Part shown: positions 1 through 63,002 of the stretch, one piece after another
How positions within the stretch are numbered: position 1 is the first letter of the stretch
Layout: every line of letters begins with the position of its first letter
DNA from: a virus
Reading direction: 5' to 3' (one strand)
Length of the DNA stretch: 63,002 nucleotides
Virus record (IMG/VR): IMGVR_UViG_3300045988_138661
Notes under the pieces: generated by a model
Database searches by the model: none
What the model was told of the DNA's origin: nothing
The model's input: the letters and a program-made list of their open reading frames with translations, nothing else
Program-made: the position numbers and the translations under genes

Positions 1-167
1 GAAAAATGATGCCTTATTTTTGGCTTACTCTTGGCGTTCTCGCCAAAGTGACCGGACGAACTGCCGGTGGTAATTATCGCTATGAAACGGTTGTCTCTAA
101 GGAAATCGGACTTGTGACCGCAGACTGGGTCAATACTCATCTGCTGTAAAAGAAAGGGGAAACAAAA

Positions 168-425
168 ATGAAAGTAAATTTTGGCACTAAGGGTCAGGTT
201 CAGATTATTAACATTCTCAGCGGTGGCACATTCACCGACCCGCGCACCAATGGTAACGGTATGGGAATGTATCTCAAAATTGACAGCCATAACAACACGC
301 CGTTTGTCCGGTCGAGAGGTTCGCAGTTTTGCTATGCTGTGAATCTTGAAACGGGTCAGATTCGCGAGTTCCCGCGCGAAAAGATGGTAACGCCAGTCAA
401 GACCGAGGTCAATGTAATTGGCTAA
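168..425 (+). CDS. hypothetical early protein (85 aa)
   Basis: ORF with RBS-like aaagggga upstream, TAA stop, followed by hairpin terminator. Confidence 0.55.
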   Translation: MKVNFGTKGQVQIINILSGGTFTDPRTNGNGMGMYLKIDSHNNTPFVRSRGSQFCYAVNLETGQIREFPREKMVTPVKTEVNVIG

Positions 426-433
426 AAGAAAAT

Positions 434-460
434 CTCCCCAAAAATGGGGAGATTTTTTTG
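434..460 (+). terminator. rho-independent terminator (ctccccaaaaatggggag + T-run)
   Basis: perfect inverted repeat followed by tttttttg seen in sequence. Confidence 0.7.
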
Positions 461-545
461 TTTACTTTGACTATTGACAAAGTTCCTTGAATGTGATATA
501 ATGGGCCGGCCGTTTCCGCGCGCTACGGCCGGAATTCACCATTAT
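457..545 (+). promoter_or_regulatory. sigma70-like promoter (ttgaca..17..tataat) immediately followed by GC-rich hairpin ccggccg-N15-cggccgg (copy a of 4)
   Basis: -35/-10 spacing and the inverted repeat read directly; paralogous copies at 2772, 4878, 5394. Confidence 0.55.
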
Positions 546-786
546 ACACCCTGCCAGCATTTTTGTCAAGAGAAATTTCGCACAAATTTCAATTTTATTT
601 TTTCCCGTTATTTGGTCATTTTACCAATAGACAAATCAAGACCAATCTGTTATACTACATAATGTCAGGAGGAAAGAGTAAGACCTACGGAAAGGCAGTT
701 CCCTTGACCATTATACCAGAAGCCGACACAAGGAATGTTCCAAGCGTGGCATGCCGAACAAACTTTCAAAAAAAAGTTTGAAAAAC

Positions 787-840
787 CCCTTGACAAACCG
801 CTCGACTTATGGTATAATGAATACATCAAATGAGAGAGGT
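787..840 (+). promoter_or_regulatory. sigma70-like promoter (cttgacaaa...tggtataat)
   Basis: TTGACA and TG-extended TATAAT with ~17 bp spacer. Confidence 0.5.
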
Positions 841-977
841 AAAAACAAGATGACTTCTAATGCTCGCCCACCGCCTTAAAAACTGATTTGATTTCTTGAC
901 TTAAAGATTGTAGATAGAGGTATAAACAAGATGTATAGTAATAAAGCTCGCGACCGCCCCTAAAAAAATTCGCAAAA

Positions 978-1036
978 CCTATTGACAACCTGCTCCGCAT
1001 ATGATATAATAACTACATCAAAGACAAGGACAGTCT
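978..1036 (+). promoter_or_regulatory. sigma70-like promoter upstream of 1062 CDS
   Basis: ttgacaacc ...17... tgatataat. Confidence 0.5.
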
Positions 1037-1061
1037 CAAAAACCAGAAAGGAATTGATACT

Positions 1062-1436
1062 ATGGCTACTTCTACTACTAAGAAGCTCACTAAGCGTGAC
1101 CGTTTCGAGGCTCTGCTCAAAATGTCCGAGGTTCAGGCAAATCCTGATATGGTGGCGTTCATCGAGCATGAGATTGAACTGCTCGCCAAGAAGAACGCGG
1201 GCGACAAGAAGCCCACGGCTAAGCAGATGGAGAACGACGCCGTGAAGCAGGTCATTCTGGACGAGATGATCGCAAACCCTGACAAGCTCTACACTGTAAC
1301 CGAACTCATCAAAGGCGTTCCCGAACTTGCGGAGTATTCCAATCAGCGCGTTTCCGCTCTTCTGCGCCAGATGATTGACGCCAACGCGGTTGTCAAGACG
1401 GTTGACAAGCGCAAGTCCTACTTCTCCCTCGCGTGA
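1062..1436 (+). CDS. hypothetical protein, paralog family A (124 aa)
   Basis: ORF; RBS gaaaggaattgatactATG identical to that of 3411 CDS; ~75 percent identical to 3411..3790 product. Confidence 0.7.
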   Translation: MATSTTKKLTKRDRFEALLKMSEVQANPDMVAFIEHEIELLAKKNAGDKKPTAKQMENDAVKQVILDEMIANPDKLYTVTELIKGVPELAEYSNQRVSALLRQMIDANAVVKTVDKRKSYFSLA

Positions 1437-1480
1437 GGGCAAGGGCAGGGGATAAAAAAAATCCCCTGCCCTATAAAAAA

Positions 1481-1560
1481 ACTGTTGACAAACCAATAGC
1501 AAAGTGCTATACTATTATCAGAGGTTGAGAGAACGATGGTAAATCTCAATCTACTTTTCC
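1481..1560 (+). promoter_or_regulatory. promoter (ttgacaaacc..tgctatact) plus conserved 5-prime UTR stem-loop ggttgagagaacgatggtaaatctcaatc
   Basis: motif repeated at 4372-4400 ahead of another CDS; ttgaga/tctcaa inverted repeat. Confidence 0.45.
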
Positions 1561-1576
1561 AATAGGAGATGGTAAA

Positions 1577-2353
1577 ATGGGTATTGATAGGCGCAAAAAC
1601 TACGGCATTATGCTGGACACGGAAACCGCAAACACCATTCAAGACGGCGATAAGCTGGATATGTCAAATGTGCTTCCATACGACTTCGGCTGGGCGGTCA
1701 TTGATTCCAAGGGAAATGTTTATGAAACTCATTCTTTTGTGAATCGCGATATTTTCTGCTACGAGCGCGACCTCATGCAGTCTGCCTACTACGCCGACAA
1801 AATTCCCCGCTATGTCGAGGATATTAAGAACGGCACTCGCATTATGGCTGACCTTTACGAAATTCGTCTTGCATTCTGTGAATGTGTCGAGCGTTATAAC
1901 TGCTCTTTTGTCTGCGCTCATAATATGCGGTTCGACCTTAACGCCTGTAATAACGCGCAAAGATGGGATACGAAAAGCAAGTATCGCTATTTTTTCCCCT
2001 ACGGCCTTGAAGTTTGGGACACGCTGAAAATGGCGCGACAGGTTATTGGCAAAATGCCCACTTACCGCGACTATTGCGAAAAGAATGGCTACAAGACCAA
2101 AAACGGACAGCTCCGTTTTACAGCAGAAATTCTTTACCGCTTTATCAGCGGTGAAGATAGTTTTGATGAGTCCCACACGGGACTTGAAGATGTCCTCATT
2201 GAAGTTGAGATTTTGCGCTATTGCGTCCGACAGCACAAGAAAATGGAAAAGTCCCTTTTCAAAAATTCCACGGTGGAACGCCCTAAGCCTACCGAGTTTC
2301 AGCGCGCGCTCATGCGAAACATTAAGGAAAATCCTATGATAAACATGAGCTAA
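1577..2353 (+). CDS. DEDD-family 3-5 exonuclease (DnaQ/RNase T-like), 258 aa
   Basis: Exo I MLDTETAN, Exo II AHNMRFDLN, Exo III HTGLEDV motifs in order. Confidence 0.7.
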   Translation: MGIDRRKNYGIMLDTETANTIQDGDKLDMSNVLPYDFGWAVIDSKGNVYETHSFVNRDIFCYERDLMQSAYYADKIPRYVEDIKNGTRIMADLYEIRLAFCECVERYNCSFVCAHNMRFDLNACNNAQRWDTKSKYRYFFPYGLEVWDTLKMARQVIGKMPTYRDYCEKNGYKTKNGQLRFTAEILYRFISGEDSFDESHTGLEDVLIEVEILRYCVRQHKKMEKSLFKNSTVERPKPTEFQRALMRNIKENPMINMS

Positions 2354-2411
2354 AAAAATAGGGAATAGGGCTTGACAAGTCCTATTCCCTATGGTATAAT
2401 CAATACATCAA

Positions 2412-2708
2412 ATGAAAGAGGTGTTCCACATGACTGCTAAACAAGTCCTTTTTGTAGTCCCCGATGAAAATGACCCTCACATGGGCATTTTAATCAACCA
2501 TGACTATGTTATCTGCGCTGAATGCGGTGGCGTCTTTGAAGTCGATGAGGTTTTCATCATCAAGACCTATGACGTTTGGGTAAACTTTGAAGACGAAATT
2601 GCGGACGAGCTTGACCTGCTGACCGCAAAAGACATTGGCAAAGAGCTGAATAGCAAGGGAGAATCCGGTCGTTACGCATGGAAAGAAGCAATTAAGAGGG
2701 AGTTTTGA
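2412..2708 (+). CDS. hypothetical protein (98 aa)
   Basis: ORF after promoter cttgacaagtc..tggtataat and RBS gaaagaggtg. Confidence 0.6.
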   Translation: MKEVFHMTAKQVLFVVPDENDPHMGILINHDYVICAECGGVFEVDEVFIIKTYDVWVNFEDEIADELDLLTAKDIGKELNSKGESGRYAWKEAIKREF

Positions 2709-2746
2709 AAATGGATTTGGATTTCCACCTGCTGGAATAAATAAAA

Positions 2747-2777
2747 AACTGCCCAAAAATGGGCAGTTTTTTTTTGT
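2747..2777 (+). terminator. rho-independent terminator (ctgcccaaaaatgggcag + T9)
   Basis: inverted repeat plus T-run. Confidence 0.7.
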
Positions 2778-2860
2778 CTATTTTGCCTATTGACAAATGC
2801 GGATTTTTGTGATAAAATGGTCGGCCCGCTAACGCCCAAAGCGGGCCGAACTCACCATTA
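2772..2860 (+). promoter_or_regulatory. promoter plus GC hairpin, copy b (ggtcggcccgct...agcgggccgaac)
   Basis: same architecture and downstream conserved tcaccattatac...ttttgtcaagagaaa as copy a. Confidence 0.5.
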
Positions 2861-3410
2861 TACCACGCCCCGCCAATTTTGTCAAGAGAAAAGTTGCACA
2901 AAAATGAAAAAAATTTTTTCCCGTAATTTGGCTATTCTGTCAATTGTATTCTGTGGGCAATCTGCTATAATAGATAATGTCAGGAGGGAACAGTGAATTG
3001 CCGAACGGCTTCGCTGATGGGTGTGATAACTCGGTAACTGACCCGTTTTCAAAGAAATTTGAAATTCCCTCTTGACAAACCCCTGCGAGTGTGCTACAAT
3101 AGAAAATGTCAAGAGGGAGTAGCCCAAGAAATCCGAGGGCGCGCGACCTTGAGAAAGTACAGGAAGTAAACATAATACACCACGTTGTAAAGCCAAACGT
3201 TGAACGCGAAAGTGAGTGAGAGTGAGCCAGCTATACTTGAAGCGATTTTCGCTGACAGATAGACTGAGCCAACGGGCAATACCTTATCCGTCAGGTCGGG
3301 GTAGTAATTCGTGTAAAAAGTTTGCGAAACCTCTTGACAAACATTTCAAAGTGTGGTACACTTAATATATCAAAAGGGTAGCGACCTACCGCCAAAGAAA
3401 GGAATTGATA

Positions 3411-3790
3411 CTATGTCTACTTCTACTACTAAGAAGCTCACTAAGCGCGACCGTTTCGAGGCTCTGCTCAAGATGTCCGAGGTTCAGGCTGACCCCGCCA
3501 TGGTTGAGTTTATCAATCACGAGATTGACCTGCTGGCTCGCAAGAATGCCGGTGATAAGAAGCCGACCGCGAATCAGATTGCCAACGATGGTTACAAGGA
3601 CATTATCTTTGCCGAGCTGTCCGCCAATCCTGACAAGCTCTACACTGTGACCGAACTCATTAAGACTGTGGACGGTTTGGGTGACCTCTCCAATCAGCGC
3701 GTCTCCGCTCTTCTGCGTCAGATGATTGAAGCGAACGGTGTCGAGAAGATTGTCGACAAGCGCAAGTCCTATTTCCGTCTCGCCCACTGA
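3411..3790 (+). CDS. hypothetical protein, paralog family A (126 aa)
   Basis: start chosen at ATG after shared RBS gaaaggaattgatact, rather than the ORF-track start 3353. Confidence 0.7.
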
Positions 3791-3890
3791 TTCAGCGGGA
3801 GCGCCTAAAAAAAATTAGGCGCTCCCAAAAATTTCTCTTGACATTTGCTAACGGCGGTGTTATAATCATACTTGAAAGGGGGCAAAGAAA

Positions 3891-4298
3891 ATGCCTAAAA
3901 TGAGTGAAAAAGACTTTCAGGCAAAGATTGATAATCTGATGAAAAAGTTGGATTGTACTGCCGAGGAAGCAAAAGAAATTCTCATGGACGATGATGACAT
4001 TGACCATGGAATTGCCAAAGATTTTGACCTGTCCGCGGAAAAGCTCAAAGAAGCTAACAAGTACTCTAAGACTGGAACGCGCAAAGCGCCGACCGCTTAT
4101 AAGTTTGAGAAGCGACAGCGCAAGGAAAATCCCACAAAACGCTCGATTATCGCTGAACTTGCAACTTTTTTGCGTGAAAACAGCGAAAATGCGTGTGAAA
4201 ACGTGGAAATCACGAACATTGAACGCATGATTGCGTTCCATGTGGGCGAAAATGACTATGAATTGACCCTGATTCAGAAGCGAAAGCCCAAAAACTGA
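3891..4298 (+). CDS. hypothetical protein (135 aa)
   Basis: promoter tcttgacattt..tgttataat, RBS aagggggc, TGA stop, terminator follows. Confidence 0.6.
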   Translation: MPKMSEKDFQAKIDNLMKKLDCTAEEAKEILMDDDDIDHGIAKDFDLSAEKLKEANKYSKTGTRKAPTAYKFEKRQRKENPTKRSIIAELATFLRENSENACENVEITNIERMIAFHVGENDYELTLIQKRKPKN

Positions 4299-4311
4299 CA
4301 AAAAAGGGTGA

Positions 4312-4342
4312 AAAACCGCTGAAAAATGCGGTTTTTCACCCG
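4312..4342 (+). terminator. rho-independent terminator (aaaaaccgctgaaaaatgcggttttt)
   Basis: inverted repeat seen. Confidence 0.6.
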
Positions 4343-4415
4343 AAAACAAGTCAAAAAATGCAAAAAATAATGGTTGAGAGAACGATGGTAAACCTCAATC
4401 AATAGAGAGGATTTT

Positions 4416-4832
4416 GTGTCAATGGAAAAGATTACTATTAAACTACGCCGATTTAAGGACGGTAGACCGCCTGTTTCAATGGAGTTTATGCCCGATTGTG
4501 GCGAGAATCTGAAAGACGTTCAAGCGGTCTACTTTTTCAAGTTTTACAACAACAACAAACTTGAATTTAATAAAGTAGGCACTTCCGCAAAAGACGTTGT
4601 AGGGCGCTTGCGTGATGAAATCGGCGAGTATTCAAAAAAGTATCCTATCACGCGAGTTGAAATTCATCGAATCCGCTCTTGCGGAGACTACCCCGCCGAG
4701 GGCGCGGAAAGCGCGTTGCGTGCGGAACTGATTAGACGCTATCCCAAAGCGTTTAGAAAGAATGACCGCTTTTTTAATGTGGACATTAGCCCCACGGTGT
4801 TCGATGAAATCGTAAGCGCATTTCTTGCATAA
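4416..4832 (+). CDS. hypothetical protein (138 aa)
   Basis: preceded by the ggttgagagaacgatggtaaacctcaatc UTR motif; TAA stop; terminator follows. Confidence 0.6.
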   Translation: MSMEKITIKLRRFKDGRPPVSMEFMPDCGENLKDVQAVYFFKFYNNNKLEFNKVGTSAKDVVGRLRDEIGEYSKKYPITRVEIHRIRSCGDYPAEGAESALRAELIRRYPKAFRKNDRFFNVDISPTVFDEIVSAFLA

Positions 4833-4842
4833 ATATTCAATC

Positions 4843-4872
4843 AGCAGGTTGACTAAAACCTGCTGATTTTTT
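4843..4872 (+). terminator. rho-independent terminator (cagcaggtt...aacctgctg + T8)
   Basis: inverted repeat plus T-run. Confidence 0.7.
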
Positions 4873-4877
4873 TTGTG

Positions 4878-4960
4878 CATTTTGCCTATTGACAAGCGGG
4901 GAAAAGTGTGGTATAATTGGCCGGCCGTAAACTGACGCCACGGCCGGAATTTCGTATCAA
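4878..4960 (+). promoter_or_regulatory. promoter plus GC hairpin, copy c (ttggccggccgt...acggccggaa)
   Basis: ttgacaagc..tggtataat then inverted GC repeat. Confidence 0.5.
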
Positions 4961-5066
4961 TAGGCAAGTTCAACAATTTTTGAGCGAAATGTTTGTGCAT
5001 TTTGTCTATTGATTTTATCCCGAAAATGTAGTATCTTATAATTACAGAAAGGGAGAGTGATACAAA

Positions 5067-5192
5067 ATGCGGTGTGTTGAATGTCCGTACTACTACTGGA
5101 ATGACTACGTGGAGATGGAAATCTGCCATGCTGACCCCAACTGGCCCGCCCCTTGCGAATACGATGATGAACCAGAGGAGGAAGAAAAATGA
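5067..5192 (+). CDS. small Cys-rich acidic protein (41 aa)
   Basis: RBS aaagggagag; CxxC pairs; below ORF-track cutoff. Confidence 0.4.
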   Translation: MRCVECPYYYWNDYVEMEICHADPNWPAPCEYDDEPEEEEK

Positions 5193-5344
5193 AACATTAT
5201 CATTGCCCTGTAAATGGTTGGGATTGTCCTTACTACACAGACGACCCTCAGCCTTGTATGTGTACGCTGGAAGACCCATTCCACGATTGCGATGATTTCG
5301 CATCGATGTGGGATGAAGATGATGATTACACAGATTATGATTAA
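5189..5344 (+). CDS. small Cys-rich acidic protein (51 aa)
   Basis: ATG overlaps upstream TGA; RBS gaggagga; CP..C motifs. Confidence 0.4.
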   Translation: MKHYHCPVNGWDCPYYTDDPQPCMCTLEDPFHDCDDFASMWDEDDDYTDYD

Positions 5345-5349
5345 AATTT

Positions 5350-5390
5350 TCGGGCAGAAAAATCTGCCCGAATTTTTTTTTGTGTAAAAT
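5350..5390 (+). terminator. rho-independent terminator (cgggcagaaaaatctgcccg + T-run)
   Basis: inverted repeat plus T-run. Confidence 0.6.
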
Positions 5391-5393
5391 GCC

Positions 5394-5480
5394 TATTGAC
5401 AAAGCCTGCGGTTTGTGGTATAATAAAGGCGGGGCTGGCCGGGCCGGGGTGGGACGTCCCGGCCCGATTTCCCGATCGGT
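5394..5480 (+). promoter_or_regulatory. promoter plus GC hairpin, copy d (ggccgggccgg...ccggcccg)
   Basis: ttgacaaagc..tggtataat then GC inverted repeat. Confidence 0.45.
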
Positions 5481-5745
5481 ATACCCATATGCGAAATTTT
5501 TCATACTTCTAGCACCTCTCCATATGGCCCAAAAAAATCCCGAAAATTGACTTTTTATAAAAAATATGTTATAATGATAAAAAAAGACTTTTTTAAGCCC
5601 GCGTAGGATCATATGCCTTTATGATTAATTAAAAATTGCTTCGCCCTTACATTGTTTCACGCGTATGTTTTCATTCAAAAAAATCTTGACATTTTTAAAA
5701 AAAAAGTATATAATATATATAGAAAATAAGAAAAGAGGTATTCAT

Positions 5746-6123
5746 ATGGATATGAATGATATTGTTGCTCGTCTGAAAAATGGTGAGGACGCTCAGACTA
5801 TTGCGGACGAGATGGAAAATGCTCTGAATGATGCGATTAAGCAGGTGGAGAAGGAAACCAAGCAGGCCGATCGGAAGACCGCGCTCGCGCAAGAAATCGC
5901 CGATCGGATTAACGAGTATGCCGCTCTTAATGGCCACAAGGATTCCGCGTTGACCGCGTCCGATGTGGAGACTATCTTTGCTGAGGTTTACGGTCTTATG
6001 AACGGGGTCAACGATCTTATTGACGCGCTTTTCCCCAAGAGCACACAGGTAAAGGTTAAGAAGGTCAAGAAAACTGATGATGATGTAATTGCCGAGTTTT
6101 TGAACACTTTCATTAATAAGTGA
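5746..6123 (+). CDS. hypothetical protein (125 aa)
   Basis: first copy of AT-rich promoter-leader consensus upstream (5686-5745); start at ATG after RBS agaggt. Confidence 0.55.
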   Translation: MDMNDIVARLKNGEDAQTIADEMENALNDAIKQVEKETKQADRKTALAQEIADRINEYAALNGHKDSALTASDVETIFAEVYGLMNGVNDLIDALFPKSTQVKVKKVKKTDDDVIAEFLNTFINK

Positions 6124-6185
6124 ACAATGTGTCGGGTGAGATATTTTTCATCCTAAGAATTGACAATTTCACCAAGAATTGCCTA

Positions 6186-6226
6186 ATATGAAAGAAGAGA
6201 GACTAAAAAAAGTCTCTCTTTTTTTT
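6186..6226 (+). terminator. rho-independent terminator (agagagacttttttt agtctctctt + T-run)
   Basis: inverted repeat seen. Confidence 0.6.
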
Positions 6227-6467
6227 AGGTTCGGAGATCGGAGACGGGAAAAAGTGGTTGGTGGTTTAGTAAAACCGATCGGCACCACACTCTCGCAATT
6301 TTCGCTATTTTAGCAATTTCTACAATTATTCCACGTCGTCCGAATTATCCAAACCTTTAATTACTATCCAAAAGCGAATCAACCAATATAGGTCTATTAA
6401 CGGTCTCTTCCAGCGTTCCATAGGCAATATCCAACAGCCACACCAATTAAAAACCAAATAATACCAC

Positions 6468-6872
6468 TCATACAAGCAACTCCTCCAACTTTGTCTTAAA
6501 TACACTATCAAGAATGTCATCAGCAAGCGTTCTCTTACTGAGATCCACATCTTCTGATCCAGAAGCAACCCCATTAACGAGGGCGCTTGTGTCCGAAGTC
6601 GTCTGCGGCTGCTTCTCAAACGCGGGCTTCACATATCTATATTCATTCTCGATATATTCTATCTTACCTTGCTCAGTAATTCGACCAAGAACCTTACCAT
6701 TAAAAACCAACTTATTACAGTCATCCCAAATAAGATATGCGCCTTGCGTATTCTCCCTATTAAAAAACTCTTTCTTAGTAGTAGCAATTACATTCCAATT
6801 GCGGAAAACGCCTACCTTTTCTCCATTATTCTTTTTCAGTTCTTCAGTTGTAAATTTCATTTCAGTTTTCAA
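6468..6872 (-). CDS. hypothetical protein (134 aa), minus strand
   Basis: ORF with RBS aagga ~12 nt upstream on minus strand. Confidence 0.5.
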   Translation of the reverse strand: MKTEMKFTTEELKKNNGEKVGVFRNWNVIATTKKEFFNRENTQGAYLIWDDCNKLVFNGKVLGRITEQGKIEYIENEYRYVKPAFEKQPQTTSDTSALVNGVASGSEDVDLSKRTLADDILDSVFKTKLEELLV

Positions 6873-7016
6873 ATCCTTACTTTCATTTCATTTTTTGAAT
6901 AGTTCCCCGAGACAAATACCCCTGCTTTACGCAGAAATAACCTACCCCGGTATTCCATTTTAAAATTATATTTCTTTCTTTTATTATTTATATTATAATA
7001 TATTATTTATTATAAA

Positions 7017-7262
7017 TCAAATAAACTCCTAAAGAAATGGATTTTCTTCTATTGATTCAGGTCTATCCTCATATTTCATTTTAATTGGTTTTGTACTATC
7101 TGGAACAACAAAATAAATAGTATTATCTTTCATATATAAATCAGGTTTTATCATATTTGTTTTATCTATCATCTTATCAAACTATTCTTGCGTTCCTCTT
7201 ACAAATCTTACTATTGAAGGATTGCCTTTTCCGCCCCTTACTTCTTCATAATTATATTCCAT
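7017..7262 (-). CDS. hypothetical small protein, readable only if one in-frame TAG is sense
   Basis: strong RBS aaaggagt before ATG (complement 7262-7260); TAG in frame; ends TGA. Confidence 0.35.
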
Positions 7263-7349
7263 TACTTTTTACTCCTTTTGCTCTCATTACTGCCCCTGAA
7301 TTACCCAGCCGATATATATTAAATATTATCTATTATATATATATTAATA

Positions 7350-7600
7350 GGAACTTTTTGTTCCGAAAATATAGGCAATTCGGAACTAACGGTTCCAAAC
7401 ATAAGGGGCATTTTGGAACTAACGGTTCCGCAGTCCCTAATAATTCATCACGTTTTAAATGAATGGAACTAACGGTTCCGAATTTAATGTTAAAATTCAA
7501 ATTTGTCTTCTTTCGGAACTTTTTGTTCCACTTTACTATTATTAATTATCTATTTTTGAATAACAACCTATCCCTTCGGAACTTTTTGTTCCAGAAAATC
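7350..7600. repeat. cluster of about 7 GGAAC-N5/6-GTTCC palindromes (ggaactaacggttcc x3, ggaactttttgttcc x4)
   Basis: read directly in sequence; AT-rich non-coding context between divergent gene blocks. Confidence 0.7.
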
Positions 7601-7921
7601 ATTACAATTATCATAAAAATCATATTTTCCTTCCGCGGTTTCGACTAAATAGTTATTATTCTTTAAATCATTTATACCAGCATCAATAGCCTTGCGGACT
7701 GCCCTTGCTTCACTCGCCTTTGAATAATCTTTTCCTAACCAATTGGCATAAGCGGTCGGATTCATAGTCCAAACAAAATTATTAGTATTACCAGCTAAAT
7801 ATAAATATAATCTTAAACCATTCAATGTTAAACTCCCAGTAGCCTAACCCAACGTAGGAGTGTTTATTGAAGTAAAATTACCACTCTATAAAACTTCTTT
7901 ATGAATCTTAAATAGGCTCAT
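7568..7921 (-). CDS. hypothetical protein, about 117 aa with two in-frame TAG codons (ORF track shows only 7568..7825)
   Basis: ATG (complement 7921-7919) overlaps the TAA of the upstream minus-strand gene; in frame with the track ORF. Confidence 0.45.
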
Positions 7922-8097
7922 TATTTCTTGCCCATTAATTCATCCAGAGCCTAAACTAACTCCGGAGTCTTTTCATATATCCAACACATAAAGTTAGGCT
8001 TCCGCGGATTTGCGGTTGTTGTTATTGGATATATTCCTTTCTTTTCTAATTCTAAATATATTCTTAATGAATATATAATTTTATTGGCATTTGGCAT
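7921..8097 (-). CDS. hypothetical small protein (~58 aa) with one in-frame TAG
   Basis: RBS aaggagtcgctaatATG on minus strand. Confidence 0.35.
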
Positions 8098-8110
8098 ATT
8101 AGCGACTCCT

Positions 8111-8624
8111 TTAAGCAATTAAAATATTATTCTAAATATTTAAATGGAGCCAATCTTGATACTTTTTTATTATGTTCCGATTGAAAAATATAATCTAATG
8201 GAAGTTGAATTCCATCTTTAATCGGATAAGCATAAAATTCGAGACAATCTTTACGCTCTCTTAGGTATCCATGATGAACTAATAAGTCAAAATTAAATAC
8301 AATATCTTCTATATCTTTACAATACTAAATATCTGTATTTAAGATATCATTAAAATGAATATAATCTCCATCCTTTTTATTCATTACATAACACCATAAC
8401 TCAAAGTTAATATAATAAGCGAATGTGTATGTAAATAAATAAAGCGGAACTCCATTATATGCTTTATGTGAAGCCAAAGGCGGAATCTCTCTATTTATTT
8501 TAATAGGTTTAGTAAAATCTAATACTGCTCCTGTTTCATATAAATCATAATTATCAGGACTATTTTTTATAACTTGATAATGTTCCTTTTCAGCAATCTA
8601 TTCAATATCTTTAACCGCTCTCAT
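8111..8624 (-). CDS. hypothetical protein (~170 aa) with in-frame TAG codons
   Basis: manual translation of minus strand gives a continuous non-low-complexity protein once TAG is read through. Confidence 0.4.
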
Positions 8625-9081
8625 ACTACCTTTCTTATAATAGTATTTGTCGTGGAAAAAAGTTATCAATTCCTTTTTAGTCAATTTATAAGTCCTCCTC
8701 CTTTTCTTTTTAATTGTTCTATAATAAATAAAAATTTTTTTAATACTTTTAATTGCGTTTGCCCACAAATTTTTAAATATTTTTCTAAAAGTAATAATTT
8801 GTCTTACATTTTAATACAAAATGGTAAAAATTTTCTACAATTTTAACTAACGCGGTTTTCCCGTCTAATGTTCCTTCTATCCTAAGCATAGCGATCTCTA
8901 ATATCTACATAAGCGACTATGAAAAATTGCCTACAATTTTTACCTATTTTAATTACATTTAATATGTTTGCCCAAGCGCTTTTATTTTTTATTTAATTCA
9001 AAAAACATTTATTGATTTTTATTAAATTTTAATATATAATATAAATATAAAATAAAGAAAAACTATTAAAGGTGATAAAAA

Positions 9082-9279
9082 ATGCTAGCTAAACTTATTG
9101 ATAATCAAGGTCAAACTCATATCATCAATACGACCCATATTCATTCAATTTCCGTAAAGAATTCTGGGTCGGATAAACTTGTGATGGTTTTTTGGGACAA
9201 TGAAACAAAAACCGCGTATTATGTAAAACCCACTGAGTATAGCACTTTTATCAATTCTATTTTTAAGGAGGATAAGTAA
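9082..9279 (+). CDS. hypothetical protein (65 aa)
   Basis: RBS aaaggtga; first gene of a long plus-strand array. Confidence 0.55.
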   Translation: MLAKLIDNQGQTHIINTTHIHSISVKNSGSDKLVMVFWDNETKTAYYVKPTEYSTFINSIFKEDK

Positions 9280-9280
9280 T

Positions 9281-9619
9281 ATGTCTGTTGATTTTGGTTC
9301 TAAGCTCGTGTGTGGCTACAAAGTCTCTAAGAACCTTCTTGAGAACTATGATAATATGGCTGAGGCTATTGAACAGCTTACCGAAGAAGGTTATTGGCAT
9401 CGCGCAAGCTGCTATGATAACGACGAAAATCCTATCTTCGGCTATCTTCTCGGTAAGTCTTCCGCGGGCGAGGCCGTCCGCATCGACAACATCTTCATCG
9501 CTCCGCAGGAGTATTATCGCCTTAACGACACAATGAAGGAAGCTTACGCAAAGTTTCTCAAAATCCCCATCGAAAGCCTTGATGATCCCGAGATTTTTCT
9601 AATCTCTACAATTTCTTAA
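9281..9619 (+). CDS. hypothetical protein (112 aa); N-terminus SVDFG shared with 51192 CDS
   Basis: RBS aaggagga; coupled to upstream stop. Confidence 0.6.
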   Translation: MSVDFGSKLVCGYKVSKNLLENYDNMAEAIEQLTEEGYWHRASCYDNDENPIFGYLLGKSSAGEAVRIDNIFIAPQEYYRLNDTMKEAYAKFLKIPIESLDDPEIFLISTIS

Positions 9620-9635
9620 AGAAAGGAAAATAAAT

Positions 9636-9890
9636 ATGAAACAATGCCCTGTTTATTATGAAGCACGCTATTGGGACGATTCTGATAAAATGGATAGACT
9701 TACGTGCGGTTTTATCTTCGCGGAAACCCTCGCAGAAGCCGGCCGTTGGGCAGAAGAATATTTCGAAGATCTTATCACTATCGCATTTACCCCTCTTGAC
9801 GAGGGCCCTTTGCGCGTCAATCATGATCTTGCTAACAAGATTCTAAAATTTGACGGCGAAGATGCTCCATATTCTGCTAAAGTGCTATGA
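9636..9890 (+). CDS. hypothetical protein (84 aa)
   Basis: RBS aaaggaaaataaat; TGA stop overlapping next ATG. Confidence 0.55.
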   Translation: MKQCPVYYEARYWDDSDKMDRLTCGFIFAETLAEAGRWAEEYFEDLITIAFTPLDEGPLRVNHDLANKILKFDGEDAPYSAKVL

Positions 9891-10330
9891 TGACTTTCCT
9901 ATGTAAGAATTGCGCTTACCTTTTGTCTAATGGTGCTTGTCCAATAGCAGGATATTCACCCGACCCCAATCAACCCGTTTGTAATAGCTTTAGCGACACT
10001 AAGTATACTTGTAAAGTTTGTCATAACCCAATTTTCCATAAGCAAATGGTTATTGACGACAAAGGAAATACTTATTGCGATAAATGTTTCGCAAGACTTA
10101 GCACATGCGCTAATTGTGAACAAAATGTGAACTGCGCATTTAATGATTCTCCCGACACGCCGAAAATGGTCCAAAAGCGAGAAATCGTTGGAAATATGCA
10201 AGCCGTCACGAATGTCCGTAATCCCGACATTGTCGAAAAGACGTGTAAGAAAGGTTGTTCTTGTTTTAACGAAGAAAATGGCTGTATGAGAGATTTCAAT
10301 TGTTGCGATAAACTTAACCCTATTCTTTAA
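9887..10330 (+). CDS. Cys-rich protein (147 aa; many CxxC pairs)
   Basis: translation shows more than 20 Cys in zinc-ribbon-like spacing. Confidence 0.55.
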   Translation: MMTFLCKNCAYLLSNGACPIAGYSPDPNQPVCNSFSDTKYTCKVCHNPIFHKQMVIDDKGNTYCDKCFARLSTCANCEQNVNCAFNDSPDTPKMVQKREIVGNMQAVTNVRNPDIVEKTCKKGCSCFNEENGCMRDFNCCDKLNPIL

Positions 10331-10344
10331 AGGAGTTTTTAAAT

Positions 10345-10944
10345 ATGTTTATCTTCTTCTTGAAAACGCTGATGGGCGGATTTGTTCTACCGGCCTTAAT
10401 TATTTTTCTAATTTTCGCCATTCATTCTGCTTATCGTAGTTATAGGTATTATAGCACTCTTTCCGATCCTAAGGCCAAGCATTTCCGCAATTGGTCTCAT
10501 CGCGACCGCGTTGATATTCTCCGTCAAATTATTCCTGCCTTTTGGATCGGCGTTTGTCTTTACCTCGCGGTAGGCATGTTTGGCGGAGTTATGATGTCTT
10601 CGGCTGTTGATGACTATTCTAAGTATGATTATACGATTACGGAAGCCCAAGAGCTAACAAGTATAGATAACGATGGCAATATCTATACTTACCGTGCCTT
10701 TGAAGGTGAGACTGTTTATTACACTTATCTTACACTCAGCACTGATGGCATTATGAGCACTGAGACCCATCCCGTGAATGACACAGTAATTGTTTACTCT
10801 AATCAGGTTCCGCACATTGAAAAGCGTCTCCCACGTTATGGCGATTGGAGAGAGTGGTTCTTTGTCTGCTCTAAGTCAACGCGAGCTTACCTTTATATTC
10901 CAGAAGGAACAGATATAGCGAAAGATTATATTGTGGAGAAATAA
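10345..10944 (+). CDS. membrane protein (199 aa; two hydrophobic helices)
   Basis: N-terminal hydrophobic stretches FVLPALIIFLIFAI and AFWIGVCLYLAVGMFGGVMM. Confidence 0.55.
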   Translation: MFIFFLKTLMGGFVLPALIIFLIFAIHSAYRSYRYYSTLSDPKAKHFRNWSHRDRVDILRQIIPAFWIGVCLYLAVGMFGGVMMSSAVDDYSKYDYTITEAQELTSIDNDGNIYTYRAFEGETVYYTYLTLSTDGIMSTETHPVNDTVIVYSNQVPHIEKRLPRYGDWREWFFVCSKSTRAYLYIPEGTDIAKDYIVEK

Positions 10945-10945
10945 A

Positions 10946-11215
10946 ATGAACAAAGGTGATTTAATTTATTTAAAAATGTCTAACGGCGACAGTGTTTTCT
11001 TCAACGTAAATGAAATCGTTGCGGTTCTTGTTTCTCATATTGCCAAGGATAATTCAGATGATGACAGTATTTCTACTGAAACTTTTGAAACAAAACTTGA
11101 CTTTTATATGAATGATAAATCTCATTATGAATATGTCTTTGATGATAGGTATTCTAATGGTACCGCAATTCTAAAACAACTTAAAAATTTTGTTTCTGAG
11201 GAGGCATTCAAATGA
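10946..11215 (+). CDS. hypothetical protein (~89 aa)
   Basis: start moved to ATG after RBS ggag (track start 10931). Confidence 0.5.
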   Translation: MNKGDLIYLKMSNGDSVFFNVNEIVAVLVSHIAKDNSDDDSISTETFETKLDFYMNDKSHYEYVFDDRYSNGTAILKQLKNFVSEEAFK

Positions 11216-11457
11216 TTGTAATTTTACACAACTTCCGCGGTTCTAAGTATCTTATTAATACTAACAATATTAACGCCGTCGAAATTCGACCCGTGAATTC
11301 TGAAACTTATGCAAAAGAAATCGCGGAAGCAGGCGGTGGTCCGCTCTCGTTTATTTACATTGATTGGCAATTCAATGCTTCAACAAGCATTCTCGTATCT
11401 TCTGAAACTGCCGAAGAGTTTCTCAATCTTTTTGAAGGCGCGATTGAAATCTTTTAA
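11212..11457 (+). CDS. hypothetical protein (81 aa)
   Basis: ATGA overlap with upstream stop, RBS gaggaggc. Confidence 0.55.
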   Translation: MIVILHNFRGSKYLINTNNINAVEIRPVNSETYAKEIAEAGGGPLSFIYIDWQFNASTSILVSSETAEEFLNLFEGAIEIF

Positions 11458-11515
11458 TTTCTAAATATATTATAACAAAAATTTTGGGTAAAATCAATTA
11501 ATGGAGGAATAATAT

Positions 11516-11731
11516 ATGAAGCATATGCCTGTCTTATTCATTTATGACGCGTTCTGTGATGAGATTTACTGCGCCACAAATATAAGTGGATCTGACGCTC
11601 TCGAAATCGCTATGTCCGCGATCGAAGAGAATGTTGAGAAACGATTCCATTGTCGTAAATTTGATACAAGACTTTACAAAGATGCATTGGAAGATATGAT
11701 TATTTATTATAATTATGCTCCCGTTCTCTAA
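11516..11731 (+). CDS. hypothetical protein (71 aa)
   Basis: RBS aatggaggaa; hairpin terminator-like aaaggatttgcgcaaaccgcaaatcctttttt after it. Confidence 0.55.
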   Translation: MKHMPVLFIYDAFCDEIYCATNISGSDALEIAMSAIEENVEKRFHCRKFDTRLYKDALEDMIIYYNYAPVL

Positions 11732-11767
11732 TTTTTAAAAGGATTTGCGCAAACCGCAAATCCTTTT

Positions 11768-11829
11768 TTGATTTTTTATAAAAAATAATATATAATATAT
11801 ATATAAAGTAAAGAAAGGAAATAAAAATT
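11768..11829 (+). promoter_or_regulatory. AT-rich promoter/leader consensus (ttgatttttTATAAAAAATAATATATAATATATATATAAAGTAAAGAAAGGAA)
   Basis: one of ~18 near-identical copies. Confidence 0.55.
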
Positions 11830-12150
11830 ATGACTACTTCTAATTCTAAGATTAAAACTCATTCCATTGGCATTCTTTGTGATACGGCGGGAGACCATAA
11901 TTTCTATTTCTTGAATGCATCTGAGGCCGATATGCAGGAAATGTTTATGGAGTATTGTCGAGATATGGTCGATGATAGTCTTATGGAGCATCAGTTCGAG
12001 GTAATTCAGAAAGACTCTGATAATGATTGGTATCTTTATCACGGCGAGATGACTGGTGATTGGACGAAGAGATTCTCTTCTTATCTCGATATGATGAATA
12101 ACGTCGCCGATGATGTTTTTATTGATTTCGTTGATGCGATTGAAATGTAA
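11830..12150 (+). CDS. acidic hypothetical protein (106 aa)
   Basis: ATG placed ~10 nt after consensus aagga leader. Confidence 0.6.
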   Translation: MTTSNSKIKTHSIGILCDTAGDHNFYFLNASEADMQEMFMEYCRDMVDDSLMEHQFEVIQKDSDNDWYLYHGEMTGDWTKRFSSYLDMMNNVADDVFIDFVDAIEM

Positions 12151-12161
12151 GGAGAATAATT

Positions 12162-12443
12162 ATGAAAGAAATTACTTGTTATAAAATTGAAGATGGAGTG
12201 ATTGGTAAGTCTTGGACCTTCGCCAATATTTCTGAAGCAGAAATACAAGAGTTATATCTCGCTTTCATTGAAGGCGCAATCGAAGAAGATATTATGGAAA
12301 CTCAGCGAATCGAATACTTCGATCTCCCTCTTCCTAAGCCCGATTGGTGGCGAGTAGAAGAGGATTATCAGAAAGAAGTTGATAGACTTCGTCTTATGGA
12401 TAGCGAGTTCTATATGCATAAATTTAATGCTTATACGTTTTAA
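12162..12443 (+). CDS. hypothetical protein (93 aa)
   Basis: RBS aaggagaa. Confidence 0.55.
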   Translation: MKEITCYKIEDGVIGKSWTFANISEAEIQELYLAFIEGAIEEDIMETQRIEYFDLPLPKPDWWRVEEDYQKEVDRLRLMDSEFYMHKFNAYTF

Positions 12444-12454
12444 GGAGAATATAA

Positions 12455-13189
12455 ATGATTCCTGGACTTTATGAAATCTTTAATACGCGCTGGGGTGGTC
12501 AGACGGTCTGGGTATCCTCTGATTGGCATTTTGGCGATTCAGATTTGCGGATTGGCCACCCCAACCGCATTTCTGATGACGATCTTGTAAAACTTTTAAA
12601 TAGCAAAGCAGGTCGGAAAGACACACTCATTTGTCTCGGTGATGTAGGTGATATCTCTTATGTGCGGAAACTGCGCGCCGGTTATAAGGTTCTCATCAAG
12701 GGCAACCACGATGCTGGCTCTGAAAACTATAAGCGCAAAATTGTCAAGAAGAGATTCTCTATGAATCACTATCGAAAGGACGAAGCGCTTATGGAAATGA
12801 AGCGTCTTTATCCTGATTGTAAGTATTTTATTGATTCGGGATTTAATTTCTGCACTCCCTTTGAATATTGGGAGATTACCGCGGATAATGGTCTTTTCGA
12901 CGAAGTATATGATGGCGTGCTCCTTATTGGTGAGAAACTTATGCTTTCTCACGAACCAATTAAGCAGGACTGGGCTCTCGATCTTCACGGCCATGACCAC
13001 AATCATAAAGAGACGGACATCTATCACAAGAATGTTTGTATAGATGTGTTTGGCCCCGCCCCTTTAAACTTAAATCAGTTCATGAAAAATGGCCCGACTG
13101 CGAAGATCGAGAGCGTCCATAGAAAGACGATTGATACCGCGACCAAGAGAAAGCAGAAGCGAGGAGGTAAAAAGATATGGGAGAAATGA
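12455..13189 (+). CDS. calcineurin-like metallophosphoesterase / Ser-Thr phosphatase family (244 aa)
   Basis: motifs SDWHFG (GDxHG), GDVGD (GDxxDRG-like), GNHD (GNHE-like), HGH in canonical order. Confidence 0.65.
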   Translation: MIPGLYEIFNTRWGGQTVWVSSDWHFGDSDLRIGHPNRISDDDLVKLLNSKAGRKDTLICLGDVGDISYVRKLRAGYKVLIKGNHDAGSENYKRKIVKKRFSMNHYRKDEALMEMKRLYPDCKYFIDSGFNFCTPFEYWEITADNGLFDEVYDGVLLIGEKLMLSHEPIKQDWALDLHGHDHNHKETDIYHKNVCIDVFGPAPLNLNQFMKNGPTAKIESVHRKTIDTATKRKQKRGGKKIWEK

Positions 13190-13346
13190 TTATTATGCTA
13201 TTTATCATATTAGTATTTTTCGGCTTTATGTATATGGATCTACTGAATGATGATACTATGCCTCTCAATGAGAAGTATTATTATTGCGGTATGGGCATGT
13301 TGCTTTGCCTGTTTGCCGGTTTTATTCAGTCAGTCTTTTATGTTTA
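13176..13346 (+). CDS. small membrane protein (~56 aa)
   Basis: below ORF-track cutoff; two hydrophobic segments. Confidence 0.35.
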
Positions 13347-13423
13347 AAATAATAATTCTTTGTTTTTGCGCTCTTGGCATTTTATCCGTTTTGTTCGATG
13401 ACTTAGATTAAGGAGAAGGATAT

Positions 13424-13630
13424 ATGGTAGGATTTATTATAGAAATTATTCTTGGATTAATTGTAATAAGGCTTGCCCTATATATCTTCAACCTTACCGA
13501 CTGCGCTGACCCTTTTGAAGATATGTTTCTGATTGATACTTGTCTCATTACCGGAACCCTTCTACTTGTAATCTCTGCACTCCCAATCATTTTAGGATTG
13601 TATGGAGTAATTCAATATTTTATTCATTAA
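13424..13630 (+). CDS. small membrane protein (68 aa)
   Basis: RBS aaggagaagg; highly hydrophobic. Confidence 0.5.
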   Translation: MVGFIIEIILGLIVIRLALYIFNLTDCADPFEDMFLIDTCLITGTLLLVISALPIILGLYGVIQYFIH

Positions 13631-13643
13631 GGAGAAGATAGTT

Positions 13644-14048
13644 ATGCTTTATGTAGTTTTTATTCTTGCGTTCGTGGCCTTTATTGCTCTCGCAGCTTGG
13701 GGTTTTTATAGATATTCTGATCTTGGTTGTATTAGTTCGATTGTCGGCATCATTGGTACTGCTATCTTTGGAATCGTAATAGTATTTTCTACTATTGTGG
13801 TTGTCAATGAAAATGTATGCAGTGATGCTCTTTACGAGAAATATACAACTCGTAAGGCTACTCTTGAATGGCGACTTGAGCAGAACTATACTGATAATGA
13901 CAATAACCTTGGTGCAACTGAACTTTATAAAGAAATTCAGGAATATAATGAAGACCTTGCGAGCGCAAAGGCTAATCGCGCGAACCCTTGGTTGAAGGTT
14001 TTTGCGGGAGAGTATGTTGATCGACTTGAACCTATTGAGTTAAAGTAA
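13644..14048 (+). CDS. membrane-anchored protein (134 aa)
   Basis: RBS aaggagaaga; N-terminal double TM. Confidence 0.5.
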   Translation: MLYVVFILAFVAFIALAAWGFYRYSDLGCISSIVGIIGTAIFGIVIVFSTIVVVNENVCSDALYEKYTTRKATLEWRLEQNYTDNDNNLGATELYKEIQEYNEDLASAKANRANPWLKVFAGEYVDRLEPIELK

Positions 14049-14059
14049 GGAGAATAAAA

Positions 14060-14650
14060 ATGATTATTTGTAAACATTGCGGTCAGCCCATTTCTGATAA
14101 GTCAAAAGTTTGTCCGTTTTGTGGAGGCAATGTAAAGATTCCTTTCTATGATAAGACGTGGTTCCATATTCTCCTTGTGCTTATTATCTTTACGGGAATT
14201 GATTATGTCATTAGGAATCCCAATCCTGAACCCACGGTATATAGCCCTCCGATTGTAGAAAGCGCGGGAGCCTCGTCTCAGAGTTCGGTTGATCCCGTCG
14301 AAGAGACCGATGAGCAGGAAACCGCGGAATACTCATCCGAATCTCTTTCTAAGATGATTGATATGGTAGAAGATTATCCTATTAAGGCTGAGGAAGAGTA
14401 TACCGGTAAGTATATTCAGGTATCAGGATATCTTGACACCGTTGATAGCGATGGTAAATATTTTACTATTGTATCCGATCCTGATGATTTTACTCTCTTA
14501 GATAATATCCATTGGAGTATGGACAAGGACTCTGATGTTTATGATTTCATTAAGAATGCCAAGGAAGGCTCTTATATTACCGTTTGTGGCGAAATCACCG
14601 ATGTAGGCGAAACTATTTATTACATGGGCGACGCTCATTCAGTTCATTAA
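14060..14650 (+). CDS. zinc-ribbon plus TM protein (196 aa)
   Basis: CKHCGQ...CPFCGG then hydrophobic helix. Confidence 0.5.
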   Translation: MIICKHCGQPISDKSKVCPFCGGNVKIPFYDKTWFHILLVLIIFTGIDYVIRNPNPEPTVYSPPIVESAGASSQSSVDPVEETDEQETAEYSSESLSKMIDMVEDYPIKAEEEYTGKYIQVSGYLDTVDSDGKYFTIVSDPDDFTLLDNIHWSMDKDSDVYDFIKNAKEGSYITVCGEITDVGETIYYMGDAHSVH

Positions 14651-14658
14651 ATAAAATA

Positions 14659-14686
14659 AGGACTTATGTTAATTCATAAGTCCTTA
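14659..14686 (+). terminator. hairpin terminator (aaggacttatgttaattcataagtcctt)
   Basis: inverted repeat before next promoter copy. Confidence 0.5.
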
Positions 14687-14740
14687 TTTTATTTTTATAA
14701 AAAAATATAATATAATATATATATAAAGTTAAGAAAGGAA

Positions 14741-15025
14741 ATGAAAATTATGTATGTAGAGCTTTGGGATCTAATTGGTAGAAAGTATACTGATCCAGAA
14801 GATGATGAATACGCAATGCTCGTTTCTAAGGATGGCGTTCATATTGCCAACGCGGTTGAGATTCTTTTCTCTAAGGCTAAGGGCGAGGGTCGAATCCGCG
14901 AGTATAATATTGAAATCCCCTGCGTCTTCGACACAATCGGCATCGAAATGGTTTACGTGCTAATTGTCTCTTGGATTAACGCAGATGGCTCTCTTGGAAC
15001 TTATTATACGGAGGTATGTCATTAA
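14741..15025 (+). CDS. hypothetical protein (94 aa)
   Basis: consensus promoter-leader upstream. Confidence 0.55.
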   Translation: MKIMYVELWDLIGRKYTDPEDDEYAMLVSKDGVHIANAVEILFSKAKGEGRIREYNIEIPCVFDTIGIEMVYVLIVSWINADGSLGTYYTEVCH

Positions 15026-15273
15026 TGACTATTTATGCTCTTTGTTATCATTATGATAGTTTTGGCGGTGATGATACCGCGGTGCTTGGCCTTTATTCTA
15101 CTGAGGAAAAGGCTTTTGAAGCAGGACGAAAAAAAGAAAAGGAAGCGCAAGAACGTTGGAAAAAAAATAAGTCTATTTCATATTGTAAAAAGCCTTCATT
15201 TGATGGGTTTTTCGTTCACAGCTACGGCGACTACTATGTAAAGATTATGGAAGTTGATAAGGAGACTACCTAA
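15026..15273 (+). CDS. hypothetical protein (~82 aa)
   Basis: start set at ATG after RBS ggaggt (track start 15016). Confidence 0.5.
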
Positions 15274-15590
15274 TGGTTGTAATGATTTATGCTTATGAAA
15301 GCGTCTATTGCGGACTCCACGGTATAAATACTGGCGGTGTCTTCGAGGTTGATAGTGCCGCAGAAGCTGATGATATTGGCAAAGGAATGGCTTATGATGT
15401 AATTGATAGTTATAGTCATGCCTTTGAGGATTACGACCTGGAAGAAGTAGAGGAAGGCATTGAATGGGAAGTCTGGCCCGTCCGCGATAACACTGGACTT
15501 TCCGTCAGTGAGCTTGACTGCGAGTTTGCGAACCTCGGTAAAAGTCTCTTTATTGATGAGTATTGTTGTGTAGATATCCACAATACTTAA
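15273..15590 (+). CDS. acidic hypothetical protein (105 aa)
   Basis: taATGg coupling. Confidence 0.5.
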   Translation: MVVMIYAYESVYCGLHGINTGGVFEVDSAAEADDIGKGMAYDVIDSYSHAFEDYDLEEVEEGIEWEVWPVRDNTGLSVSELDCEFANLGKSLFIDEYCCVDIHNT

Positions 15591-15835
15591 TATAAAACTC
15601 TGGAAGGGCATTCTCTTCCCCAATAGGATAAAGTTTCAGTCCATACCGCCCAAGGGTGCTATTCAATAAGGTTAGATTATAAGTGGGTATGATAGTTCTA
15701 CTAACAAACTTGAATAGGCTATATTATATACGCTAAATCCTTGATTGTATGATACCTCCAAAAAAGAGTTTTATTGATTTTTTATAAAAAATAATATATA
15801 ATATATATAGAAAGTTAAGAAAGGGAATGATAATT

Positions 15836-16009
15836 ATGAAGTTGATAGAAAAGCCCTGTACTAAGGAAGACGCAGTTGAGGCTCTTGAAACAATTGACAC
15901 CTATGTTGATATGCTTTACTGGCAAGGTGTCATTGATAGCGATGAGCTTGATGAACTTACTTCGAATATTTCAATTCTCAAAAGCTTTATTCGAAATGTA
16001 AAAGAATAA
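15836..16009 (+). CDS. hypothetical small protein (~57 aa)
   Basis: start per consensus leader spacing (track start 15827). Confidence 0.45.
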   Translation: MKLIEKPCTKEDAVEALETIDTYVDMLYWQGVIDSDELDELTSNISILKSFIRNVKE

Positions 16010-16043
16010 TCAATAAATATTAGTGAGAGAGGAAATGATAATT

Positions 16044-16346
16044 ATGGAGAAGTTTATTAATGCAATCGTTTTTGATGATGGCTATCACGATAAGTTTGTC
16101 ATCTGCAAAGGTGATATTCATAAGTATAATTTCTGTCTTTTTGTTAATAAGATTGCAATTTGTCATGATGAAACTTATATTTTTAAGACCATTCATTATG
16201 AAGACCTCGAAGAAGAAAGCAATGTCGCAGAAGCTTTTGAAGTAATGGATTCTTCTACTGAGTTATTTCATACTGAAAATACTGTAAAGGCTTTCGAAAT
16301 TCTTTGGAATTGCGAAGATGCGGTTGAAGGCATTGATGTTTATTAA
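16044..16346 (+). CDS. hypothetical protein (~100 aa)
   Basis: RBS gagaggaaatg..att ATG (track start 16023). Confidence 0.45.
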   Translation: MEKFINAIVFDDGYHDKFVICKGDIHKYNFCLFVNKIAICHDETYIFKTIHYEDLEEESNVAEAFEVMDSSTELFHTENTVKAFEILWNCEDAVEGIDVY

Positions 16347-16367
16347 GATTATGGAGGAGTGATCAAT

Positions 16368-16967
16368 ATGTTTTATTATGTTAATTATAAAGATAACTGG
16401 GCTGATGAAATGTTTGTTGATGGCTTTTCCATTATGGACGAAAAGGAATACGAGCACTATACTGCGACTGTAAATGCGATCGTTGCAGATATTGAATGTG
16501 GTCTGCCATTTATTTATCAGATCGGCACCAATGAGGAAATTGAATATAATAATGTCAACGATTTCCTTAGTGCATTTGAAGTGTCTGAGTTCGAAGAGTA
16601 TCCCGAAGGCATTGAAATGGTCTTCGGTAAAAAGTTTCCTGAGTTTGGTTTCTTCCCTTATGAGCAGATGCTTGACACTCTTTGGGATCGAGCTAATGAC
16701 CTTGAAGAGGAAGAAGATAATGAAATGCGCGAAGAGTATTATCGCATTGATTATTACAATTCTGTCTCTAATGAACATGTTGGCGATCCGGTGTATATCA
16801 AGGTTAAGGGTTATTCTAATATTGAGATTGATGCTCAGATTGAAACCTTTGAGGAGCATTTTGCCACGGAATATAATAAGCAGTATGGCGTATATGTCTA
16901 CCCTGAGACTTGTCAGATTTATAAGGAACTTTATGACAAGGAGATGAATCTTAATGGCAACGAGTAA
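16368..16967 (+). CDS. acidic hypothetical protein (~199 aa)
   Basis: RBS ggagga 9 nt upstream of ATG 16368. Confidence 0.55.
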   Translation: MFYYVNYKDNWADEMFVDGFSIMDEKEYEHYTATVNAIVADIECGLPFIYQIGTNEEIEYNNVNDFLSAFEVSEFEEYPEGIEMVFGKKFPEFGFFPYEQMLDTLWDRANDLEEEEDNEMREEYYRIDYYNSVSNEHVGDPVYIKVKGYSNIEIDAQIETFEEHFATEYNKQYGVYVYPETCQIYKELYDKEMNLNGNE

Positions 16968-17232
16968 GTATAAGAAGAGCGCGAAAGACCTTGCTTTTGA
17001 GCGCGAGAAGGTTAAACTTCAAGCGCGTAATCTTCAACTTTGTAGAGAACTTGCGGAAGCCCAAAAGGAACTGGAAGCCGCGAAGAAAGAGCTTGAAGAG
17101 AGTCGTGCGCGCAATGCGGAACTCATTTCTTACATTGAGGAAACTACTGGTTGTTGCCCTGAGACTTTCAAGAAAGATATTAAGAACCGCGAAATGATTG
17201 CGGGTTTGCTCTGTTCTCTTCTCAGGCTATAA
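16954..17232 (+). CDS. coiled-coil protein (92 aa)
   Basis: heptad-like ELEAAKKELEESRARNAEL. Confidence 0.5.
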   Translation: MATSKYKKSAKDLAFEREKVKLQARNLQLCRELAEAQKELEAAKKELEESRARNAELISYIEETTGCCPETFKKDIKNREMIAGLLCSLLRL

Positions 17233-17533
17233 GAAAAAGATACAGAGGGCCCTCATGATGAAAAATAATATTTTAGGTAATATTTTAGGCGGACTTTGTT
17301 TCTGGGTTTTATGCATCAATATTATGGAAGGTATTGGCATGAAGATTGCGGTTCCCGCACTAATCACTTGGTTGGTTCTGGCGTTTCGCTGTTTCTGGAA
17401 CGCTTACAATGATAAATATAGCGATGATTAAAGACCTTATATAAACCATAAGGTCTTTCTTTATTTTTATAAAAAAATATATTATAATATTTATAGAAAG
17501 TTAAAGAGAAGATAAAAAAAAGGAGAGACGCTT

Positions 17534-17803
17534 ATGCTTGGCACTGTTAATATTCCTTATTCTAAAATTGAAGAAGATATTGAGAATATTTGCGTTGAGT
17601 ATGGCCATGGTGGTTATGATGTAATGACTTGCGACGAGATCGCAGTTGATAAAATTCTTGAGTATTTTAATCATCTTCGTATTCAGCAATGGAATCTTTC
17701 TTGCGCTGAATGGCCCAATAGAGAAGGTGGTGCTTGCTTTGTCTCTTGGATTGAGGAAGGTCATTTGTGTGGTTATGGATTTGATTATTTGATGGATAAT
17801 TAA
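17534..17803 (+). CDS. hypothetical protein (89 aa)
   Basis: promoter-leader copy at 17456-17515, RBS aaaaggagag. Confidence 0.55.
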   Translation: MLGTVNIPYSKIEEDIENICVEYGHGGYDVMTCDEIAVDKILEYFNHLRIQQWNLSCAEWPNREGGACFVSWIEEGHLCGYGFDYLMDN

Positions 17804-17818
17804 CAAGGAGTTTTAATT

Positions 17819-18133
17819 ATGAAAACGATTTACGCTATTAGGGACAATGAGACTGAGGAGATTGTTCTTCTTACAGAAACTATTGATGACGCTCAGGAGA
17901 CAGTTCTTTCTCTCCAAGAGGAAGCAATGTATGAGCGATTCCTTGATGATACTGTGCGATTCACCAGTTCTTACCTTACTATTGAACCGGAAAAGTGGTG
18001 GAGTGAGGTTGCCAGTTTGAAAAATTTGTATAGCAAGCTTAAGGCAATGAAGTCTCCTTATACTACGACTGAAGGTTTCGCAATTCAGTTTAAGAGCCAT
18101 GAATATTATATTGAGGAGCGGACAATCCTATGA
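17819..18133 (+). CDS. hypothetical protein (104 aa)
   Basis: RBS caaggagt. Confidence 0.55.
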   Translation: MKTIYAIRDNETEEIVLLTETIDDAQETVLSLQEEAMYERFLDDTVRFTSSYLTIEPEKWWSEVASLKNLYSKLKAMKSPYTTTEGFAIQFKSHEYYIEERTIL

Positions 18134-18417
18134 AAAGAGTTTATTTAGTATGTGATGAATTTAGCCCCATTTTAGCTTGCGGTGATCTTTCAGATGCATA
18201 TGAAATGCTTCTTTCTTTTTATGAAGAAAAAACTTATGGTGATTTTCTTTGGTCTTGTGTTTATCACGATTTATCCATTGAAGATTATTTTGATAGTATG
18301 AAAGACTCTTTTGAGCTATATAATAAGTGTAATAACTCTAAGAAATATGAAACACTTGAAGCTTATATCTTAGATCACGAAAAACATTTTAGCATAGTTA
18401 GTATGTGGGAGGCGTAA
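18130..18417 (+). CDS. hypothetical protein (95 aa)
   Basis: ATGA overlap. Confidence 0.5.
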   Translation: MKRVYLVCDEFSPILACGDLSDAYEMLLSFYEEKTYGDFLWSCVYHDLSIEDYFDSMKDSFELYNKCNNSKKYETLEAYILDHEKHFSIVSMWEA

Positions 18418-18420
18418 AGC

Positions 18421-19140
18421 ATGGTGGCTCCGAGTTTTCAGAAATTTGAATTTATTGGCGACGTGTATGTGTCTGCGGGAAAGAAATATATTCAGGTGAA
18501 GAACCCAAAAACCGGAACTATTCGCCAGGTGCGTTGGTATGAAGACGCGGAGTATACTAGGCTTTACCCAGAAAAATCCCAAGAGGTAGCAACTAAGATG
18601 GCTCCACATCGTCAAGTTCTTGGGTTTGGCGACGCAGGCTACATCACGATTTTCAAAGGTAATTGTGATGAAGAGAATGATTGGTTTAAGATGAGTTCCG
18701 CACGTTATACGCGGTTGTGGGGTTGGTATTTCCGCTCATGTGATGAGATTCCCGCGCTTCCCGCAGATGTTGAACCGATTCGTCTTGATTGGGATAAGGT
18801 CGGCGGAGCAGACGGCGAACTTTATCGTGAAGAAGTGGTAAAGCACGCGGTTGATGCCCTTATATATGATGAAAGTTTGGCTCAGTGGATCGGTAATATC
18901 GGCGACCGCATTGATATTACCGTAAAGATTGATGATAAGCACGCTCTTGAAAGCAAATATGGTCATACTATTGCTTACTCTATGAGTGATGCTGATGGTA
19001 ATCAGTTTATGTGGATTACTTCTTCCAAGAGTGATTGGACTATTGGAAATACTTATCATATCCGCGGAACTGTGAAATCACAAGATGTTCGTAAGAATGT
19101 AAAGATTAACACGTTAACGAGATGTAGTGAGGTAAAATAA
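18421..19140 (+). CDS. hypothetical protein (239 aa)
   Basis: long ORF, RBS gggaggcg. Confidence 0.55.
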   Translation: MVAPSFQKFEFIGDVYVSAGKKYIQVKNPKTGTIRQVRWYEDAEYTRLYPEKSQEVATKMAPHRQVLGFGDAGYITIFKGNCDEENDWFKMSSARYTRLWGWYFRSCDEIPALPADVEPIRLDWDKVGGADGELYREEVVKHAVDALIYDESLAQWIGNIGDRIDITVKIDDKHALESKYGHTIAYSMSDADGNQFMWITSSKSDWTIGNTYHIRGTVKSQDVRKNVKINTLTRCSEVK

Positions 19141-19316
19141 TGGAAATGGAACCTATTTATTGTGCGTATGACACTTTAAATCCTACCATCAATCCTGATG
19201 GAACTGAGAAGCATTGGTGCAGTAGTTATAATACTTATATTTGTCTCAAATGTCCTTCTCGATTTGATGGTGAACGTATCAAAAATTATATGGAAAATAA
19301 TCCAAAGGAGCATTAA
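19140..19316 (+). CDS. small Cys-rich protein (58 aa)
   Basis: taATGg coupling; below track cutoff. Confidence 0.4.
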   Translation: MEMEPIYCAYDTLNPTINPDGTEKHWCSSYNTYICLKCPSRFDGERIKNYMENNPKEH

Positions 19317-19319
19317 ATT

Positions 19320-19991
19320 ATGAAGAGATTTATTTGTGGTATTATTGCAATTATCCTTTGCCTTTCGTTGACTGCGTGCGATAGTCCAGAAACAACTACA
19401 ATTACTGCTGAGCCGGAGGATGGCGATGTTAAGCTTTCTTTCCTCGCTACTTTCTATGATAATCACGGCGCTCAGTGGTTTCAGTGTGAAGGCGAGACCT
19501 TCGACATTAAGCCTAATAAGGTAAAGGAATGGGCTTATAACACTGATGGTAGTTGGGTTAGTTCTTATTCTCTTTCGTCGGTTGTAAGCATTGACATTGA
19601 TGGCAAGAGTGTTGAGAGTTGCGGTTCTACTATTGTTTTTGCTGATAGCCGTCTCACTCAGTATGATGTAGATATTCCCGCGGAAGCCTCGACTAATAGT
19701 GGCAATGGAGCCAGCATTTCCGCGCCTACCGACCGCAGTTGGGATGAGTATTGGGATCTTTCTTGGTGGTATTGGAAGTCTAAGAATTTGAACAATGCAG
19801 ATGACGGCAGTAAGATTGTAGTAATTCAGTCTCAGATGGGCGACCCCATTTGTATGTTTGTAGGGGATAACGTCTCTTGGGGCATTCCAAAGAACCTTCC
19901 TAAGACTACTCAGTTGACAATTGATGGCAAGGCAGTATATATTCATCGTGCGAATTTCGCCATTATTGATACTGATTTATTCAATAATTAA
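19320..19991 (+). CDS. lipoprotein (signal peptide plus lipobox LSLTAC)
   Basis: MKRFICGIIAIILCLSLTAC N-terminus. Confidence 0.65.
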   Translation: MKRFICGIIAIILCLSLTACDSPETTTITAEPEDGDVKLSFLATFYDNHGAQWFQCEGETFDIKPNKVKEWAYNTDGSWVSSYSLSSVVSIDIDGKSVESCGSTIVFADSRLTQYDVDIPAEASTNSGNGASISAPTDRSWDEYWDLSWWYWKSKNLNNADDGSKIVVIQSQMGDPICMFVGDNVSWGIPKNLPKTTQLTIDGKAVYIHRANFAIIDTDLFNN

Positions 19992-20187
19992 ATAAATTAA
20001 AAGTCCTTTTTTGATTTTTTATAAATATTATTATATAATATTTATAGAAAGTTAAGAAAGGACTTTTTTTATATGGATTACTGACTATGTAAGCATGCTC
20101 GTGTGTCGTGGTTGGTAAGATCTTTTTGACATTTTTAAAAAAATAATATATAATATATATAGAAAATAAAAAAAGAGGTTATTTGTT

Positions 20188-20430
20188 ATGGAGTATCACT
20201 ACATAGCTCATGTTCATGCAGTAGACTCAGAAAAGGAAGATTTTCAGGGCGTAATAGTAGCCTCTAATTACTTGGAAGCAATTAAGCGTATTGTATATTT
20301 CTATAAATATGATATTGCTTTTGTGGAAATTATTATCGCTGATGATAAAACAGTTCCTTACCTCGGAGCAAAGATTACTTTTAGTCATCAGGCAATTTGT
20401 GATATATTAGGAGAAGATAACAATGGTTAA
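20188..20430 (+). CDS. hypothetical protein (80 aa)
   Basis: promoter-leader copy 20133-20187. Confidence 0.55.
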   Translation: MEYHYIAHVHAVDSEKEDFQGVIVASNYLEAIKRIVYFYKYDIAFVEIIIADDKTVPYLGAKITFSHQAICDILGEDNNG

Positions 20431-20698
20431 AAGAGTAATTGCGGTTCATAGTGAGCATCATGGCTTTGTGTTTTGTTCGCCTACTGAAACTTGGACCGTA
20501 GAGGAATTTATTACCCATTTGGCGAATCCGCATGAGGATTATTATAGTATTCGTGAAATTTGGGAAACTGATTATCCGGAAAATAGTGGCTACAATGATA
20601 TGCTAAATATCCTTATTGAGAAAGATAAGGATGGCACAGCTTATACTGAGTTTATTCTATTTTGGGACGATGAAAATGCCAAAGAATGGGTGGAGTAA
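20423..20698 (+). CDS. hypothetical protein (91 aa)
   Basis: overlapping start. Confidence 0.5.
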   Translation: MVKRVIAVHSEHHGFVFCSPTETWTVEEFITHLANPHEDYYSIREIWETDYPENSGYNDMLNILIEKDKDGTAYTEFILFWDDENAKEWVE

Positions 20699-20865
20699 TG
20701 GATAATTTGTTTATGTGTTATGCGAATCACACTGAGGAACTTGAAAGAATTATCAAGGAAATTAGTGCGGGCGCGACGATTTTCCAGACTGAGCTCACTT
20801 TGACGAATATCGATATGGAATATATCCGACGAGAAGTGGAGAGGAGACTAAATGGCCGAAACTAA
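20698..20865 (+). CDS. small hypothetical protein (55 aa)
   Basis: taATGg coupling, unlisted small ORF. Confidence 0.35.
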   Translation: MDNLFMCYANHTEELERIIKEISAGATIFQTELTLTNIDMEYIRREVERRLNGRN

Positions 20866-22219
20866 TGTAATTGGAATTTTTGAATTCCCACATAATATTT
20901 TTGATAAAATTTTAGATAGATTTAGTCAAGCAGTTCAAGATAATAAGTATCAGAAACTTGATTATGTCTTTTGGCGTAAACTAAAAACTTCTAAAAATAA
21001 TGTCAGAATTGTTGTCAAATCTGACCTCAATGATAAGATTTTCTTTGATATTTACCCTGATGTTTACACTATAAATTATTCTTTTTTTGTTGATGGCATT
21101 GATGGATCTTTTGGTAAATATCTGCTTGATAATATTTGTAATATTTTTACAGATAAGTATGTAATCAAGTGCTCTGAGAAGTTCTTTGAGTATAAGATGC
21201 GTAGAGCGAAGAAGGCTACTGAAAAGAATAATAATATAAGTAAGCCCGGGGATGGACTTGATTATACCAAAGTATTTGACAAGGGAGTATGGAACACAGA
21301 ATTTTCTTGCACGAATACTATTTCTGATGAAGAAGCCCAGAAGATTCTTGGAAAGCTACATACTACACCTATTGTGGCAGTTCCTGATAGCGATTGTAGT
21401 CTTCAAACTGGGAAGGTTGCTTCGATTAATTCTAATACAATTTTCGCTACTACTCTTACTGATCCTACCACAATTACACTCGGTAGTCAAATTGACGCAA
21501 TTAAAGATAAGTGTGCTATGATTGATACCGATTATATCAATGATCGAATCAATAAAGTTTTGAATGAACAAAATACATTTAACAATAATGTTGATGATAA
21601 GAAAGGAAATAATAAAATGAAGGCGTTTAATTTTGATTTTGGCCCCTGCACCAATGATAACATTCGTATGTCTATGTATGGTCTGGCTGTGAAGAATGCG
21701 GCTGGTACTTGGGTTTCTTATAACCCTGAGAGTAAGGAAATTATCGACGTCGATGTCTTCAACTTTGATGGCGGTAAGTTTCTTTACAAGATGCCGGTTG
21801 CCATCAAGGACGTTAAGGTCGGCGACATTGTTATCCACAACCGCAAGGCGATGTTTGTGATTGATGTGTCTGAAACGGGTATGACCGCGATTGATCCGCA
21901 GGCCGGTGAGGAGAAGAAGATTCTGCTTACCAAGTCCCCGTTTGGTTTCAATTTCGCAACGAAGGTCGTGTCTCTCTTTAATATGACTTCTGATGCGCCC
22001 ACTCCGGATGCACCGTTCGGCAATATGCTCCCCTTCCTCATGATGAGTGAGAATAGTGGCGAGTTTGACATGAACACCATGCTGATGCTCTCTATGATGG
22101 GCGGTCAGGGTGGTATGGATTTCTCTAAGAATCCTATGATGATGTATTTCCTTATGAAGGACTCCAAGAACGCGGATGATCTTCTTCCGCTCATGTTCAT
22201 GGGTAATCTTTGTAAGTAA
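20852..22219 (+). CDS. hypothetical protein (455 aa) with Met-rich C-terminal tail
   Basis: last ~70 residues contain ~20 Met (MLMLSMMGGQGGMDF..). Confidence 0.55.
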   Translation: MAETNVIGIFEFPHNIFDKILDRFSQAVQDNKYQKLDYVFWRKLKTSKNNVRIVVKSDLNDKIFFDIYPDVYTINYSFFVDGIDGSFGKYLLDNICNIFTDKYVIKCSEKFFEYKMRRAKKATEKNNNISKPGDGLDYTKVFDKGVWNTEFSCTNTISDEEAQKILGKLHTTPIVAVPDSDCSLQTGKVASINSNTIFATTLTDPTTITLGSQIDAIKDKCAMIDTDYINDRINKVLNEQNTFNNNVDDKKGNNKMKAFNFDFGPCTNDNIRMSMYGLAVKNAAGTWVSYNPESKEIIDVDVFNFDGGKFLYKMPVAIKDVKVGDIVIHNRKAMFVIDVSETGMTAIDPQAGEEKKILLTKSPFGFNFATKVVSLFNMTSDAPTPDAPFGNMLPFLMMSENSGEFDMNTMLMLSMMGGQGGMDFSKNPMMMYFLMKDSKNADDLLPLMFMGNLCK

Positions 22220-22243
22220 ATATAATAAAACCCCTTTCGCAAG

Positions 22244-22275
22244 AAAGCCCTTTGATTGACCGCAAAGGGCTTTCT
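22244..22275 (+). terminator. hairpin terminator (aaagccctttgattgaccgcaaagggcttt)
   Basis: inverted repeat. Confidence 0.55.
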
Positions 22276-22348
22276 TTATTTTTATAAAAAAATATAATAT
22301 AATATATATATAAAGTTAAGAAAGGTATTAAAAAGAGGTTGATAAGAT

Positions 22349-23953
22349 ATGGCTAATTTATTTGAACTCCTTTCCAAAGAAGATTGCGAAAAGATTGAAT
22401 GGTATATCCGTAATTTTGCGGGCCTCGGTGGAGATAGTTCCGATATGAAGGCGTCTCTCGACTACATTCTCCGCTTTTGGGCTTATAATAAGCAGAGTCT
22501 TTATAAAATGTTGGGAGATAATCTTATCATTTCTCGTAAGGTAAGTTATTCTCGCACTTATGAAGATATGAGTGATGATTTTTATGATTATTTCGGTAGA
22601 AATGGTGATGGATATGAATTCCGAAATACCTTTAATAATAAGGTAAGAGATCTTTATCTTAAAACAGACATCTCTGATACTCAGTATTTTAATCTGGTAA
22701 ATCTTTTGGATGTTGAGCCTTTAATGTCTAACATTTATGATGGGGAATCTTTTAAATTCACTTATAACAATAAAACTCTTATGATTAATAAGGGTATGAA
22801 GCTTAGTAAGATGCTTGGTAAGATGAGTGATATCTTGGAGATTGACCGCGATATCTATGAAAAGTTCCGTATCGCTCATTCTCAGTTCCTTAATCAGAAA
22901 AATATCTCTGGTGAACTCTGTCTTTCTATTCATCCTCTTGACTATATCACTATGAGTGATAATGATTGCGGTTGGGATTCTTGTATGAGATGGCAGAGTG
23001 GTGGTGGTGAATATCGTCAGGGAACCGTTGAGATGATGAATTCTCCCATTATCCTCGAAGCTTACCTTAAATCTGATAAGGATATGGAACTTTGGTATAA
23101 GAACGGTCAGCCTGTTATGTGGAATAGTAAGCGTTGGCGCGAGCTTTTCATTGTAGATAAAAGCCTTATTCTTGGCATTAAGGGTTATCCTTATTGTAAT
23201 GAAAATCTTGAAAGCATTTGTCTTGCTTGGATCAAAAAGCTCGCTGAACAGAATCTTGGTTTTGGCCCTTATACCAAGTATTTAAATCAGATTCATAATT
23301 ACAGTAATAACATTATTGGCGAGCTTGACAGAAATATTTATTTCAATCTTGATACCAATTTCATGTATAATGATATCTACTCAGAGCATAATGCTTACGT
23401 TTCCACTAAAATTCCTACGGATGAAAGCGTTAATCTTAACTACTCGGGTGAATCTGAGTGCATGTGTTGCGGAGAACTTCTTGATGATTCTCTTCTCGAT
23501 GATAGAGAGAATAACGCGGAAATGACCATTTGCCCAAGTTGTTCGGGCACAGTAAAGTGCGATAAGTGTGGCGATATTGTTTATGTCGATGACACTTATA
23601 ATGTCGATGGAAGAACTTACTGCGCTTATTGTTATGACGAAAACACAGAAGTTTGTCCTTGTTGCGGAGTCCGCAAAGACTATGATGACATGAAGCAAAT
23701 CCGCCTTCGATTCCAGAAGAAGCCAGTTGGGTTCTATACGGATATTTGTTGGGATTGCTGTGAGGATAAAAAAGTAAAAACCTTCTTCAGTGGTGAAATT
23801 GAAGAAGATAGAGATGGTTGGCGCTCCAATTATTATGTCGATGGAGAAACTCTCACTAAAAAGGGCAGAGACCTCTTTAATATTAGTGAAAAGGAATTTA
23901 TTTCTTGGGCTATTGGCACCAACCCAAATCAAAGACCTTCTTTGATTTTTTAA
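22349..23953 (+). CDS. large hypothetical protein with C-terminal multi-zinc-ribbon region (534 aa); paralog of 26482 CDS
   Basis: shared central block ..LC(L/F)S(I/V)HPLD(Y/F)..WNSK(R/K)WR; C-terminal CxxC clusters. Confidence 0.6.
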   Translation: MANLFELLSKEDCEKIEWYIRNFAGLGGDSSDMKASLDYILRFWAYNKQSLYKMLGDNLIISRKVSYSRTYEDMSDDFYDYFGRNGDGYEFRNTFNNKVRDLYLKTDISDTQYFNLVNLLDVEPLMSNIYDGESFKFTYNNKTLMINKGMKLSKMLGKMSDILEIDRDIYEKFRIAHSQFLNQKNISGELCLSIHPLDYITMSDNDCGWDSCMRWQSGGGEYRQGTVEMMNSPIILEAYLKSDKDMELWYKNGQPVMWNSKRWRELFIVDKSLILGIKGYPYCNENLESICLAWIKKLAEQNLGFGPYTKYLNQIHNYSNNIIGELDRNIYFNLDTNFMYNDIYSEHNAYVSTKIPTDESVNLNYSGESECMCCGELLDDSLLDDRENNAEMTICPSCSGTVKCDKCGDIVYVDDTYNVDGRTYCAYCYDENTEVCPCCGVRKDYDDMKQIRLRFQKKPVGFYTDICWDCCEDKKVKTFFSGEIEEDRDGWRSNYYVDGETLTKKGRDLFNISEKEFISWAIGTNPNQRPSLIF

Positions 23954-24043
23954 AAAAAATAATATATAATATTTATGTAAGGTAAAGGAAGAAATACTTC
24001 CTAAAAATAAAATTGTTATTTATGAAAGGTTAAGGTAAAAATT

Positions 24044-24481
24044 ATGACTAATGAAGTTAAGGTTTCTAAGCGTGAAATGTTTGAGGCAATTAAAGGTCTG
24101 GCTGAGAGTGGCGCTCTGCACATGGTAGACTTCAATGAGAACATCACTGACGAGGCTGTCGCTGAGTTCTGCGCGAACGAGATTGACCTGCTTGATAAGA
24201 AGGCTGCTAAGGCTAAGGAGCGTGCGGCTGCCAAGAAGGCAGAGGGCGATGAGCTGACTGAGCAGATTTATAATGTTCTTTCTAGCGATGAGTTTATGAC
24301 TATCCCCGAGATTGTCAAGGCTCTTGGCGATGAGGATGTCTCTGCGCAGAAGGCAAGCTATCGACTTCGCACTCTTGTGAGCGAGAATCGTGCGGAGAAG
24401 ACTGAGGTTTCCGTTCCGGGTACTGATGGCGGTAAGGCGTCCAAGAAAGTGGCTTATCGAAAGATTGTCGCTGAGGACTAA
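24044..24481 (+). CDS. hypothetical protein, distant member of paralog family A (145 aa)
   Basis: REMFEA..NEIDLLDKKAA resembles RDRFEAL..HEIELLAKKNA. Confidence 0.5.
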   Translation: MTNEVKVSKREMFEAIKGLAESGALHMVDFNENITDEAVAEFCANEIDLLDKKAAKAKERAAAKKAEGDELTEQIYNVLSSDEFMTIPEIVKALGDEDVSAQKASYRLRTLVSENRAEKTEVSVPGTDGGKASKKVAYRKIVAED

Positions 24482-24652
24482 GAGCTAAATGATTAAATGG
24501 ACTGAAAATTTTTCAGTCCATTTTTTCTTGTTATCTGCTTCGACCGGTGCTGGTCGCATATACCGAAAGTCCAAAAGTAAAAAGCCGTTTAGAATTTTCT
24601 TGACAAAATTGGAGTTTTTTGTTATAATTATATTATAAAGGAGTGATATAAT

Positions 24653-25453
24653 TTGAAATATTGTGTTTCTGTGCGTCAACCTGATGTTGTTCGCGAGAAA
24701 GCTGATGAACTTATGGTTAATTATAATGATATAAATATTATGTATGATATGATTTAGAAATTTCCAAATAAACGATATATTATCAGAATCCGCAAAAATG
24801 AAGAAGTGAATTGGGAAGAGATTGATTCATTTAAGGATAAAGTCGATCTTATTGTAGCATTTGAAGATATGCTTACCCGCAATGGATGTAATATTGATGT
24901 AAAGTATTATTTTGCTTATCCTGCTACTACGTGGGCAGAAGTCCGCGTTCTCCTTGATCTTGGAGTTAGCGAACTTTTCATCGGGGCACCGCTTACATTT
25001 GATTTAAGACAATTAAATTAGCAAGCAAAAGTTCCAATTCGTATGATTGCGAATAAGTGCTATGACGATAACCTTCCAAGAGAAAATGGAATATGCGGTT
25101 CTTACGTTCGACCGGAAGACGTAGATTATTATGGAACATATGTCTCAACTTTAGAATTCGATGAACCTGCGCTCTCTAAAGAAGCTGTGCTTTTGGATAT
25201 TTATCAAAGTGGTCATTGGCAAGGTAATCTAAACCTTTTATTAACTAATTTAAATTATAATGTGGATAATCGTGGAATTCCCGAAGATTTTGGCCCCAAC
25301 CGCATCAATTGCGGTCAGCGCTGTCAGCGACAAGGGACGTGTCATTATTGTGAAACCGCATTTATATTTTCTCGTGTTATAGATAAAGCCGTTCAAGCAA
25401 GTAAGCAGAATAATCCTATCCCCGAAGCGGAAGAAGACTCAATTGACAAATAA
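24653..25453 (+). CDS. hypothetical protein (~266 aa) readable only with two in-frame TAG codons (24755, 25019)
   Basis: TTG start after RBS aaaggagtg; contains the track ORFs 24806..25021 and 25043..25453 in one frame. Confidence 0.5.
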
Positions 25454-25504
25454 AAAAAATAATGTTATAATATAAATATAAGATAAAAGATAGGAGAATA
25501 AACT

Positions 25505-26611
25505 GTGAGAGGTTTTAAAACTAATGAACTTTGGTTATTTGAATATCTGGTTCGCTCGACACAAGATGAGTTAAGAGAATATGTTGCCGATGTATTGAAA
25601 GCTAAATATACTGAAGTAGTTATTACTAAAGAGTATGTTTGTGCGGTTGGCGATATTCCTATTGCTTTAGTAGCTCATCTTGATACTGTGTTTGAGAAAC
25701 CGGTCAAAGATTTATATTATGATACAAGAAAAAATGTGCTTTGGTCGCCCGATGGTCTTGGCGCAGATGATAGAGCAGGAGTATATGCGATTCTTCATAT
25801 TTTGAGAAATACATCTTTGCGTCCTTCTATTATTTTTACCACTGATGAAGAAATTGGTGGATTGGGCGCCGAAGCATTAGTATTACAATATTTTGAGTGT
25901 CCATTTCCCAATCTGAAATATATTATTCAGTTGGATAGACAAGGCACAAATGATTGTGTGTTTTATGACCTTTACAATCCTAAATTCATTGATTACATTG
26001 AATCTTTTGGATTTGTAGAGGATTTTGGCACGTTTAGTGATATTAGTGTTTTATGTCCTGAATGGAAAATTTGTGGCGTGAATCTTTCAGTAGGTTATAA
26101 AAATGAACATAACCGTATTGAAACATTAAATGCGGGTGCTCTTTTTGATACGATTAATAAGGTAATCCGCATGCTCAAAGAGAAAGATATTCCTAATTTT
26201 GAGTATTATCGTAATTATCATAGTATTTGGTTCGATAATATTTGTAAGAATTTTCCAACTGATGGCGATGGATTCTACGTTCATTGTAGAGGATGCGGTC
26301 AGTTATTTAGTGAATATGAAACATTTCCAGTAAAGGGATTAGATGGACATACATGTTTTTATTGCCCTGATTGTATTCCCAGTAATGTTGAATGGTGTGC
26401 GGAGTGTGAAGAGGCATTTGAGATTGACCCTGCGAACCCACACAGCGAGTATTGTAAAGATTGTATTGGAGGATTAGTCAAATGTCATATGACTTCGACA
26501 TCGAAAGCATTAAAGAACAGTTCAACAAAGTCATCAGTTACTCCCAAGGAATCAGTAATCCAAAAACAGAAGAACTATTCGAAAGATTCCTCGAAGCCAA
26601 AAAAGACTTAA
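25505..26611 (+). CDS. M20/M28/M42-type zinc peptidase-like protein with C-terminal zinc ribbons
   Basis: HLDTV, GADDRAG, TDEEIGG motifs; GTG start; 3-prime end overlaps next gene by ~130 nt. Confidence 0.5.
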   Translation: MRGFKTNELWLFEYLVRSTQDELREYVADVLKAKYTEVVITKEYVCAVGDIPIALVAHLDTVFEKPVKDLYYDTRKNVLWSPDGLGADDRAGVYAILHILRNTSLRPSIIFTTDEEIGGLGAEALVLQYFECPFPNLKYIIQLDRQGTNDCVFYDLYNPKFIDYIESFGFVEDFGTFSDISVLCPEWKICGVNLSVGYKNEHNRIETLNAGALFDTINKVIRMLKEKDIPNFEYYRNYHSIWFDNICKNFPTDGDGFYVHCRGCGQLFSEYETFPVKGLDGHTCFYCPDCIPSNVEWCAECEEAFEIDPANPHSEYCKDCIGGLVKCHMTSTSKALKNSSTKSSVTPKESVIQKQKNYSKDSSKPKKT

Positions 26612-27912
26612 TTAAATTTTTTCACGGTCATTTAATTTATGAATGGCCGGAAAAGGTATCTTTTTCCTTAGATGATAAAACTAAAGAGCATCGTCTTGAA
26701 GAGTTTCTTGAAACAATTAATTATACTTATAATAATGAAGACTTAAAGGATTTTATTTCAGTAAATAAAGAAGGATTCTTTAACAATACAGTTATAGATA
26801 CTTATTTCTATAAAGATAAAAAGATTCCAAGAGGAATGAAATTAGTTAAGGCTTTTAAGTATTTTGAAGAGAATCCACGCTCTTTGGAAGATATTCAGAA
26901 TTACGCAAGTCGTATTATCCAAGAGGACAAGATTGAGGGAACATTATGTTTCTCAGTTCATCCTTTGGATTTTTTAAGCGTAAGTGAAAATACTTATAAT
27001 TGGCGCTCTTGCCATGCACTTGACGGCGAATATAGAGCAGGAAATTTATCTTACATGGTAGATAAAAGCACTTTTATTTGTTATTTGCGCGGAGCAGAGA
27101 ATCAGAAACTTCCGCATTTCCCTGAAGATGTTCTTTGGAATTCTAAGAAATGGCGTATGCTTCTTTACATGGAAGATAAGCGACGTGGTTTAATGGCTGG
27201 TCGTCAATATCCTTTTATGACAACCAATGCTTTAATTAAAATTAAAGATATTATCAATACTTTTGATAAGACTTTTCAGTTGCGTGAATGGGTAGATGGA
27301 GGTATTAATACTGTTTCTAATAGGATGAGCACTACTTCTTTTGATGAAGAAACTATTGGATTATCCGAGACATGGATTCCTATTTTATCTCGTTTATATC
27401 CTATTAGTGATATTGTTGAAGATATTGGCGAGCATACTCTTCAATATAATGATTTGCTTTATTCTTCTTGCTATTTACCCATTTATAGTTTAAAATTGTA
27501 TTATTATCCATTAGAGACTGATCTTCCTCATTGGTCTATTGGTGGCGATGTCCCTTGTTTACAATGCGGTAAAACTATTATCGAAAGTGGAGAATATATG
27601 CGATGCGGAGACTGTGAATTCAATTATGGAGTAAACGAAGATGATAATTACGGTTATTGCGCTTGTTGCGGTTCTCGTATAATCCTTGATGAAGCAAATT
27701 CCGTAGGCGATGAGAATGAATTGGTTTGCGATAGTTGTGCAGATACTTATTGTAAACGATGCGAATGTTGTAATAATTTATATTATACAGAAGATATTCA
27801 CTATCATAAAGGAACTGATATGTATTTATGTCCTTGGTGTTTTAGAGATGCTGATGAAGAAAAAGTTAATAATTTTAGGTCTTTAAAAGACTTTATACAT
27901 AATTTTAGTTAA
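26482..27912 (+). CDS. large hypothetical protein with C-terminal zinc ribbons; paralog of 22349 CDS
   Basis: start moved to ATG after RBS ggagga (track start 26461). Confidence 0.55.
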   Translation: MSYDFDIESIKEQFNKVISYSQGISNPKTEELFERFLEAKKDLIKFFHGHLIYEWPEKVSFSLDDKTKEHRLEEFLETINYTYNNEDLKDFISVNKEGFFNNTVIDTYFYKDKKIPRGMKLVKAFKYFEENPRSLEDIQNYASRIIQEDKIEGTLCFSVHPLDFLSVSENTYNWRSCHALDGEYRAGNLSYMVDKSTFICYLRGAENQKLPHFPEDVLWNSKKWRMLLYMEDKRRGLMAGRQYPFMTTNALIKIKDIINTFDKTFQLREWVDGGINTVSNRMSTTSFDEETIGLSETWIPILSRLYPISDIVEDIGEHTLQYNDLLYSSCYLPIYSLKLYYYPLETDLPHWSIGGDVPCLQCGKTIIESGEYMRCGDCEFNYGVNEDDNYGYCACCGSRIILDEANSVGDENELVCDSCADTYCKRCECCNNLYYTEDIHYHKGTDMYLCPWCFRDADEEKVNNFRSLKDFIHNFS

Positions 27913-27924
27913 GGAGAATTAGAT

Positions 27925-28230
27925 ATGGCTAAAGGTACAGTAGCTAAGGAACAGATCGCCAAGAAAATGGCGGAAGTATTTGGCGCTGATTGGATCGGCG
28001 AGCGAGATAAAAAGTATTATCTTTGGGCTAACGAGAATGGTGAGCGAATTCAAATTGCTATTAGTATGACATGCCCAAAGACTCCGGTTGGTGAAGCAGG
28101 TGCAACCACGGATTCAAATGTTTTGAATTTTGAAGATGGGGCAACCGCAGGTGGAGAAACCCCGATTGAAATTACTACAGATGAAAAGAAAAATGTTGCT
28201 GATTTGATGGCAAGATTAGGATTGAATTGA
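27925..28230 (+). CDS. hypothetical protein (101 aa)
   Basis: RBS aaggagaa; terminator hairpin 28238-28272 follows. Confidence 0.55.
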   Translation: MAKGTVAKEQIAKKMAEVFGADWIGERDKKYYLWANENGERIQIAISMTCPKTPVGEAGATTDSNVLNFEDGATAGGETPIEITTDEKKNVADLMARLGLN

Positions 28231-28402
28231 TTTAAAGAGTAATGTCATTTGACATTACTCTTTTTTTTTGTTATTATTTATTTAGTAAAAATGATAAATG
28301 GTTAGGTTTAACCGAAATTAAAAAATAAAATAAAATAAATTTTTAATAAAAATAGGATATATAGTATCCTAATTATTTATTTTATTAGGAGGAATTTTAA
28401 TA

Positions 28403-28819
28403 ATGACTGAATTAAATAATACCTTTAAGGTAGTTGTTACTGACAATGAAGGCAAAGAGACTGAAAGTATTATAACTGGTCCTATTGTTTTTTCTACAAG
28501 TATTAATGGAGAAACTAGCGGAATTAAATATACTTTTAGACTTCGTGAATATTCAAAAGGCTATGATGTTGAAACTTTAAGTTTACCTAAAGTTTCTGCT
28601 CAGCTTATTGGAAATTTTGATCGTTCAAAGGTTGCTAAAATTGGTGTATATTATTTAGCTGTTTCTAATGATTATAGAAAAGTTTTTGAAAAAAATGTTG
28701 CCAATATTGCTGAAATGGTATTCGAATATAATAATGATATTGGAGATAAGTCATATGCTAATAGTTATAACACTATAGCAGAGCTTAATATAACTTATAC
28801 TCCCGAGGCTGTAAATTAA
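28403..28819 (+). CDS. hypothetical protein (138 aa)
   Basis: RBS aggaggaa. Confidence 0.5.
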   Translation: MTELNNTFKVVVTDNEGKETESIITGPIVFSTSINGETSGIKYTFRLREYSKGYDVETLSLPKVSAQLIGNFDRSKVAKIGVYYLAVSNDYRKVFEKNVANIAEMVFEYNNDIGDKSYANSYNTIAELNITYTPEAVN

Positions 28820-28832
28820 GGAGAGAATATAA

Positions 28833-29555
28833 ATGGCTGGTAGTCGTATTTCATGGAGCGATGTTCGCGCTCTATATGATACTTTAAATACTGCTTAGAC
28901 TCGTTTTTCTCAATCTCGCACGGCTGCTCCCTCAAATGAGGGGCGTCGTACGAGAGAAAGTGACATTACTACTTTAAAAAATGAAATTGAAAATTTAAGA
29001 AATGTTTCTTATGTAGGAACTTAGGCTACTTTTTCTAATTTTACCGCTCCAAGAGCTAATGAACTTATGAAACGAGTCCCTTTAGAGGAAATTAGAAGTA
29101 AACTTGATACTATAAATGGCATTTGCGCCTATGATGGAGCGAATTATACAAGCAATAATGGTTATCGTGGTGCTAACTATACAAGTAATAATAGTCAACG
29201 TTCTTCTTATTATTCAAGTAATGATGCTCAACGTTCTTCTTATTATTCAAGTAATAATGCTCAACGTGCTTCAGATTATTCAAGTAATAATGCTCAACGT
29301 TCTTCAGATTATTCAAGTAATAATGCTCAACGTTCTTCAAATTATTCAAGTAACTATACTTATTATACTGCTAATTATTCAAGTAATAATGGTCATAGAT
29401 CTGCTAACTATAGTAGTAATAATGGTAATAGATCTTCTAACTATAGTAGTAATAATTCTCAACGTTCTTCAAATTATTCAAGTAATTATACTTATAGAAG
29501 TGCTTATGCTTCTAGAAGTTCAAATCGTAGTGGCGCTGGTAGAGTACGCTCTTAA
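28833..29555 (+). CDS. repeat-rich Ser/Asn/Tyr peptide (candidate RiPP precursor, ~240 aa incl. two in-frame TAG); about eleven ~11-aa repeats (consensus NYSSNNAQRSS)
   Basis: ATG 28833 after RBS aaggagag is in frame with track ORF 29067..29555 through TAGs at 28896 and 29022. Confidence 0.5.
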
Positions 29556-29586
29556 TTTTTTGAGAAAAAGGAGTTTTATAATATAA

Positions 29587-31086
29587 ATGTTTAAAGAAAT
29601 GGATATTAGAGCAATATCTTTAGTTTCTTCATGTGGATGTAATTTACATTGTAAATATTGTCTTATTGAGAATACTTTAAATAATTGCTCTGCAAATTTA
29701 CAACATGAAACTATTAAAGCTTTAAATGATGGTACTTTTTTAAATAATGTAAAAGGTATTTTTAAACGTTTAAATCTTGATAGATATAAAATAGAATGTT
29801 TTACTTTATGGGGTCAAGAGCCTACATTGACATTACATCTTCTTACTGATCATTTGGAAGATTGGTTTAATTATTTCCCAAATATTAATCATATTGACTA
29901 TTCTACTAATGGGATGGATTTTCCTGAAAGAACTGTTAATTTTATTAAAAAGGTTGATGAATTAGCAAATAATGAACTTGCTTTAGAAGTTCAATTCTCT
30001 TATGATGGCACTTACTCAACCAATAATATTAGAAATGCTAATAATGAAAAAATCTTTGAGACTGCTTCAACTGTAATTAAAGAATTAAATAAAATTAAAT
30101 TTCATAATGTAAATGTATCTATTCAATTACATGGTGTTCTTTCTGGAGCTTTAATTCATGAACTTAATACAACTCAAAAAGTTCATGATTATTATAAAGA
30201 TTTAGATAATTTTGGATTTGAATTAGCTGATATTAATCTTAATTAGAGAGTTGAAGTAAATAGTAGTGTATCTATTTGCCCTGAGAATCCAAGAGATGGA
30301 TCAGTTGATGAACGTATTGAATATGAGTCTTTCTTACAACGCATTGTTAATATTGATGTAAGTGATTTTCATGACCCACATCTTCCAGTTAGTATTATTA
30401 TTGGTTATCGTCATCTTTATGAAGAAGTATTTTCTGATTTACATGGATTTACTGGAGAAGATCGTCCAATTACGCCCCAAGAATTAATGCGATTAGTTAT
30501 GGAAGGAAATCAAGAAGCAATTACTGTAGCTTCAAGAAATAATTTTTGTAGTGGTAATTTTAATGAATTAAAATTACTTTATGATGGTACTATGATGTCT
30601 TGTCAAAACTTTATGTTTGATCTTGATGGTAATAATGTTAAAGATGATGGTACTATTGGAGCACAATTGAGAAAAGACACTCGTCGCACTAAAACTGATT
30701 GCATTAATCTTTTAACTGATAGTGAAGAAGATATTAATAAAGTTATATATAAATATAATATGTATAAAACACATTCCTTCCCATTTATGTTTCAAGCAAC
30801 TGTAAATACTTTACAAATGCTTAATGAATGCAATCAATTAAATTCTATTTACAAGTATAATCCTGATAAATTATTAAGATTGGCATTAATTGCAACAAAA
30901 ATTGATGCTTGTACTTATAATAATTTTATTTCTTCTGGTAGCGCGTTGTTAAGAAGTGTAGGCACTTTAAGAACTCAATCAGCACTATTTATGTATGTAG
31001 ATAGAGAAAATAATTTACTTAAACCCGAAGAAGAATGGTTCCGAAATACTGAAAATATGAATGAATATAGAGGAGAAAGTAATTAA
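29587..31086 (+). CDS. radical SAM enzyme (~499 aa, one in-frame TAG at 30244)
   Basis: CGCNLHCKYC = CX3CX2C motif near N-terminus; continuous frame with track ORF 30487..31086. Confidence 0.6.
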
Positions 31087-32489
31087 TGAATATTAGTGAA
31101 GGTTGTCAATTAGATAATAATAAATATTTTGAAAAATTTATAGATAATTATATTTTTAATAGGGATCACCAAGAGGAAGGATACTGGATTAATGGAGAGT
31201 CTTTTGAGCTTATTATAAGACCCGAATGTAATCAACAATGTGAATATTGTTATGTTGCACGGTATGGAGATAAACTCTATCCGATGGAGAAACGCGCCGA
31301 TAAGGAAACTCTTGTTCATAATACAGATATTATTTTGAATTATATCTTTAAAGAAAGAAAAGTTTTATTTCATGAAATGGAACTTTTTGCTGGAGATTTA
31401 TTTTATGATGATATTGGATTTGAAATTCTCGAATTAATGTTTAAATATTATAAAGAATTATTTGATGAACATCCAAATATTTTTAATTTCCATCCTCGTA
31501 TTGTAATTCCTAATAATTTTAGTTTTGCTATTGATGATAAAAAAGCTAAAAAAATGGAAGAGCTTTTAGCTAAATTTAAAACTATCAATATGGAAATAAG
31601 CCTTTCTTGTTCTATAGATGGACCTTATAATAGTGTGCGCGAGCGCGATAAAGATGATAGTTATTATACTAAAATTCTTGAATTCCTTCAAAGAAATCCT
31701 TGTGGTATTCATCCTATGATTTCTCCAAGTAATATTGAGAGTGCTATTAAGAATTTTGATTGGTGGGACGAACAATATGAAAAGTATAATCTTGCTGGTG
31801 AAGACATTCATGATTTTCAACCTATGTATTTGGAAGTCCGCAATGATGAATGGACTGATGAGAAATTAGATCATTATCTTGAATTTTTAACTCATATGCT
31901 TGAAGTAAGATTTCATAAAAATGGTGAGTCTGTAGATAAATTGGCAAGACATATTTTCTTAGGAGATGGAAAAGAAGGTTCTTTACCTTGTCTTGGTAAT
32001 TATGACCCTATTGGATTAACTTCTACTTGGAATAGTGAAGAATATACTTGCGCGATTTCGCATTAGACTTGTCTTTATGTGGCGAGTTTTGAATTTGCGC
32101 CTTGCCATAGAACTTCTTATCCTCAGTTTCTTGGTGGACGTCTTGATGTAAAAGATGACAAAGTAGTTGGTATTACTGCAATTAATCCTACTGTGTATAG
32201 TGTAATTAAAACGAATAATACACATATGAATATTGGTTGTTTAACTTGTCCTTTTGATCCTTATTGTTTAAAAGGATGTTTAGGCGCTCAGTATGAAGCC
32301 ACAGGTGATTTATTTGTTCCCGGTGAAAGCGTTTGTAAATTACATAAAACACATTTAACTTTTTTAGTAAAGACTTATTGTGAGTTGGGATTAACTAAAA
32401 TTGCAGTTGAAAAAAATTATTTTAAGAGTGAAGCAGATAAAGAAAAATGGCTTACTTTATGTCGTAAATTGGGGTATTATAATGATTGA
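31086..32489 (+). CDS. radical SAM enzyme with SPASM-like C-terminal Cys cluster (~467 aa, TAG at 32064)
   Basis: CNQQCEYC (CX3CX2C); C-terminal CLTCPFDPYCLKGCLGAQ. Confidence 0.6.
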
Positions 32490-32784
32490 AGAAATGAAAA
32501 GACAAATTCAACACTTAGATGATACTTTTGATCCTTCTAATGTTGGAGATTATAAAGATTTATTATATGTAATCTATTTAAATTGGATTGAAAATAATGG
32601 AGAAAACGAAGAAGTCAATTCTCTTATTAACAATTTAATTAAAAGAATTATTGATTCTAGCATTAATGATAATAATAATTGTGATAATTGTAATGAAGAT
32701 GAAGATCCTAATATGAGTGAAGATTATTTAATTTATCGCCATTTCTTAGGATATAAAATTCCTGGCTATTGGCGTAATCATTAA
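32486..32784 (+). CDS. hypothetical acidic protein (~99 aa)
   Basis: ATGA overlap. Confidence 0.45.
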
Positions 32785-33372
32785 TGTTAATTAATTTATA
32801 TAATGCTCGTCAAACTTTATTAAGATCAGTAAAGTTTGACGAGCGTGAATGCGATGATATTGTTTTTGGATTAAATTTTCCAAAAGAAATTACTTTTTGC
32901 AAAATTGTAAATAATTCAAATGATATAGAATATTCTTCATTAAATTATCTATATAGTCAATTAAAAGATTTAGAATATAAAGATATAAAAATTATTGAAT
33001 TAGTTTTTAATCAAAAACAAAAATTTACGTTTGAATCTACAGTAAAATCTATTTTTTATAGAACAATGTTATATTCAAGTTAGGGACAATTGGAATTTAA
33101 ATTATATTTAACTTTACGATTTGAAGAAGAACATCCAATTATTTACGATAAAGAAGAATAGATTTTAAAGTGTGACAAAAATTGTAAACAGTTAAATAGA
33201 AAAATACATCGTTGTGAATTTTTTCATAGTGATTTAAATGATATAAATGAAATTTGTACGGAATGTTTTTTGTAGGAAAGAGATAACCAAATAAAAGAAT
33301 TGGTTAATTATAATAGAGATATTATAAATGTTTTGGAGAATAAATATGGAAATAGATAGAACTAAAAATTAT
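32784..33372 (+). CDS. hypothetical protein (~196 aa with four in-frame TAG); Cys pairs
   Basis: manual codon walk: only TAG interruptions until TAA. Confidence 0.4.
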
Positions 33373-35423
33373 CAAGGGATTCCTCCTTATACTAATCCAA
33401 TATGGAAATCGGTTTATGATGGTGTTAGTTTAGAAATGCATATTGTAGATCATTGTAATCTTAATTGCGCAGGATGTAATCATTTTTCCCCTTTAGCAGA
33501 ACCTTGGTATATTGATTTAGATGATTTCCGTGATCAGATTACTTTTGCTTATAAAAAAATTCCAAATATAAAACTTTTTATGATTTTAGGTGGAGAACCT
33601 ACTTTGCATCCAAAATTATTTGAAATATGTTAGATTGCTAGAGAAGTTTTCCCAAAAAATAAAGTAGAAATTAAAATATTAAGCAATGGGTGTCATTTAC
33701 AAGATGCTTTTAAACATGAGAAAGAATATCAAGATATGGGAGTAATATTTGATATTACTACTTATGGGAAATATACTGATCATAAAGCGGTAGAATATTT
33801 AGACAGTCATGGTTTAGGTTTTAATCATAATTCAAGATTATTTATGCGACAATAGCTTGTAAATGAAGCAGGAACTACTGATATAAATGAAGTATATTTT
33901 CATAAATGCCCGCATTAGTTACCTTGTTTTACTTTAAAAAATTATAAAATTTATATATGTCCTTTTTCTGCACATTTGGATATTTATAGAAAAAAATATA
34001 ATGTAAATATTCCAGAAGATGAAAGTGATTATTTGCGATTAGAGGATATAAATAATTTAGATGATTTACATAATTTTATTTTTAAGCCTAAAAATATTTG
34101 TAGATATTGCGATGGAACTATGTCTAAAGCCTCTTGGATTTGGCACAAATATTATGATACAAAATCGGAATTTATAGTTCCAATGGAAGATGCTTATTTT
34201 AGAGATTATGATTTTTATTTAAAATTAGTTAATGATAAAGAAAATTTTTTAGAAAATTATTAGTTATTTAAAGAAAACAGATGCCCAATTGAATTTAGAT
34301 ATAATACTTATTATTTAAAAAAATGTTTTACTCGTTTTATTGATGGAAAAATGGATATTATAATACCTTATTATAATATGAATGATTAGCAAATTATTAA
34401 TTTGTATAATAATTTATCTACCCAAACAATTATAAAAGATTGTTGTGTATATTTTATTAGCGACCATTCTTTCTATGATAAAAAACTTATTGAGATATTT
34501 GATGAAGCGAGTTTTCCTTGTTTCTTTTTTAAGAATTTAAAACGAAAAGGACCAGGTCTAACTCGTAATTTAGGATTAGAATATTCTTTTAATAAATATG
34601 TGTTATTTTGGGATTCTGATGATTTATTCCCAAATGATAATGTTTTAGAAATTTTATATAATTCAATAAAACATAATGAGAAAGATTTTGGAGTATTTAA
34701 AATAGCTAATACTGATAAATCAGTTGAAAAGATTAATTTAATTCTTAAAAGAGATTTTCTTAATAAAAATAATATAAAATATTCAAAATTTTTCTTTGGA
34801 GAAGACAGTATTTTCTTGGATAGATGTGATATTTATGGTGAATCTTATGAGTTAGAAGACTAGAATTTAGGTCTTTATATAACTTAGTTAGAAGACAATC
34901 CTAATTGTTTATCTCATTCTAATTCTAACATGGTAATTACAGCATATATTAATAAAATAATTGTATTTTTTGCTAATTTTATTGATGTTTTGAAATTAGA
35001 AAATATTGATGAAAATCGTAAACAAAGTACTTTAAGACGGAATCTTTATAGAATTATTAATGAAATAAAATCAATAAGTGATTTAGATTCTTCTTTTTAT
35101 GGATATGAAAATAATTATTTTTTAGAAAAAATTCTTCTTTTAATTTATTATATTTTATATACTATGTATAATTTATATAGTAACAAAGAAGATTTTAATA
35201 ATATTCCCAATTTGTGTAATTTAGATAAACAAATTATAGAAGATATCAAAAGTTAGAAAATTAAATTTAGTCTTCTAAGAGGAGAATGTATAACTAATTT
35301 TGATGATATTAAAAATGAAATTTATCCATTGTTAAATTATCTTAACAATGAATTATGCTATGTGCCTACTTATGAATGGTTTCTGAATTATTTAGATGGA
35401 AAAGGAGAGAGTATTTATGATTG
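33328..35423 (+). CDS. radical SAM domain fused to GT2-like glycosyltransferase-like region (~698 codons, eight in-frame TAG)
   Basis: CNLNCAGC CX3CX2C and GGEPTLHP near N-terminus; later GPGLTRNLG..YVLFWDSDDLF resembles GT2 DxD region; track ORFs 33328,33976,34402,34930 all in frame 1 separated only by TAG. Confidence 0.5.
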
Positions 35424-35599
35424 AAACTTATCAAGAATATAAAGAAAAAGTTTATTTTCTTCTAAATAATTTTTTAGATTTTACTAAAGGAGATAAACCT
35501 TATTTATTTAATATGCCTTCAAAATTAGGCAATCTTCCTAATCTAAATGAATATTTATATTTTTGTTTTAATAAATCTGATGCAGGAGAAAATAAATGA
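35418..35599 (+). CDS. hypothetical small protein (60 aa)
   Basis: overlapping start, TGA stop. Confidence 0.4.
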
Positions 35600-36132
35600 G
35601 GTTTACTGATTATCATTTTGGATAGGCAGAGTCTGACTTTTGGACTTTATTAAAAGAATTTCTATTAAGGTTTGATCCCAATAGTATTTATGATTTTTGG
35701 ATTTTATTTATTTATTTTTAGTTAGGTATTATTAGAAAAGATAGATTTATCATTTATTAGGTATAGTATATTTTAAAAGAAAAAATAGATTTTGAAGAAA
35801 TTAATGAAGTAAATTTTAATACAATTATTCCAATAGAAAAGATAAATTTATCTAGTTTAAAAGATTGTATTTGGATAAGCTATTGGATTTGTTAGTATAA
35901 TTATTAGAATGATGAAAATTTAATTTTAATTTATAGTGAGAAAATATTTAATAATCTTACTAATATTTTTGAGCCGGATATTGTTATAGATATTCCAATA
36001 GTGTAGTAGAGTAATAAAATATGTAAAATGTGCGGTTTAGAGTCTAAATCTAATGGATAGAATATACCATTTTTTAAAATAAATGATAATAAATATTTAT
36101 GTCCTAATTGTTATTATTTATTAAAATTAAAT
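35596..36132 (+). CDS. hypothetical protein (~178 aa, nine in-frame TAG), C-terminal CxxC pairs
   Basis: ATGA overlap with upstream TGA; manual codon walk ends at TAA. Confidence 0.4.
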
Positions 36133-36231
36133 GAATAATTATTAAAACCTACTTTTATAGTAGGTTTTAATTGATTTTTAATAAAAAATAATGTATTATA
36201 ATTATAAGATAAATGAAAAGGGTGTGTTTAT

Positions 36232-38016
36232 GTGAATAATTATAATCAACATTATAAAGAAATAAGTCCTATTGAGACTGTTAATAATATTAAAAATTTT
36301 TTAGAAGGACGCGGATTTACTTGTGTTGAGGAAGCTTTACGACAAGAACAATCAACTACTTGGAGTCTTGTATTAAATCTTGAATACAAAGGACATTTTG
36401 TGCTAAAAACTTATGGCAAAGGTGTTACAAAAGAATTCGCCAGAGCTTCTGGTTATGCGGAAATGTATGAGCGTTTTTGTAATGGAATGCACTATCTTTG
36501 TAATTCTTTTCTTTGTGCGGAAAAAATTGAATTAAATAGAAAAAATTATGGTTATTCTTTGTTTAAAAATGAAAAGCCTTTAAGTTATAAAGAGGCACTT
36601 GGAGGAGAAGATACTCTTTTATATAAACTTTTTGATCGTTTGAATAAGAAAGATAATGGTTTATTAGAGGATTATTTTAAAACTATTTATAATAATGAAT
36701 TTTTTGGAATACCATTTAAAGGAGTCAACATTAATAAAACTTTATATATGGATCCTCGTCTTCTTCAACGTTATCATGGTAGTTCGGGAATGGCAGCCGG
36801 CAATACTTTTAATGAAGCCTTAAATCAAGGTTTATCTGAAATTTTCGAGCATTATGTTTTAAGTAATTTTTATATTGATATTGATAATAAAGATTTTTAT
36901 TTTTATGATACAGATAGTATTAAAGATGAAAAATTAAAAAATATTATTAGTGCGATTAAATCTCATAATAATAACTTTTATATTATTGATATGTCAAGAA
37001 CTTATAATGTGCCTGTTATGGTAGCAATTTTGATTAATAAATATAGTGGTACTGTAGCTATTAATTTTGGTGCTTTCCCTGTATTTGAAATTGCAGTTGA
37101 GCGAGTTTGTACTGAAATGTATCAAAATTGTTTTTCTTTTGATACAAGAAAAACTTCAGTTGTATCTCCGTATTATTCTTTAGATAAAGAAGATATGGTT
37201 ATAGATGGCGGTTCTTGTATTACAAATCTTAATACTTTTCCTGAGAGTTTATTCTTGAATAAGAAATTTGTAAATACTATTAATAAAGATGTATTTTTAT
37301 CTTATACTGATAAAAATTACTCTAATGATGAAATCTTAGAGCATAATAAAAAGATTGCTACTAATATTGGAGCAGATATTTATTGTGCTGATGTATCTTT
37401 AATTGATACCGTATCTGCGATTAGTATTTATGTTGATAATCTTGACGGGCTATGGAAATCTTTCTTTGATAGATGCCAAGGAGTTAAAGAAACTGGAGAA
37501 GCAATTACTATAACTAAAAATAAACATTTGGCCATTAAAAACTATTTAAATAATAAAGATAAAGTATATGATGTAATTAAATATTGTCTTGATTATTATA
37601 ATATTACTTTTGACAAAATTGTAGATAGATTTTGTGGTTTACTTACTCATGGAGATCAATTAGTTGCTTATAATAATAAAAATATATTATTAACACCTAA
37701 TGAGATGTTTGTTAAAAACCTTTATATGGATGCAACAGGATATTTATTAGAAGATGAAGGATTTTCTTTAGATATTTCAGTTAGTTGTTTTTATACTTAT
37801 TATAAAAAATATTTAACTTTATTAGCATATGTTCACAGTAGAAAATATACTAAAGAAGATATGATTAAAATTTTCAAAGAATTTGATTATACTTTTACTG
37901 ATGAAGATTTTAAACATATTACGGATAGAAAATATTTAGTAGAAAAATGTATTTTAGAGCCTATGTATAATACATTTAGAAGCAATGATTTTAAAGAAAT
38001 GATTAAAAATTATTAA
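36232..38016 (+). CDS. YcaO-domain protein (594 aa)
   Basis: N-terminal YGKGVTKEFARASGYAEMYERF matches YcaO signature GKG.T...A..SA..E..ER. Confidence 0.6.
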   Translation: MNNYNQHYKEISPIETVNNIKNFLEGRGFTCVEEALRQEQSTTWSLVLNLEYKGHFVLKTYGKGVTKEFARASGYAEMYERFCNGMHYLCNSFLCAEKIELNRKNYGYSLFKNEKPLSYKEALGGEDTLLYKLFDRLNKKDNGLLEDYFKTIYNNEFFGIPFKGVNINKTLYMDPRLLQRYHGSSGMAAGNTFNEALNQGLSEIFEHYVLSNFYIDIDNKDFYFYDTDSIKDEKLKNIISAIKSHNNNFYIIDMSRTYNVPVMVAILINKYSGTVAINFGAFPVFEIAVERVCTEMYQNCFSFDTRKTSVVSPYYSLDKEDMVIDGGSCITNLNTFPESLFLNKKFVNTINKDVFLSYTDKNYSNDEILEHNKKIATNIGADIYCADVSLIDTVSAISIYVDNLDGLWKSFFDRCQGVKETGEAITITKNKHLAIKNYLNNKDKVYDVIKYCLDYYNITFDKIVDRFCGLLTHGDQLVAYNNKNILLTPNEMFVKNLYMDATGYLLEDEGFSLDISVSCFYTYYKKYLTLLAYVHSRKYTKEDMIKIFKEFDYTFTDEDFKHITDRKYLVEKCILEPMYNTFRSNDFKEMIKNY

Positions 38017-38027
38017 TAGGAGATTAT

Positions 38028-38906
38028 ATGAATATTAATTTTAATTGCCCTGAATTTTACTATGGGATTGAAGTATATGATAAACTTTTTGAATTACAAG
38101 AAATTGCTCCAGAAGCATTTTATCCAGAAGCCAAGGTAAAGTATATATATGGCTGTCTTCCTAATATGATTTGGAATGGTGGCGGATTTATGGATGGACG
38201 TCCAGAGCATAATATTGATTATCTTTGCGCAATGCGTGATTTTTATGAAAAAAATAATATTATTTTACGTTTTACATTGACAAATCCGCTTTTAGAAGAA
38301 ACTGACGTTTATGATAGATACTGTAATGAAATGTTAAAACTTTTTGATAATGGTATTAATGAAATTATTGTTAATTCTCCTATTCTTGAGCGCTATCTTC
38401 GAGACAAATTTCCTAATTATAAGTTGACTAAAAGTATTACGGCAGCAAAAGAAGATTATGATTTTGTAAAAGCTCTTGATAATTATGAAAGCATTGTCCT
38501 TCCTCGTCGTCACAATAGAAATTGGGAACTTCTTGATTCTATTCCAAAAGATAAAAGAGAGAAAATTGAAATTCTTGCTGATGAAAGTTGTCCTATTGAT
38601 TGTCCTCGTCTTTATACTCATTACAATGTTTTTGCAAATTTTAGTTTGTTTAAAAAAATTGATGACTCTCAGCGTAATTGTACTACTATGAAAAATAATG
38701 GCGCAGTTTTTCCTGAAATTGATAATAAAGATATGATTTATATGGATGAAATTTTAAATACTTATTTACCAAAAGGATATAATAATTTTAAGATTTCTGG
38801 GCGCAATTGCGCTGACCATTGTGCAAAATCTATTACTCCGTATTTTTTTAAACCAGAATATCAATTAGAAGGTTTTTGCGAGTTGCTCGATATTGGTTTG
38901 AGTTGA
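38028..38906 (+). CDS. hypothetical protein (292 aa), Cys motifs CPIDCP
   Basis: RBS taggagat. Confidence 0.5.
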   Translation: MNINFNCPEFYYGIEVYDKLFELQEIAPEAFYPEAKVKYIYGCLPNMIWNGGGFMDGRPEHNIDYLCAMRDFYEKNNIILRFTLTNPLLEETDVYDRYCNEMLKLFDNGINEIIVNSPILERYLRDKFPNYKLTKSITAAKEDYDFVKALDNYESIVLPRRHNRNWELLDSIPKDKREKIEILADESCPIDCPRLYTHYNVFANFSLFKKIDDSQRNCTTMKNNGAVFPEIDNKDMIYMDEILNTYLPKGYNNFKISGRNCADHCAKSITPYFFKPEYQLEGFCELLDIGLS

Positions 38907-39030
38907 TTTTAACTCCTTACTATTTTATTTAGTAAGGAGTTTTTTTTTTATTTAACCAGATTAAATTAATGACTTCTTATAAATTTTTAAATTTTATAGA
39001 AATAATAAAATTTATAAGGAGGTCATTTAA

Positions 39031-39585
39031 ATGGCAATTCCAAAAGCAATAGAACATATGCGTAGTGGAAGTGGCGGTTTAGAAATTATTCCAATTATTT
39101 CTACTGATGGATTAACTTACACAGGAACCGCAAAATCTATTAAAGAATATAAAGACGGAATGATTATTGGTCTTATTCCAAATATGAATAATATTGCGAC
39201 AAATCCAATTACTAATATAACGATAAATATAAATAATTTAGGAGCATTAAAATTAACTCAATATTATATTAAAAAAGAACATTCTAATAATGGATTAGGG
39301 TGTTGGCACAGCAATACTGCTGTAGAAGCCAATTTTTTATATAAAGATGAAGCTTTTATTGGATAGATACAATTAGGGTCATCTAGTGGTGATTATATTT
39401 TACCTATTAATCCAGGATTAGACTTAGCTTAGATTACTAATGGTTCTATTGGGTCTAATTTGTCTGTCACTGCTAATTCTTCTTATTTAAACAATAATAT
39501 TTTAAGAAATATTAAAGTATCTACTTCTGCTCCCACCGCTTCAGACGGAAATGTTGGAGATATTTGGATTTAGTATTTCACTTAA
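39031..39585 (+). CDS. phage structural protein candidate (~184 aa, three in-frame TAG)
   Basis: RBS aaggaggt; continues in frame past TAG 39364 to TAA 39583. Confidence 0.45.
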
Positions 39586-39601
39586 TAGAGGAGGAATTTA
39601 A

Positions 39602-41017
39602 ATGCCAAATACTTATAATCCTTCTGGAACTTCTATAACAGATTATTCTTCTATTAAATTTATTCCAGGAGATATTATTAATAGTAGCTATTCAGGAGCG
39701 GTAAATCCAGTAAAACTTCCAACGGGAAATTATCAATTAGAATGTTGGGGTGGCTATGGTGGAATTGGTTATTCTGGTTCTTTAACTTCATCAACAACAA
39801 CTTCATGGATATATATAGGAACTAATAATGCAACTAGTTATTTTAGCATTAATAATGATTCAAATTATTATTTCCGTCAAGATGGAAATGACTGGATAGC
39901 TACAAATGGCGGTATACATTCAAGTACTGCAACCACTACATTAACTTGTACTTCTGCGGGAACTTACAAGATTTATTATTATTATCAGACTGAAGTAAAT
40001 TGTGATAAAGTTACTTTAACTGTTGGAGGATCAACGGTTTTAAATGCCGTATCGGGGTCATAGTCTTTAACTGAAGCTGGTAGCTATTCTTTATCATCAG
40101 GGTCTACTATTGTAATGACTTATTCTAAAGATAGTTCAGTAAATGCCGACAATGAAGAAGTTTATTTTTAGATTTAGAAATAGGAGAGTAATACTACTTA
40201 TACTCCCACAAGTTCAAAAAATAGTTATTGGGGTGGAGCAGGAGGATATTCTACAGGAATTCTTTCTTTATCAGCCCCTACTGTTATCTATTTGTATACA
40301 GGAGGTTAGGGTAATTATTCAAGTAATAGTGAAAAAGGAAAAGTAGTTAGTGGCGGATTTAACGGAGGAGGTAGCTCTAGAATCAGATGGTATACTTCTG
40401 CTTATACATCAGGAGGTGGCGGAGGTGGCGCTTCCGATGTTCGTATAGGCCAAGACTCTCTTTACGCCCGTGTAATTGTTGCTGGCGGTGGTGGCGGTGG
40501 CGCAGGAGAAAGCAATTCTTCTATTAAATAGGGCGGTGGATTAACTGGTAATTCTGCTGTTGAAGAATATAAAGCTACGTAGACTAAAGCCGGAACAAAT
40601 GGATCTTTTGGCCAAGGGGCTGATGCTAGTGGATCTGCCAATTATAATTATGGTCCCGGTGGTGGTGGTGGAGGCTGGTACGGTGGTGGTGCTTCTACTA
40701 ATGTTAGTGACAGTTCCGCCGATTATAGAACTTATAATGGCGGAGGTTCTGGCTATGTATATACTTCATCAACTGCCTCTAATTATCCTTCTGGCTGTTT
40801 GTTAAATAGTAATTATTATTTAACAAATGCTTCTACTGCTATAGGATATAGTAAAACCAATCCAGGAGGGCAACATGGGTATATTCGTATTACAGTATTA
40901 TCTCCATTAAATGTAAAAATTAATCCTAACACCTATGCTCCTATTAAAGCAATATATACAAAAATAGATAACACAACTTGGAAAGGAGGAATGACTACAT
41001 GGCAACCTATGACTTAA
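39602..41017 (+). CDS. glycine-rich repeat protein (~471 aa, about seven in-frame TAG), paralog of next gene
   Basis: LECWGGYGG, GGGGGGASDVRIGQDSLYARVIVAGGGGGG, GGGSGYVYTSSTASNYPSGCLLNS blocks shared with 40999 CDS; frame continuity checked (726 nt = 242 codons between 40064 and 40790). Confidence 0.55.
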
Positions 41018-42336
41018 CTTCTTCGATTCCTTCTTCTTCTTCTTTAAGAACGGGGGATATATTAAATTGTCCTTATAGTGGATCTGCTAAATCAATTACT
41101 CTTCCAAAAGGCACTTATAAATTAGAATGTTGGGGAGCACAAGGTGGAAATGCAGGTTATTATAGTTATGTTCATTCAACCCCTAATGGAGGAAAAGGTG
41201 GATACTCTACTGGTGTAATCACTTTATCTTCAAGTGTTATAGTATATCTTTATACCGGAGGACAAGGAGGAAGTACTATCGGGAATAAGCTAGACTAGAA
41301 TTCAGTAGCTACAGCACCTGGTGGATTTAATGGAGGTGGCATCGCTAATCAAATGGGAGCCGCTGGTGGTGGTGGAGCTTCTGATATTCGCATAGGCCAA
41401 GATTCTCTCTATGCTCGTATAATCGTCGCTGGAGGCGGTGGTGGTGGAGGCAATGCGAGTAGTTCTACTTTATTATCTTGTGGCGGAAATGGTGGAGGAA
41501 CTACTGGTGGAACTCCACCTAATTAGCACAATAATAGAACCCCAGGAAAAGGAGGAACTCAAACTGGAATAACAGCTAGTCGTTCATCATCAATTTCTGC
41601 GGGATTTGGTAATGGAGCTGGTGGTACGGGAGAAAATCTTCGTGGAGCCGGTGGCGGTGGCTGGTATGGTGGAACTATGGGTGAAAATTCAACTGGCGGA
41701 GGTGGAGGTTCTGGTTATGTATATACTTCCTCAACTGCTTCTAATTATCCATCTGGTTGCTTATTGAATAGCACTCATTATCTTAGTTCTGCTTCTACAA
41801 TAGCTGGCGACACTTCATTCACTTCTCCAACAGGGTCATCTGAAACAGGTCATAGCGGAAACGGGTATATAAGAATTACTATTTAGTCTATTGTTAACTG
41901 GGCTTATTCTACTGTATCAATTCCTGCTCCTACTTATAGTAAATAGGATACTTCTTCTTGGACTTTATCTCCGAGTGCTTGCAGGTATTTTTCTTTTACC
42001 CCTACTATTTCAGGAGATTTTATTGTTTATTCCAATTCTTCAATAGATACTTTTGGCTATTTAACATCAAATATTGTTTCTCTTAATAGTAGTGGATAGC
42101 CTTCTTCTAATATTTTAGCTAGTGATGATGATTAGGCAAAAAAATATGGTGGATCTGGAAGTAATTTTGGTATTTGTTATAAAGTTACTGCTGGAACTAC
42201 TTATTATATATATGTTAAGCCTTATCGTGATAGTACAGCAAATAGTTCAGTATATTTAACTTATTATATGGCTCATCCTGACAGTAGAGTATATGTAAAA
42301 ACAGATAGTACAACATGGAAATTAATAACCAATTAA
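40999..42336 (+). CDS. glycine-rich repeat protein with C-terminal PPC-like beta domain (~445 aa, several in-frame TAG)
   Basis: RBS aaggagga; track ORFs 40978 and 41677 in same frame; ends TAA 42334. Confidence 0.55.
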
Positions 42337-42508
42337 AAAATTTTTTGACATTTTAAAAAAAATAATATATAATATATTTATAAAATAAAGAAAGACCTTT
42401 ACAGCAAAAATAACTTCCAGAATAAACTAATGATTAAGTCATAATCCTTTAAGATTAAAATAATGGTTCAACTCCATTTTCCGGACAAAGTTAAGGTCTT
42501 GTTTTTAT

Positions 42509-42583
42509 AGGCGTCTGGTGTAACGGTAGCATGCGGGTCTCCAAAACCTTGCGGTGTGGGTTCGAATCCTACGACGCCTGCCA
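42509..42583 (+). tRNA. tRNA-Trp (CCA)
   Basis: cloverleaf by hand: acceptor aggcgtc/gacgcct, anticodon loop ctCCAaa, T-loop ttcgaat, CCA encoded. Confidence 0.7.
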
Positions 42584-42667
42584 TTTTAGACAAAAAGAAC
42601 TTTTTTGATTTTATTAAAAATATATAATATAATATATATAGAAAGTTGAGAAAGGAGAAAATAAATA

Positions 42668-42850
42668 ATGAATATTGAAGTTGGTAATTCTTATTGTTTT
42701 GTCCCTTATCGTGGTCGTTGTTATCGTAGACAGTATCTTAAATGTACTGTTATTCGAGTATTAAATTATCAGATTGAAGTCCTTGATGAGCATGGTGAAA
42801 AATGGCTTCTTTCAGAAGATGATTTAATGCCAATTCAAAGACCTTATTGA
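42668..42850 (+). CDS. hypothetical small protein (60 aa)
   Basis: consensus promoter-leader directly upstream. Confidence 0.5.
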   Translation: MNIEVGNSYCFVPYRGRCYRRQYLKCTVIRVLNYQIEVLDEHGEKWLLSEDDLMPIQRPY

Positions 42851-43002
42851 CATTTTATAAAAAATATTATATAATATTTATATAAGATGAGGAAAGAAAA
42901 AAGAAAATAAAAAACTTTGGGTAAAAGAGAAAAGTTGATTTTTTAAAAAAAATATAATATAATAAATATATAAAGTAAGGATTTTAAAAGTCCTTCTTTT
43001 AT

Positions 43003-43550
43003 GGGAGTGTAGCTCAGTTGGTTAGAGCACGCGGCTGTTTACTTGACCTTATCATTTTCTTATAAAAAAATGAAATGAATAGTAAACAAAAAGGTAATAT
43101 TACCGAGCTTGAAACAATGTTAGCATTTATGAAACTTGGTTATAATGTTCTTACTCCTTACGGAGATTGTGAGCGTTATGATTTTGTGGTTGATGTAAAT
43201 GGTAAATTTATTAGAATTCAAGCTAAAACATCGCGAACCGAAGATGAAGGAGCTTCTTTTATTTTTTCTGGTAGAAGTTGCCATAGAAAAGATGGAAGAA
43301 TAGTTCATCATCAATATACTAACGAAGAAATTGATTACTTCGTAACTACTTTTAATGGAAAATGTTATTTGATTCCAGTGGAAGAGTGCGGAGCAGATAA
43401 AAGACTTCGTATTCTTCCACCTAAAAACAATCAAGTAAGAGGTATTACTTGGGCGAAAGATTATGAGTTGGAGGAAGTAGTAAGAAAATGGTAAGCTGAT
43501 GTGTAAGCAACCGCGGTTTGTCGTGAGTTCGAGTCTCTCCTCTCCCGCCA
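43003..43550 (+). tRNA. tRNA gene (Asp-GUC if spliced) split in the anticodon loop by a ~469-nt insertion
   Basis: 5-prime half gggagtgtagctcagttggttagagcacgcgg + 3-prime half ccgcg..gagttcgagtctc..ctctccc g cca; anticodon stems cgcgg/ccgcg complementary. Confidence 0.5.
43075..43494 (+). CDS. ORF inside the tRNA insertion; possible PD-(D/E)xK-type nuclease (139 aa)
   Basis: YDFVVDVNGKFIRIQAK resembles D..(D/E)xK core; location inside a tRNA gene. Confidence 0.35.
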   Translation: MNSKQKGNITELETMLAFMKLGYNVLTPYGDCERYDFVVDVNGKFIRIQAKTSRTEDEGASFIFSGRSCHRKDGRIVHHQYTNEEIDYFVTTFNGKCYLIPVEECGADKRLRILPPKNNQVRGITWAKDYELEEVVRKW

Positions 43551-43790
43551 TTGGGGCGTTAACACGGATTTTGTAAGTTTAAACTACCACCGATCGAAAG
43601 AGTATGTGGCTTGCGGAAAACGCCCGACTAAATATAAGGAAGCGAAGTAAAACTTATTGTGAAATAGTAGCTATACTCACATTAATCAAGGCTATGGGTT
43701 CTGGGAATCCAAAAGAGTAAAAGTTGGTTCGAGTCCTAACGATTGACGAAGTTCGAATCTTCGCGATGTGGGTTATAAAACTCTTTATTT

Positions 43791-43867
43791 GCTGGTGTAG
43801 CCGAATTGGCATAGGCGAATGATTTAGGATCATTAATCTGAAGGTTCGAGTCCTTTCTCCAGCACCA
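43791..43867 (+). tRNA. tRNA with anticodon UAG (Leu by anticodon) but short variable loop; A73
   Basis: acceptor gctggtg/ctccagc, anticodon arm aatga-tttagga-tcatt, T-loop ttcgagt. Confidence 0.55.
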
Positions 43868-43954
43868 GTCCCTCCCTGGGAATGCGTTGAAGGCTTGCGA
43901 ACTTTGAACGCAGGTGGTTGGCAACTCCATCTATACATAAATAAGTTGCGTTTT

Positions 43955-44033
43955 GGGCTTCGGGACTGCATGGCGTGGTCGTCTGTCTTGCACACAGAAA
44001 ATCAGGTGAGTTCGATTCTCACGAGGTCCACCA
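43955..44033 (+). tRNA. tRNA-Ala (UGC)
   Basis: G3-U70 pair present, anticodon loop cttgcac, T-loop ttcgatt, A73 CCA. Confidence 0.55.
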
Positions 44034-44433
44034 TTATATGGTTATATGGTGTAAAGAGTAAGCACGGCGGTTAAATAAACCGCAAATTTAGGAGCATTGC
44101 CTAATATAACCGATTATATGATTGGTGATAAAAGCAGCCAGAAATATTATCTTATTAATTAAAACTTAATACAATATACTAAACGATATAATAGATAAGG
44201 TATATTAATAAAATTTATATACAATAAGATAATATATACAAAATGCTAATAGTGATTTTGGTTCCAGCGCTAGGAAAGTTTTTCCCACTACGAAGAGAAA
44301 ATTTGAAGAGTTAGCGTAGTCTTGATAATTATGTCTTAAATAATTATCCCTTTTTGGCTCATAACCTTTTTTTGGATAAAAAATTATATTATATTTACCG
44401 TGATGCCGCGGAGGGACGGCCGCCCTAAAGTGC

Positions 44434-44600
44434 GATTAAGATTAGAAAGAAGTTGGAAGATCTTCTTAAAACTTCCATTAGATTAGAAAGAAGTTGGAAG
44501 ATCTTCTTAAAACTTCCATTAGATTAGAAAGAAGTTGGAAGATCTTCTTAAAACTTCCGTTAGATTAGAAAGAAGTTTTGAGGATTCTTCTTAAAAATCC
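44434..44600 (+). repeat. tandem array of four ~39-nt hairpin-forming repeats (gattagaaagaagttggaagatcttcttaaaacttccatta x3 plus diverged 4th)
   Basis: direct repeats read in sequence; each contains palindrome gaagatcttc within gaagtt..aacttc. Confidence 0.7.
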
Positions 44601-44610
44601 TCTTAGTTAT

Positions 44611-44698
44611 GCTTTGATGGCGGAATTGGCAGACGCGATCGGCTCAAACCCGATTATCCGAATGGATGGTGAGAGTTCAAGTCTCTCTCGAAGCACCA
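44611..44698 (+). tRNA. tRNA-Leu (CAA), class II
   Basis: acceptor gctttga/tcgaagc, anticodon loop ctCAAac, long variable arm atccgaatggat, T-loop ttcaagt, A73 CCA. Confidence 0.7.
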
Positions 44699-44878
44699 GT
44701 CACCTCCTTTAATTAGTAGGTTAATGTGAAAATGATAAGCATTTGTGAGTATTGACGGCGGTGGAGTGGCGACCATCGTTAACAAATATCGCTTCTTGGT
44801 TGGTCTTTTAATCTTTTGACATTTTATAAAAAATAAGTTATAATATTTATAGAAAGTTAAGAAAGGAAGATTTAAATT

Positions 44879-44986
44879 ATGTATAATGATTACTATGAAA
44901 GCTATGCTTGTGAGATTCAGAGTGATGAATATGCTGCTTATCAGGATCTTTCCCTTTATGAAGATGAGGATGAATACCGTGAATAA
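44879..44986 (+). CDS. small acidic peptide (35 aa)
   Basis: ATG at consensus distance from promoter-leader aagga; alternative overlapping frame 44886..45134 exists in ORF track. Confidence 0.35.
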   Translation: MYNDYYESYACEIQSDEYAAYQDLSLYEDEDEYRE

Positions 44987-45138
44987 AAGTTATATGAAAA
45001 AGAACAAGGAAGAGCTTAATGAGTATCTTCAATTGTTTCGGCGCAGAGGATTTAAAGTTCCTGCGAAGAAAGGCAAAGGCTCATTTAAGCGAAAACAAAA
45101 GCACAAAAATCAAGATTATGATAGATGTGCTTAAATAT

Positions 45139-45212
45139 GGCCTCATCTACTAATTGGCTTAGGTGGCAACCCTCTCAAGGTTGAGATGTCAGTTCGAATC
45201 TGGCTGAGGTCA
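45139..45212 (+). tRNA. tRNA-Glu (CUC) candidate
   Basis: acceptor ggcctca/tgaggtc, anticodon arm caacc-ctctcaa-ggttg, T-loop ttcgaat; D-stem needs G-U pairs. Confidence 0.45.
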
Positions 45213-45282
45213 GGGATATAAATTCTACAACCTTCACGTGGTATATCCTGTTTTTACTAATGTAGAATAAAATAAATAATAT

Positions 45283-45360
45283 GCTCCTGTCGACAAGTGG
45301 GCTTAAGTCACTAGCCTTTCACGCTAGAGTCGTTGGGTTCGAATCCCACCAGGAGTACCA
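45283..45360 (+). tRNA. tRNA-Glu (UUC)
   Basis: anticodon arm ctagc-ctttcac-gctag, T-loop ttcgaat, CCA. Confidence 0.6.
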
Positions 45361-45364
45361 TATG

Positions 45365-45439
45365 GCCCTGGGGGCAGTCAGCAGAGCCGCCAGCCTGTCA
45401 CGCTGGAGATAGCGGGGTCGGCACCCGTCGGGGTCGCCA
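45365..45439 (+). tRNA. GC-rich tRNA-like element, possibly tRNA-Asp (GUC) with atypical T-loop gtcggca
   Basis: acceptor ggccctg/cggggtc, anticodon arm ccagc-ctgtcac-gctgg, G73 CCA; ~70 percent GC vs ~35 percent surroundings. Confidence 0.4.
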
Positions 45440-45599
45440 TACGTTGGCATCATTCTTATGTCTATGTTAGTGCGCAGGCGGTCGCACAAAAGCCTCTACA
45501 AAAGTTGGCCATTTGATGAGGTCTATTAAGAATTTTGGGACGATGGGTTAGAAAGTCCAATAGATATAATGGTCGCGAATATTATATCTATCCCATTTT

Positions 45600-45675
45600 C
45601 GGTCAATAGCTTAATTGGTAGAGCATTGTTCTCATAAGACAAGGAATATTAGTTCGATTCTAATTTGACCGACCA
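45600..45675 (+). tRNA. tRNA-Met (CAU), elongator-type
   Basis: acceptor cggtcaa/ttgaccg all Watson-Crick, loop ctCATaa, T-loop ttcgatt, CCA. Confidence 0.7.
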
Positions 45676-45676
45676 T

Positions 45677-45755
45677 TGCGGAAGAGTGAAACGGATTTAT
45701 CATGCCAGGCTCATAACCTGCGCGATATTGGGTTCGACTCCCATTTCCGCAACCA
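45677..45755 (+). tRNA. second CAU-anticodon tRNA (Met or Ile2-lysidine type)
   Basis: acceptor tgcggaa/ttccgca, loop ctCATaa, T-loop ttcgact, CCA. Confidence 0.6.
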
Positions 45756-45787
45756 TAAGACACACACAGCAATCATTTTCTATTGAA

Positions 45788-45860
45788 AATATTTTAGCTC
45801 ATTTGGTAGAGCATTTGTCTGTTAAACAAACTGTAGTTGGTTCAAGTCCAACAAATATTT
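45788..45860 (+). tRNA. tRNA-Asn (GUU), all-AU acceptor stem, no encoded CCA
   Basis: aatattt/aaatatt acceptor, D-arm gctcatttggtagagc, loop ctGTTaa, T-loop ttcaagt. Confidence 0.6.
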
Positions 45861-45905
45861 CATTTGTGTCTTGTAAATTAAAATAATCCAAAAGGAGATA
45901 TCTAA

Positions 45906-46109
45906 ATGAAGTTTAAGTTTAAGCCCGGCGACAAGGTTTATTCTAAGAAGTACGGTAAGGGCTTTTGCCATCAGGTTGATGAACAGGATAAGGATTTTAC
46001 TTATGATTTCCATTTTAAGGATAGCACAATCATTTGGATGTCCCGATATGATGGTGAGCGTTATGTAAAGTTCCGCAGACCGAAGAACGTGGAACCCGCA
46101 AACGCATAA
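45906..46109 (+). CDS. hypothetical basic protein (67 aa)
   Basis: RBS aaaaggagat. Confidence 0.5.
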   Translation: MKFKFKPGDKVYSKKYGKGFCHQVDEQDKDFTYDFHFKDSTIIWMSRYDGERYVKFRRPKNVEPANA

Positions 46110-46323
46110 TTTATCTTTCCTTTCTTTTTGAATAATTAAGGCGCTAACAGCAAACTTTAAAACATCAATGTACGAAATACATATGCTTAGGATTGTTTAT
46201 AGCGTCTTGTTCTATTTATATTGTTGATGTAGTACGATAAATAAAATATCACATTCTTTTAGTCAATTTTAAAGGAAGAATGACTACGTGGAGAATCGGG
46301 AATCGTAGCAATATAAATATTAT

Positions 46324-46399
46324 GGGTGGATAGCTCAGCTGGTAGAGCGTAGGATTGAAGATCCTAGCGTCGGCAGTTCGATTCTGTCTCCGCCCACCA
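46324..46399 (+). tRNA. tRNA-Phe (GAA)
   Basis: gggtggatagctcagctggtagagc D-arm, loop ttGAAga, T-loop ttcgatt, A73 CCA. Confidence 0.75.
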
Positions 46400-46808
46400 A
46401 AAGACCAACAAATGAGGAACCTCTTTGCTGCTCGAGGCTGTTGGAATGCCTGTTAGAAAGGCTACTCTTCTATATATTTAGATATATAGAAACAAAAGAC
46501 TATACAATAGAGAGAGTCTTTTACATCTAGTTCATTTTCTTACTTATCTTTCTGTTTGATTTCCCCTTTCGTTTGATATATAGATTGTTGTTTTCTCTCA
46601 CTTCCATAGAAATGAATTGTTTTTCTACTCTCTATTTTGTTTCATAAAATTAAATAAAAAAGGAGGATTATCTGATATGTTTAAAGATGTTGATGATTTG
46701 ATTTTCGGCGATGAGCGTGAATTTTGTCCTAGCGAACGATAAGCGCGGTCGCCTACCTAATGCTACCATAGGCTGGTTCCAAGTCCAGAAAAGCAGAGGA
46801 GGTAGAAT

Positions 46809-47045
46809 ATGAAAAATATTTTAAGTTATAAAAATCCTTGTTTTAGCGGTCAAGAAATTCTTGATTGGGCTAATTATCAAGTAAATAATAAAACTTCTCA
46901 TTATAAACAGGGATTGAGAGTTTTAAATTTATTTGGTAATATTAAACCTGATAGAAAGTATTATATTTTTAGTAATTATCGCACTTGGCATAGTTATTGT
47001 GGATATAGTATTAAGCATAAACTAATCATATATAGGTATAAATAA
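46809..47045 (+). CDS. hypothetical protein (78 aa)
   Basis: RBS agaggaggt. Confidence 0.45.
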   Translation: MKNILSYKNPCFSGQEILDWANYQVNNKTSHYKQGLRVLNLFGNIKPDRKYYIFSNYRTWHSYCGYSIKHKLIIYRYK

Positions 47046-47046
47046 T

Positions 47047-47134
47047 GGAGCTATGGTGTAATGGTATCACAAAAGCCTGCTAAGCTTTCCTACCTTTATA
47101 GGTAGTCCGCGTTCGACTCGCGGTGGCTCCGCCA
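47047..47134 (+). tRNA. tRNA-Ser (GCU), class II
   Basis: loop ctGCTaa, long variable arm ctacctttataggtag, T-loop ttcgact, G73 CCA. Confidence 0.7.
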
Positions 47135-47161
47135 TTAAATTTTAAATTAAGAGGATTAAGT

Positions 47162-48301
47162 ATGAATATTGTAAATGCTGGTTCTCGCTATCAGATTTAT
47201 GGCGAGGACGTTAAGACTTATAAGCGACTTCCGCTTATGTCTTTTGAAATCTGTTTTAATAAAATGGCAGGTTTTTATCTTTCTTCTCGTCCAGACCTTG
47301 CGGTCAATGAGGAAAAGATTTATGGTAATCACGAAGTTAAAGTCAATAAAGTGCTTAATTCTTTTAAGCATTCAGACCGTAATCTTGGTGTTATTTTAAG
47401 TGGGCAGAAGGGTATTGGTAAGTCATTGTTTGCTCGTATTCTTTCTCATCATGCTATTGAAGATGGTTATCCTGTTCTCTTGGCTAATACTTATATGCCT
47501 GGTATTGCGGATTTTATTTCCAGTATTGAACAGGAAGTTGTAATCATTTTTGATGAGTTTGAAAAGAATTTCTCTAATAGCCCTGACGATCATGCGGGCC
47601 CCTCTCCGCAGGAGGAAATGCTTTCTCTTTTTGATGGTCTTGATAATGGTAAGAAGCTTTTCGTTATTACTTGTAATGAAGTTGATCGACTTAGCACTTA
47701 TCTATTGAATCGGCCTGGTCGTTTTCATTATCATTTTAAGATCACTTATCCAACAGAGGAAGAGATTGTAGAATATCTTACTGATAAGGTTAAGCCTAAA
47801 TATGCGAGTGGTATTAAGGATATTGTGAATTTTTCTCGTACTACCAATATGACTTATGATTATCTTCGCGCGATTGCTTTTGAACTTAATCAGGGTTATG
47901 GTGTGGCAGAAACTCTTGAAGACCTTAATATTTCTCAAACTTCCAATGTTCGTTTCAATATCACTATTACTACGGTAAATGGTGATGTGTATAATACCTA
48001 TGGTGTTTCAGTTAATTTGTTTAGCAATCCTAATGCCAATCATCAAAGATGGTATGATGGTTATACCTCGGATAGTAAGACTATTCGTTATGCCTTGACT
48101 CCTGAATCAATTAAGATTGAAAAGGGTATGATTACGGCCGATCCGAAAAAGGTTGAAATTTACATTGATCCTGACGACTTTTGGACGATCAGCAATGAGG
48201 AAAAGCGTAAGGAAGCTATCGAAAAGGCTAAAAATGAGCGCGTGATTAAGTCTGTTGTTTTAACTAAGGTCGCAAATACTATTGAACAGTATCTTTATTA
48301 A
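47162..48301 (+). CDS. AAA-family ATPase (~380 aa)
   Basis: Walker A GQKGIGKS, Walker B VIIFDEFE, second-region-of-homology NRPGRFHYHF; start moved from 47123 (overlaps tRNA) to ATG after RBS aagaggat. Confidence 0.65.
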   Translation: MNIVNAGSRYQIYGEDVKTYKRLPLMSFEICFNKMAGFYLSSRPDLAVNEEKIYGNHEVKVNKVLNSFKHSDRNLGVILSGQKGIGKSLFARILSHHAIEDGYPVLLANTYMPGIADFISSIEQEVVIIFDEFEKNFSNSPDDHAGPSPQEEMLSLFDGLDNGKKLFVITCNEVDRLSTYLLNRPGRFHYHFKITYPTEEEIVEYLTDKVKPKYASGIKDIVNFSRTTNMTYDYLRAIAFELNQGYGVAETLEDLNISQTSNVRFNITITTVNGDVYNTYGVSVNLFSNPNANHQRWYDGYTSDSKTIRYALTPESIKIEKGMITADPKKVEIYIDPDDFWTISNEEKRKEAIEKAKNERVIKSVVLTKVANTIEQYLY

Positions 48302-48304
48302 CGC

Positions 48305-48345
48305 GACGGCCGATGTAAAGTGAATATACTTTACATCGGCCCCTT
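48305..48345 (+). terminator. rho-independent terminator (ggccgatgtaaagtgaatatactttacatcggcc + T-run)
   Basis: long perfect inverted repeat. Confidence 0.75.
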
Positions 48346-48441
48346 TTGACTTTATAAAAAAAATATTATATAATAAATATATAAAAAATAAGAAAATGCT
48401 TTTGTGATGGAATTGGTATACATACTAGACTAGGTGAAATT

Positions 48442-48597
48442 ATGAATTATACCATAGATTAGTTAATCGCTGAATGGAAAGATTAGATTGCTTCTATGAA
48501 GTATTATAATTATAGTCCAGAGATTATTGATAAAAATGAGTAGATTCTTACTTATTTCCAAGAGTTAAAGGAGTATAAAAATGGAAATCGAACGTAA
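48442..48597 (+). CDS. small protein (~51 aa) with three in-frame TAG
   Basis: MNYTID*LIAEWKD*IASMKYYNYSPEIIDKNE*ILTYFQELKEYK reads as plausible protein if TAG=Q. Confidence 0.35.
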
Positions 48598-49099
48598 GTT
48601 TGATATTAAAAATATTCCTTCTTGGATGAAGGAAAAAAGTGTTCGTCATAAGAAAATTGAGCAAATCTATCTTATGATTGACTTTGATAATGATGGTAAA
48701 GTGCTTGAAGAAATTCGAGCGCGGAAAGCTATTAATCTTAAAACCAATCAAGTTGATTATAAGATGACTTATAAATATGGTGATGGTCTTTCTCGTGAAG
48801 AAATTGAAACGCCAATTTCCTCAGATTTCTATGAAATGATTAAGAAAACTCGACATGAAGGTTATAATCCTATTATTAAGGATTATTACATGGTTGAAGA
48901 TATTTACAATCCTAATCGTTTGATTGAAATTAGTGAAGTTGATGGGAAATTTTGCTATGCAGAAGTTGAATTTCCTGATGAAAAGACTGCTAATGAATAT
49001 ATCTGGCCTTATCCTGAAATCTTAGGGCCAAAAGGTGAAATGACAAATCAGCCTAATGAACGAATGTCAGTTTATTGGTTGAAATCGCGGGTTTCTTGA
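48581..49099 (+). CDS. CYTH / triphosphate-tunnel metalloenzyme family protein (172 aa)
   Basis: N-terminal MEIERKF (ExExK signature of CYTH domain). Confidence 0.55.
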   Translation: MEIERKFDIKNIPSWMKEKSVRHKKIEQIYLMIDFDNDGKVLEEIRARKAINLKTNQVDYKMTYKYGDGLSREEIETPISSDFYEMIKKTRHEGYNPIIKDYYMVEDIYNPNRLIEISEVDGKFCYAEVEFPDEKTANEYIWPYPEILGPKGEMTNQPNERMSVYWLKSRVS

Positions 49100-49110
49100 C
49101 TCGCCGATCT

Positions 49111-49259
49111 GGGGTGGTAAGTCAAAGGCTAGACTAGGCGACTTATCTGTGAGTAGTTTAAATGGTAAAATAACGGTAGTACTACGAAGATTTAGGTTCA
49201 AGGCCTAATTCACAGGCCAAATCGCTCAATGGTGAGTTCGAGTCTCCCTCGCCCTACCA
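49111..49259 (+). tRNA. tRNA gene split in anticodon loop by ~70-nt insertion (Trp-CCA if exon junction follows group-I-like U/G rule)
   Basis: 5-prime half ggggtgg ta agtc aaaggcta gact a ggcga ct; 3-prime half tcgct caatg gtgag ttcgagt ctccc tcgccct a cca; stems ggcga/tcgct pair. Confidence 0.45.
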
Positions 49260-49371
49260 GTGTCATGGTATTTCCTTTCTTAACTAAATAAAGACTCATA
49301 CAGCAACTTTTTTGCTTACAATAAGCGCTTAATGTGGGATTAAGAAGAATGAAGAGTCTTGTAGCGAATTT

Positions 49372-49448
49372 GTCCCCGTAGTTCAGTTGGATAGAACAAA
49401 GGATTTCTAATCCTTGTGTCGGGCGTTCGAATCGCTCCGGGGATGCCA
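49372..49448 (+). tRNA. tRNA-Arg (UCU)
   Basis: D-arm gttcagttggatagaac, loop ttTCTaa, T-loop ttcgaat, G73 CCA. Confidence 0.7.
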
Positions 49449-49508
49449 AGGGTATATTTCATTAATAAAAGTCATTGAAACCTTAAAAATATTAAGGAAG
49501 GTGATTTG

Positions 49509-50366
49509 ATGAAGATATATTCTCCAAGTAATTATTCATATATAAAAATTATTGAAATTCCAAAAGAAGAAATTAGCAAGTTGGATATGGCGTTATGCGC
49601 TCAACCGCGTTAGACTTTAAAGCAATACTATGATAGTTGCGCGGTTAAACCTACTATTTTAACTAATGGTGGTTTTTTTAGCATGGATAATGGTGGCACT
49701 TGTTTTAATTATATGGACGATGGCGTAATCATTAATTCCACTTCTTCTTATAAAGAAGGTTTTGGTATTATTAATGGTGAATTGAAATACGGTATAATTG
49801 GAACAGAAAAGTTTGAAGATTTTGTTAGCGGTTATCCAGTATTGATTAAAGCTGGTAAAAAAGCTCAAATTACTTATGCTAAAGAGTTAAATTATAAAGC
49901 TCGTAGAACAGTATTAGCATATAATAAATTTAATATTTATTTAATTGCTATTGAAAAGCCAGGTATGGCATTTACAGAAATGTAGAATTTACTTTTAGCA
50001 TTAAAAGTTGATTATGCAATTAACCTTGATGGCGGTGGTAGCACAAAAGTTCTTCATAATGGAACTTGTATCACTAAGGATTGGGGCGATCGCGCAGTCG
50101 ATAATGTAATGGCTATTTATCTTAAACCGCAAATTATTTATCGCGTTCAACTTGGTGCTTTTGGATCTAAATCCAACGCTGACGCTTTCTTATTGAAAAT
50201 TAAAGCATTACCTGATACTATTGGAGCAGGTTATAAAAATGCTTATATTCGTAAAATTGGTAAGTATTATAAAGTTCAAGTTGGTGCTTTTTCTGTCAAA
50301 GCAAATGCTATAAAAGTAATTAATGATTTAAAATCAAAAGGTTATAATGCGTTTTTAACTACTTAA
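49509..50366 (+). CDS. cell-wall-associated protein: phosphodiester-glycosidase-like core (NLDGGGS) plus two C-terminal SPOR repeats (~286 aa, two in-frame TAG)
   Basis: ATG 49509 after RBS aaggaaggtg; track ORFs 49683 and 50109 are in the same frame separated by TAG; YRVQLGAFGSKSNA and YKVQVGAFSVKANA SPOR-like repeats. Confidence 0.5.
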
Positions 50367-50561
50367 TAAAACTTTTTGACATTTTAAAAAAAATATTATA
50401 TAATAAATATATAAGTTAAAGACATTAACAGCAATTTTGATTGCATGCCAAGCCGGAAGTGTAGGTTCGATTCCTTTCATCCCCTGCCATTATATAGGGG
50501 ATTAGTTCAATGGTAGAACGCCGTAAATCAATGGTGTCTTGTTCTAATAAGGAGAAATATT

Positions 50562-50768
50562 ATGCTTTGTTATCGTGTTGCGGTTCAAAATAGCCCTTTA
50601 TATTTTCCCGTAGATTTCAAATTCAAAGAAAATGCTGAAATTCTTTGTAATTATTTATCCAAAAGAGATGGAAGAACTGATTATTATATTGCAGAAATTT
50701 TCTATGAAATTGGTCTTCCGGATTATCAAGATGAAAGAGTTCTTTTACTTCTTTCTCAAAATAAATAA
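50562..50768 (+). CDS. hypothetical protein (68 aa)
   Basis: RBS aaggagaa. Confidence 0.5.
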   Translation: MLCYRVAVQNSPLYFPVDFKFKENAEILCNYLSKRDGRTDYYIAEIFYEIGLPDYQDERVLLLLSQNK

Positions 50769-50845
50769 TGTTTGGTAGCTCAGTTGGTTAGAGCACCGTG
50801 CTGATAACGCGGGGGTCGAGGGTTCGAGTCCCTCCCAGACAACCA
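50769..50845 (+). tRNA. tRNA-Ile (GAU)
   Basis: D-arm gctcagttggttagagc, loop ctGATaa, T-loop ttcgagt, A73 CCA. Confidence 0.7.
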
Positions 50846-50922
50846 TAAGACCAGAAGTAACTGCAATTAAAACATCTGACTTAAAATCCGACTCCTTTAA
50901 CAAGGTCTGGTCTTGTTTATAT

Positions 50923-50998
50923 CCGGGTGTAGTTCAGTTGGAAGAACGCTTGATTTGGGTTCAAGAGGCCGGACGTTCAAGTCGTCTCACTCGGACCA
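50923..50998 (+). tRNA. tRNA-Pro (UGG)
   Basis: D-arm gttcagttggaagaac, loop ttTGGgt, T-loop ttcaagt, A73 CCA. Confidence 0.7.
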
Positions 50999-51191
50999 TA
51001 AGACACATACAGCAATTCTTTCATTAGAAAGGTATACAGGTTCAAATCCTGTAAACTCCAATTGGGGTTTTGGCGAAATTGGTTAACGCACATAACTTAA
51101 AATTATGTTTCTAATGTGTCTAGTTTGAAATAACTTTTTTGATTTTTTATAAAAAATATAATATAATATATATAGAAAGTTAAGAAAGGAA

Positions 51192-51395
51192 TTGAAAAAA
51201 ATGAAAAAGATTTCTGTTGATTTTGGTTGTTATTATAATTCCATTGATAATAAGGAGCTTGTAAAAGCAATTACTCGTGCTTCCAATCCCAATGCGGAAG
51301 ATATTATTCTGTATTGTAAGATTGATGATGGCGGTTTTGCTTCTGCTCCCATGTATATGCTCGAAAAGGATTTTGTAGCAACTTTCATTAATTGA
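51192..51395 (+). CDS. hypothetical protein (67 aa), SVDFG N-terminal motif
   Basis: consensus promoter-leader upstream. Confidence 0.5.
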   Translation: MKKMKKISVDFGCYYNSIDNKELVKAITRASNPNAEDIILYCKIDDGGFASAPMYMLEKDFVATFIN

Positions 51396-51404
51396 GTTGC
51401 TTAT

Positions 51405-51480
51405 ACGGGATTAGCGCAGCTGGTAGCGCATCTGACTTACATTCAGGAGGTCGTGGGTTCGAGTCCCTCATCCCGTACCA
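51405..51480 (+). tRNA. tRNA-Val (UAC)
   Basis: acceptor acgggat/atcccgt, D-arm gcgcagctggtagcgc, loop ctTACat, T-loop ttcgagt, A73 CCA. Confidence 0.7.
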
Positions 51481-51730
51481 CCGAACGCAGGATTGGTTCG
51501 ATTCCAATAATCAGCTGTAATTAGTGTAATGGTTGAGCACAGCGTTCGCGTCTTAAATATATCAAAGACACCACAAACTGCGAATTTTCTATAACAGAAG
51601 ATACAGAGATATTGTTTTACCAATAATTTTTGATTGCCTATTGAAGGTGTAGTCTGTTTGGGGTAAGAGAGAATTAATCGACAAATAGATGAAATGAATT
51701 GATTGAAATTCTTTGGTGTCTTGTTTTATA

Positions 51731-51928
51731 CGGCCGTCGCCAAAATGGTAAGGCACAGGACTTTCTCAAAATCAGTTAAATGAGTTATATAATATGACGG
51801 GGTTAAGTAGTATTATATAAGTTCTGTTAGTAGGCTTCCGGTTCTATAAAACCGAGAATGTTGGTGCAAGTCCAACTTTTGAGCCCTGACTCCTGCATCT
51901 GCTGGTTCGAGTCCAGCCGGCCGTGCCA
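51731..51928 (+). tRNA. tRNA gene split in anticodon loop by ~120-145-nt insertion (Gln CUG/UUG or Glu UUC depending on junction)
   Basis: 5-prime half acggccg tc gcc aaaatggtaa ggc a cagga ct..; 3-prime half ..tcctg catct gctgg ttcgagt ccagc cggccgt g cca; all stems complementary. Confidence 0.45.
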
Positions 51929-52061
51929 CCAGAGTTCTGCTAAGTTATATATTTAATTAAGAATTTGCTACTCTGAAAGAATATATAATGAATAAAAAAT
52001 TGGGTCTAAATAACGCAGATAATCCGCTCTGGACCATAAATTCAATTTAAGGAGAAAAATT

Positions 52062-52181
52062 ATGATTTGTCGCACTAAAGAGCATTATGAAAATCGCATT
52101 GCGAAGTTGTATTCCCATAGTGAAGTTATGAATCAGCGCCTCATTAATAAGATGAAGCGAAAACTCCGTAAGTTGAATTAA
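52062..52181 (+). CDS. small basic protein (39 aa)
   Basis: RBS taaggagaaaaatt; unlisted small ORF directly upstream of suppressor tRNA. Confidence 0.3.
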   Translation: MICRTKEHYENRIAKLYSHSEVMNQRLINKMKRKLRKLN

Positions 52182-52190
52182 GGAGTTTAT

Positions 52191-52262
52191 TGAGGGGTAG
52201 CATAGCGGCAAATGCGCTGGTCTCTAAAACCAGATAAGTGGGATCGACACCCACCCCCTCCG
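52191..52262 (+). tRNA. suppressor tRNA, anticodon CUA (reads UAG); Gln-like features
   Basis: acceptor tgagggg/cccctcc (1-72 mismatch), U8 A9, D-arm gcat-agcggcaa-atgc, anticodon arm ctggt-ctCTAaa-accag, 4-nt variable loop, T-arm gtggg-atcgaca-cccac, G73; no encoded CCA. Confidence 0.65.
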
Positions 52263-52496
52263 CGGTGCTAAAAACAAAACCTCCTCGTGGTAGCACTGGG
52301 TAATGCTAATTTGTTTATAAAGGTAATAAAGGCAATATGTATAAAAGTCATTGATAAGTCCTTTTATACGATAGGAAGTAGGATTAGAAGCGTCCATCTT
52401 TTAAAGAGCGAAATGCGGCGATCGGGTATTTCCTTGGTCCAGTAGACACACTATCGGAGGTTGTGGGTTAACCTAATTAAAACCCTCAAAATAAAA

Positions 52497-52859
52497 ATGT
52501 TTGATATTTATTTAAATTATTGCGAAGAAATTTTTGGTGGTTCTCATAAGTTTACCAAAAATGGCCTTGGTTATGATGTTTTAAATATTCATAATAATCG
52601 AGATAATTTTAAAATTATACTTGCGGATAAAGTGCGGTTTGGAGAATATACTTTATTTCATCGTGCTTATGGAGCTAGACTTGATGGTTCTTATGAGTGG
52701 CATGTCCAATTAAAATCTAAATATTTAGATTTTCTAATTTATTGTGCTTTCGCGCATGATTTTAATAAATATAATAACATTCCTTATAATCGAGAAGATT
52801 ATTGGCGTTTTATTAAAGATTATAAGAAATATATTTCGGAGATTAACGTGATAAGGTAG
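52497..52859 (+). CDS. hypothetical protein (~120 aa); 3-prime end overlaps tRNA-Tyr
   Basis: ORF track 52461..52859; ATG 52497 preferred; terminating codon is TAG, so true end uncertain under recoding. Confidence 0.3.
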   Translation: MFDIYLNYCEEIFGGSHKFTKNGLGYDVLNIHNNRDNFKIILADKVRFGEYTLFHRAYGARLDGSYEWHVQLKSKYLDFLIYCAFAHDFNKYNNIPYNREDYWRFIKDYKKYISEINVIR

Positions 52860-52926
52860 ACACCCCGGTCTGTAAAACCGGTGCGCTTAGTCGCTCGAGT
52901 GGGTTCGATTCCCTCATCTCCGACCA
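52837..52926 (+). tRNA. tRNA-Tyr (GUA), class II
   Basis: acceptor cggagat/atctccg perfect, loop ctGTAaa, long variable arm gcgcttagtcgc, T-loop ttcgatt, A73 CCA; two extra nt between acceptor and D-stem. Confidence 0.6.
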
Positions 52927-53445
52927 AAGTATTTGGCAGTATACTTTATAGTAATCGCAAAAACTGCTTATCGTACCTGAGTAAGTGGCAAGGTCGTAGA
53001 TGGCGACGGCGTTGTTTATTTAAAACGATAGGTTTCTTTTCCTAACAGGCTGAAGAAAAGACGTTAACCACAACGAAAGAGTGATTAAGAATAGGTAAGG
53101 AATATTTATATTAAAGGTGATTTGGCACTATTGTTAATTTTAATGTTGATCGGTGCGGAATAAGTAAGATTTCCTATTTAAATCTAACCAAATTGAATAC
53201 TGAAAACAAACCGAGGAAATGCTCTTAAATGGAGTTTGATTGTTCTTTGATGGTGGAAGGAAGCGTAAGGCAACCTGCGGGTTAGCGTTTGCGGAGTAAA
53301 AGAACATGATGACAAAATTTAAGAGCATTTTTGTTTGCTTAAATAAGAGCAGTTAATGTGGCTTGACCGGCATCAAGCGCAAGGACCGAAAACCGCAATT
53401 TAAAATGCTTTTAGAAATTTTTAAGATAAAAAAGGAGGAAATTAA

Positions 53446-54969
53446 ATGTCATATTTTAATGCTAGTTTGGACTGTGAAAATGGTACAATATATTGCTCTG
53501 GATCAGTAGATCCTCCTGTCATTACATCAATAGAACTTTATATTCGTATTAAAATAAATGGTATAGACTCTGGTTATATTTATGTTGGAAGCGGTTCAAA
53601 CAGAATACGTTTTAATGAAGAGATTCCAAATTATGATCATGTTAACTTTGATAGTTATAATGATTATGAATTAATAGTATTAGATGGTGATTTATATGAA
53701 TTAGGTGCTTATACTCCTTGCACTGGTTCTTTTTATGCTTCATCATCGGGAGGAGGAGGAGGAGGCGGTGGATCGGGCGGAACTGATCCAATGTACGCTT
53801 GTTATGATGTTACAACTGGAAATTATATAAACGGTTGGACGCAAGGTAGTTTTGGTATGACCGCTCCCTCTTATGGTAGTAGTTATACTTATTTAGGATA
53901 TTGCCCTGGTAATTCAGAATAGGAATGTTTAAATTATTATACTAATAATGGCACTACATGGAGTCAAGATTCTACTTATATAGTAGGAGATTGTAGTTAT
54001 GTTATATTTTTTTATAGACAAAATTTATCTTATGCTTATATAACTTATTATTATAATGGAGGATCTGGTAGTTATAATAATGGAGCTCAAAATGCTTTTT
54101 CAAGTACAACTCAACCTTGGAACATATATTTAGATACTCCTTCGCGCTCTGGATATAATTTTTTAGGATGGACAACAGACAATTCATCAGCTTATGTGAG
54201 TAGTCCTATACAAGCATATAATGGTTCAACTTATACATTATATGCTATGTGGTAGCGAATTTATTATTATACCTATATAACCTATCACTATAATGGAGGA
54301 TCTGGTAGTTATAGTGATGGATAGCAAGTAAGTTATTCAAGTGTCAATTCTAGTCGAACTATTACTTTAGATACTCCAACAAGAGCAAATTATACTTTTT
54401 TAGGTTGGGGAACCAGTTCTTCTTCTGCTGATATTGGCACACAACTATAGGTGTCATCTACAAGCACTGTATATAAAACTTTATACGCAATTTGGCGTAG
54501 AAATACAATTATTGTAACTTATAATGCAAATGGAGGTTCTGGTGGACCCGGATCATAGACTGTTAATACCAATTCTTCTTTTAATATAAATGGATCTAAT
54601 TTTCCAACAAAGTCTAATTATATTTTTAAAGGATGGTCTACATCGTCTTCAGCAAAAACTGCAACTTATAAAAAAGGAGCAACACCTTCAATTTCTACTG
54701 GTACATCTAATATAACTTATTATGCAGTTTGGTGGCCTGTATTTACTTGGAAAGATTATTCCAGAAGTGAAGCAAATACTTTCGCAGGATATATAAATAC
54801 TTATCTAAGTAAATCAATCTCTTCTATTGATGACACAAATCCTCTGCGGTTAGTTATTTGGTTTAATGCAATAGCTACGGCATTAAACAATAATACTAGA
54901 CTTGCATCAGGAGACGCAAGTTTTAAAGCACAATTAGATACTCTATTAACTGCATATAATAATTATTAA
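53446..54969 (+). CDS. surface-binding / receptor-binding candidate with three Listeria-Bacteroides (Flg_new-type) repeats (~507 codons, about six in-frame TAG)
   Basis: RBS aaaggaggaa; repeats GYNFLGWTT..YTLYAMW, NYTFLGWGT..TLYAIW, NYIFKGWST..YYAVW; ends TAA 54967; terminator hairpin 54977-55010. Confidence 0.55.
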
Positions 54970-55073
54970 AATTAATTGGCCTACTGAGAATTTCAGTAGG
55001 CCAATTTTTTATATTCATAAAGAATATTTTTTTATATTATTTAGAATGATGTAATAAAAGAGGAGGCAATAAG

Positions 55074-55346
55074 ATGTATACTTTAACACATCAAAATGGT
55101 AAAGTTAATTATGGATTAAAAAAATTCATAGTTGATTCTGTTGAAGATATTGAAAAAATTCCAACAATTTCATTGCTCCCTGGCAGTACTGCTTTTATTC
55201 CTAAATCATCAAAATTATATATTTATCAAGATAATAATACTTGGGTTGAACAAAAATCCAATAGTAATAATGGTAGTAGTGGCGGAAGCTCCGAACCTTC
55301 TAATCCTGATAATACATATGTTTGGGATGGCGGTAGTATTGATTAA
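55074..55346 (+). CDS. hypothetical protein (90 aa)
   Basis: RBS agaggaggc. Confidence 0.5.
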   Translation: MYTLTHQNGKVNYGLKKFIVDSVEDIEKIPTISLLPGSTAFIPKSSKLYIYQDNNTWVEQKSNSNNGSSGGSSEPSNPDNTYVWDGGSID

Positions 55347-55360
55347 GGAGGTGCGTTTAG

Positions 55361-56614
55361 TTGGCTGATGTTTATATGAAATCAAAATTTTATTTTAAAC
55401 GCGGAAAGGCAGCTTCTTGGGCTGAAAAAAATGTACTCTTAGGCCCTGGTGAGCCTGGGTTTGAAATAGATACTGGTAGATTGAAAGTTGGCGATGGTAT
55501 TCGCACTTGGAATGATCTTCCTTACCTTACAGAAAATGAAATAAAAAACGGAATAAATGATGTTGCTTATTTTATTGGATAGAAAGAATCTTTACCAGAA
55601 GATCCAAATACTAAAGAAGGTACAATGTGTTTAGTCGGTGAAGATTTTTATATTTATGATGGAAAAGAATGGAGAGAATTAAAAAGCAAATCTTCTCAAG
55701 GAACTATTGAAGTTATAAAAATAAAAGGTGAAGATCAAGAATCTTCTTCTGCTGATGAAGTAGAAATTAATGGAACAAAATATTCCACTATTGAAGAAGC
55801 TATTCAAAATACCACTAATAATGATACAATAATTTTGTAGAAAACAGTCAAAAATATTAACATTCCAGAAGGAAAAAATATTAATATTGATTTAAATAAT
55901 ATCAACATCTTAAATAACGAAGACAATCCAGTTAAAATTAATAATAACGCTTCTCTAATTATTTCGGGAGAAGGATGCGTTGAATGTAATAAACATGGTA
56001 AAGCATCTATTGAAAATAATGGAAATACAACTATTATAAATGGTGAATATAAGCGTTCTATTGATGAAAAAGGTAATGGATATTACGTAATAGTAAACCA
56101 TGGCGAAATGTCTATTTATGATGGAATATTTTCTTCTCCTGGTGGATTATCTAGTATGATTGAAAATGGATATTATGATTATCTTTCTCAATACCATTTA
56201 GGCGAGTCTGCGGAATATCCTAAATTAATTATTAATGGTGGTACTTTTATTAATACTTATACTACTATTAAAAATGATGATGCTGGTATTTGTGAAATTA
56301 ATGGTGGTAATTTTTATGGTATGCTTTATAACGTTGGTAAAAGTTTAACTATAAATGATGGTTATTTCTATACTAATGATGGCTATGAAATTATTCAATG
56401 TAAAAAAAATAATGATGATATTAATGCTGGTATTTTAACTATTAATGGAGGAATTTTTGAAACTACTTGCGATAAAATTCTTTCTAGTATAAATAATGCC
56501 GAAATTATTATTAAAGGTGGAAAATTTAATAAACCTCTACCCGAAGAATTTATTGCTTCTGGATATAAACAAAAATTAGTAGATGGTTATTATAATATAA
56601 TAAAGGAGGGATAA
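55361..56614 (+). CDS. tail fibre / beta-helix-like structural protein (~417 codons, two in-frame TAG)
   Basis: track ORFs 55361, 55625, 56108 share frame 2; N-terminal GDGIRTWNDLPYL motif shared with 56991 and 61419 products. Confidence 0.5.
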
Positions 56615-56615
56615 T

Positions 56616-56960
56616 ATGGCGTTTAATGTTATCTATGCAGATAAAAATAAAATTAAATCCAGCATTAAACAAGGTATTATTCCAAAAGAAAGCCTAATTT
56701 TAACAACTGATGAAAATCAATCAGAGGCTTATTATTATGATGATGTTGGTAAATTAAAATATATTACTAAAAAAACATCATTTAGTTCTTTACTGGAAGC
56801 TCGCATTTGGGTTGCTAAATACGACTATGAAGGTGAGATTATTTCAGTTTATGAAAATAATAAGTGGGTTCCCTATATTGTTGGTAAAAATCAAGTTATT
56901 ACCGCTATTCAATACGGTCAAGATGATGATTATACTCTCATTAATGGTGGAAACGCTTAA
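56616..56960 (+). CDS. hypothetical structural-module protein (114 aa)
   Basis: RBS aaggaggg. Confidence 0.5.
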   Translation: MAFNVIYADKNKIKSSIKQGIIPKESLILTTDENQSEAYYYDDVGKLKYITKKTSFSSLLEARIWVAKYDYEGEIISVYENNKWVPYIVGKNQVITAIQYGQDDDYTLINGGNA

Positions 56961-56990
56961 TATAAAAAAAAATAGGAGGATAATATATTT

Positions 56991-58229
56991 ATGGCTAGTA
57001 AGACCTTAAATACTCGCATCCAAATTCGCAATGACCTCGCGGCGACCTGGACTGAAAAAAATCCTGTGCTCCTTAAAGGTGAAATGGGTGTCGAGACTGA
57101 TACTCGTAAAATTAAAATTGGCGATGGCTTAAGTAAGTGGTCTGCTCTTGGTTATTCTGGGGCAGATGTTGCTGATATTGAAAAAGTTATTGCCGACAAT
57201 CGTGATACTACCTATTCTTTAGAACCAGTTGCTGATCAAACTGATGCTCAAGCTCTTGGTACAATTGAGTCTCCTAAAGATGGTGACACTGCCATTATTA
57301 AGCGTGTTATTTCTGGCGACAAAGCTTCTTATACCGCTTATGTTTATGATGGCACTTGGAAAGCAATGGATGGCAACTATAATGCTAATAATGTTTACTT
57401 TGATAAAGATTTGACTTATACGGCTAATATTGGCGTTAAGACTGTTCCCGATTCTGGCTCCGGCACTATTGCAGCTGCTGGTAAGAATGTTCAACAAGTT
57501 TTTGCTGATATTCTTGCTAAAGAAGAGAATCCTGTCACTACTCAACCTAGTGCTTCTATGAGCTCTTCTAATATTGGAGCTTATGAGGCAGGTACTGATG
57601 TAACTATTCAATACAGTATTTCTACCAATCCTGGTTCTTATACTTATGGACCTAATCCAACAGGTGTTACTTTCTCTGGTCATAAGGCTACTTTTAATGG
57701 TGAAACAGTTACTGGTGCTTCTGGAACCTTTACATCTGTTAAAGTTACTGATTCTACTAATTTAAGTATTAGTGGTTCTGTTGATTATTCTAACGGTGAA
57801 ATTCCTGTGACCAATTTAGGTAATAACTATACTTCTGGTCAGATTAAGACCGGTACCAAGACTCTTTCTAAGGGTACTTTGACTGGTTATCGTAACTGGT
57901 TCTATGGTTATAAAGCTGGCGGCGCTACTATTGATGTTTCTGCACTTGATTCTGCTAAGATTCGTGCTTTAAAGGCACAAAATGGTAGTTTCCCTGCTAC
58001 TCTTAGTACAAACAAAATGCAACAGATGTTCTTTGCCATTCCAAAAGGCAGAAAAACTGAAGTGTCTGTTGCTAATAATGTTAATGGTGCTCCTTGTACT
58101 GTTACTAAAGTAACTGATGTTATGGTTGAAGGTGCTAATGGCTTTACTGCTGTTGCCTATGATGTCTGGTATGTTAATAATGCAGCTGCTGACGGTGGCG
58201 CAAATACATATAAGATTACTGTTAAGTAA
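56991..58229 (+). CDS. tail fibre-like protein (412 aa)
   Basis: RBS taggagga; N-terminal KIGDGLSKWSALGY motif; Ser/Thr/Gly-rich beta-rich sequence. Confidence 0.55.
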   Translation: MASKTLNTRIQIRNDLAATWTEKNPVLLKGEMGVETDTRKIKIGDGLSKWSALGYSGADVADIEKVIADNRDTTYSLEPVADQTDAQALGTIESPKDGDTAIIKRVISGDKASYTAYVYDGTWKAMDGNYNANNVYFDKDLTYTANIGVKTVPDSGSGTIAAAGKNVQQVFADILAKEENPVTTQPSASMSSSNIGAYEAGTDVTIQYSISTNPGSYTYGPNPTGVTFSGHKATFNGETVTGASGTFTSVKVTDSTNLSISGSVDYSNGEIPVTNLGNNYTSGQIKTGTKTLSKGTLTGYRNWFYGYKAGGATIDVSALDSAKIRALKAQNGSFPATLSTNKMQQMFFAIPKGRKTEVSVANNVNGAPCTVTKVTDVMVEGANGFTAVAYDVWYVNNAAADGGANTYKITVK

Positions 58230-58245
58230 GGAGGATATATAATAT

Positions 58246-61200
58246 ATGACTCGCGAAGAATTTTTTGCCGCTAAAAATAAAGGCGCTTTATGGGATGTTG
58301 GCGTAAGTATTAACCGCACTAACCCACTGCCCCTTGATAAGAATGCGGTTTTTGATACTTATGAAAATGCCCTTACTTATGCTAAAGGTGTTTTAGCTTA
58401 TCCTGGTCAGTTTATCGCTGTCGTTGGCGAAGACGCGGTTACCGGTTATTTAATCACTGTTGCAGGTGGTGAAGGAGCTACTCTTGTTAAGCTCGCTCAA
58501 ACTTCTGGTTCTGGTGATGTTAACGAGCAATTAAATGCTTTATCTACTAAAGTTAATAATATCGTTAATGAAATTGGTAAAGCCTCTACAGATGGCTCCG
58601 ATGCTACTGGTCTTTATAAACTTATTGAAGCTAATAAAAATGCTATTACTGTTTTAAATGGTACTGTTCAGACAGAGGGTTCAGTCAAGAAAACTGTTTC
58701 TGATGAAATTGCTAAAGTTATTGGCAAAGCGCCTGAGACTTTTGATACTTTACAAGAAATTGCTACTTGGATTGAAACTCATGGTACACAAGCTACTGGA
58801 ATGCAGACTGCTATTAGCAAACTTGAAACTATTCTTGAAGGTATTGGTGGCGAAGGAGAAAAGGCTACTGTAGTTGCTTATGTTACCGATGCTATTAATG
58901 CATTAAAGAATGGTGATATTAAAACTGCTTAGGATAATTTAGCAGCTCTTACCACACGTGTAGATGGACATGATACTAAGCTCGGTGAACTTGAAACTGC
59001 GATTGCTGGGGTAAAGGCTACTGCGGATGCAGCTGTTGTTGCTAACGCTAGTATCACTGGTGGAACAGCTACTAAAGTTACTTTTGATAGTAAGGGCTTA
59101 ATTACTGGTAGTAGTTCTTTAGTTGCGGAAGATATTCCAAATATTGCTATCAGTTAGGTTGATAACCTTTCTAGTGAGTTAAGCAAGAAACAAAATAATC
59201 TTGCTATTAGCGATAAATATAGTGAAACTACTTCTAAGATTGCTTCTATGAAGGATATTACTGATGCTTCTAATGCAATTCTTGGTGATTCTGCCACTGA
59301 TACTGAAGCTTCTAATACTCTGGCTGGTCTTAAGAAGTATGCTGATAAAAAAGCTTCTGACGCTGAGTCTAATGCTAAAGCCGATACAAAGAGTAAAACC
59401 GATGCTCTTGATGCTCGTTTAAAGAGCGTTGAAGATGCTGTTGGTTCTACTGGTAGTGTTTCTGAAGCTATTAAAGCTGCTAAGGAAGAAGCTATTAATG
59501 CCGCTGCTACTGACGCTACAACTAAAGTTAATGCTGCTAAAACTGATATCCTTGGTGCAGAAGGTTATACTCATACTGTAAAGGATGCTTATGAATTAGC
59601 TGATGGTAAGACTACTATGGCTGAGGTTGAAGCCAAGGATTATGCTACCAAGAGTTATGTTGATACTCAAGATGGCGTACTCAAAGGCACTGTTGCTGAC
59701 CAAGATACCGAAGTTACCATTTATGGTGCTCGTAAGTTAGCTCAGAAAGGCATTGATGACGCAGCTGCTGCTAAAACTGCCGCTGATAATTACAATACTG
59801 CTTTAACTAATACTATCAGTACTGTTAAGAGCGATTTACTTGGCTCTACTGAAGATGATAGCACTAAAGAAACCATTCGTGGCGCACGTAAGTATTCTGA
59901 AGCTAAAGCTAATGCTGTCCTTGGTACTGCTCAAGATACTGCTTCTGAAAAGACAGTTTATGGTGCATTCGCCGCAGCTAAAGCCGCACAGGACAAGGCT
60001 AATGCCAATGAAACGGCTATTGGTTCTGATACTACTACTGGTTCAGTAAAGGGTCGTATCAAAACTTTAGAAACCACTTCTGCTAGCTATGGCGCTCGTA
60101 TTACTAAGAACGAATCCGATATTGCCTCTCTCGTTGGTAATATGTCTGGCGTCTTCCATTTCAAGGGCGCAGCAACTAAAACTGGTACTGAACTTTATGT
60201 AAGTGGCGCTCAAGTAGTTGAAAAAGCAGTTGGTGACGTTTATACCGTTGGCGAGGAAGAATACGCTTGGTCTGGATCTGCCTGGATTATGCTTGGTATT
60301 ACTACCGATCTTTCTAACTATTATGATAAGAGCGCAATTGATAAAAAGATTGCAGGCTTCTCTGGGGCTTTCCACTTCAAGGGTGTTGCTAATCAATTCG
60401 ATAATGTTGGTGCTCCTATTGTTTCTAATCCTGCTGAAGGTGACGTTTGGCTTGATAATGATAATGCACAATGGGCTTGGAATGGCGAGAAATGGATTAA
60501 ACTTGGTTTCTTAACTGATCTTACTGGTTATGCTACCACTGCTGAAGTTGATGCTAAAATTGAAGGTGCTCTTCAAGGACTTTATACTTTTAAGGGTGAA
60601 ATTGAATCTCTTGATAATGTTGTTAGTCCAACCCGTGGCGACGTTTATGTCGTTCCTCAAAAAGATGGCTCTAAAAAGCAATATGCCTATTCTGGTGATG
60701 GCAACTGGGTAGAAATCTCTACTAATGTCGATTTAAGTGCTTATGCTTTAACTACTGCGGTTGATGAAAAGATCCGTGTTGCCAAGAATCAAGCAAATAA
60801 TCTTGCTACTGAGCTTTCCGCCACTGCTGAAACTAATGCTAAAGCTTATACTGACACTCAGCTTGATACTCTTAAGGGTGGTTCTACTAAGACCATTAAA
60901 GAAATTCAAACTGTTGCTGAAAGTGCTCAAACTCAGGCTGGTACTAATGCTAACGCAATTACTGCAATTAATACTTCTCTCACTGAGACTGGAACTGTTG
61001 GTAGAAAGATAAAAGCTAATGCGGATGCTATTAGAGCTATCCAAGAGGCAGATTATGCAAGAATTACTTCTGAGAAAATCGCCCAGTGGGATGCTGCTCA
61101 ACCTAATGTAATTGAAAAGATTCAAGTTAATGGCACTGAAATCGCAATTAGTGAAAAGACTGTTAATATTCCTCTTGCTACCGCAGCTCGCGCAGGTTTA

Positions 61201-61332
61201 ATTATTAGCTCTGATGCTGAAAATGCTATTAGCGTTTCTGATACTGGTGTAGCTACTGTTAATAATATAAATGTTAATAAATTAGTTCAAACCGCTGGTG
61301 ATGAACTTATTCTTAACGGTGGAAATGCTTAA
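58246..61332 (+). CDS. large tail fibre protein (~1028 codons, two in-frame TAG) with Ala-rich coiled-coil segment and three ~70-aa repeats (FHFKG..GDVY..W.G..W..LG)
   Basis: track ORFs 58246 and 59248 are in frame 1, separated only by TAG at 58930 and 59155. Confidence 0.55.
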
Positions 61333-61351
61333 TTAAATAAATAATAAATAA

Positions 61352-61380
61352 AGAGGGGATTTATTTCCCCTCTTTATTTC
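61352..61380 (+). terminator. rho-independent terminator (aagaggggatttatttcccctctt + T)
   Basis: inverted repeat. Confidence 0.65.
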
Positions 61381-61418
61381 ATATATATAGATATTTTTAA
61401 ATATGGAGGTTCTTAAAA

Positions 61419-62762
61419 ATGGCTAATACAGCATTTAATACTCGTATTAAATTAAAGTATGATACTCTGGCCAATTGGACTACTAATGAAGCAAAAGTTT
61501 TATTAGCTGGTGAAGTTGGTCTTTGTTATGTGCCTTCTGTAACTTCTGGAACTACTACAACTGCCCCTACTATCTTATTTAAAGTCGGTGATGGCGAAAC
61601 AGCTTGGGGAAGATTACCTTGGGGTTCCGGTCTTGCTGCGGACGTTTATGATTGGGCTAAAACTCCCACAAAACCATCTTATGATTATAGTGAGATTAAA
61701 AATACTCCCACTATGACTGTAGATACTAATACTACTTATAAATTAGTTCAAGATGGTACTAATAATCATAAATTTACTTTACAAAGTAAAGAAAAGAATA
61801 GTGAAAATTGGATTCCAGTATCTACTATTACTATTCCAGATAATAACAATAACCAAACTATTACCGTTGGGTCTACTTCCTTTGGGGCAGATGATGCTGT
61901 AAAGTTAGTGGCTGGTGATGGAATTACTATTACTCCTGATTCAACTGGGAAGACAATTACAATTACTGCTAGTAAAGTTGCTAATGCAACTCATGCCGAT
62001 AATGCGACTAATGCTACAAGCGCTGGTAAAGTAGCTAACGCTTTAACTCTTCAGGTTGGTGGTACTACTAAAGCTACATTTGATGGTTCTTCTGCGAAAA
62101 CCTTTAATATTACTGCAGGAGATCTTGGTCTTAGCTCTGCGATGCATTTTGTTGGTGCTGCTACTGTTGCTATTACCGAAGATTCTAAAGTTGATCCGGA
62201 AATCACTGGTTATACTTTTGCTAATGCTCAAAAAGGTGACGTAGTTCTTTATAACCATTTAGAATTTGTATGGGACGGCACTAAGTGGGAAAAACTTGGT
62301 GATGATAGCTCTTATGCTTTAAAGACTATCACTGCTACTGCTACTGATGATGACGTAGTAGTTTTAACCGGTACTTCTGGTTCTAATGGCGTCACTTTTG
62401 ATGCCAAACATGCTAAGAAAGGTCCAACAGGTGGCGCAACTAAGGGCGCAACCGCAAATGTAAGTGTTTCTGGTTATGGCGCTTCTGGATCCATTAAAGT
62501 TCCAAAAGTCGTAGTTGATGAATATGGTCATACTACTGGTTTAACTGAACAAACATTAACTATTACGATGCCAAATCAGCAAACTCTTCCTGTCGCTGGA
62601 AGTGTTGCTCCTAAAAATCTTGGAACAGCTACAGTTGGTACTTCTGCTAAATATGCTCGTGAAGACCACGTTCATAAGATGCCCACCTTAGATGAAATTA
62701 GTGTTAATACTAATGCTAATTATGTCATTTTTGACTGCGGAAGTTCTACGGTAAATATTTAA
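61419..62762 (+). CDS. tail fibre-like protein (447 aa) sharing N-terminal motif and the FHF/MHFVG repeat with neighbours
   Basis: RBS atggaggt; FKVGDGETAWGRLPW; MHFVGAAT..GDVVLY..WDGTKWEKLG. Confidence 0.55.
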   Translation: MANTAFNTRIKLKYDTLANWTTNEAKVLLAGEVGLCYVPSVTSGTTTTAPTILFKVGDGETAWGRLPWGSGLAADVYDWAKTPTKPSYDYSEIKNTPTMTVDTNTTYKLVQDGTNNHKFTLQSKEKNSENWIPVSTITIPDNNNNQTITVGSTSFGADDAVKLVAGDGITITPDSTGKTITITASKVANATHADNATNATSAGKVANALTLQVGGTTKATFDGSSAKTFNITAGDLGLSSAMHFVGAATVAITEDSKVDPEITGYTFANAQKGDVVLYNHLEFVWDGTKWEKLGDDSSYALKTITATATDDDVVVLTGTSGSNGVTFDAKHAKKGPTGGATKGATANVSVSGYGASGSIKVPKVVVDEYGHTTGLTEQTLTITMPNQQTLPVAGSVAPKNLGTATVGTSAKYAREDHVHKMPTLDEISVNTNANYVIFDCGSSTVNI

Positions 62763-62764
62763 TT

Positions 62765-62793
62765 AAAGGCTCTCTTAATTGAGAGCCTTTTTC
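62765..62793 (+). terminator. rho-independent terminator (aaaggctctcttaattgagagccttttt)
   Basis: inverted repeat plus T-run. Confidence 0.65.
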
Positions 62794-63002
62794 TTTTTGG
62801 ACTAAAATATGCAATTATATTATTTAAAATTTTAATATATTTTAGAAAATAATAAGTTTGAAATTGATAACTTATTTTGAATATATATATTTTACTCTTT
62901 TGGAAATAGATGATTGAGAAAGATATAAAATTATGGGGATAAATATCTTTATATCTATTTTTAAAGATATTTATCCCCATAATTTTATTTAAGGAGAAAA
63001 TA

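What the first reader, a model, noticed from the sequence alone, without database searches (positions are those of the whole stretch)
51020..51110. Possible circularly permuted or fragmentary tRNA: 3-prime half (T-arm plus acceptor) directly upstream of its matching 5-prime half
The upstream segment acagg-ttcaaat-cctgt-aaactcc is followed 4 nt later by ggggttt-tg-gcg-aaattggttaa-cgc-a-cataa-cttaaaa-ttatg. The 5-prime acceptor ggggttt is complementary to aaactcc and the anticodon arm is complete (UAA, Leu-type). No T-arm follows, and no 5-prime half precedes. A similar 3-prime-half-then-5-prime-half arrangement (acceptor atcccct / aggggat, perfectly complementary) sits at 50431-50535 right after a promoter. 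A lone T-arm-plus-acceptor fragment lies at 51483-51516.
Basis: inference. Interest (0 to 1): 0.55.

Follow-up and report, generated by a model that had tools for sequence, protein, structure and literature searches.

The report
Phage Y-RNA-like permuted tRNA mimic
The "back-to-front tRNA" is real. It is best read as one of hundreds of small phage RNAs in which tRNA parts are held inside a conserved terminal clamp, and that clamp is genetically linked to a phage Ro60-like protein, so it looks like a new branch of the Y-RNA (tRNA-mimic) family rather than a tRNA that must be cut and re-joined.

Summary
Window 51000-51123 folds as a complete class-II cloverleaf in permuted order: V hairpin, T arm, acceptor stem closed by a 4-nt loop, D arm, anticodon arm (UAA).

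It is closed by an 8-bp helix that belongs to a conserved "frame": 5' AAGACAY-NN-ACAGCAAU ... RUGUCUU-G 3'.
- Un-permuted, ARAGORN calls it tRNA-Leu.
- Eight diverged homologues share the fold with strong covariation (93% of cells paired; 20 of 29 pairs show double changes).
- The window has six frames. 1.9 Mb of fetched phage DNA holds 279 unique frames, against 17 in a shuffled control.
- Frames are co-oriented with tRNA arrays. They carry bare anticodon arms, tRNA-like modules without an anticodon arm (for example 50419-50541), ordinary tRNAs, or permuted complete tRNAs.

Frames are linked to a DUF2828+vWA gene (odds ratio 14, p = 8e-10). Its predicted fold matches Ro60/Rsr. This phage encodes the gene about 8.4 kb beyond the window's end.

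There is no bulge-helix-bulge motif, splicing endonuclease or RNA ligase. The anticodon differs in near-identical relatives (UAA here, UGA in nine contigs).

Best reading: a YrlA-type Y RNA variant, that is, a tRNA mimic. Real decoding as a two-piece tRNA is not excluded. No matching description was found in the searchable literature.

The parts
51000..51008 (+). Frame 5' strand AAGACACAT. 51001-51008 pairs with 51114-51121. It starts 1 nt after the CCA of tRNA-Pro.
   Evidence: Sequence; MFE fold; the motif recurs 279 times in phage loci against 17 in a shuffled control.
51009..51016 (+). Conserved single-stranded motif ACAGCAAT, the proposed protein-recognition element.
   Evidence: Across unique frames: ACAGCAAT 171, ACAGCAAA 52, ACAGCAAC 23. 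Unpaired in all MFE folds.
51017..51032 (+). Variable-arm hairpin TCTTTC-ATTA-GAAAGG.
   Evidence: MFE fold. An equivalent 5-8 bp hairpin is present in all 8 homologues.
51036..51052 (+). T arm ACAGG-TTCAAAT-CCTGT.
   Evidence: 100% paired, with 3 covarying pairs, across homologues.
51053..51070 (+). Acceptor stem closed by a loop: 3' strand AAACTCC, A73-like A plus ATT, 5' strand GGGGTTT (G3.U70 wobble). No encoded CCA.
   Evidence: 7 of 8 acceptor pairs covary among homologues. Unframed tRNAs in the array encode CCA.
51073..51089 (+). D arm GCG-AAATTGGTTAA-CGC (3-bp stem, class-II type).
51091..51107 (+). Anticodon arm CATAA-CTTAAAA-TTATG, anticodon UAA at 51098-51100.
   Evidence: All 5 stem pairs covary. 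The anticodon is UGA in nine related contigs.
51108..51123 (+). Linker TTTCTA, frame 3' strand ATGTGTCT (51114-51121), an A, and the near-invariant trailing G (51123).
   Evidence: The trailing G is present in 45 of 46 frames although it was not required by the search.
50419..50541 (+). It has no anticodon arm (YrlA-like).
   Evidence: Local Rfam YrlA match of 17.5 bits in T-AS-D order. Relatives carry a different payload in a frame with a compensatory helix change.
50376..50404 (+). Sigma-70-type promoter (TTGACA-17-TATAAT, 12/12) driving the 50419 module.
45757..45873 (+). Frame enclosing a normally ordered, CCA-less tRNA-Asn(GTT) at 45788-45861.
42392..42500 (+). Frame (AAGACCTT/AAGGTCTT+G, ACAGCAAA) enclosing an odd tRNA with a 6-nt anticodon loop (42416-42486).
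50847..50915 (+). Short frame (AAGACCAGA/TCTGGTCTT+G, ACTGCAAT) whose payload has an anticodon-loop-like CTTAAAA.
51565..51723 (+). Frame (AAGACACCA/TGGTGTCTT+G, variant motif ACTGCGAAT) with a ~140-nt payload of unknown nature.
51480..51552 (+). Degenerate permuted tRNA-like module: closing helix CGAACGC/GCGTTCG, T arm ATTGG-TTCGATT-CCAAT.

Best explanation
Window 51000-51123 encodes a small stable non-coding RNA of the Y-RNA / YrlA type: a tRNA mimic.

Anatomy (shown). Its 5' and 3' ends pair into a short helix. That helix, the adjacent single-stranded ACAGCAAU and an unpaired 3' G make up a conserved frame. The interior folds as a tRNA whose acceptor end is closed by a loop. This is why the gene reads as 3' half followed by 5' half.

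Proposed mechanism (inferred). The frame is the docking site for the phage's own Ro60-like protein (DUF2828 + vWA). The tRNA-shaped interior is the effector. By analogy with Ro-Y RNA-PNPase complexes, it could recruit or titrate tRNA-recognising factors such as RNase P, modification enzymes, synthetases or anticodon nucleases, or tether the Ro-like ring to host RNA-decay enzymes.

What is shown and what is inferred:
- Shown: the anatomy, its conservation and covariation, the frame family, and its genomic linkage to a protein with a predicted Ro60 fold.
- Inferred: physical binding of the frame to that protein, the RNA's exact ends, and the downstream function.

The permutation needs no cutting and re-joining. 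If RNase P and 3' trimming do open the acceptor loop, as shown in vitro for a mycobacterial YrlA (PMC4201824), the two pieces would stay clamped by the acceptor stem and the frame helix.
For: Anatomy
- The permuted cloverleaf is the MFE fold.
- Un-permuted, ARAGORN calls it tRNA-Leu.
- Eight diverged homologues share a six-helix architecture.
- On the 29 aligned pairs (five helices), 93.1% of cells are paired, against 71% when shuffled and 30-48% when slid. 20 pairs show double changes.

Frame family
- 279 unique frames against 17 in a shuffled control, with covarying helix interiors.
- 242 of 244 frames are co-oriented with the local tRNAs.
- 20% start within 12 nt of a tRNA 3' end, against 0.26% for random positions.
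- All true permuted cores lie inside frames.
- Payload census: 227 other (54 with anticodon-arm-like hairpins, against 5.6 in shuffles), 21 normal tRNAs, 25 modules without an anticodon arm, 6 or more complete permuted tRNAs.
- The order V-T-closed acceptor-D equals that of YrlA (PMC4201824). The Rfam YrlA model aligns locally to the 50419 module.

Protein partner
- The commonest neighbouring gene is a ~490-aa DUF2828+DUF7788 protein. It is in 46 of 116 frame loci against 4 of 90 frame-less loci (odds ratio 14, p = 8e-10). It is always on the frames' strand, at a median 396 nt from the nearest frame.
- In cellular genomes, 5 of 5 loci with a full frame have the gene, against 1 of 115 others.
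- Homologues are annotated 'Ro-like RNA binding protein' in mycobacteriophages.
- The AlphaFold model (pLDDT 79.8) has Ro60/Rsr as its nine best PDB matches, including a phage Ro60.
- Cultured phages Tsamsa and A511 have frames directly upstream of this gene.
- This phage's own contig encodes the gene about 8.4 kb past the window end, on the same strand.
- A phage Ro60 is known to bind Y-like RNAs encoded upstream of its gene (PMC12135203).

Against ordinary decoding
- The anticodon is UAA here but UGA in nine near-identical contigs.
- Homologous class-II bodies carry GAA and UUU anticodons.
- There is no encoded CCA, unlike the unframed tRNAs.
Against: - No direct evidence that the frame binds the Ro-like protein.
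- The frame motif (ACAGCAAU) is not the published Rsr motif GNCGAA(N)G. Only rare variants read ACAGCGAA.
- Rfam YrlA scores are far below threshold: 17.5 bits against 69 for the 50419 module, and no match for 51000-51123.
- In this phage the Ro-like gene is about 18 kb from the tRNA array, not adjacent.
- About 60% of frame loci showed no such gene within the ~5-14 kb fetched.
- 21 of 23 independently found Ro-like genes from other lineages had no frame within 3 kb, so the link holds for one lineage only (phages of Firmicutes hosts or gut Clostridia MAGs, plus uncultured gut phages).
- Frames also enclose good, apparently functional tRNAs (for example tRNA-Asn at 66.8 bits), which a pure mimic model does not need.
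- The anticodon arm of the complete permuted forms is kept canonical (7-nt loop, U33, purine 37; all five stem pairs covary). That could mean the anticodon is used.
Confidence: 0.6

Rival explanations
1. A genuine decoding tRNA made from a permuted gene. RNase P and 3' processing open the acceptor loop and host CCA-adding enzyme adds CCA. The RNA then works either as a two-piece tRNA, with the halves clamped by the acceptor stem and by the frame helix projecting from the variable region, or as a one-piece tRNA after an unknown nuclease and ligase remove the frame.
For: - Un-permuted, it is called tRNA-Leu(UAA).
- It has a Leu-like A73 and D loop.
- The anticodon loop is canonical, and the anticodon stem covaries fully.
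- UUA is 36% of Leu codons, and the array has no canonical Leu-UAA or Ser-UGA tRNA.
- Frames also enclose bona fide CCA-less tRNAs that must be released by RNase P/Z.
- The break lies in the variable region, where class-II tRNAs tolerate extra helices.
- Two Tyr-GUA versions keep the same anticodon arm while their acceptor stems differ.
- Precedents: two-piece tmRNA from permuted genes (established knowledge); RNase P cleavage and CCA addition of a YrlA in vitro (PMC4201824).
Against: - The anticodon flips from UAA to UGA between ~93%-identical phages with no change in the body.
- The same class-II body carries Phe (GAA) and Lys (UUU) anticodons.
- G3.U70 is an alanine identity mark, which clashes with a Leu body.
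- In the two best-sampled arrays the permuted tRNA is redundant with a canonical one (L293 Leu-UAA, L320 Tyr-GUA).
- Most family members have no anticodon arm, or are bare anticodon arms.
- No ligase or endonuclease was found.
Confidence: 0.2
2. The frame is a Ro-independent processing or stability cassette of phage tRNA-array transcripts. It would be a terminal clamp that defines RNA ends, blocks exonucleases or guides a host RNase. The permuted tRNA is simply one cargo that tolerates it.
For: - Frames start at transcription starts or right after tRNA 3' ends, and 39% are followed by a tRNA within 40 nt.
- The outer helix sequence and the 3' G are conserved, as expected for an end-recognising nuclease.
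- 60% of frame loci show no Ro-like gene in the DNA fetched.
- Other processing ribozyme candidates sit in the same array.
Against: - This does not explain the strong, strand-consistent linkage to the Ro-like gene.
- It does not explain why cargoes are so often tRNA parts.
- No candidate nuclease was identified.
Confidence: 0.13
3. Non-functional debris: a decaying rearranged tRNA pseudogene, or tRNA fragments left at an integrase att site.
For: - The closing helix has an A.C mismatch in relatives.
- The acceptor stem has a G.U pair.
- There is no CCA.
- The anticodon is unstable.
Against: - The element is conserved in nine contigs with only structure-neutral changes.
- Eight diverged homologues show compensatory changes in every helix.
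- The arrangement recurs in 30 or more distinct elements, always inside the frame.
- No integrase was detected in the sampled ORFs.
- Both halves are present and complementary, which att remnants are not.
Confidence: 0.04

Closest known systems
YrlA-type bacterial/phage Y RNAs (Rfam RF02553; Chen et al. 2014, PMC4201824) and the Yrl RNAs of Thermus phage phiLo (PMC12135203)
   Same: - The 5' and 3' ends pair into a terminal stem next to a conserved single-stranded motif.
- The interior is a tRNA-like domain in the order V arm - T arm - closed acceptor stem - D arm.
- The RNA is encoded on the same strand as, and typically near, a Ro60-family gene.
- It occurs in phages.
   Different: - The motif is ACAGCAAU with an AAGAC/GUCUU-G helix, not GNCGAA(N)G or CGAA.
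- It is not detected by the Rfam model.
- The partner is the DUF2828-type Ro-like protein.
- There are many copies per genome, interspersed in tRNA arrays.
- The cargo is modular: bare anticodon arms, whole tRNAs in either order, or modules without an anticodon arm.
- The element at 51000-51123 keeps a complete, canonical anticodon arm.
Circularly permuted tRNA genes of Cyanidioschyzon merolae, some green algae and Thermofilum pendens
   Same: The 3' half lies upstream of the 5' half in one transcript. The acceptor ends are joined by a short linker. Leader and trailer pair with each other. Together the halves give a complete cloverleaf.
   Different: - There is no bulge-helix-bulge motif.
- The setting is a bacteriophage, which lacks the archaeal/eukaryal splicing endonuclease.
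- The break lies in the variable region within a sequence-conserved frame.
- No evidence of, or need for, a circular intermediate.
- The anticodon is not conserved among close relatives.
Two-piece tmRNA from permuted ssrA genes (alpha-proteobacteria, some cyanobacteria; from my own knowledge)
   Same: A bacterial precedent for a permuted tRNA-like gene whose product works as two base-paired pieces after the acceptor linker is excised.
   Different: There is no tag reading frame and no pseudoknots. ARAGORN finds no tmRNA. The only Rfam tmRNA match is 7 bits on the 50419 module.

Membership tests
Circularly permuted tRNA genes (algal/archaeal type) | The 3' half lies upstream of the 5' half on one strand, and the two reconstitute a full cloverleaf. 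| tested here: met
Circularly permuted tRNA genes (algal/archaeal type) | Leader and trailer form a bulge-helix-bulge motif (two 3-nt bulges separated by 4 bp) at the processing junction. | tested here: not met
   The junction is an uninterrupted 7-9 bp helix in all copies, flanked by 8 nt (ACAGCAAU) and ~6-12 nt single strands.
Circularly permuted tRNA genes (algal/archaeal type) | A tRNA splicing endonuclease and an RNA ligase are available. | tested here: inconclusive
   None was found in 40 window ORFs scanned. The rest of the ~190 kb genome and the host were not examined.
Circularly permuted tRNA genes (algal/archaeal type) | A circular RNA intermediate and a re-joined mature tRNA exist. 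| not testable with these tools
   Needs RNA data.
YrlA-type Y RNA | A terminal stem formed by the 5' and 3' ends. | tested here: met
   (helix 1: 95% paired, 3 covarying pairs).
YrlA-type Y RNA | A tRNA-like domain in the order V - T - closed acceptor stem - D. | tested here: met
YrlA-type Y RNA | The Rsr-binding motif GNCGAA(N)G near the 5' end. | tested here: not met
   The motif is ACAGCAAU. Only rare variants read ACAGCGAA or ACTGCGAA.
YrlA-type Y RNA | Encoded next to a Ro60/Rsr-family gene. | tested here: met
   For the family: 46 of 116 against 4 of 90 loci, same strand 47 of 47, Ro60 fold. For this phage: the gene is on the same strand ~8.4 kb past the window end, about 18 kb from the array, so it is linked but not adjacent.
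YrlA-type Y RNA | Reaches the Rfam RF02553 gathering score. | tested here: not met
   17.5 bits against 69 for 50419-50541. No match for 51000-51123.
YrlA-type Y RNA | Physically bound by the Ro protein. | not testable with these tools
   Needs RIP/EMSA.
tRNA-fragment att site of an integrase | A single fragment identical to a host tRNA 3' end, next to an integrase. | tested here: not met
   Both halves are present and mutually complementary. The arrangement recurs with covariation. No integrase domain in the scanned ORFs. The host tRNA set is unknown.
Two-piece tmRNA | A tag-peptide reading frame and pseudoknots between the tRNA-like halves. | tested here: not met
   ARAGORN finds no tmRNA. 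The element is only 124 nt.

The most novel reading that the evidence does not exclude
The frame is a modular display system. Phages use a Ro60-like ring plus framed RNAs to present chosen tRNA parts (bare anticodon arms for Asn, Lys, Pro or Cys; elbow modules; whole tRNAs). These could act as decoys or sponges for host anticodon nucleases and other tRNA-targeting defences, or as Ro-chaperoned two-piece tRNAs that really decode. In the second case the UAA/UGA/GAA anticodon switching on one Leu-like, G3.U70-bearing body would be deliberate re-targeting of codons. Either case would make this a new class of phage ribonucleoprotein acting on translation.
Probability: 0.2. Interest if true: 0.9.

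Novelty: new variant of a known kind. Interest (0 to 1): 0.7.

Why it matters
- Y RNAs and Ro60 are conserved from bacteria to humans, yet what the tRNA-like part of bacterial Y RNAs does remains unclear.
- Here a phage lineage appears to have expanded the idea into hundreds of small RNAs that share one clamp and carry interchangeable tRNA parts.
- These RNAs sit inside tRNA arrays and are linked to a Ro60-like protein that occurs in at least 711 sequenced phage records.
- Two of those phages are cultured and tractable: Bacillus phage Tsamsa and Listeria phage A511/P100.
- That makes the question "what does a Ro-Y RNA particle do with a tRNA shape?" directly testable.
- It flags RNAs that tRNA finders and Rfam both miss.
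- It warns that split or reversed tRNA halves in phage genomes should not be annotated as pseudogenes or att sites.

Tried and rejected
- **ARAGORN on tandem-duplicated candidates**. Uninformative, because ARAGORN allows introns only in the anticodon loop. Replaced by explicit junction constructs.
- **Rfam at gathering and permissive thresholds**. No family covers the frame. Hammerhead, twister, pistol, hatchet and HDV do not match it, so I dropped the idea that flanking self-cleaving ribozymes with RtcB circularise the RNA.
- **BHB motif.** Absent by inspection of all folds.
- **Pairing partner for ACAGCAAU** in the payload, the linker or the trailer. No consistent partner was found (reading).
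- **Ligase, endonuclease or Ro in window ORFs.**
  - Pfam and PHROGs found none.
  - tblastn found no Ro-like gene.
  - hhalign of three large unannotated ORFs against the Ro-like profile was negative.
- **Literature.** No report of permuted tRNAs in phages, or of this motif, in the ten searches run.
- **Ro-like gene on the relatives' contigs by peptide scan**. Not found. It was later found by walking from the window's last gene.
- **Reciprocal test**. Distant Ro-like genes lack frames, so the link is lineage-specific.
- **Rfam YrlA next to the DUF2828-type gene in mycobacteriophage Vetrix**. No hit, so that bridge is not established.
- **Expression evidence from Listeria phage CKA15**. The most transcribed region (26,236-26,727) coincides with a ROOL RNA in A511, not with the frames, so I do not count it as evidence that frames are expressed.
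- **Anticodon non-redundancy as evidence for decoding**. Uninformative.
Full report
**1. Observation**

The window is phage-like. It carries a + strand tRNA array at 42.4-53 kb with 18-20 tRNAs, including a CUA suppressor.

- T arm ACAGG-TTCAAAT-CCTGT.
- Acceptor 3' strand AAACTCC.
- A 4-nt loop (A + ATT).
- Acceptor 5' strand GGGGTTT.
- A 3-bp D arm.
- A complete anticodon arm with the loop CUUAAAA.

The acceptor pairing is six Watson-Crick pairs plus G3.U70, so it is not perfect.

Upstream lies a variable-arm hairpin (51017-51032). The whole unit is closed by an 8-bp helix between 51001-51008 and 51114-51121.

Three checks support the reading:
- The unconstrained MFE fold of 50996-51128 is a permuted cloverleaf.
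- Rfam's tRNA model matches the halves separately. 51064-51135 aligns to model positions 1-63 (26.9 bits). 50990-51060 aligns to positions 11-71 (15.1 bits).
- When the halves are joined in normal order, ARAGORN calls tRNA-Leu(taa) at default stringency for 205 of 248 junction choices.

**2. The frame**

The closing helix belongs to a conserved element. It reads 5' AAGACAY-NN-ACAGCAAU ... payload ... NN-RUGUCUU-G 3'.

The window holds six copies, all on the + strand inside the array:
- 42392-42500.
- 45757-45873.
- 50419-50541.
- 50847-50915.
- 51000-51123.
- 51565-51723.

Their helix interiors covary (CCTT/AAGG, CACA/TGTG, CCAGA/TCTGG, CACCA/TGGTG).

Scans of viral contigs for the motif, followed by a relaxed detector, gave these results:
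- 361 frames, 279 of them unique, in 1.89 Mb. A shuffled control gave 17.
- The trailing G was never required by the search, yet it is present in 45 of 46 frames.
- 242 of 244 frames are co-oriented with the local tRNAs.
- 20% begin within 12 nt of a tRNA 3' end, against 0.26% for random positions.
- 39% are followed by a tRNA within 40 nt.
- Others begin just downstream of -10 boxes. The 50419 copy follows a perfect TTGACA-17-TATAAT promoter.

In 596 Gb of cellular genomes only 5 of 120 motif matches were complete frames. Those named are gut Clostridia MAGs.

**3. Payloads**

A frame-independent scan looked for the permuted core: T arm, acceptor 3' strand, loop, acceptor 5' strand, D arm. It found 19 hits against 0.4 in shuffles. 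Every true hit lies inside a frame.

The census of the 279 unique frames:

| Payload | Count |
|---|---|
| Normally ordered tRNAs (Ile-GAU, Asn-GUU, Lys-UUU, Arg-UCU and others) | 21 |
| Permuted tRNA-like modules without an anticodon arm (the 50419-50541 type) | 25 |
| Permuted complete tRNAs | at least 6 |
| Other | 227 |

Of the 227 "other" payloads, 54 contain an anticodon-arm-like hairpin, against 5.6 in shuffles (maximum 13). That count includes some T-arm-type loops such as TTCGAAT. Recurrent loops are CUGUUAA, CUUUUAA, UUUGGGU and CUGCAAA.

In this window the unframed tRNAs almost all encode CCA. The framed ones do not.

**4. The complete permuted tRNAs are under structural selection**

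Eight distinct sequences were compared: window, L109, L271, L324, L101, L320, L293 and L292.
- All fold into the same six-helix architecture without constraints.
- RNAalifold recovers the frame helix, T arm, acceptor stem, D stem and anticodon stem. It predicts 29 pairs, 20 of which show compensatory double changes.
- 93.1% of cells are paired, against 71.2% when shuffled (0 of 500 shuffles reach the observed value) and 30-48% when the partners are slid.
- All five anticodon-stem pairs covary.

All eight have class-II-like bodies, with a 3-bp D stem and a long V hairpin. Their anticodons are GUA (twice), UAA, UGA, GAA, UUU and a CAUAAAA loop.

The window's element is present, nearly identical, in nine ~65-197 kb gut-phage contigs. 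All nine carry UGA. Only the window has UAA.

The window's other differences from those contigs are all structure-neutral or structure-improving. The T stem has A-U where they have G.U, and the helix has A-U where they have an A.C mismatch.

**5. What it is not**

- It has no bulge-helix-bulge motif.
- No ribozyme family matches the frame.
- No splicing endonuclease, RtcB/Rnl ligase or integrase was found in 40 window ORFs.
- It is not a tmRNA.
- The att-remnant idea fails. Both halves are present, they are complementary, and the arrangement recurs with covariation.

**6. The link to Ro60**

The module order is terminal stem, V, T, closed acceptor stem, D. That is the order described for bacterial YrlA Y RNAs (PMC4201824). 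The Rfam YrlA model aligns locally to 50454-50525 in that order, at 17.5 bits against a threshold of 69.

I clustered ORFs around frames to look for a partner protein.
- The commonest neighbour is a ~490-aa protein with Pfam domains DUF2828 and DUF7788. It has 33 subclusters at 90% identity.
- It is present in 46 of 116 frame loci against 4 of 90 frame-less viral loci (odds ratio 14, p = 8e-10).
- It is always on the frames' strand (47 of 47 genes), at a median 396 nt from the nearest frame.
- In the cellular-genome set, all 5 loci with a complete frame have the gene, against 1 of 115 others.
- Homologues occur in 711 phage records and are annotated "Ro-like RNA binding protein" in mycobacteriophages.
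- An AlphaFold2 model (pLDDT 79.8, pTM 0.72) has full-length Ro60/Rsr structures as its nine best PDB matches. These include the Ro60 of Thermus phage phiLo (E 1e-7 to 7e-6, TM 0.38-0.56).

Cultured phages show the same layout.
- In Bacillus phage Tsamsa, a 19-tRNA array and several frames lead into the Ro-like gp247.
- In Listeria phage A511, three tandem frames with covarying helices lie in the 300 nt upstream of the Ro-like gp57.

The window itself lacks the gene. However, a 190,948-bp human-gut contig is collinear with the window's end. It carries a 508-aa DUF2828+DUF7788 gene on the same strand, about 8.4 kb beyond the window, with a tRNA directly upstream of it.

Published work shows that a phage Ro60 binds Y-like RNAs encoded upstream of its gene and assembles with host PNPase (PMC12135203).

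**7. Interpretation**

The best-supported reading (about 0.6) is that 51000-51123 is a Y-RNA-like tRNA mimic. The frame would be the handle for the phage Ro60-like protein. The tRNA-shaped interior would be the effector. The permuted gene order is simply the consequence of placing the RNA's ends in the variable region and closing the acceptor end.

The main rival (about 0.2) is real decoding as a two-piece, or re-ligated, tRNA.
- In favour: the canonical anticodon arm, the Leu-like body, heavy UUA usage (36% of Leu codons) with no canonical Leu-UAA in the array, and the fact that frames also hold real tRNAs.
- Against: anticodon switching on an unchanged body, class-II bodies with Phe and Lys anticodons, G3.U70, the missing CCA, and redundancy with a canonical tRNA in the best-sampled arrays.

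A Ro-independent processing or stability cassette (about 0.13) and non-functional debris (about 0.04) complete the list.

**8. Caveats**

- Binding of the frame to the Ro-like protein is inferred from gene linkage only.
- The frame motif differs from the published Rsr motif.
- The link holds for one lineage only. Distant Ro-like genes lack frames.
- No Rfam YrlA was found beside the DUF2828-type gene in mycobacteriophage Vetrix.
- The highly transcribed region reported in a P100-like Listeria phage (PMC12282133) coincides with a ROOL RNA in A511. It therefore cannot be credited to the frames.

**9. Novelty**

tRNA-mimicking Y RNAs next to Ro genes are known, including in phages. The following appear to be undescribed:
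- This conserved frame.
- Its multi-copy placement inside tRNA arrays.
- Its interchangeable tRNA-part cargoes.
- Versions with a complete anticodon arm.
- The association with DUF2828-type Ro-like proteins.

None of these turned up in ten literature searches. They are also missed by Rfam and ARAGORN. I rate the finding a new variant of a known kind.

Noticed in passing
window 52264-52318: A match to the HDV-like ribozyme family (HDV-F-prausnitzii, 27.7 bits, below the 44-bit threshold) lies immediately 3' of the CUA suppressor tRNA (52191-52263), which lacks an encoded CCA. This fits the published 'theta ribozyme' arrangement in gut phages that recode stop codons (PMC10879173).
   Followed up: partly
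window 46754-46804: A sub-threshold twister-P1 ribozyme match (41.1 bits against 67.2, E 3e-6) lies just upstream of an RBS and ORF.
   Followed up: no
window 43003-43550: tRNA-Asp(GTC) is interrupted by a 469-nt insert in the anticodon loop. The insert encodes a PD-(D/E)XK endonuclease (43075-43494, Pfam PDDEXK_5, E 1e-31). It is probably an intron with a homing endonuclease. The same endonuclease family recurs near frames in 13 loci.
   Followed up: partly
window 51730-51928; L109 ~6600-6770: tRNA-Glu(TTC) carries a 123-nt insert in its anticodon loop, too short for a group I intron. The insert has tRNA-like hairpins: a CTCAAAA/TTTTGAG helix, CCGGTT-CTATAAA-AACCG, and GTTGG-TGCAAGT-CCAAC. 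In relative L109, tRNA-Pro carries a ~95-nt insert with D-like and T-like hairpins. These may be a tRNA nested inside a tRNA. If RNase P/Z excise the inner part, the outer halves would have 3'-OH and 5'-P ends, which suit an Rnl-type ligase.
   Followed up: partly
window 51053-51070: The permuted tRNA has a G3.U70 pair plus an A73-like base, the classical alanine identity set, on a Leu-like class-II body. This is conserved in all nine relatives. Unexplained.
   Followed up: no
L027, L039, L067, L068, L045 (frame payloads): Some frames carry pyrimidine-rich payloads containing CCUCC or ACCUCCUUU. These are anti-Shine-Dalgarno-like sequences that could pair with ribosome-binding sites. 21 of the 227 'other' payloads contain such a motif.
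   Followed up: partly
window 47123-48301: An AAA-type ATPase (phrog_2376, E 1e-103) inside the tRNA array is conserved next to frames in 14 loci. In L116/L329 the order is ATPase - Ro-like gene - frames.
   Followed up: partly
L328 3495-4046 (Listeria phage A511, record ~26,196-26,747): A ROOL RNA match (87.5 bits against 99.1, E 2e-16) lies between the tRNA array and the three frames and Ro-like gene. Its coordinates match the most highly transcribed 'unannotated' region reported for the related phage CKA15.
   Followed up: partly
window 56991-58229 and L353: Several genes with the Mtd_N domain (major tropism determinant) suggest diversity-generating-retroelement targets. A GmrSD_N-domain gene lies just upstream of the Ro-like gene on the extended contig.
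   Followed up: no
window 29500-39000: A very AT-rich stretch (GC 22-28%) holds two radical-SAM proteins, a YcaO cyclodehydratase and a peptidase-like gene. This looks like a RiPP-type or nucleotide-modification cluster.
   Followed up: no
window 14060-14650: A small protein combines a zinc ribbon with a tRNA_anti-like OB fold (Pfam PF12869, E 5e-7). It could bind anticodon-like loops.
   Followed up: no

What the first reader, a model, noticed from the sequence alone, without database searches (positions are those of the whole stretch)
52191..52262. Phage-encoded amber-suppressor tRNA (anticodon CUA) with Gln-like features
Hand-folded cloverleaf with anticodon loop ctCTAaa. The D-arm agcggcaa, the weak 1-72 pair, G73 and the 4-nt variable loop resemble bacterial tRNA-Gln. 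It sits in the tRNA array downstream of a consensus promoter. Together with the many genes in this window that are open only if TAG is read through, this points to TAG-to-sense (probably Gln) reassignment of the kind seen in code-15 phages.
Basis: partly seen in the sequence, partly recalled or inferred. Interest (0 to 1): 0.9.

Follow-up and report, generated by a model that had tools for sequence, protein, structure and literature searches.

The report
Phage amber-suppressor tRNA with ribozyme tail
This is a real phage gene for a tRNA that reads the stop codon TAG as an amino acid, most likely glutamine, and it is followed by a small self-cleaving ribozyme that probably trims its 3' end; gut phages that recode their late genes are already known to do this.

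Summary
A 72-nt cloverleaf tRNA with anticodon CUA lies at 52191-52262 (+) (ARAGORN; Rfam tRNA 52.3 bits).

Fourteen + strand genes carry 54 in-frame TAGs. Pfam domains run across these TAGs, and the TAGs are conserved in relatives. Where relatives differ, the aligned codon is most often CAA or CAG. No gene needs TAG as its stop (TAA 35, TGA 8).

One base after G73 a minimal HDV-like "theta" ribozyme begins (52264-52317; independent covariance model 50.7 bits, E about 6e-11). The unit is therefore a tRNA-Sup plus theta ribozyme, as described by Kienbeck et al. 2024 for code-15 gut phages.

Gln identity does not rest on overall similarity to tRNA-Gln, which is not diagnostic. It rests on the codon evidence, U35, and an acceptor end shared by all 11 distinct CUA tRNAs of this phage group: a 1-72 mismatch, G2-C71 and G73.

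Close relatives hold three unrelated CUA tRNA bodies between near-identical flanks. The slot corresponds to tRNA-Gln(CUG) in other phages.

No release factor or synthetase is in the window, and the promoter claim is not confirmed.

Verdict: new member of a known kind, moderate interest.

The parts
52191..52262 (+). Amber-suppressor tRNA with anticodon CUA (52224-52226). It has a U1.C72 mismatch, G2-C71, G10 and discriminator G73 (52262). CCA is not encoded; base 52263 (C) would be C74.
   Evidence: ARAGORN. Rfam RF00005 at 52.3 bits. Cloverleaf minimum-free-energy fold. Three compensatory pairs among three orthologues.
52264..52317 (+). Minimal HDV-like 'theta' ribozyme. Its domains are P1 GGUGCU/AGCACU with a G1.U wobble, J1/2 AA, P2 AAACAAA/UUUGUUU, P3 ACC/GGU, L3 UCCUCGU, P1.1 GG with the CC of L3, L4 GUAAUG, and J4/2 CUAA with the catalytic C at 52306. 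The predicted cleavage is 5' of G52264, which would leave the tRNA ending ...G73-C74 with a 2',3'-cyclic phosphate.
   Evidence: Rfam RF02682 at 27.7 bits, below the gathering score of 44. Covariance model R1, built from 36 ribozymes of other phages, scores 50.7 bits with E 5.9e-11 over the whole window with filters off. The domain layout matches Theta0001 of Kienbeck et al. 2024 domain for domain. A descriptor scan gave 19 hits, all abutting a tRNA 3' end.
52063..52182 (+). A 39-codon ORF (MICRTKEHYENRIAKLYSHSEVMNQRLINKMKRKLRKLN) with an AAGGAG ribosome-binding site. It forms the conserved left flank of the suppressor-tRNA slot and ends 8 nt before tRNA base 1. It has no in-frame TAG. Function unknown.
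   Evidence: Sequence. About 98% identical in relatives that carry different tRNA bodies.
52369..52457 (+). Structured RNA resembling helices 42-44 of 23S rRNA (the L11-binding GTPase-associated centre, E. coli 1051-1108). It forms the conserved right flank, 52 nt after the ribozyme. It is linked to the slot by position only; its function is unknown.
   Evidence: Weak Rfam LSU match of 15.9 bits. Alignment to E. coli 23S. A family of related elements 3' of tRNA-Gln, tRNA-CUA and tRNA-Trp genes in other phages. RNAalifold predicts 24 pairs, 11 with compensatory change.
51730..51928 (+). tRNA-Gln(UUG) gene interrupted by a 123-nt insert in the anticodon loop (CUUU | insert | GAC). It has A1-U72, G73 and an encoded CCA. 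It is the phage's ordinary Gln tRNA and lies upstream of the suppressor.
   Evidence: ARAGORN in intron mode finds the split tRNA but calls it Glu(UUC) with a splice point one base away. The exons are homologous to the intact tRNA-Gln(UUG) of L265, with an identical anticodon arm, and to the E. coli tRNA-Gln D-arm. The insert is conserved in all close relatives.
24713..25453 (+). Gene with 2 in-frame TAG.
   Evidence: 94-98% identical across the TAGs in L005 and L007.
28833..29555 (+). Gene with 2 in-frame TAG (Ser/Asn/Tyr-rich repeat protein).
29587..31086 (+). Radical-SAM-like gene with 1 in-frame TAG. Relatives have CAA or CGA at that position.
31086..32489 (+). Cys-rich (SPASM-like) gene with 1 in-frame TAG. 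Relatives have CAA x3, CAG x2 and CAT x1 at that position.
32784..33365 (+). Gene with 4 in-frame TAG.
33328..35424 (+). Radical SAM + glycosyltransferase-2 fusion gene with 8 in-frame TAG. Both Pfam domains span TAGs.
   Evidence: 97 homologues, 85 of them of full or near-full length. Codon table.
35596..36138 (+). Gene with 9 in-frame TAG in 180 codons and no CAA or CAG at all.
39031..39585 (+). Gene with 3 in-frame TAG.
39602..41017 (+). Glycine-rich (ALK_LTK_GRD) protein gene with 7 in-frame TAG.
   Evidence: Pfam E 8.5e-34 across three TAGs. Paralogue alignment places TAG opposite Q.
40999..42336 (+). Glycine-rich (ALK_LTK_GRD) paralogue with 6 in-frame TAG.
   Evidence: Pfam E 2.3e-46..
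49509..50366 (+). NAGPA + SPOR cell-wall enzyme (endolysin-like) gene inside the tRNA array, with 2 in-frame TAG. At residue 159 the relatives have TAG 16, CAA 18, CAG 6.
   Evidence: The standard-code gene call in a relative is truncated to 100 aa.
53446..54969 (+). Flg_new-repeat (tail-fibre-like) gene with 5 in-frame TAG.
55376..56614 (+). Mtd_N tail-fibre-like gene with 2 in-frame TAG.
58246..61332 (+). 1028-codon fibre-like gene with 2 in-frame TAG.
45213..45268 (+). Second theta ribozyme of the window. It abuts tRNA-Glu(CUC) (45138-45212), which also lacks an encoded CCA.
   Evidence: Descriptor scan. Model R1 at 36.1 bits, E 2.6e-7..

Best explanation
The window comes from a large gut phage; relatives have genomes of about 195 kb, and the host is probably a Bacillota bacterium. 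The phage writes part of its gene set, including fibre-like, cell-wall-enzyme and radical-SAM genes, with TAG as a sense codon.

The gene at 52191-52262 encodes the tRNA that makes this possible. The proposed sequence of events is as follows.
1. The tRNA is transcribed within the tRNA array, probably together with the 39-codon ORF just upstream.
2. RNase P cuts its 5' end.
3. The adjoining theta ribozyme cuts its 3' end in cis between C52263 and G52264.
4. The cyclic phosphate is removed and a CCA-adding enzyme completes C75-A76.
5. A host enzyme charges the tRNA with glutamine. Glutaminyl-tRNA synthetase is the most likely enzyme. It would recognise U35, the unpaired 1-72 position, G2-C71, G10 and G73.
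6. The Gln-tRNA(CUA) competes with release factor 1 at UAG. Genes containing TAG are therefore completed only once the suppressor has accumulated.

Shown by computation: the tRNA and its fold, the ribozyme motif and its position, TAG as a conserved in-frame sense codon, and Gln as the best-fitting amino acid.

Inferred: self-cleavage, the charging enzyme, and any timing role.

TAG is sense:
- 54 in-frame TAGs lie in 14 genes. All 43 + strand genes examined end in TAA (35) or TGA (8).
- Pfam domains are continuous across TAGs.
- In-frame TAGs are conserved in close relatives, 11 of 11 and 3 of 3.
- The only TAG aligned to a stop codon lies in a spurious minus-strand ORF.

TAG is Gln:
- The likelihood ranking puts Q first in five relatives: L005 -57.2 against -66.2 for the next best, L006 -69.4 against -87.3, L007 -31.0 against -37.5, L003 -9.3 against -21.4, L004 -9.9 against -24.5.
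- Gln accounts for 18 of 102 distinct (position, codon) events and is the commonest class.
- In the NAGPA-SPOR gene, the codon 159 column has TAG 16, CAA 18, CAG 6.
- A paralogue pair aligns TAG with Q.
- CAG:CAA is 53:22 in the TAG-free genes at 1.5-24 kb but 16:103 in the TAG-containing genes. TAG therefore looks like the replacement for CAG.

Acceptor-end signature:
- All 11 distinct CUA tRNAs of the phage group, covering five different acceptor stems and both short and long variable arms, have a 1-72 mismatch plus G73 plus G2-C71.
- None of 364 other distinct tRNAs has a mismatch with G73.
- In the same phages, 19 of 20 tRNA-Gln have a weak 1-72 pair plus G73.
- CUA tRNAs with an E. coli-Gln-like acceptor stem UGGGG..CCCCA-G occur in other phages.

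Position:
- In other large phages the gene order is Gln(UUG), Gln(CUG), then the GAC-like RNA. Here it is split Gln(UUG), tRNA(CUA), ribozyme, then the GAC-like RNA.

Ribozyme:
- The two ribozyme-flanked tRNAs are among the 5 of 18 that lack an encoded CCA. Kienbeck et al. 2024 (PMC10879173) report the same association.

Precedent:
- E. coli tRNA-Trp with anticodon CUA is charged by GlnRS (Yaniv et al. 1974, as cited in PMC2965240).
- TAG-to-Gln was shown by metaproteomics in other gut phages (PMC9523058).
- GlnRS opening the 1-72 pair and reading G73, G2-C71, G10 and U35 is established knowledge (Rould et al. 1989; Jahn et al. 1991). I recalled this and did not test it here.
Against: - There are no protein or RNA data for this phage.
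- The tRNA body is not recognisably Gln-derived: the best body matches are Cys and Phe at 65%, Gln 60% and Trp 57%.
- Its anticodon loop (C32, A37, A38) and A36 differ from tRNA-Gln. G3-C70 and U38, which are E. coli GlnRS elements, are absent.
- Weak 1-72 pairing plus G73 is shared with tRNA-Trp in these phages. Lys is a known mischarging outcome for amber suppressors in E. coli.
- The host is unknown. If it lacks GlnRS, the indirect route would have to accept a C34 tRNA.
- Two TAGs lie 1-4 codons before the TAA of their genes (32784-33365 and 39031-39585) and could still act as stops.
- The Rfam HDV score is below the gathering threshold, and E is only 0.43 over the whole window.
- No release factor, synthetase or CCA-adding enzyme was found in the 63 kb.
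Confidence: 0.85

Rival explanations
1. The tRNA is a working amber suppressor but delivers an amino acid other than Gln. Trp is possible because the anticodon arm, G73 and weak 1-72 pairing resemble tRNA-Trp. Lys is possible because it is a common mischarging outcome for CUA tRNAs. Tyr is a third candidate.
For: The anticodon arm GGUCUC-N-AAAACC is identical to that of tRNA-Trp(CCA) in E. coli and in these phages. All 8 Trp tRNAs of the group have A1-U72 plus G73. The D-arm resembles a Trp(CCA) tRNA of L003. About 19% of theta-ribozyme-associated suppressors were typed Trp by tRNAscan-SE in Kienbeck et al. 2024. LysRS mischarges many amber suppressors in E. coli. K, N and S are frequent opposite TAG.
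Against: The codon likelihood puts Gln ahead of Lys by 8.8-34 ln units and far ahead of Trp, which appears in 1 of 102 events. TAG alternates with CAA and CAG at the best-conserved columns. CAG is depleted exactly where TAG appears. C35 is the main TrpRS determinant, and E. coli tRNA-Trp(CUA) switches to Gln.
Confidence: 0.08
2. Gln is inserted, but the tRNA is charged by the indirect route rather than by GlnRS. A non-discriminating GluRS would make Glu-tRNA(CUA) and GatCAB would amidate it. GatCAB would accept the tRNA because the 1-72 position is not a G-C pair.
For: The host is probably Bacillota, judged from the SPOR domain shared with Faecalibacterium-phage endolysins, an SLH protein in a relative, and Lachnospiraceae/Clostridia homologues. 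Many bacteria lack GlnRS (PMC7373986). The 4-nt variable loop is a feature of Glu/Gln-type tRNAs (my recollection). GatCAB reads the U1-A72 position (my recollection).
Against: GluRS enzymes depend on U34 and U35-C36 (my recollection), whereas this tRNA has C34 and A36. Relatives also carry tRNA-Gln(CUG), which implies a host that charges C34 Gln tRNAs. The acceptor signature is the classical GlnRS one. Host identity and its synthetase set were not determined.
Confidence: 0.15
3. The tRNA is a decayed or regulatory tRNA-like gene, and the TAG-interrupted reading frames are pseudogenes or genuinely short genes. TAG would remain a stop.
For: The 1-72 mismatch and A54 in the T-loop are unusual. 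Removing any stop codon lengthens ORFs in an AT-rich genome; TGA-as-sense gives a similar naive gain.
Against: Domains are continuous across TAGs. TAGs are conserved in frame, and Gln codons lie opposite them in relatives. Compensatory changes keep the cloverleaf. The 1-72 mismatch recurs in five independent acceptor stems. Suppressor bodies are exchanged while the slot is kept occupied.
Confidence: 0.03
4. It is a pyrrolysine tRNA, as the ARAGORN label 'tRNA-Pyl' says.
For: Only the CUA anticodon.
Against: ARAGORN labels every CUA tRNA as Pyl. This tRNA has an 8-nt D-loop, a 5-bp anticodon stem and a 4-nt variable loop, unlike tRNA-Pyl, which has a small D-loop, a 6-bp anticodon stem and a 3-nt variable loop (my recollection). 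No pyl genes appear among the ORFs scanned. Relatives place Gln codons opposite TAG.
Confidence: 0.01

Closest known systems
tRNA-Sup(CUA) + theta ribozyme units of gut Caudoviricetes (Kienbeck et al., Nat Commun 2024, PMC10879173)
   Same: An amber-suppressor tRNA without encoded CCA is followed within 1 nt by a minimal HDV-like ribozyme. The ribozyme has the same domain layout and the same conserved nucleotides (ACC-U-CC-NCGU-GGU, GG, GUAAYG, CUAA). The phage carries many in-frame TAGs. A second ribozyme lies behind another tRNA of the same array.
   Different: P1 has 6 rather than 7 base pairs, as do several other members found here. One extra base (C74) lies between G73 and the cleavage site. 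This exact ribozyme and tRNA sequence was not found in the stored, truncated part of their supplement. The predicted host phylum is Bacillota, the minority case in their data. No CCA-adding enzyme or DRB0094 ligase is in the window.
Code-15 (TAG to Gln) phages: Lak, crAss-like, and the Sapphire, Agate, Garnet and Topaz clades (Borges et al. 2022, bioRxiv 10.1101/2021.08.26.457843), and phAss-1 (PMC10607447)
   Same: A standard-code block sits beside blocks with in-frame TAG in fibre and lysis-type genes. The phage encodes a suppressor tRNA and usually no synthetase. It has low GC (34.7%) and TAG is not used as a stop. Relatives have genomes of about 195 kb and about 145-150 kb, close to the sizes given for Sapphire (201 kb) and Agate (154 kb).
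   Different: Clade membership could not be tested because the window has no terminase. There is no megablast or protein-level relative in the INPHARED phage collection. No RF2 'code-change module' is in the window.
Classical E. coli amber suppressors that insert Gln: supE (glnV, CUG to CUA), su7 (tRNA-Trp CCA to CUA, charged by GlnRS), and mischarging mutants of su3 tRNA-Tyr with changes at positions 1, 72 or 73
   Same: All have a CUA anticodon with U35 and an acceptor end with an open or weak 1-72 pair and G73. In close relatives the same slot holds a long-variable-arm (Tyr/Ser/Leu-like) CUA tRNA with U1.U72 and G73, much like the su3 mischarging mutants.
   Different: Those are laboratory point mutants of host tRNAs. 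This is a natural phage gene with no recognisable parent isotype. The su3 comparison rests on my recollection of the 1970s genetics and was not tested here.

Membership tests
Elongator tRNA (Rfam RF00005) | Cloverleaf with a 7-bp acceptor stem, D, anticodon and T arms, U33, and a score above the family's gathering score | tested here: met
   52.3 bits against a gathering score of 29. ARAGORN call. Cloverleaf minimum-free-energy fold. 20 of 21 pairs are standard; the exception is 1-72.
Amber-suppressor tRNA of a TAG-recoded (code-15) phage | Anticodon CUA in a 7-nt loop | tested here: met
   Loop CUCUAAA, anticodon at 52224-52226.
Amber-suppressor tRNA of a TAG-recoded (code-15) phage | The genome has conserved in-frame TAG inside real genes, and TAG is not needed as a terminator | tested here: met
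   54 TAGs in 14 genes; stops are TAA 35 and TGA 8. Domains span TAGs. TAGs are conserved in relatives.
Amber-suppressor tRNA of a TAG-recoded (code-15) phage | TAG positions correspond to Gln in homologues | tested here: met
   Gln ranks first by likelihood in five relatives. Column counts. Paralogue alignment. CAG depletion.
Amber-suppressor tRNA of a TAG-recoded (code-15) phage | Gln actually incorporated at UAG | not testable with these tools
   Needs proteomics. It has been shown for other phages (PMC9523058).
tRNA-Gln by descent (isoacceptor family) | Overall sequence closest to tRNA-Gln | tested here: inconclusive
   With the anticodon loop masked, the best identities are Cys and Phe 0.65, Asn 0.62, Gln 0.60 and Trp 0.57. 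No isotype stands out. tRNAscan-SE isotype models are not available here.
Substrate of bacterial GlnRS (E. coli identity set, recalled: U35, G36, A37, U38, G10, weak 1-72, G2-C71, G3-C70, G73) | Acceptor-end elements: unpaired or weak 1-72, G2-C71, G73; also G10 | tested here: met
   U1.C72, G2-C71, G73 and G10 read from the sequence. The same signature is present in all 11 distinct CUA tRNAs of the group and in none of 364 other tRNAs.
Substrate of bacterial GlnRS (E. coli identity set, recalled) | Anticodon-loop elements U35, G36, A37, U38, and G3-C70 | tested here: not met
   U35 and A37 are present. Position 36 is A (unavoidable in a CUA anticodon), position 38 is A, and 3-70 is A-U. supE and su7 also lack G36 yet insert Gln.
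Substrate of bacterial GlnRS | Aminoacylation by GlnRS | not testable with these tools
   Biochemical assay needed. The host is not identified.
Theta ribozyme (tRNA-associated minimal HDV-like ribozyme, Kienbeck et al. 2024) | Nested double-pseudoknot layout P1-J1/2-P2-P3-L3-P3'-P1'-P1.1-L4-J4/2-P2' with G1, a catalytic C at the start of J4/2, and no P4 stem | tested here: met
   [quoted passage not shown] Model R1 scores 50.7 bits, E 5.9e-11. The catalytic-C control gives 19 hits against 1, 0 and 4. Their exact RNArobo descriptor is a figure and could not be run.
Theta ribozyme | Cleavage site within 5 nt of a tRNA 3' end | tested here: met
   G1 lies 2 nt after G73, with one intervening C. 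All 19 descriptor hits abut tRNAs.
Theta ribozyme | Self-scission | not testable with these tools
   Needs in vitro transcription.
HDV ribozyme from F. prausnitzii (Rfam RF02682) | Score at or above the gathering score of 44 bits | tested here: not met
   27.7 bits. The model's 15-nt P4 region is absent here. This is expected for the minimal subclass, so it does not count against the theta assignment.
'Code-change module' (suppressor tRNA + synthetase + release factor; Borges et al.) | A phage-encoded aaRS and/or RF next to the suppressor | tested here: not met
   No aaRS or RF family was found in any ORF of 290 aa or more scanned with Pfam or PHROGs; 58246-61332 was not scanned but is a fibre-like repeat protein. 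The rest of the roughly 195-kb genome was not seen.
tRNA-Pyl | Compact D-loop, 6-bp anticodon stem, 3-nt variable loop, and pyl genes | tested here: not met
   8-nt D-loop, 5-bp anticodon stem, 4-nt variable loop. No pyl genes in the window.

The most novel reading that the evidence does not exclude
The suppressor may be one exchangeable part of a conserved module for Gln decoding and termination control.

In many large phages the gene order is tRNA-Gln(UUG), tRNA-Gln(CUG), then a structured RNA that copies helices 42-44 of 23S rRNA. That region is the L11-binding GTPase-associated centre, including the loop equivalent to the A1067 loop. In this lineage the Gln(CUG) slot has been taken over by CUA tRNAs. 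At least three unrelated bodies occupy it in close relatives. They share only the anticodon arm and a Gln-type acceptor end. In this lineage the slot is also fitted with a ribozyme.

The most novel reading is that the rRNA-like RNA is a decoy. It would titrate L11 or another factor that binds this centre. It would thereby weaken RF1-dependent termination at UAG, or blunt the L11-dependent stringent response, or bind a thiopeptide-like product of the neighbouring YcaO/radical-SAM cluster. In this way it would help the code switch.

The structured RNA family and its linkage to Gln, CUA and Trp tRNA genes are shown computationally. Any binding or decoy function is pure inference.
Probability: 0.06. 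Interest if true: 0.8.

Novelty: new member of a known kind. Interest (0 to 1): 0.4.

Why it matters
For annotation, this window and its relatives of about 195 kb must be translated with TAG as Gln. Otherwise fibre, lysis-type and radical-SAM genes are fragmented. One relative's endolysin-like gene is on record as a 100-aa stub. A 164-kb relative is filed in a genome collection as a 'Mollicutes bacterium'.

For biology, it adds a probably Bacillota-infecting lineage to the phages that pair an amber suppressor with a theta ribozyme.

It also offers a natural experiment on an open question: who charges phage suppressor tRNAs? Near-identical flanks hold three unrelated tRNA bodies. These bodies share only the anticodon arm, G2-C71, G73 and a mismatched 1-72 position. 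That points to a small, testable identity set and to GlnRS as the likely enzyme.

Tried and rejected
- Megablast of 23 kb and a protein search against the INPHARED phage collection found no relative.
- An exact 29-mer of the tRNA was absent from 185,579 species-representative genomes.
- Naive ORF-length gain under TAG-as-sense was not discriminating, because TGA-as-sense gives a similar gain in this AT-rich DNA. I replaced it with homology-based tests.
- Nearest-neighbour typing of the tRNA body gave no clear isotype. An early impression that it is a paralogue of a phage tRNA-Trp did not hold up in the larger set.
- The shared anticodon arm CUGGUCUCUAAAACCAG is not a lineage marker. It occurs in unrelated CUA tRNAs whose acceptor ends differ (A73, G1-C72).
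- The tRNA is not a mutated copy of the phage's own tRNA-Gln(UUG) or of the Gln(CUG) of sister phages, because the sequences are unrelated.
- Searches of the Kienbeck supplement for this exact ribozyme or tRNA, and for their Sup rows, failed because the stored files are truncated.
- Cluster look-up gave no names or accessions for relatives.
- The sigma-70 promoter claim was not supported.
- tRNA-Pyl was rejected on structure.
- A release factor or synthetase was looked for and not found in the window.
Full report
THE OBSERVATION

ARAGORN finds 18 tRNA genes at 42.4-52.9 kb, all on the + strand. One lies at 52191-52263 and has anticodon CUA; the program labels every CUA tRNA 'Pyl'. Rfam's tRNA model matches 52191-52262 at 52.3 bits against a gathering score of 29. 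Over the whole window that is E = 2.3e-8. The minimum-free-energy fold is a clean cloverleaf.

Read from the sequence:
- Acceptor stem UGAGGGG/CCCCUCC, so pair 1-72 is a U.C mismatch.
- G2-C71, A3-U70 and discriminator G73.
- D-loop AGCGGCAA and anticodon loop CUCUAAA.
- 4-nt variable loop AUAA and T-loop AUCGACA.
- No encoded CCA.

The one claim that fails is the 'consensus promoter'. The scan finds nothing promoter-like on the + strand in the 900 nt upstream.

IS TAG READ AS SENSE?

With only TAA and TGA as stops, long + strand reading frames appear that contain in-frame TAGs. Fourteen genes hold 54 of them, and all 43 + strand genes examined end in TAA (35) or TGA (8).

These frames are real genes, because Pfam domains run across the TAGs:
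- Radical_SAM and Glycos_transf_2 in 33328-35424 (8 TAGs).
- ALK_LTK_GRD at E 8.5e-34 and 2.3e-46 in the paralogues 39602-41017 and 40999-42336.
- Flg_new repeats in 53446-54969.
- NAGPA in 49509-50366.

Relatives at about 96% nucleotide identity (IMG/VR contigs of 65-197 kb) keep the TAGs in frame, 11 of 11 and 3 of 3. The standard-code gene call for one relative's NAGPA-SPOR gene is a 100-aa stub, while code-15-style calls give 285 aa.

A naive gain in ORF length is not evidence here. TGA-as-sense gives a similar gain in this 34.7% GC DNA.

WHICH AMINO ACID?

I aligned the window's proteins to the DNA of relatives and tabulated the codons opposite each window TAG. I estimated each amino acid's substitution profile from the same alignments. 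Gln is the best explanation in all five relatives tested, by 6.5 to 18 natural-log units over the runner-up.

Across 63 aligned TAG positions, Gln codons make up 18 of 102 distinct (position, codon) events and are the largest class. At the best-conserved column (residue 159 of the NAGPA-SPOR protein) the counts are TAG 16, CAA 18, CAG 6 and AAA 3.

Inside the window, the paralogues read YLYTGG[TAG]G and YLYTGGQG.

Codon usage adds an independent line. The 17 TAG-free genes at 1.5-24 kb use CAG 53 times and CAA 22 times. The 14 TAG-containing genes use CAG 16 times and CAA 103 times. TAG therefore looks like the stand-in for CAG.

Trp appears once among the 102 events, and Lys is 8.8-34 ln units worse than Gln. 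TAG-to-Gln has been demonstrated by metaproteomics in other gut phages (PMC9523058).

WHAT THE tRNA ITSELF SAYS

The 'Gln-like' reading needs care. With the anticodon loop masked, the body has no clear parent among 321 phage and E. coli tRNAs. The best matches are Cys and Phe at 65%, Gln at 60% and Trp at 57%.

The anticodon arm GGUCUC-N-AAAACC is the one used by tRNAs that read UNN codons. It is identical in tRNA-Trp of E. coli and of these phages, and the window's tRNA-Tyr has GGUCUGUAAAACC. No tRNA-Gln examined has it. The same 17-nt arm occurs in unrelated CUA tRNAs of other phages, so it looks like an adaptation to decoding UAG rather than a mark of ancestry.

The informative feature is the acceptor end. 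In this phage group, all 11 distinct CUA tRNA sequences have a mismatched 1-72 position (U.C, U.U or C.U), G2-C71 and G73. They cover five different acceptor stems, and some have a 4-5-nt variable loop while others have a roughly 20-nt variable arm. Among 364 other distinct tRNAs, none has a mismatch with G73. Six have a mismatch with A73, and four of those are Met(CAU) tRNAs. The phages' own tRNA-Gln have a weak pair plus G73 in 19 of 20 cases.

Further CUA tRNAs fetched later show U1.C72 or U1-A72 with G2-C71, G3-C70 and G73. This is the E. coli tRNA-Gln acceptor stem, even on long-arm bodies.

It is established knowledge that GlnRS opens the 1-72 pair and reads G73, G2-C71, G10 and U35. It is also established that weakening 1-72 or changing position 73 to G makes other amber suppressors accept Gln (Rould 1989; Jahn 1991; the su3 mischarging mutants). 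I recalled these points and did not test them. E. coli tRNA-Trp(CUA) being charged by GlnRS is cited in PMC2965240.

Three orthologues of the window's tRNA (window, L265, L067) keep the cloverleaf through three compensatory pair changes and all keep U1.C72.

A permissive Rfam scan of the flank hit 'HDV ribozyme from F. prausnitzii' at 52264-52318. The score is 27.7 bits, below the gathering score, with the P4 region absent.

The sequence parses as |GGTGCT|AA|AAACAAA|ACC|T|CC|TCGT|GGT|AGCACT|GG|GTAATG|CTAA|TTTGTTT|. This matches, domain by domain, the commonest 'theta ribozyme' of Kienbeck et al. [quoted passage not shown]

A descriptor scan of 2.16 Mb of fetched phage DNA gave 19 hits. All 19 abut a tRNA 3' end: 13 CUA, 2 Trp, 2 Pro, 1 Ser and 1 Glu. 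Replacing the catalytic C with A, G or T gave 1, 0 and 4 hits.

A covariance model built only from 36 such ribozymes of other IMG/VR phages finds two sites in the whole window with filters off. One is 52264-52317 at 50.7 bits (E 5.9e-11). The other is 45213-45268 at 36.1 bits (E 2.6e-7), and it abuts tRNA-Glu(CUC).

These two tRNAs are among the 5 of 18 that lack an encoded CCA, as that paper reports for ribozyme-associated tRNAs. Orthologues of the suppressor that do encode CCA (L067, L265) and the sister-clade long-arm suppressor (L060) have no ribozyme.

Cleavage 5' of G52264 would leave ...G73-C74 with a cyclic phosphate.

A SWAPPABLE SLOT IN THE tRNA-Gln NEIGHBOURHOOD

The window, L069 and L077 are about 98% identical up to the base before tRNA position 1. 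They are again about 98% identical from G73-C74 and the ribozyme onward. Between these points the 72-90 nt hold three unrelated CUA tRNAs:
- the window's short-arm type;
- a 90-nt long-arm type (U1.U72), found in most close relatives (L069-L076);
- a third type (C1.U72) in L077.

The left flank is a conserved 39-codon ORF.

The right flank, 52 nt after the ribozyme, is a structured RNA (52369-52457) that resembles helices 42-44 of 23S rRNA. Related elements occur in 35 IMG/VR loci. In the 25 newly read loci the element lies 46-58 nt after tRNA-Gln(CUG) seven times, tRNA-Gln(UUG) once, tRNA-CUA once and tRNA-Trp twice. It lies closer behind an Asp or Glu tRNA once each, and 12 loci have no tRNA within 400 nt upstream. 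Ten members give a consensus fold of 24 pairs, 11 with compensatory changes.

The usual gene order is therefore Gln(UUG), Gln(CUG), then this RNA. In the window it is Gln(UUG), small ORF, tRNA(CUA), ribozyme, then this RNA.

The Gln(UUG) gene here (51730-51928) is split by a 123-nt insert in its anticodon loop. Its exons match the intact Gln(UUG) of L265. The suppressor therefore sits where a Gln(CUG) tRNA normally sits. This supports Gln by position, although the sequences are not homologous.

CONTEXT AND HOST

No release factor, synthetase or CCA-adding enzyme was found in the window, but only about a third of the genome was seen.

The TAG-free block at 9-24 kb consists of small genes of unknown function. 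TAG-containing genes include fibre-like proteins, an endolysin-like NAGPA-SPOR enzyme and a cluster of three radical-SAM genes around a TAG-free YcaO gene. This partial recoding matches the published picture of code-15 phages but says nothing direct about timing.

Host hints point to Bacillota:
- The SPOR domain resembles endolysins of Faecalibacterium phages.
- A relative encodes an SLH protein.
- Remote homologues lie in Lachnospiraceae and Clostridia.

The nearest genome-collection hit is a 164-kb contig filed as a 'Mollicutes bacterium' MAG, which is evidently the phage.

COMPARISON WITH WHAT IS KNOWN, AND VERDICT

Stop-codon recoding with phage suppressor tRNAs is well described. See Borges et al., Peters et al. 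(PMC9523058), phAss-1 and the tRNA-Sup/theta-ribozyme pairing.

The finding is a correct identification of a further example, in a lineage absent from the curated phage collection but common in gut metagenomes. It is a new member of a known kind.

The points that go beyond the literature I could search are:
- the invariant 1-72 mismatch plus G73 across unrelated suppressor bodies;
- the cassette-like exchange of those bodies;
- the 23S-like RNA linked to Gln, CUA and Trp tRNA genes.

These points raise the interest from low to moderate.

Noticed in passing
window 52369-52457 (+); also L213 8648-8746 (-), L265, L267, L268, L270, L274, L276, L277: A structured RNA resembles helices 42-44 of 23S rRNA (the L11/thiostrepton-binding GTPase-associated centre, E. 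coli 1051-1108). The shared features are the closing helix, the G.A pair equivalent to 1056.1103, the H43 stem with loop UUAGAAGCG, and the junction UUAAAGA. H44 is replaced by a longer hairpin. It forms a family in large phages and usually lies 46-58 nt after tRNA-Gln(CUG), Gln(UUG), CUA or Trp genes. RNAalifold predicts 24 pairs, 11 with compensatory change. Rfam has no family for it; the only match is a weak 15.9-bit LSU hit. A literature search found nothing. Function unknown.
   Followed up: partly
window 51730-51928 (+): A tRNA-Gln(UUG) gene is interrupted by a 123-nt insert in the anticodon loop (CUUU | insert | GAC). The insert is too short for a group I intron and matches no Rfam family. 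It contains a T-arm-like hairpin (GUUGG-UGCAAGU-CCAAC) and a possible acceptor-like pairing. It is conserved at 96-98% in all close relatives, and an intron-less homologue exists in L265. It is unknown whether it is spliced, and how.
   Followed up: partly
window 52191-52262 compared with L069 12489-12578 and L077 6666-6737: Three unrelated CUA tRNA bodies occupy exactly the same slot between flanks that are about 98% identical. The exchange boundaries coincide with tRNA base 1 and base 72, and G73-C74 belongs to the conserved ribozyme flank. The mechanism of such precise replacement is unexplained.
   Followed up: partly
window 46754-46804 (+): A match to the type-P1 twister ribozyme (RF03160) scores 41.1 bits against a gathering score of 67.2, with E 1.3e-5 over the whole window. 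It lies between tRNA-Phe and tRNA-Ser, just upstream of a 78-codon ORF. It would be a second class of self-cleaving ribozyme in the tRNA array.
   Followed up: no
window 45213-45268 (+): A second theta ribozyme abuts tRNA-Glu(CUC) (45138-45212), which also lacks an encoded CCA. Model R1 scores it at 36.1 bits, E 2.6e-7.
   Followed up: yes
window 42416-42486 (+); also L003-L006, L069, L085, L086: A low-GC tRNA-like gene (Rfam 37.5 bits) has a 6-nt anticodon loop CUUUAA. ARAGORN cannot decide between Lys(UUU) and an ochre-type UUA anticodon. It is conserved in relatives. L067 has a 76-nt gene called tRNA-Stop(UUA). TAA is the main stop codon here, so an ochre suppressor would be surprising.
   Followed up: no
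window 45677-45752 (+) and 51064-51138 (+): Rfam finds further tRNA-like matches that ARAGORN does not call, at 39.1 bits and 25.4 bits.
   Followed up: no
window 29587-38906 (+): A cluster looks like a RiPP-type modification pathway carried by a phage. It holds three radical-SAM-type genes (29587-31086, 31086-32489, and 33328-35424 fused to a GT2 glycosyltransferase), a YcaO cyclodehydratase (36232-38016, Pfam E 5e-28), a weak peptidase-U32-like gene and small TAG-rich ORFs. The YcaO gene has no TAG, while its neighbours do.
   Followed up: partly
window 52063-52182 (+): A highly conserved, very basic 39-residue ORF with a strong AAGGAG ribosome-binding site ends 8 nt before the suppressor tRNA. 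It has no database match and no known role.
   Followed up: no
L289 (CAMELE010000001.1, 163,874 bp): A contig 98% identical in the NAGPA-SPOR gene is deposited as 'MAG: uncultured Mollicutes bacterium'. It is almost certainly this phage mis-binned as a bacterial genome.
   Followed up: no
L213 about 8790-9150 (-): Upstream of that phage's copy of the 23S-like RNA lies only the 3' half of a Trp-like tRNA (…GGGGUUCAAGUCCCUGCACCCCUGCCA), preceded by an ORF. This looks like a tRNA gene split by an ORF-bearing intron.
   Followed up: no
window 32784-33365 and 39031-39585 (+): In these two genes the last in-frame TAG lies only 1 and 3 codons before the TAA. These TAGs could still act as leaky stops with a back-up terminator. 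Both are conserved as TAG in relatives.
   Followed up: no
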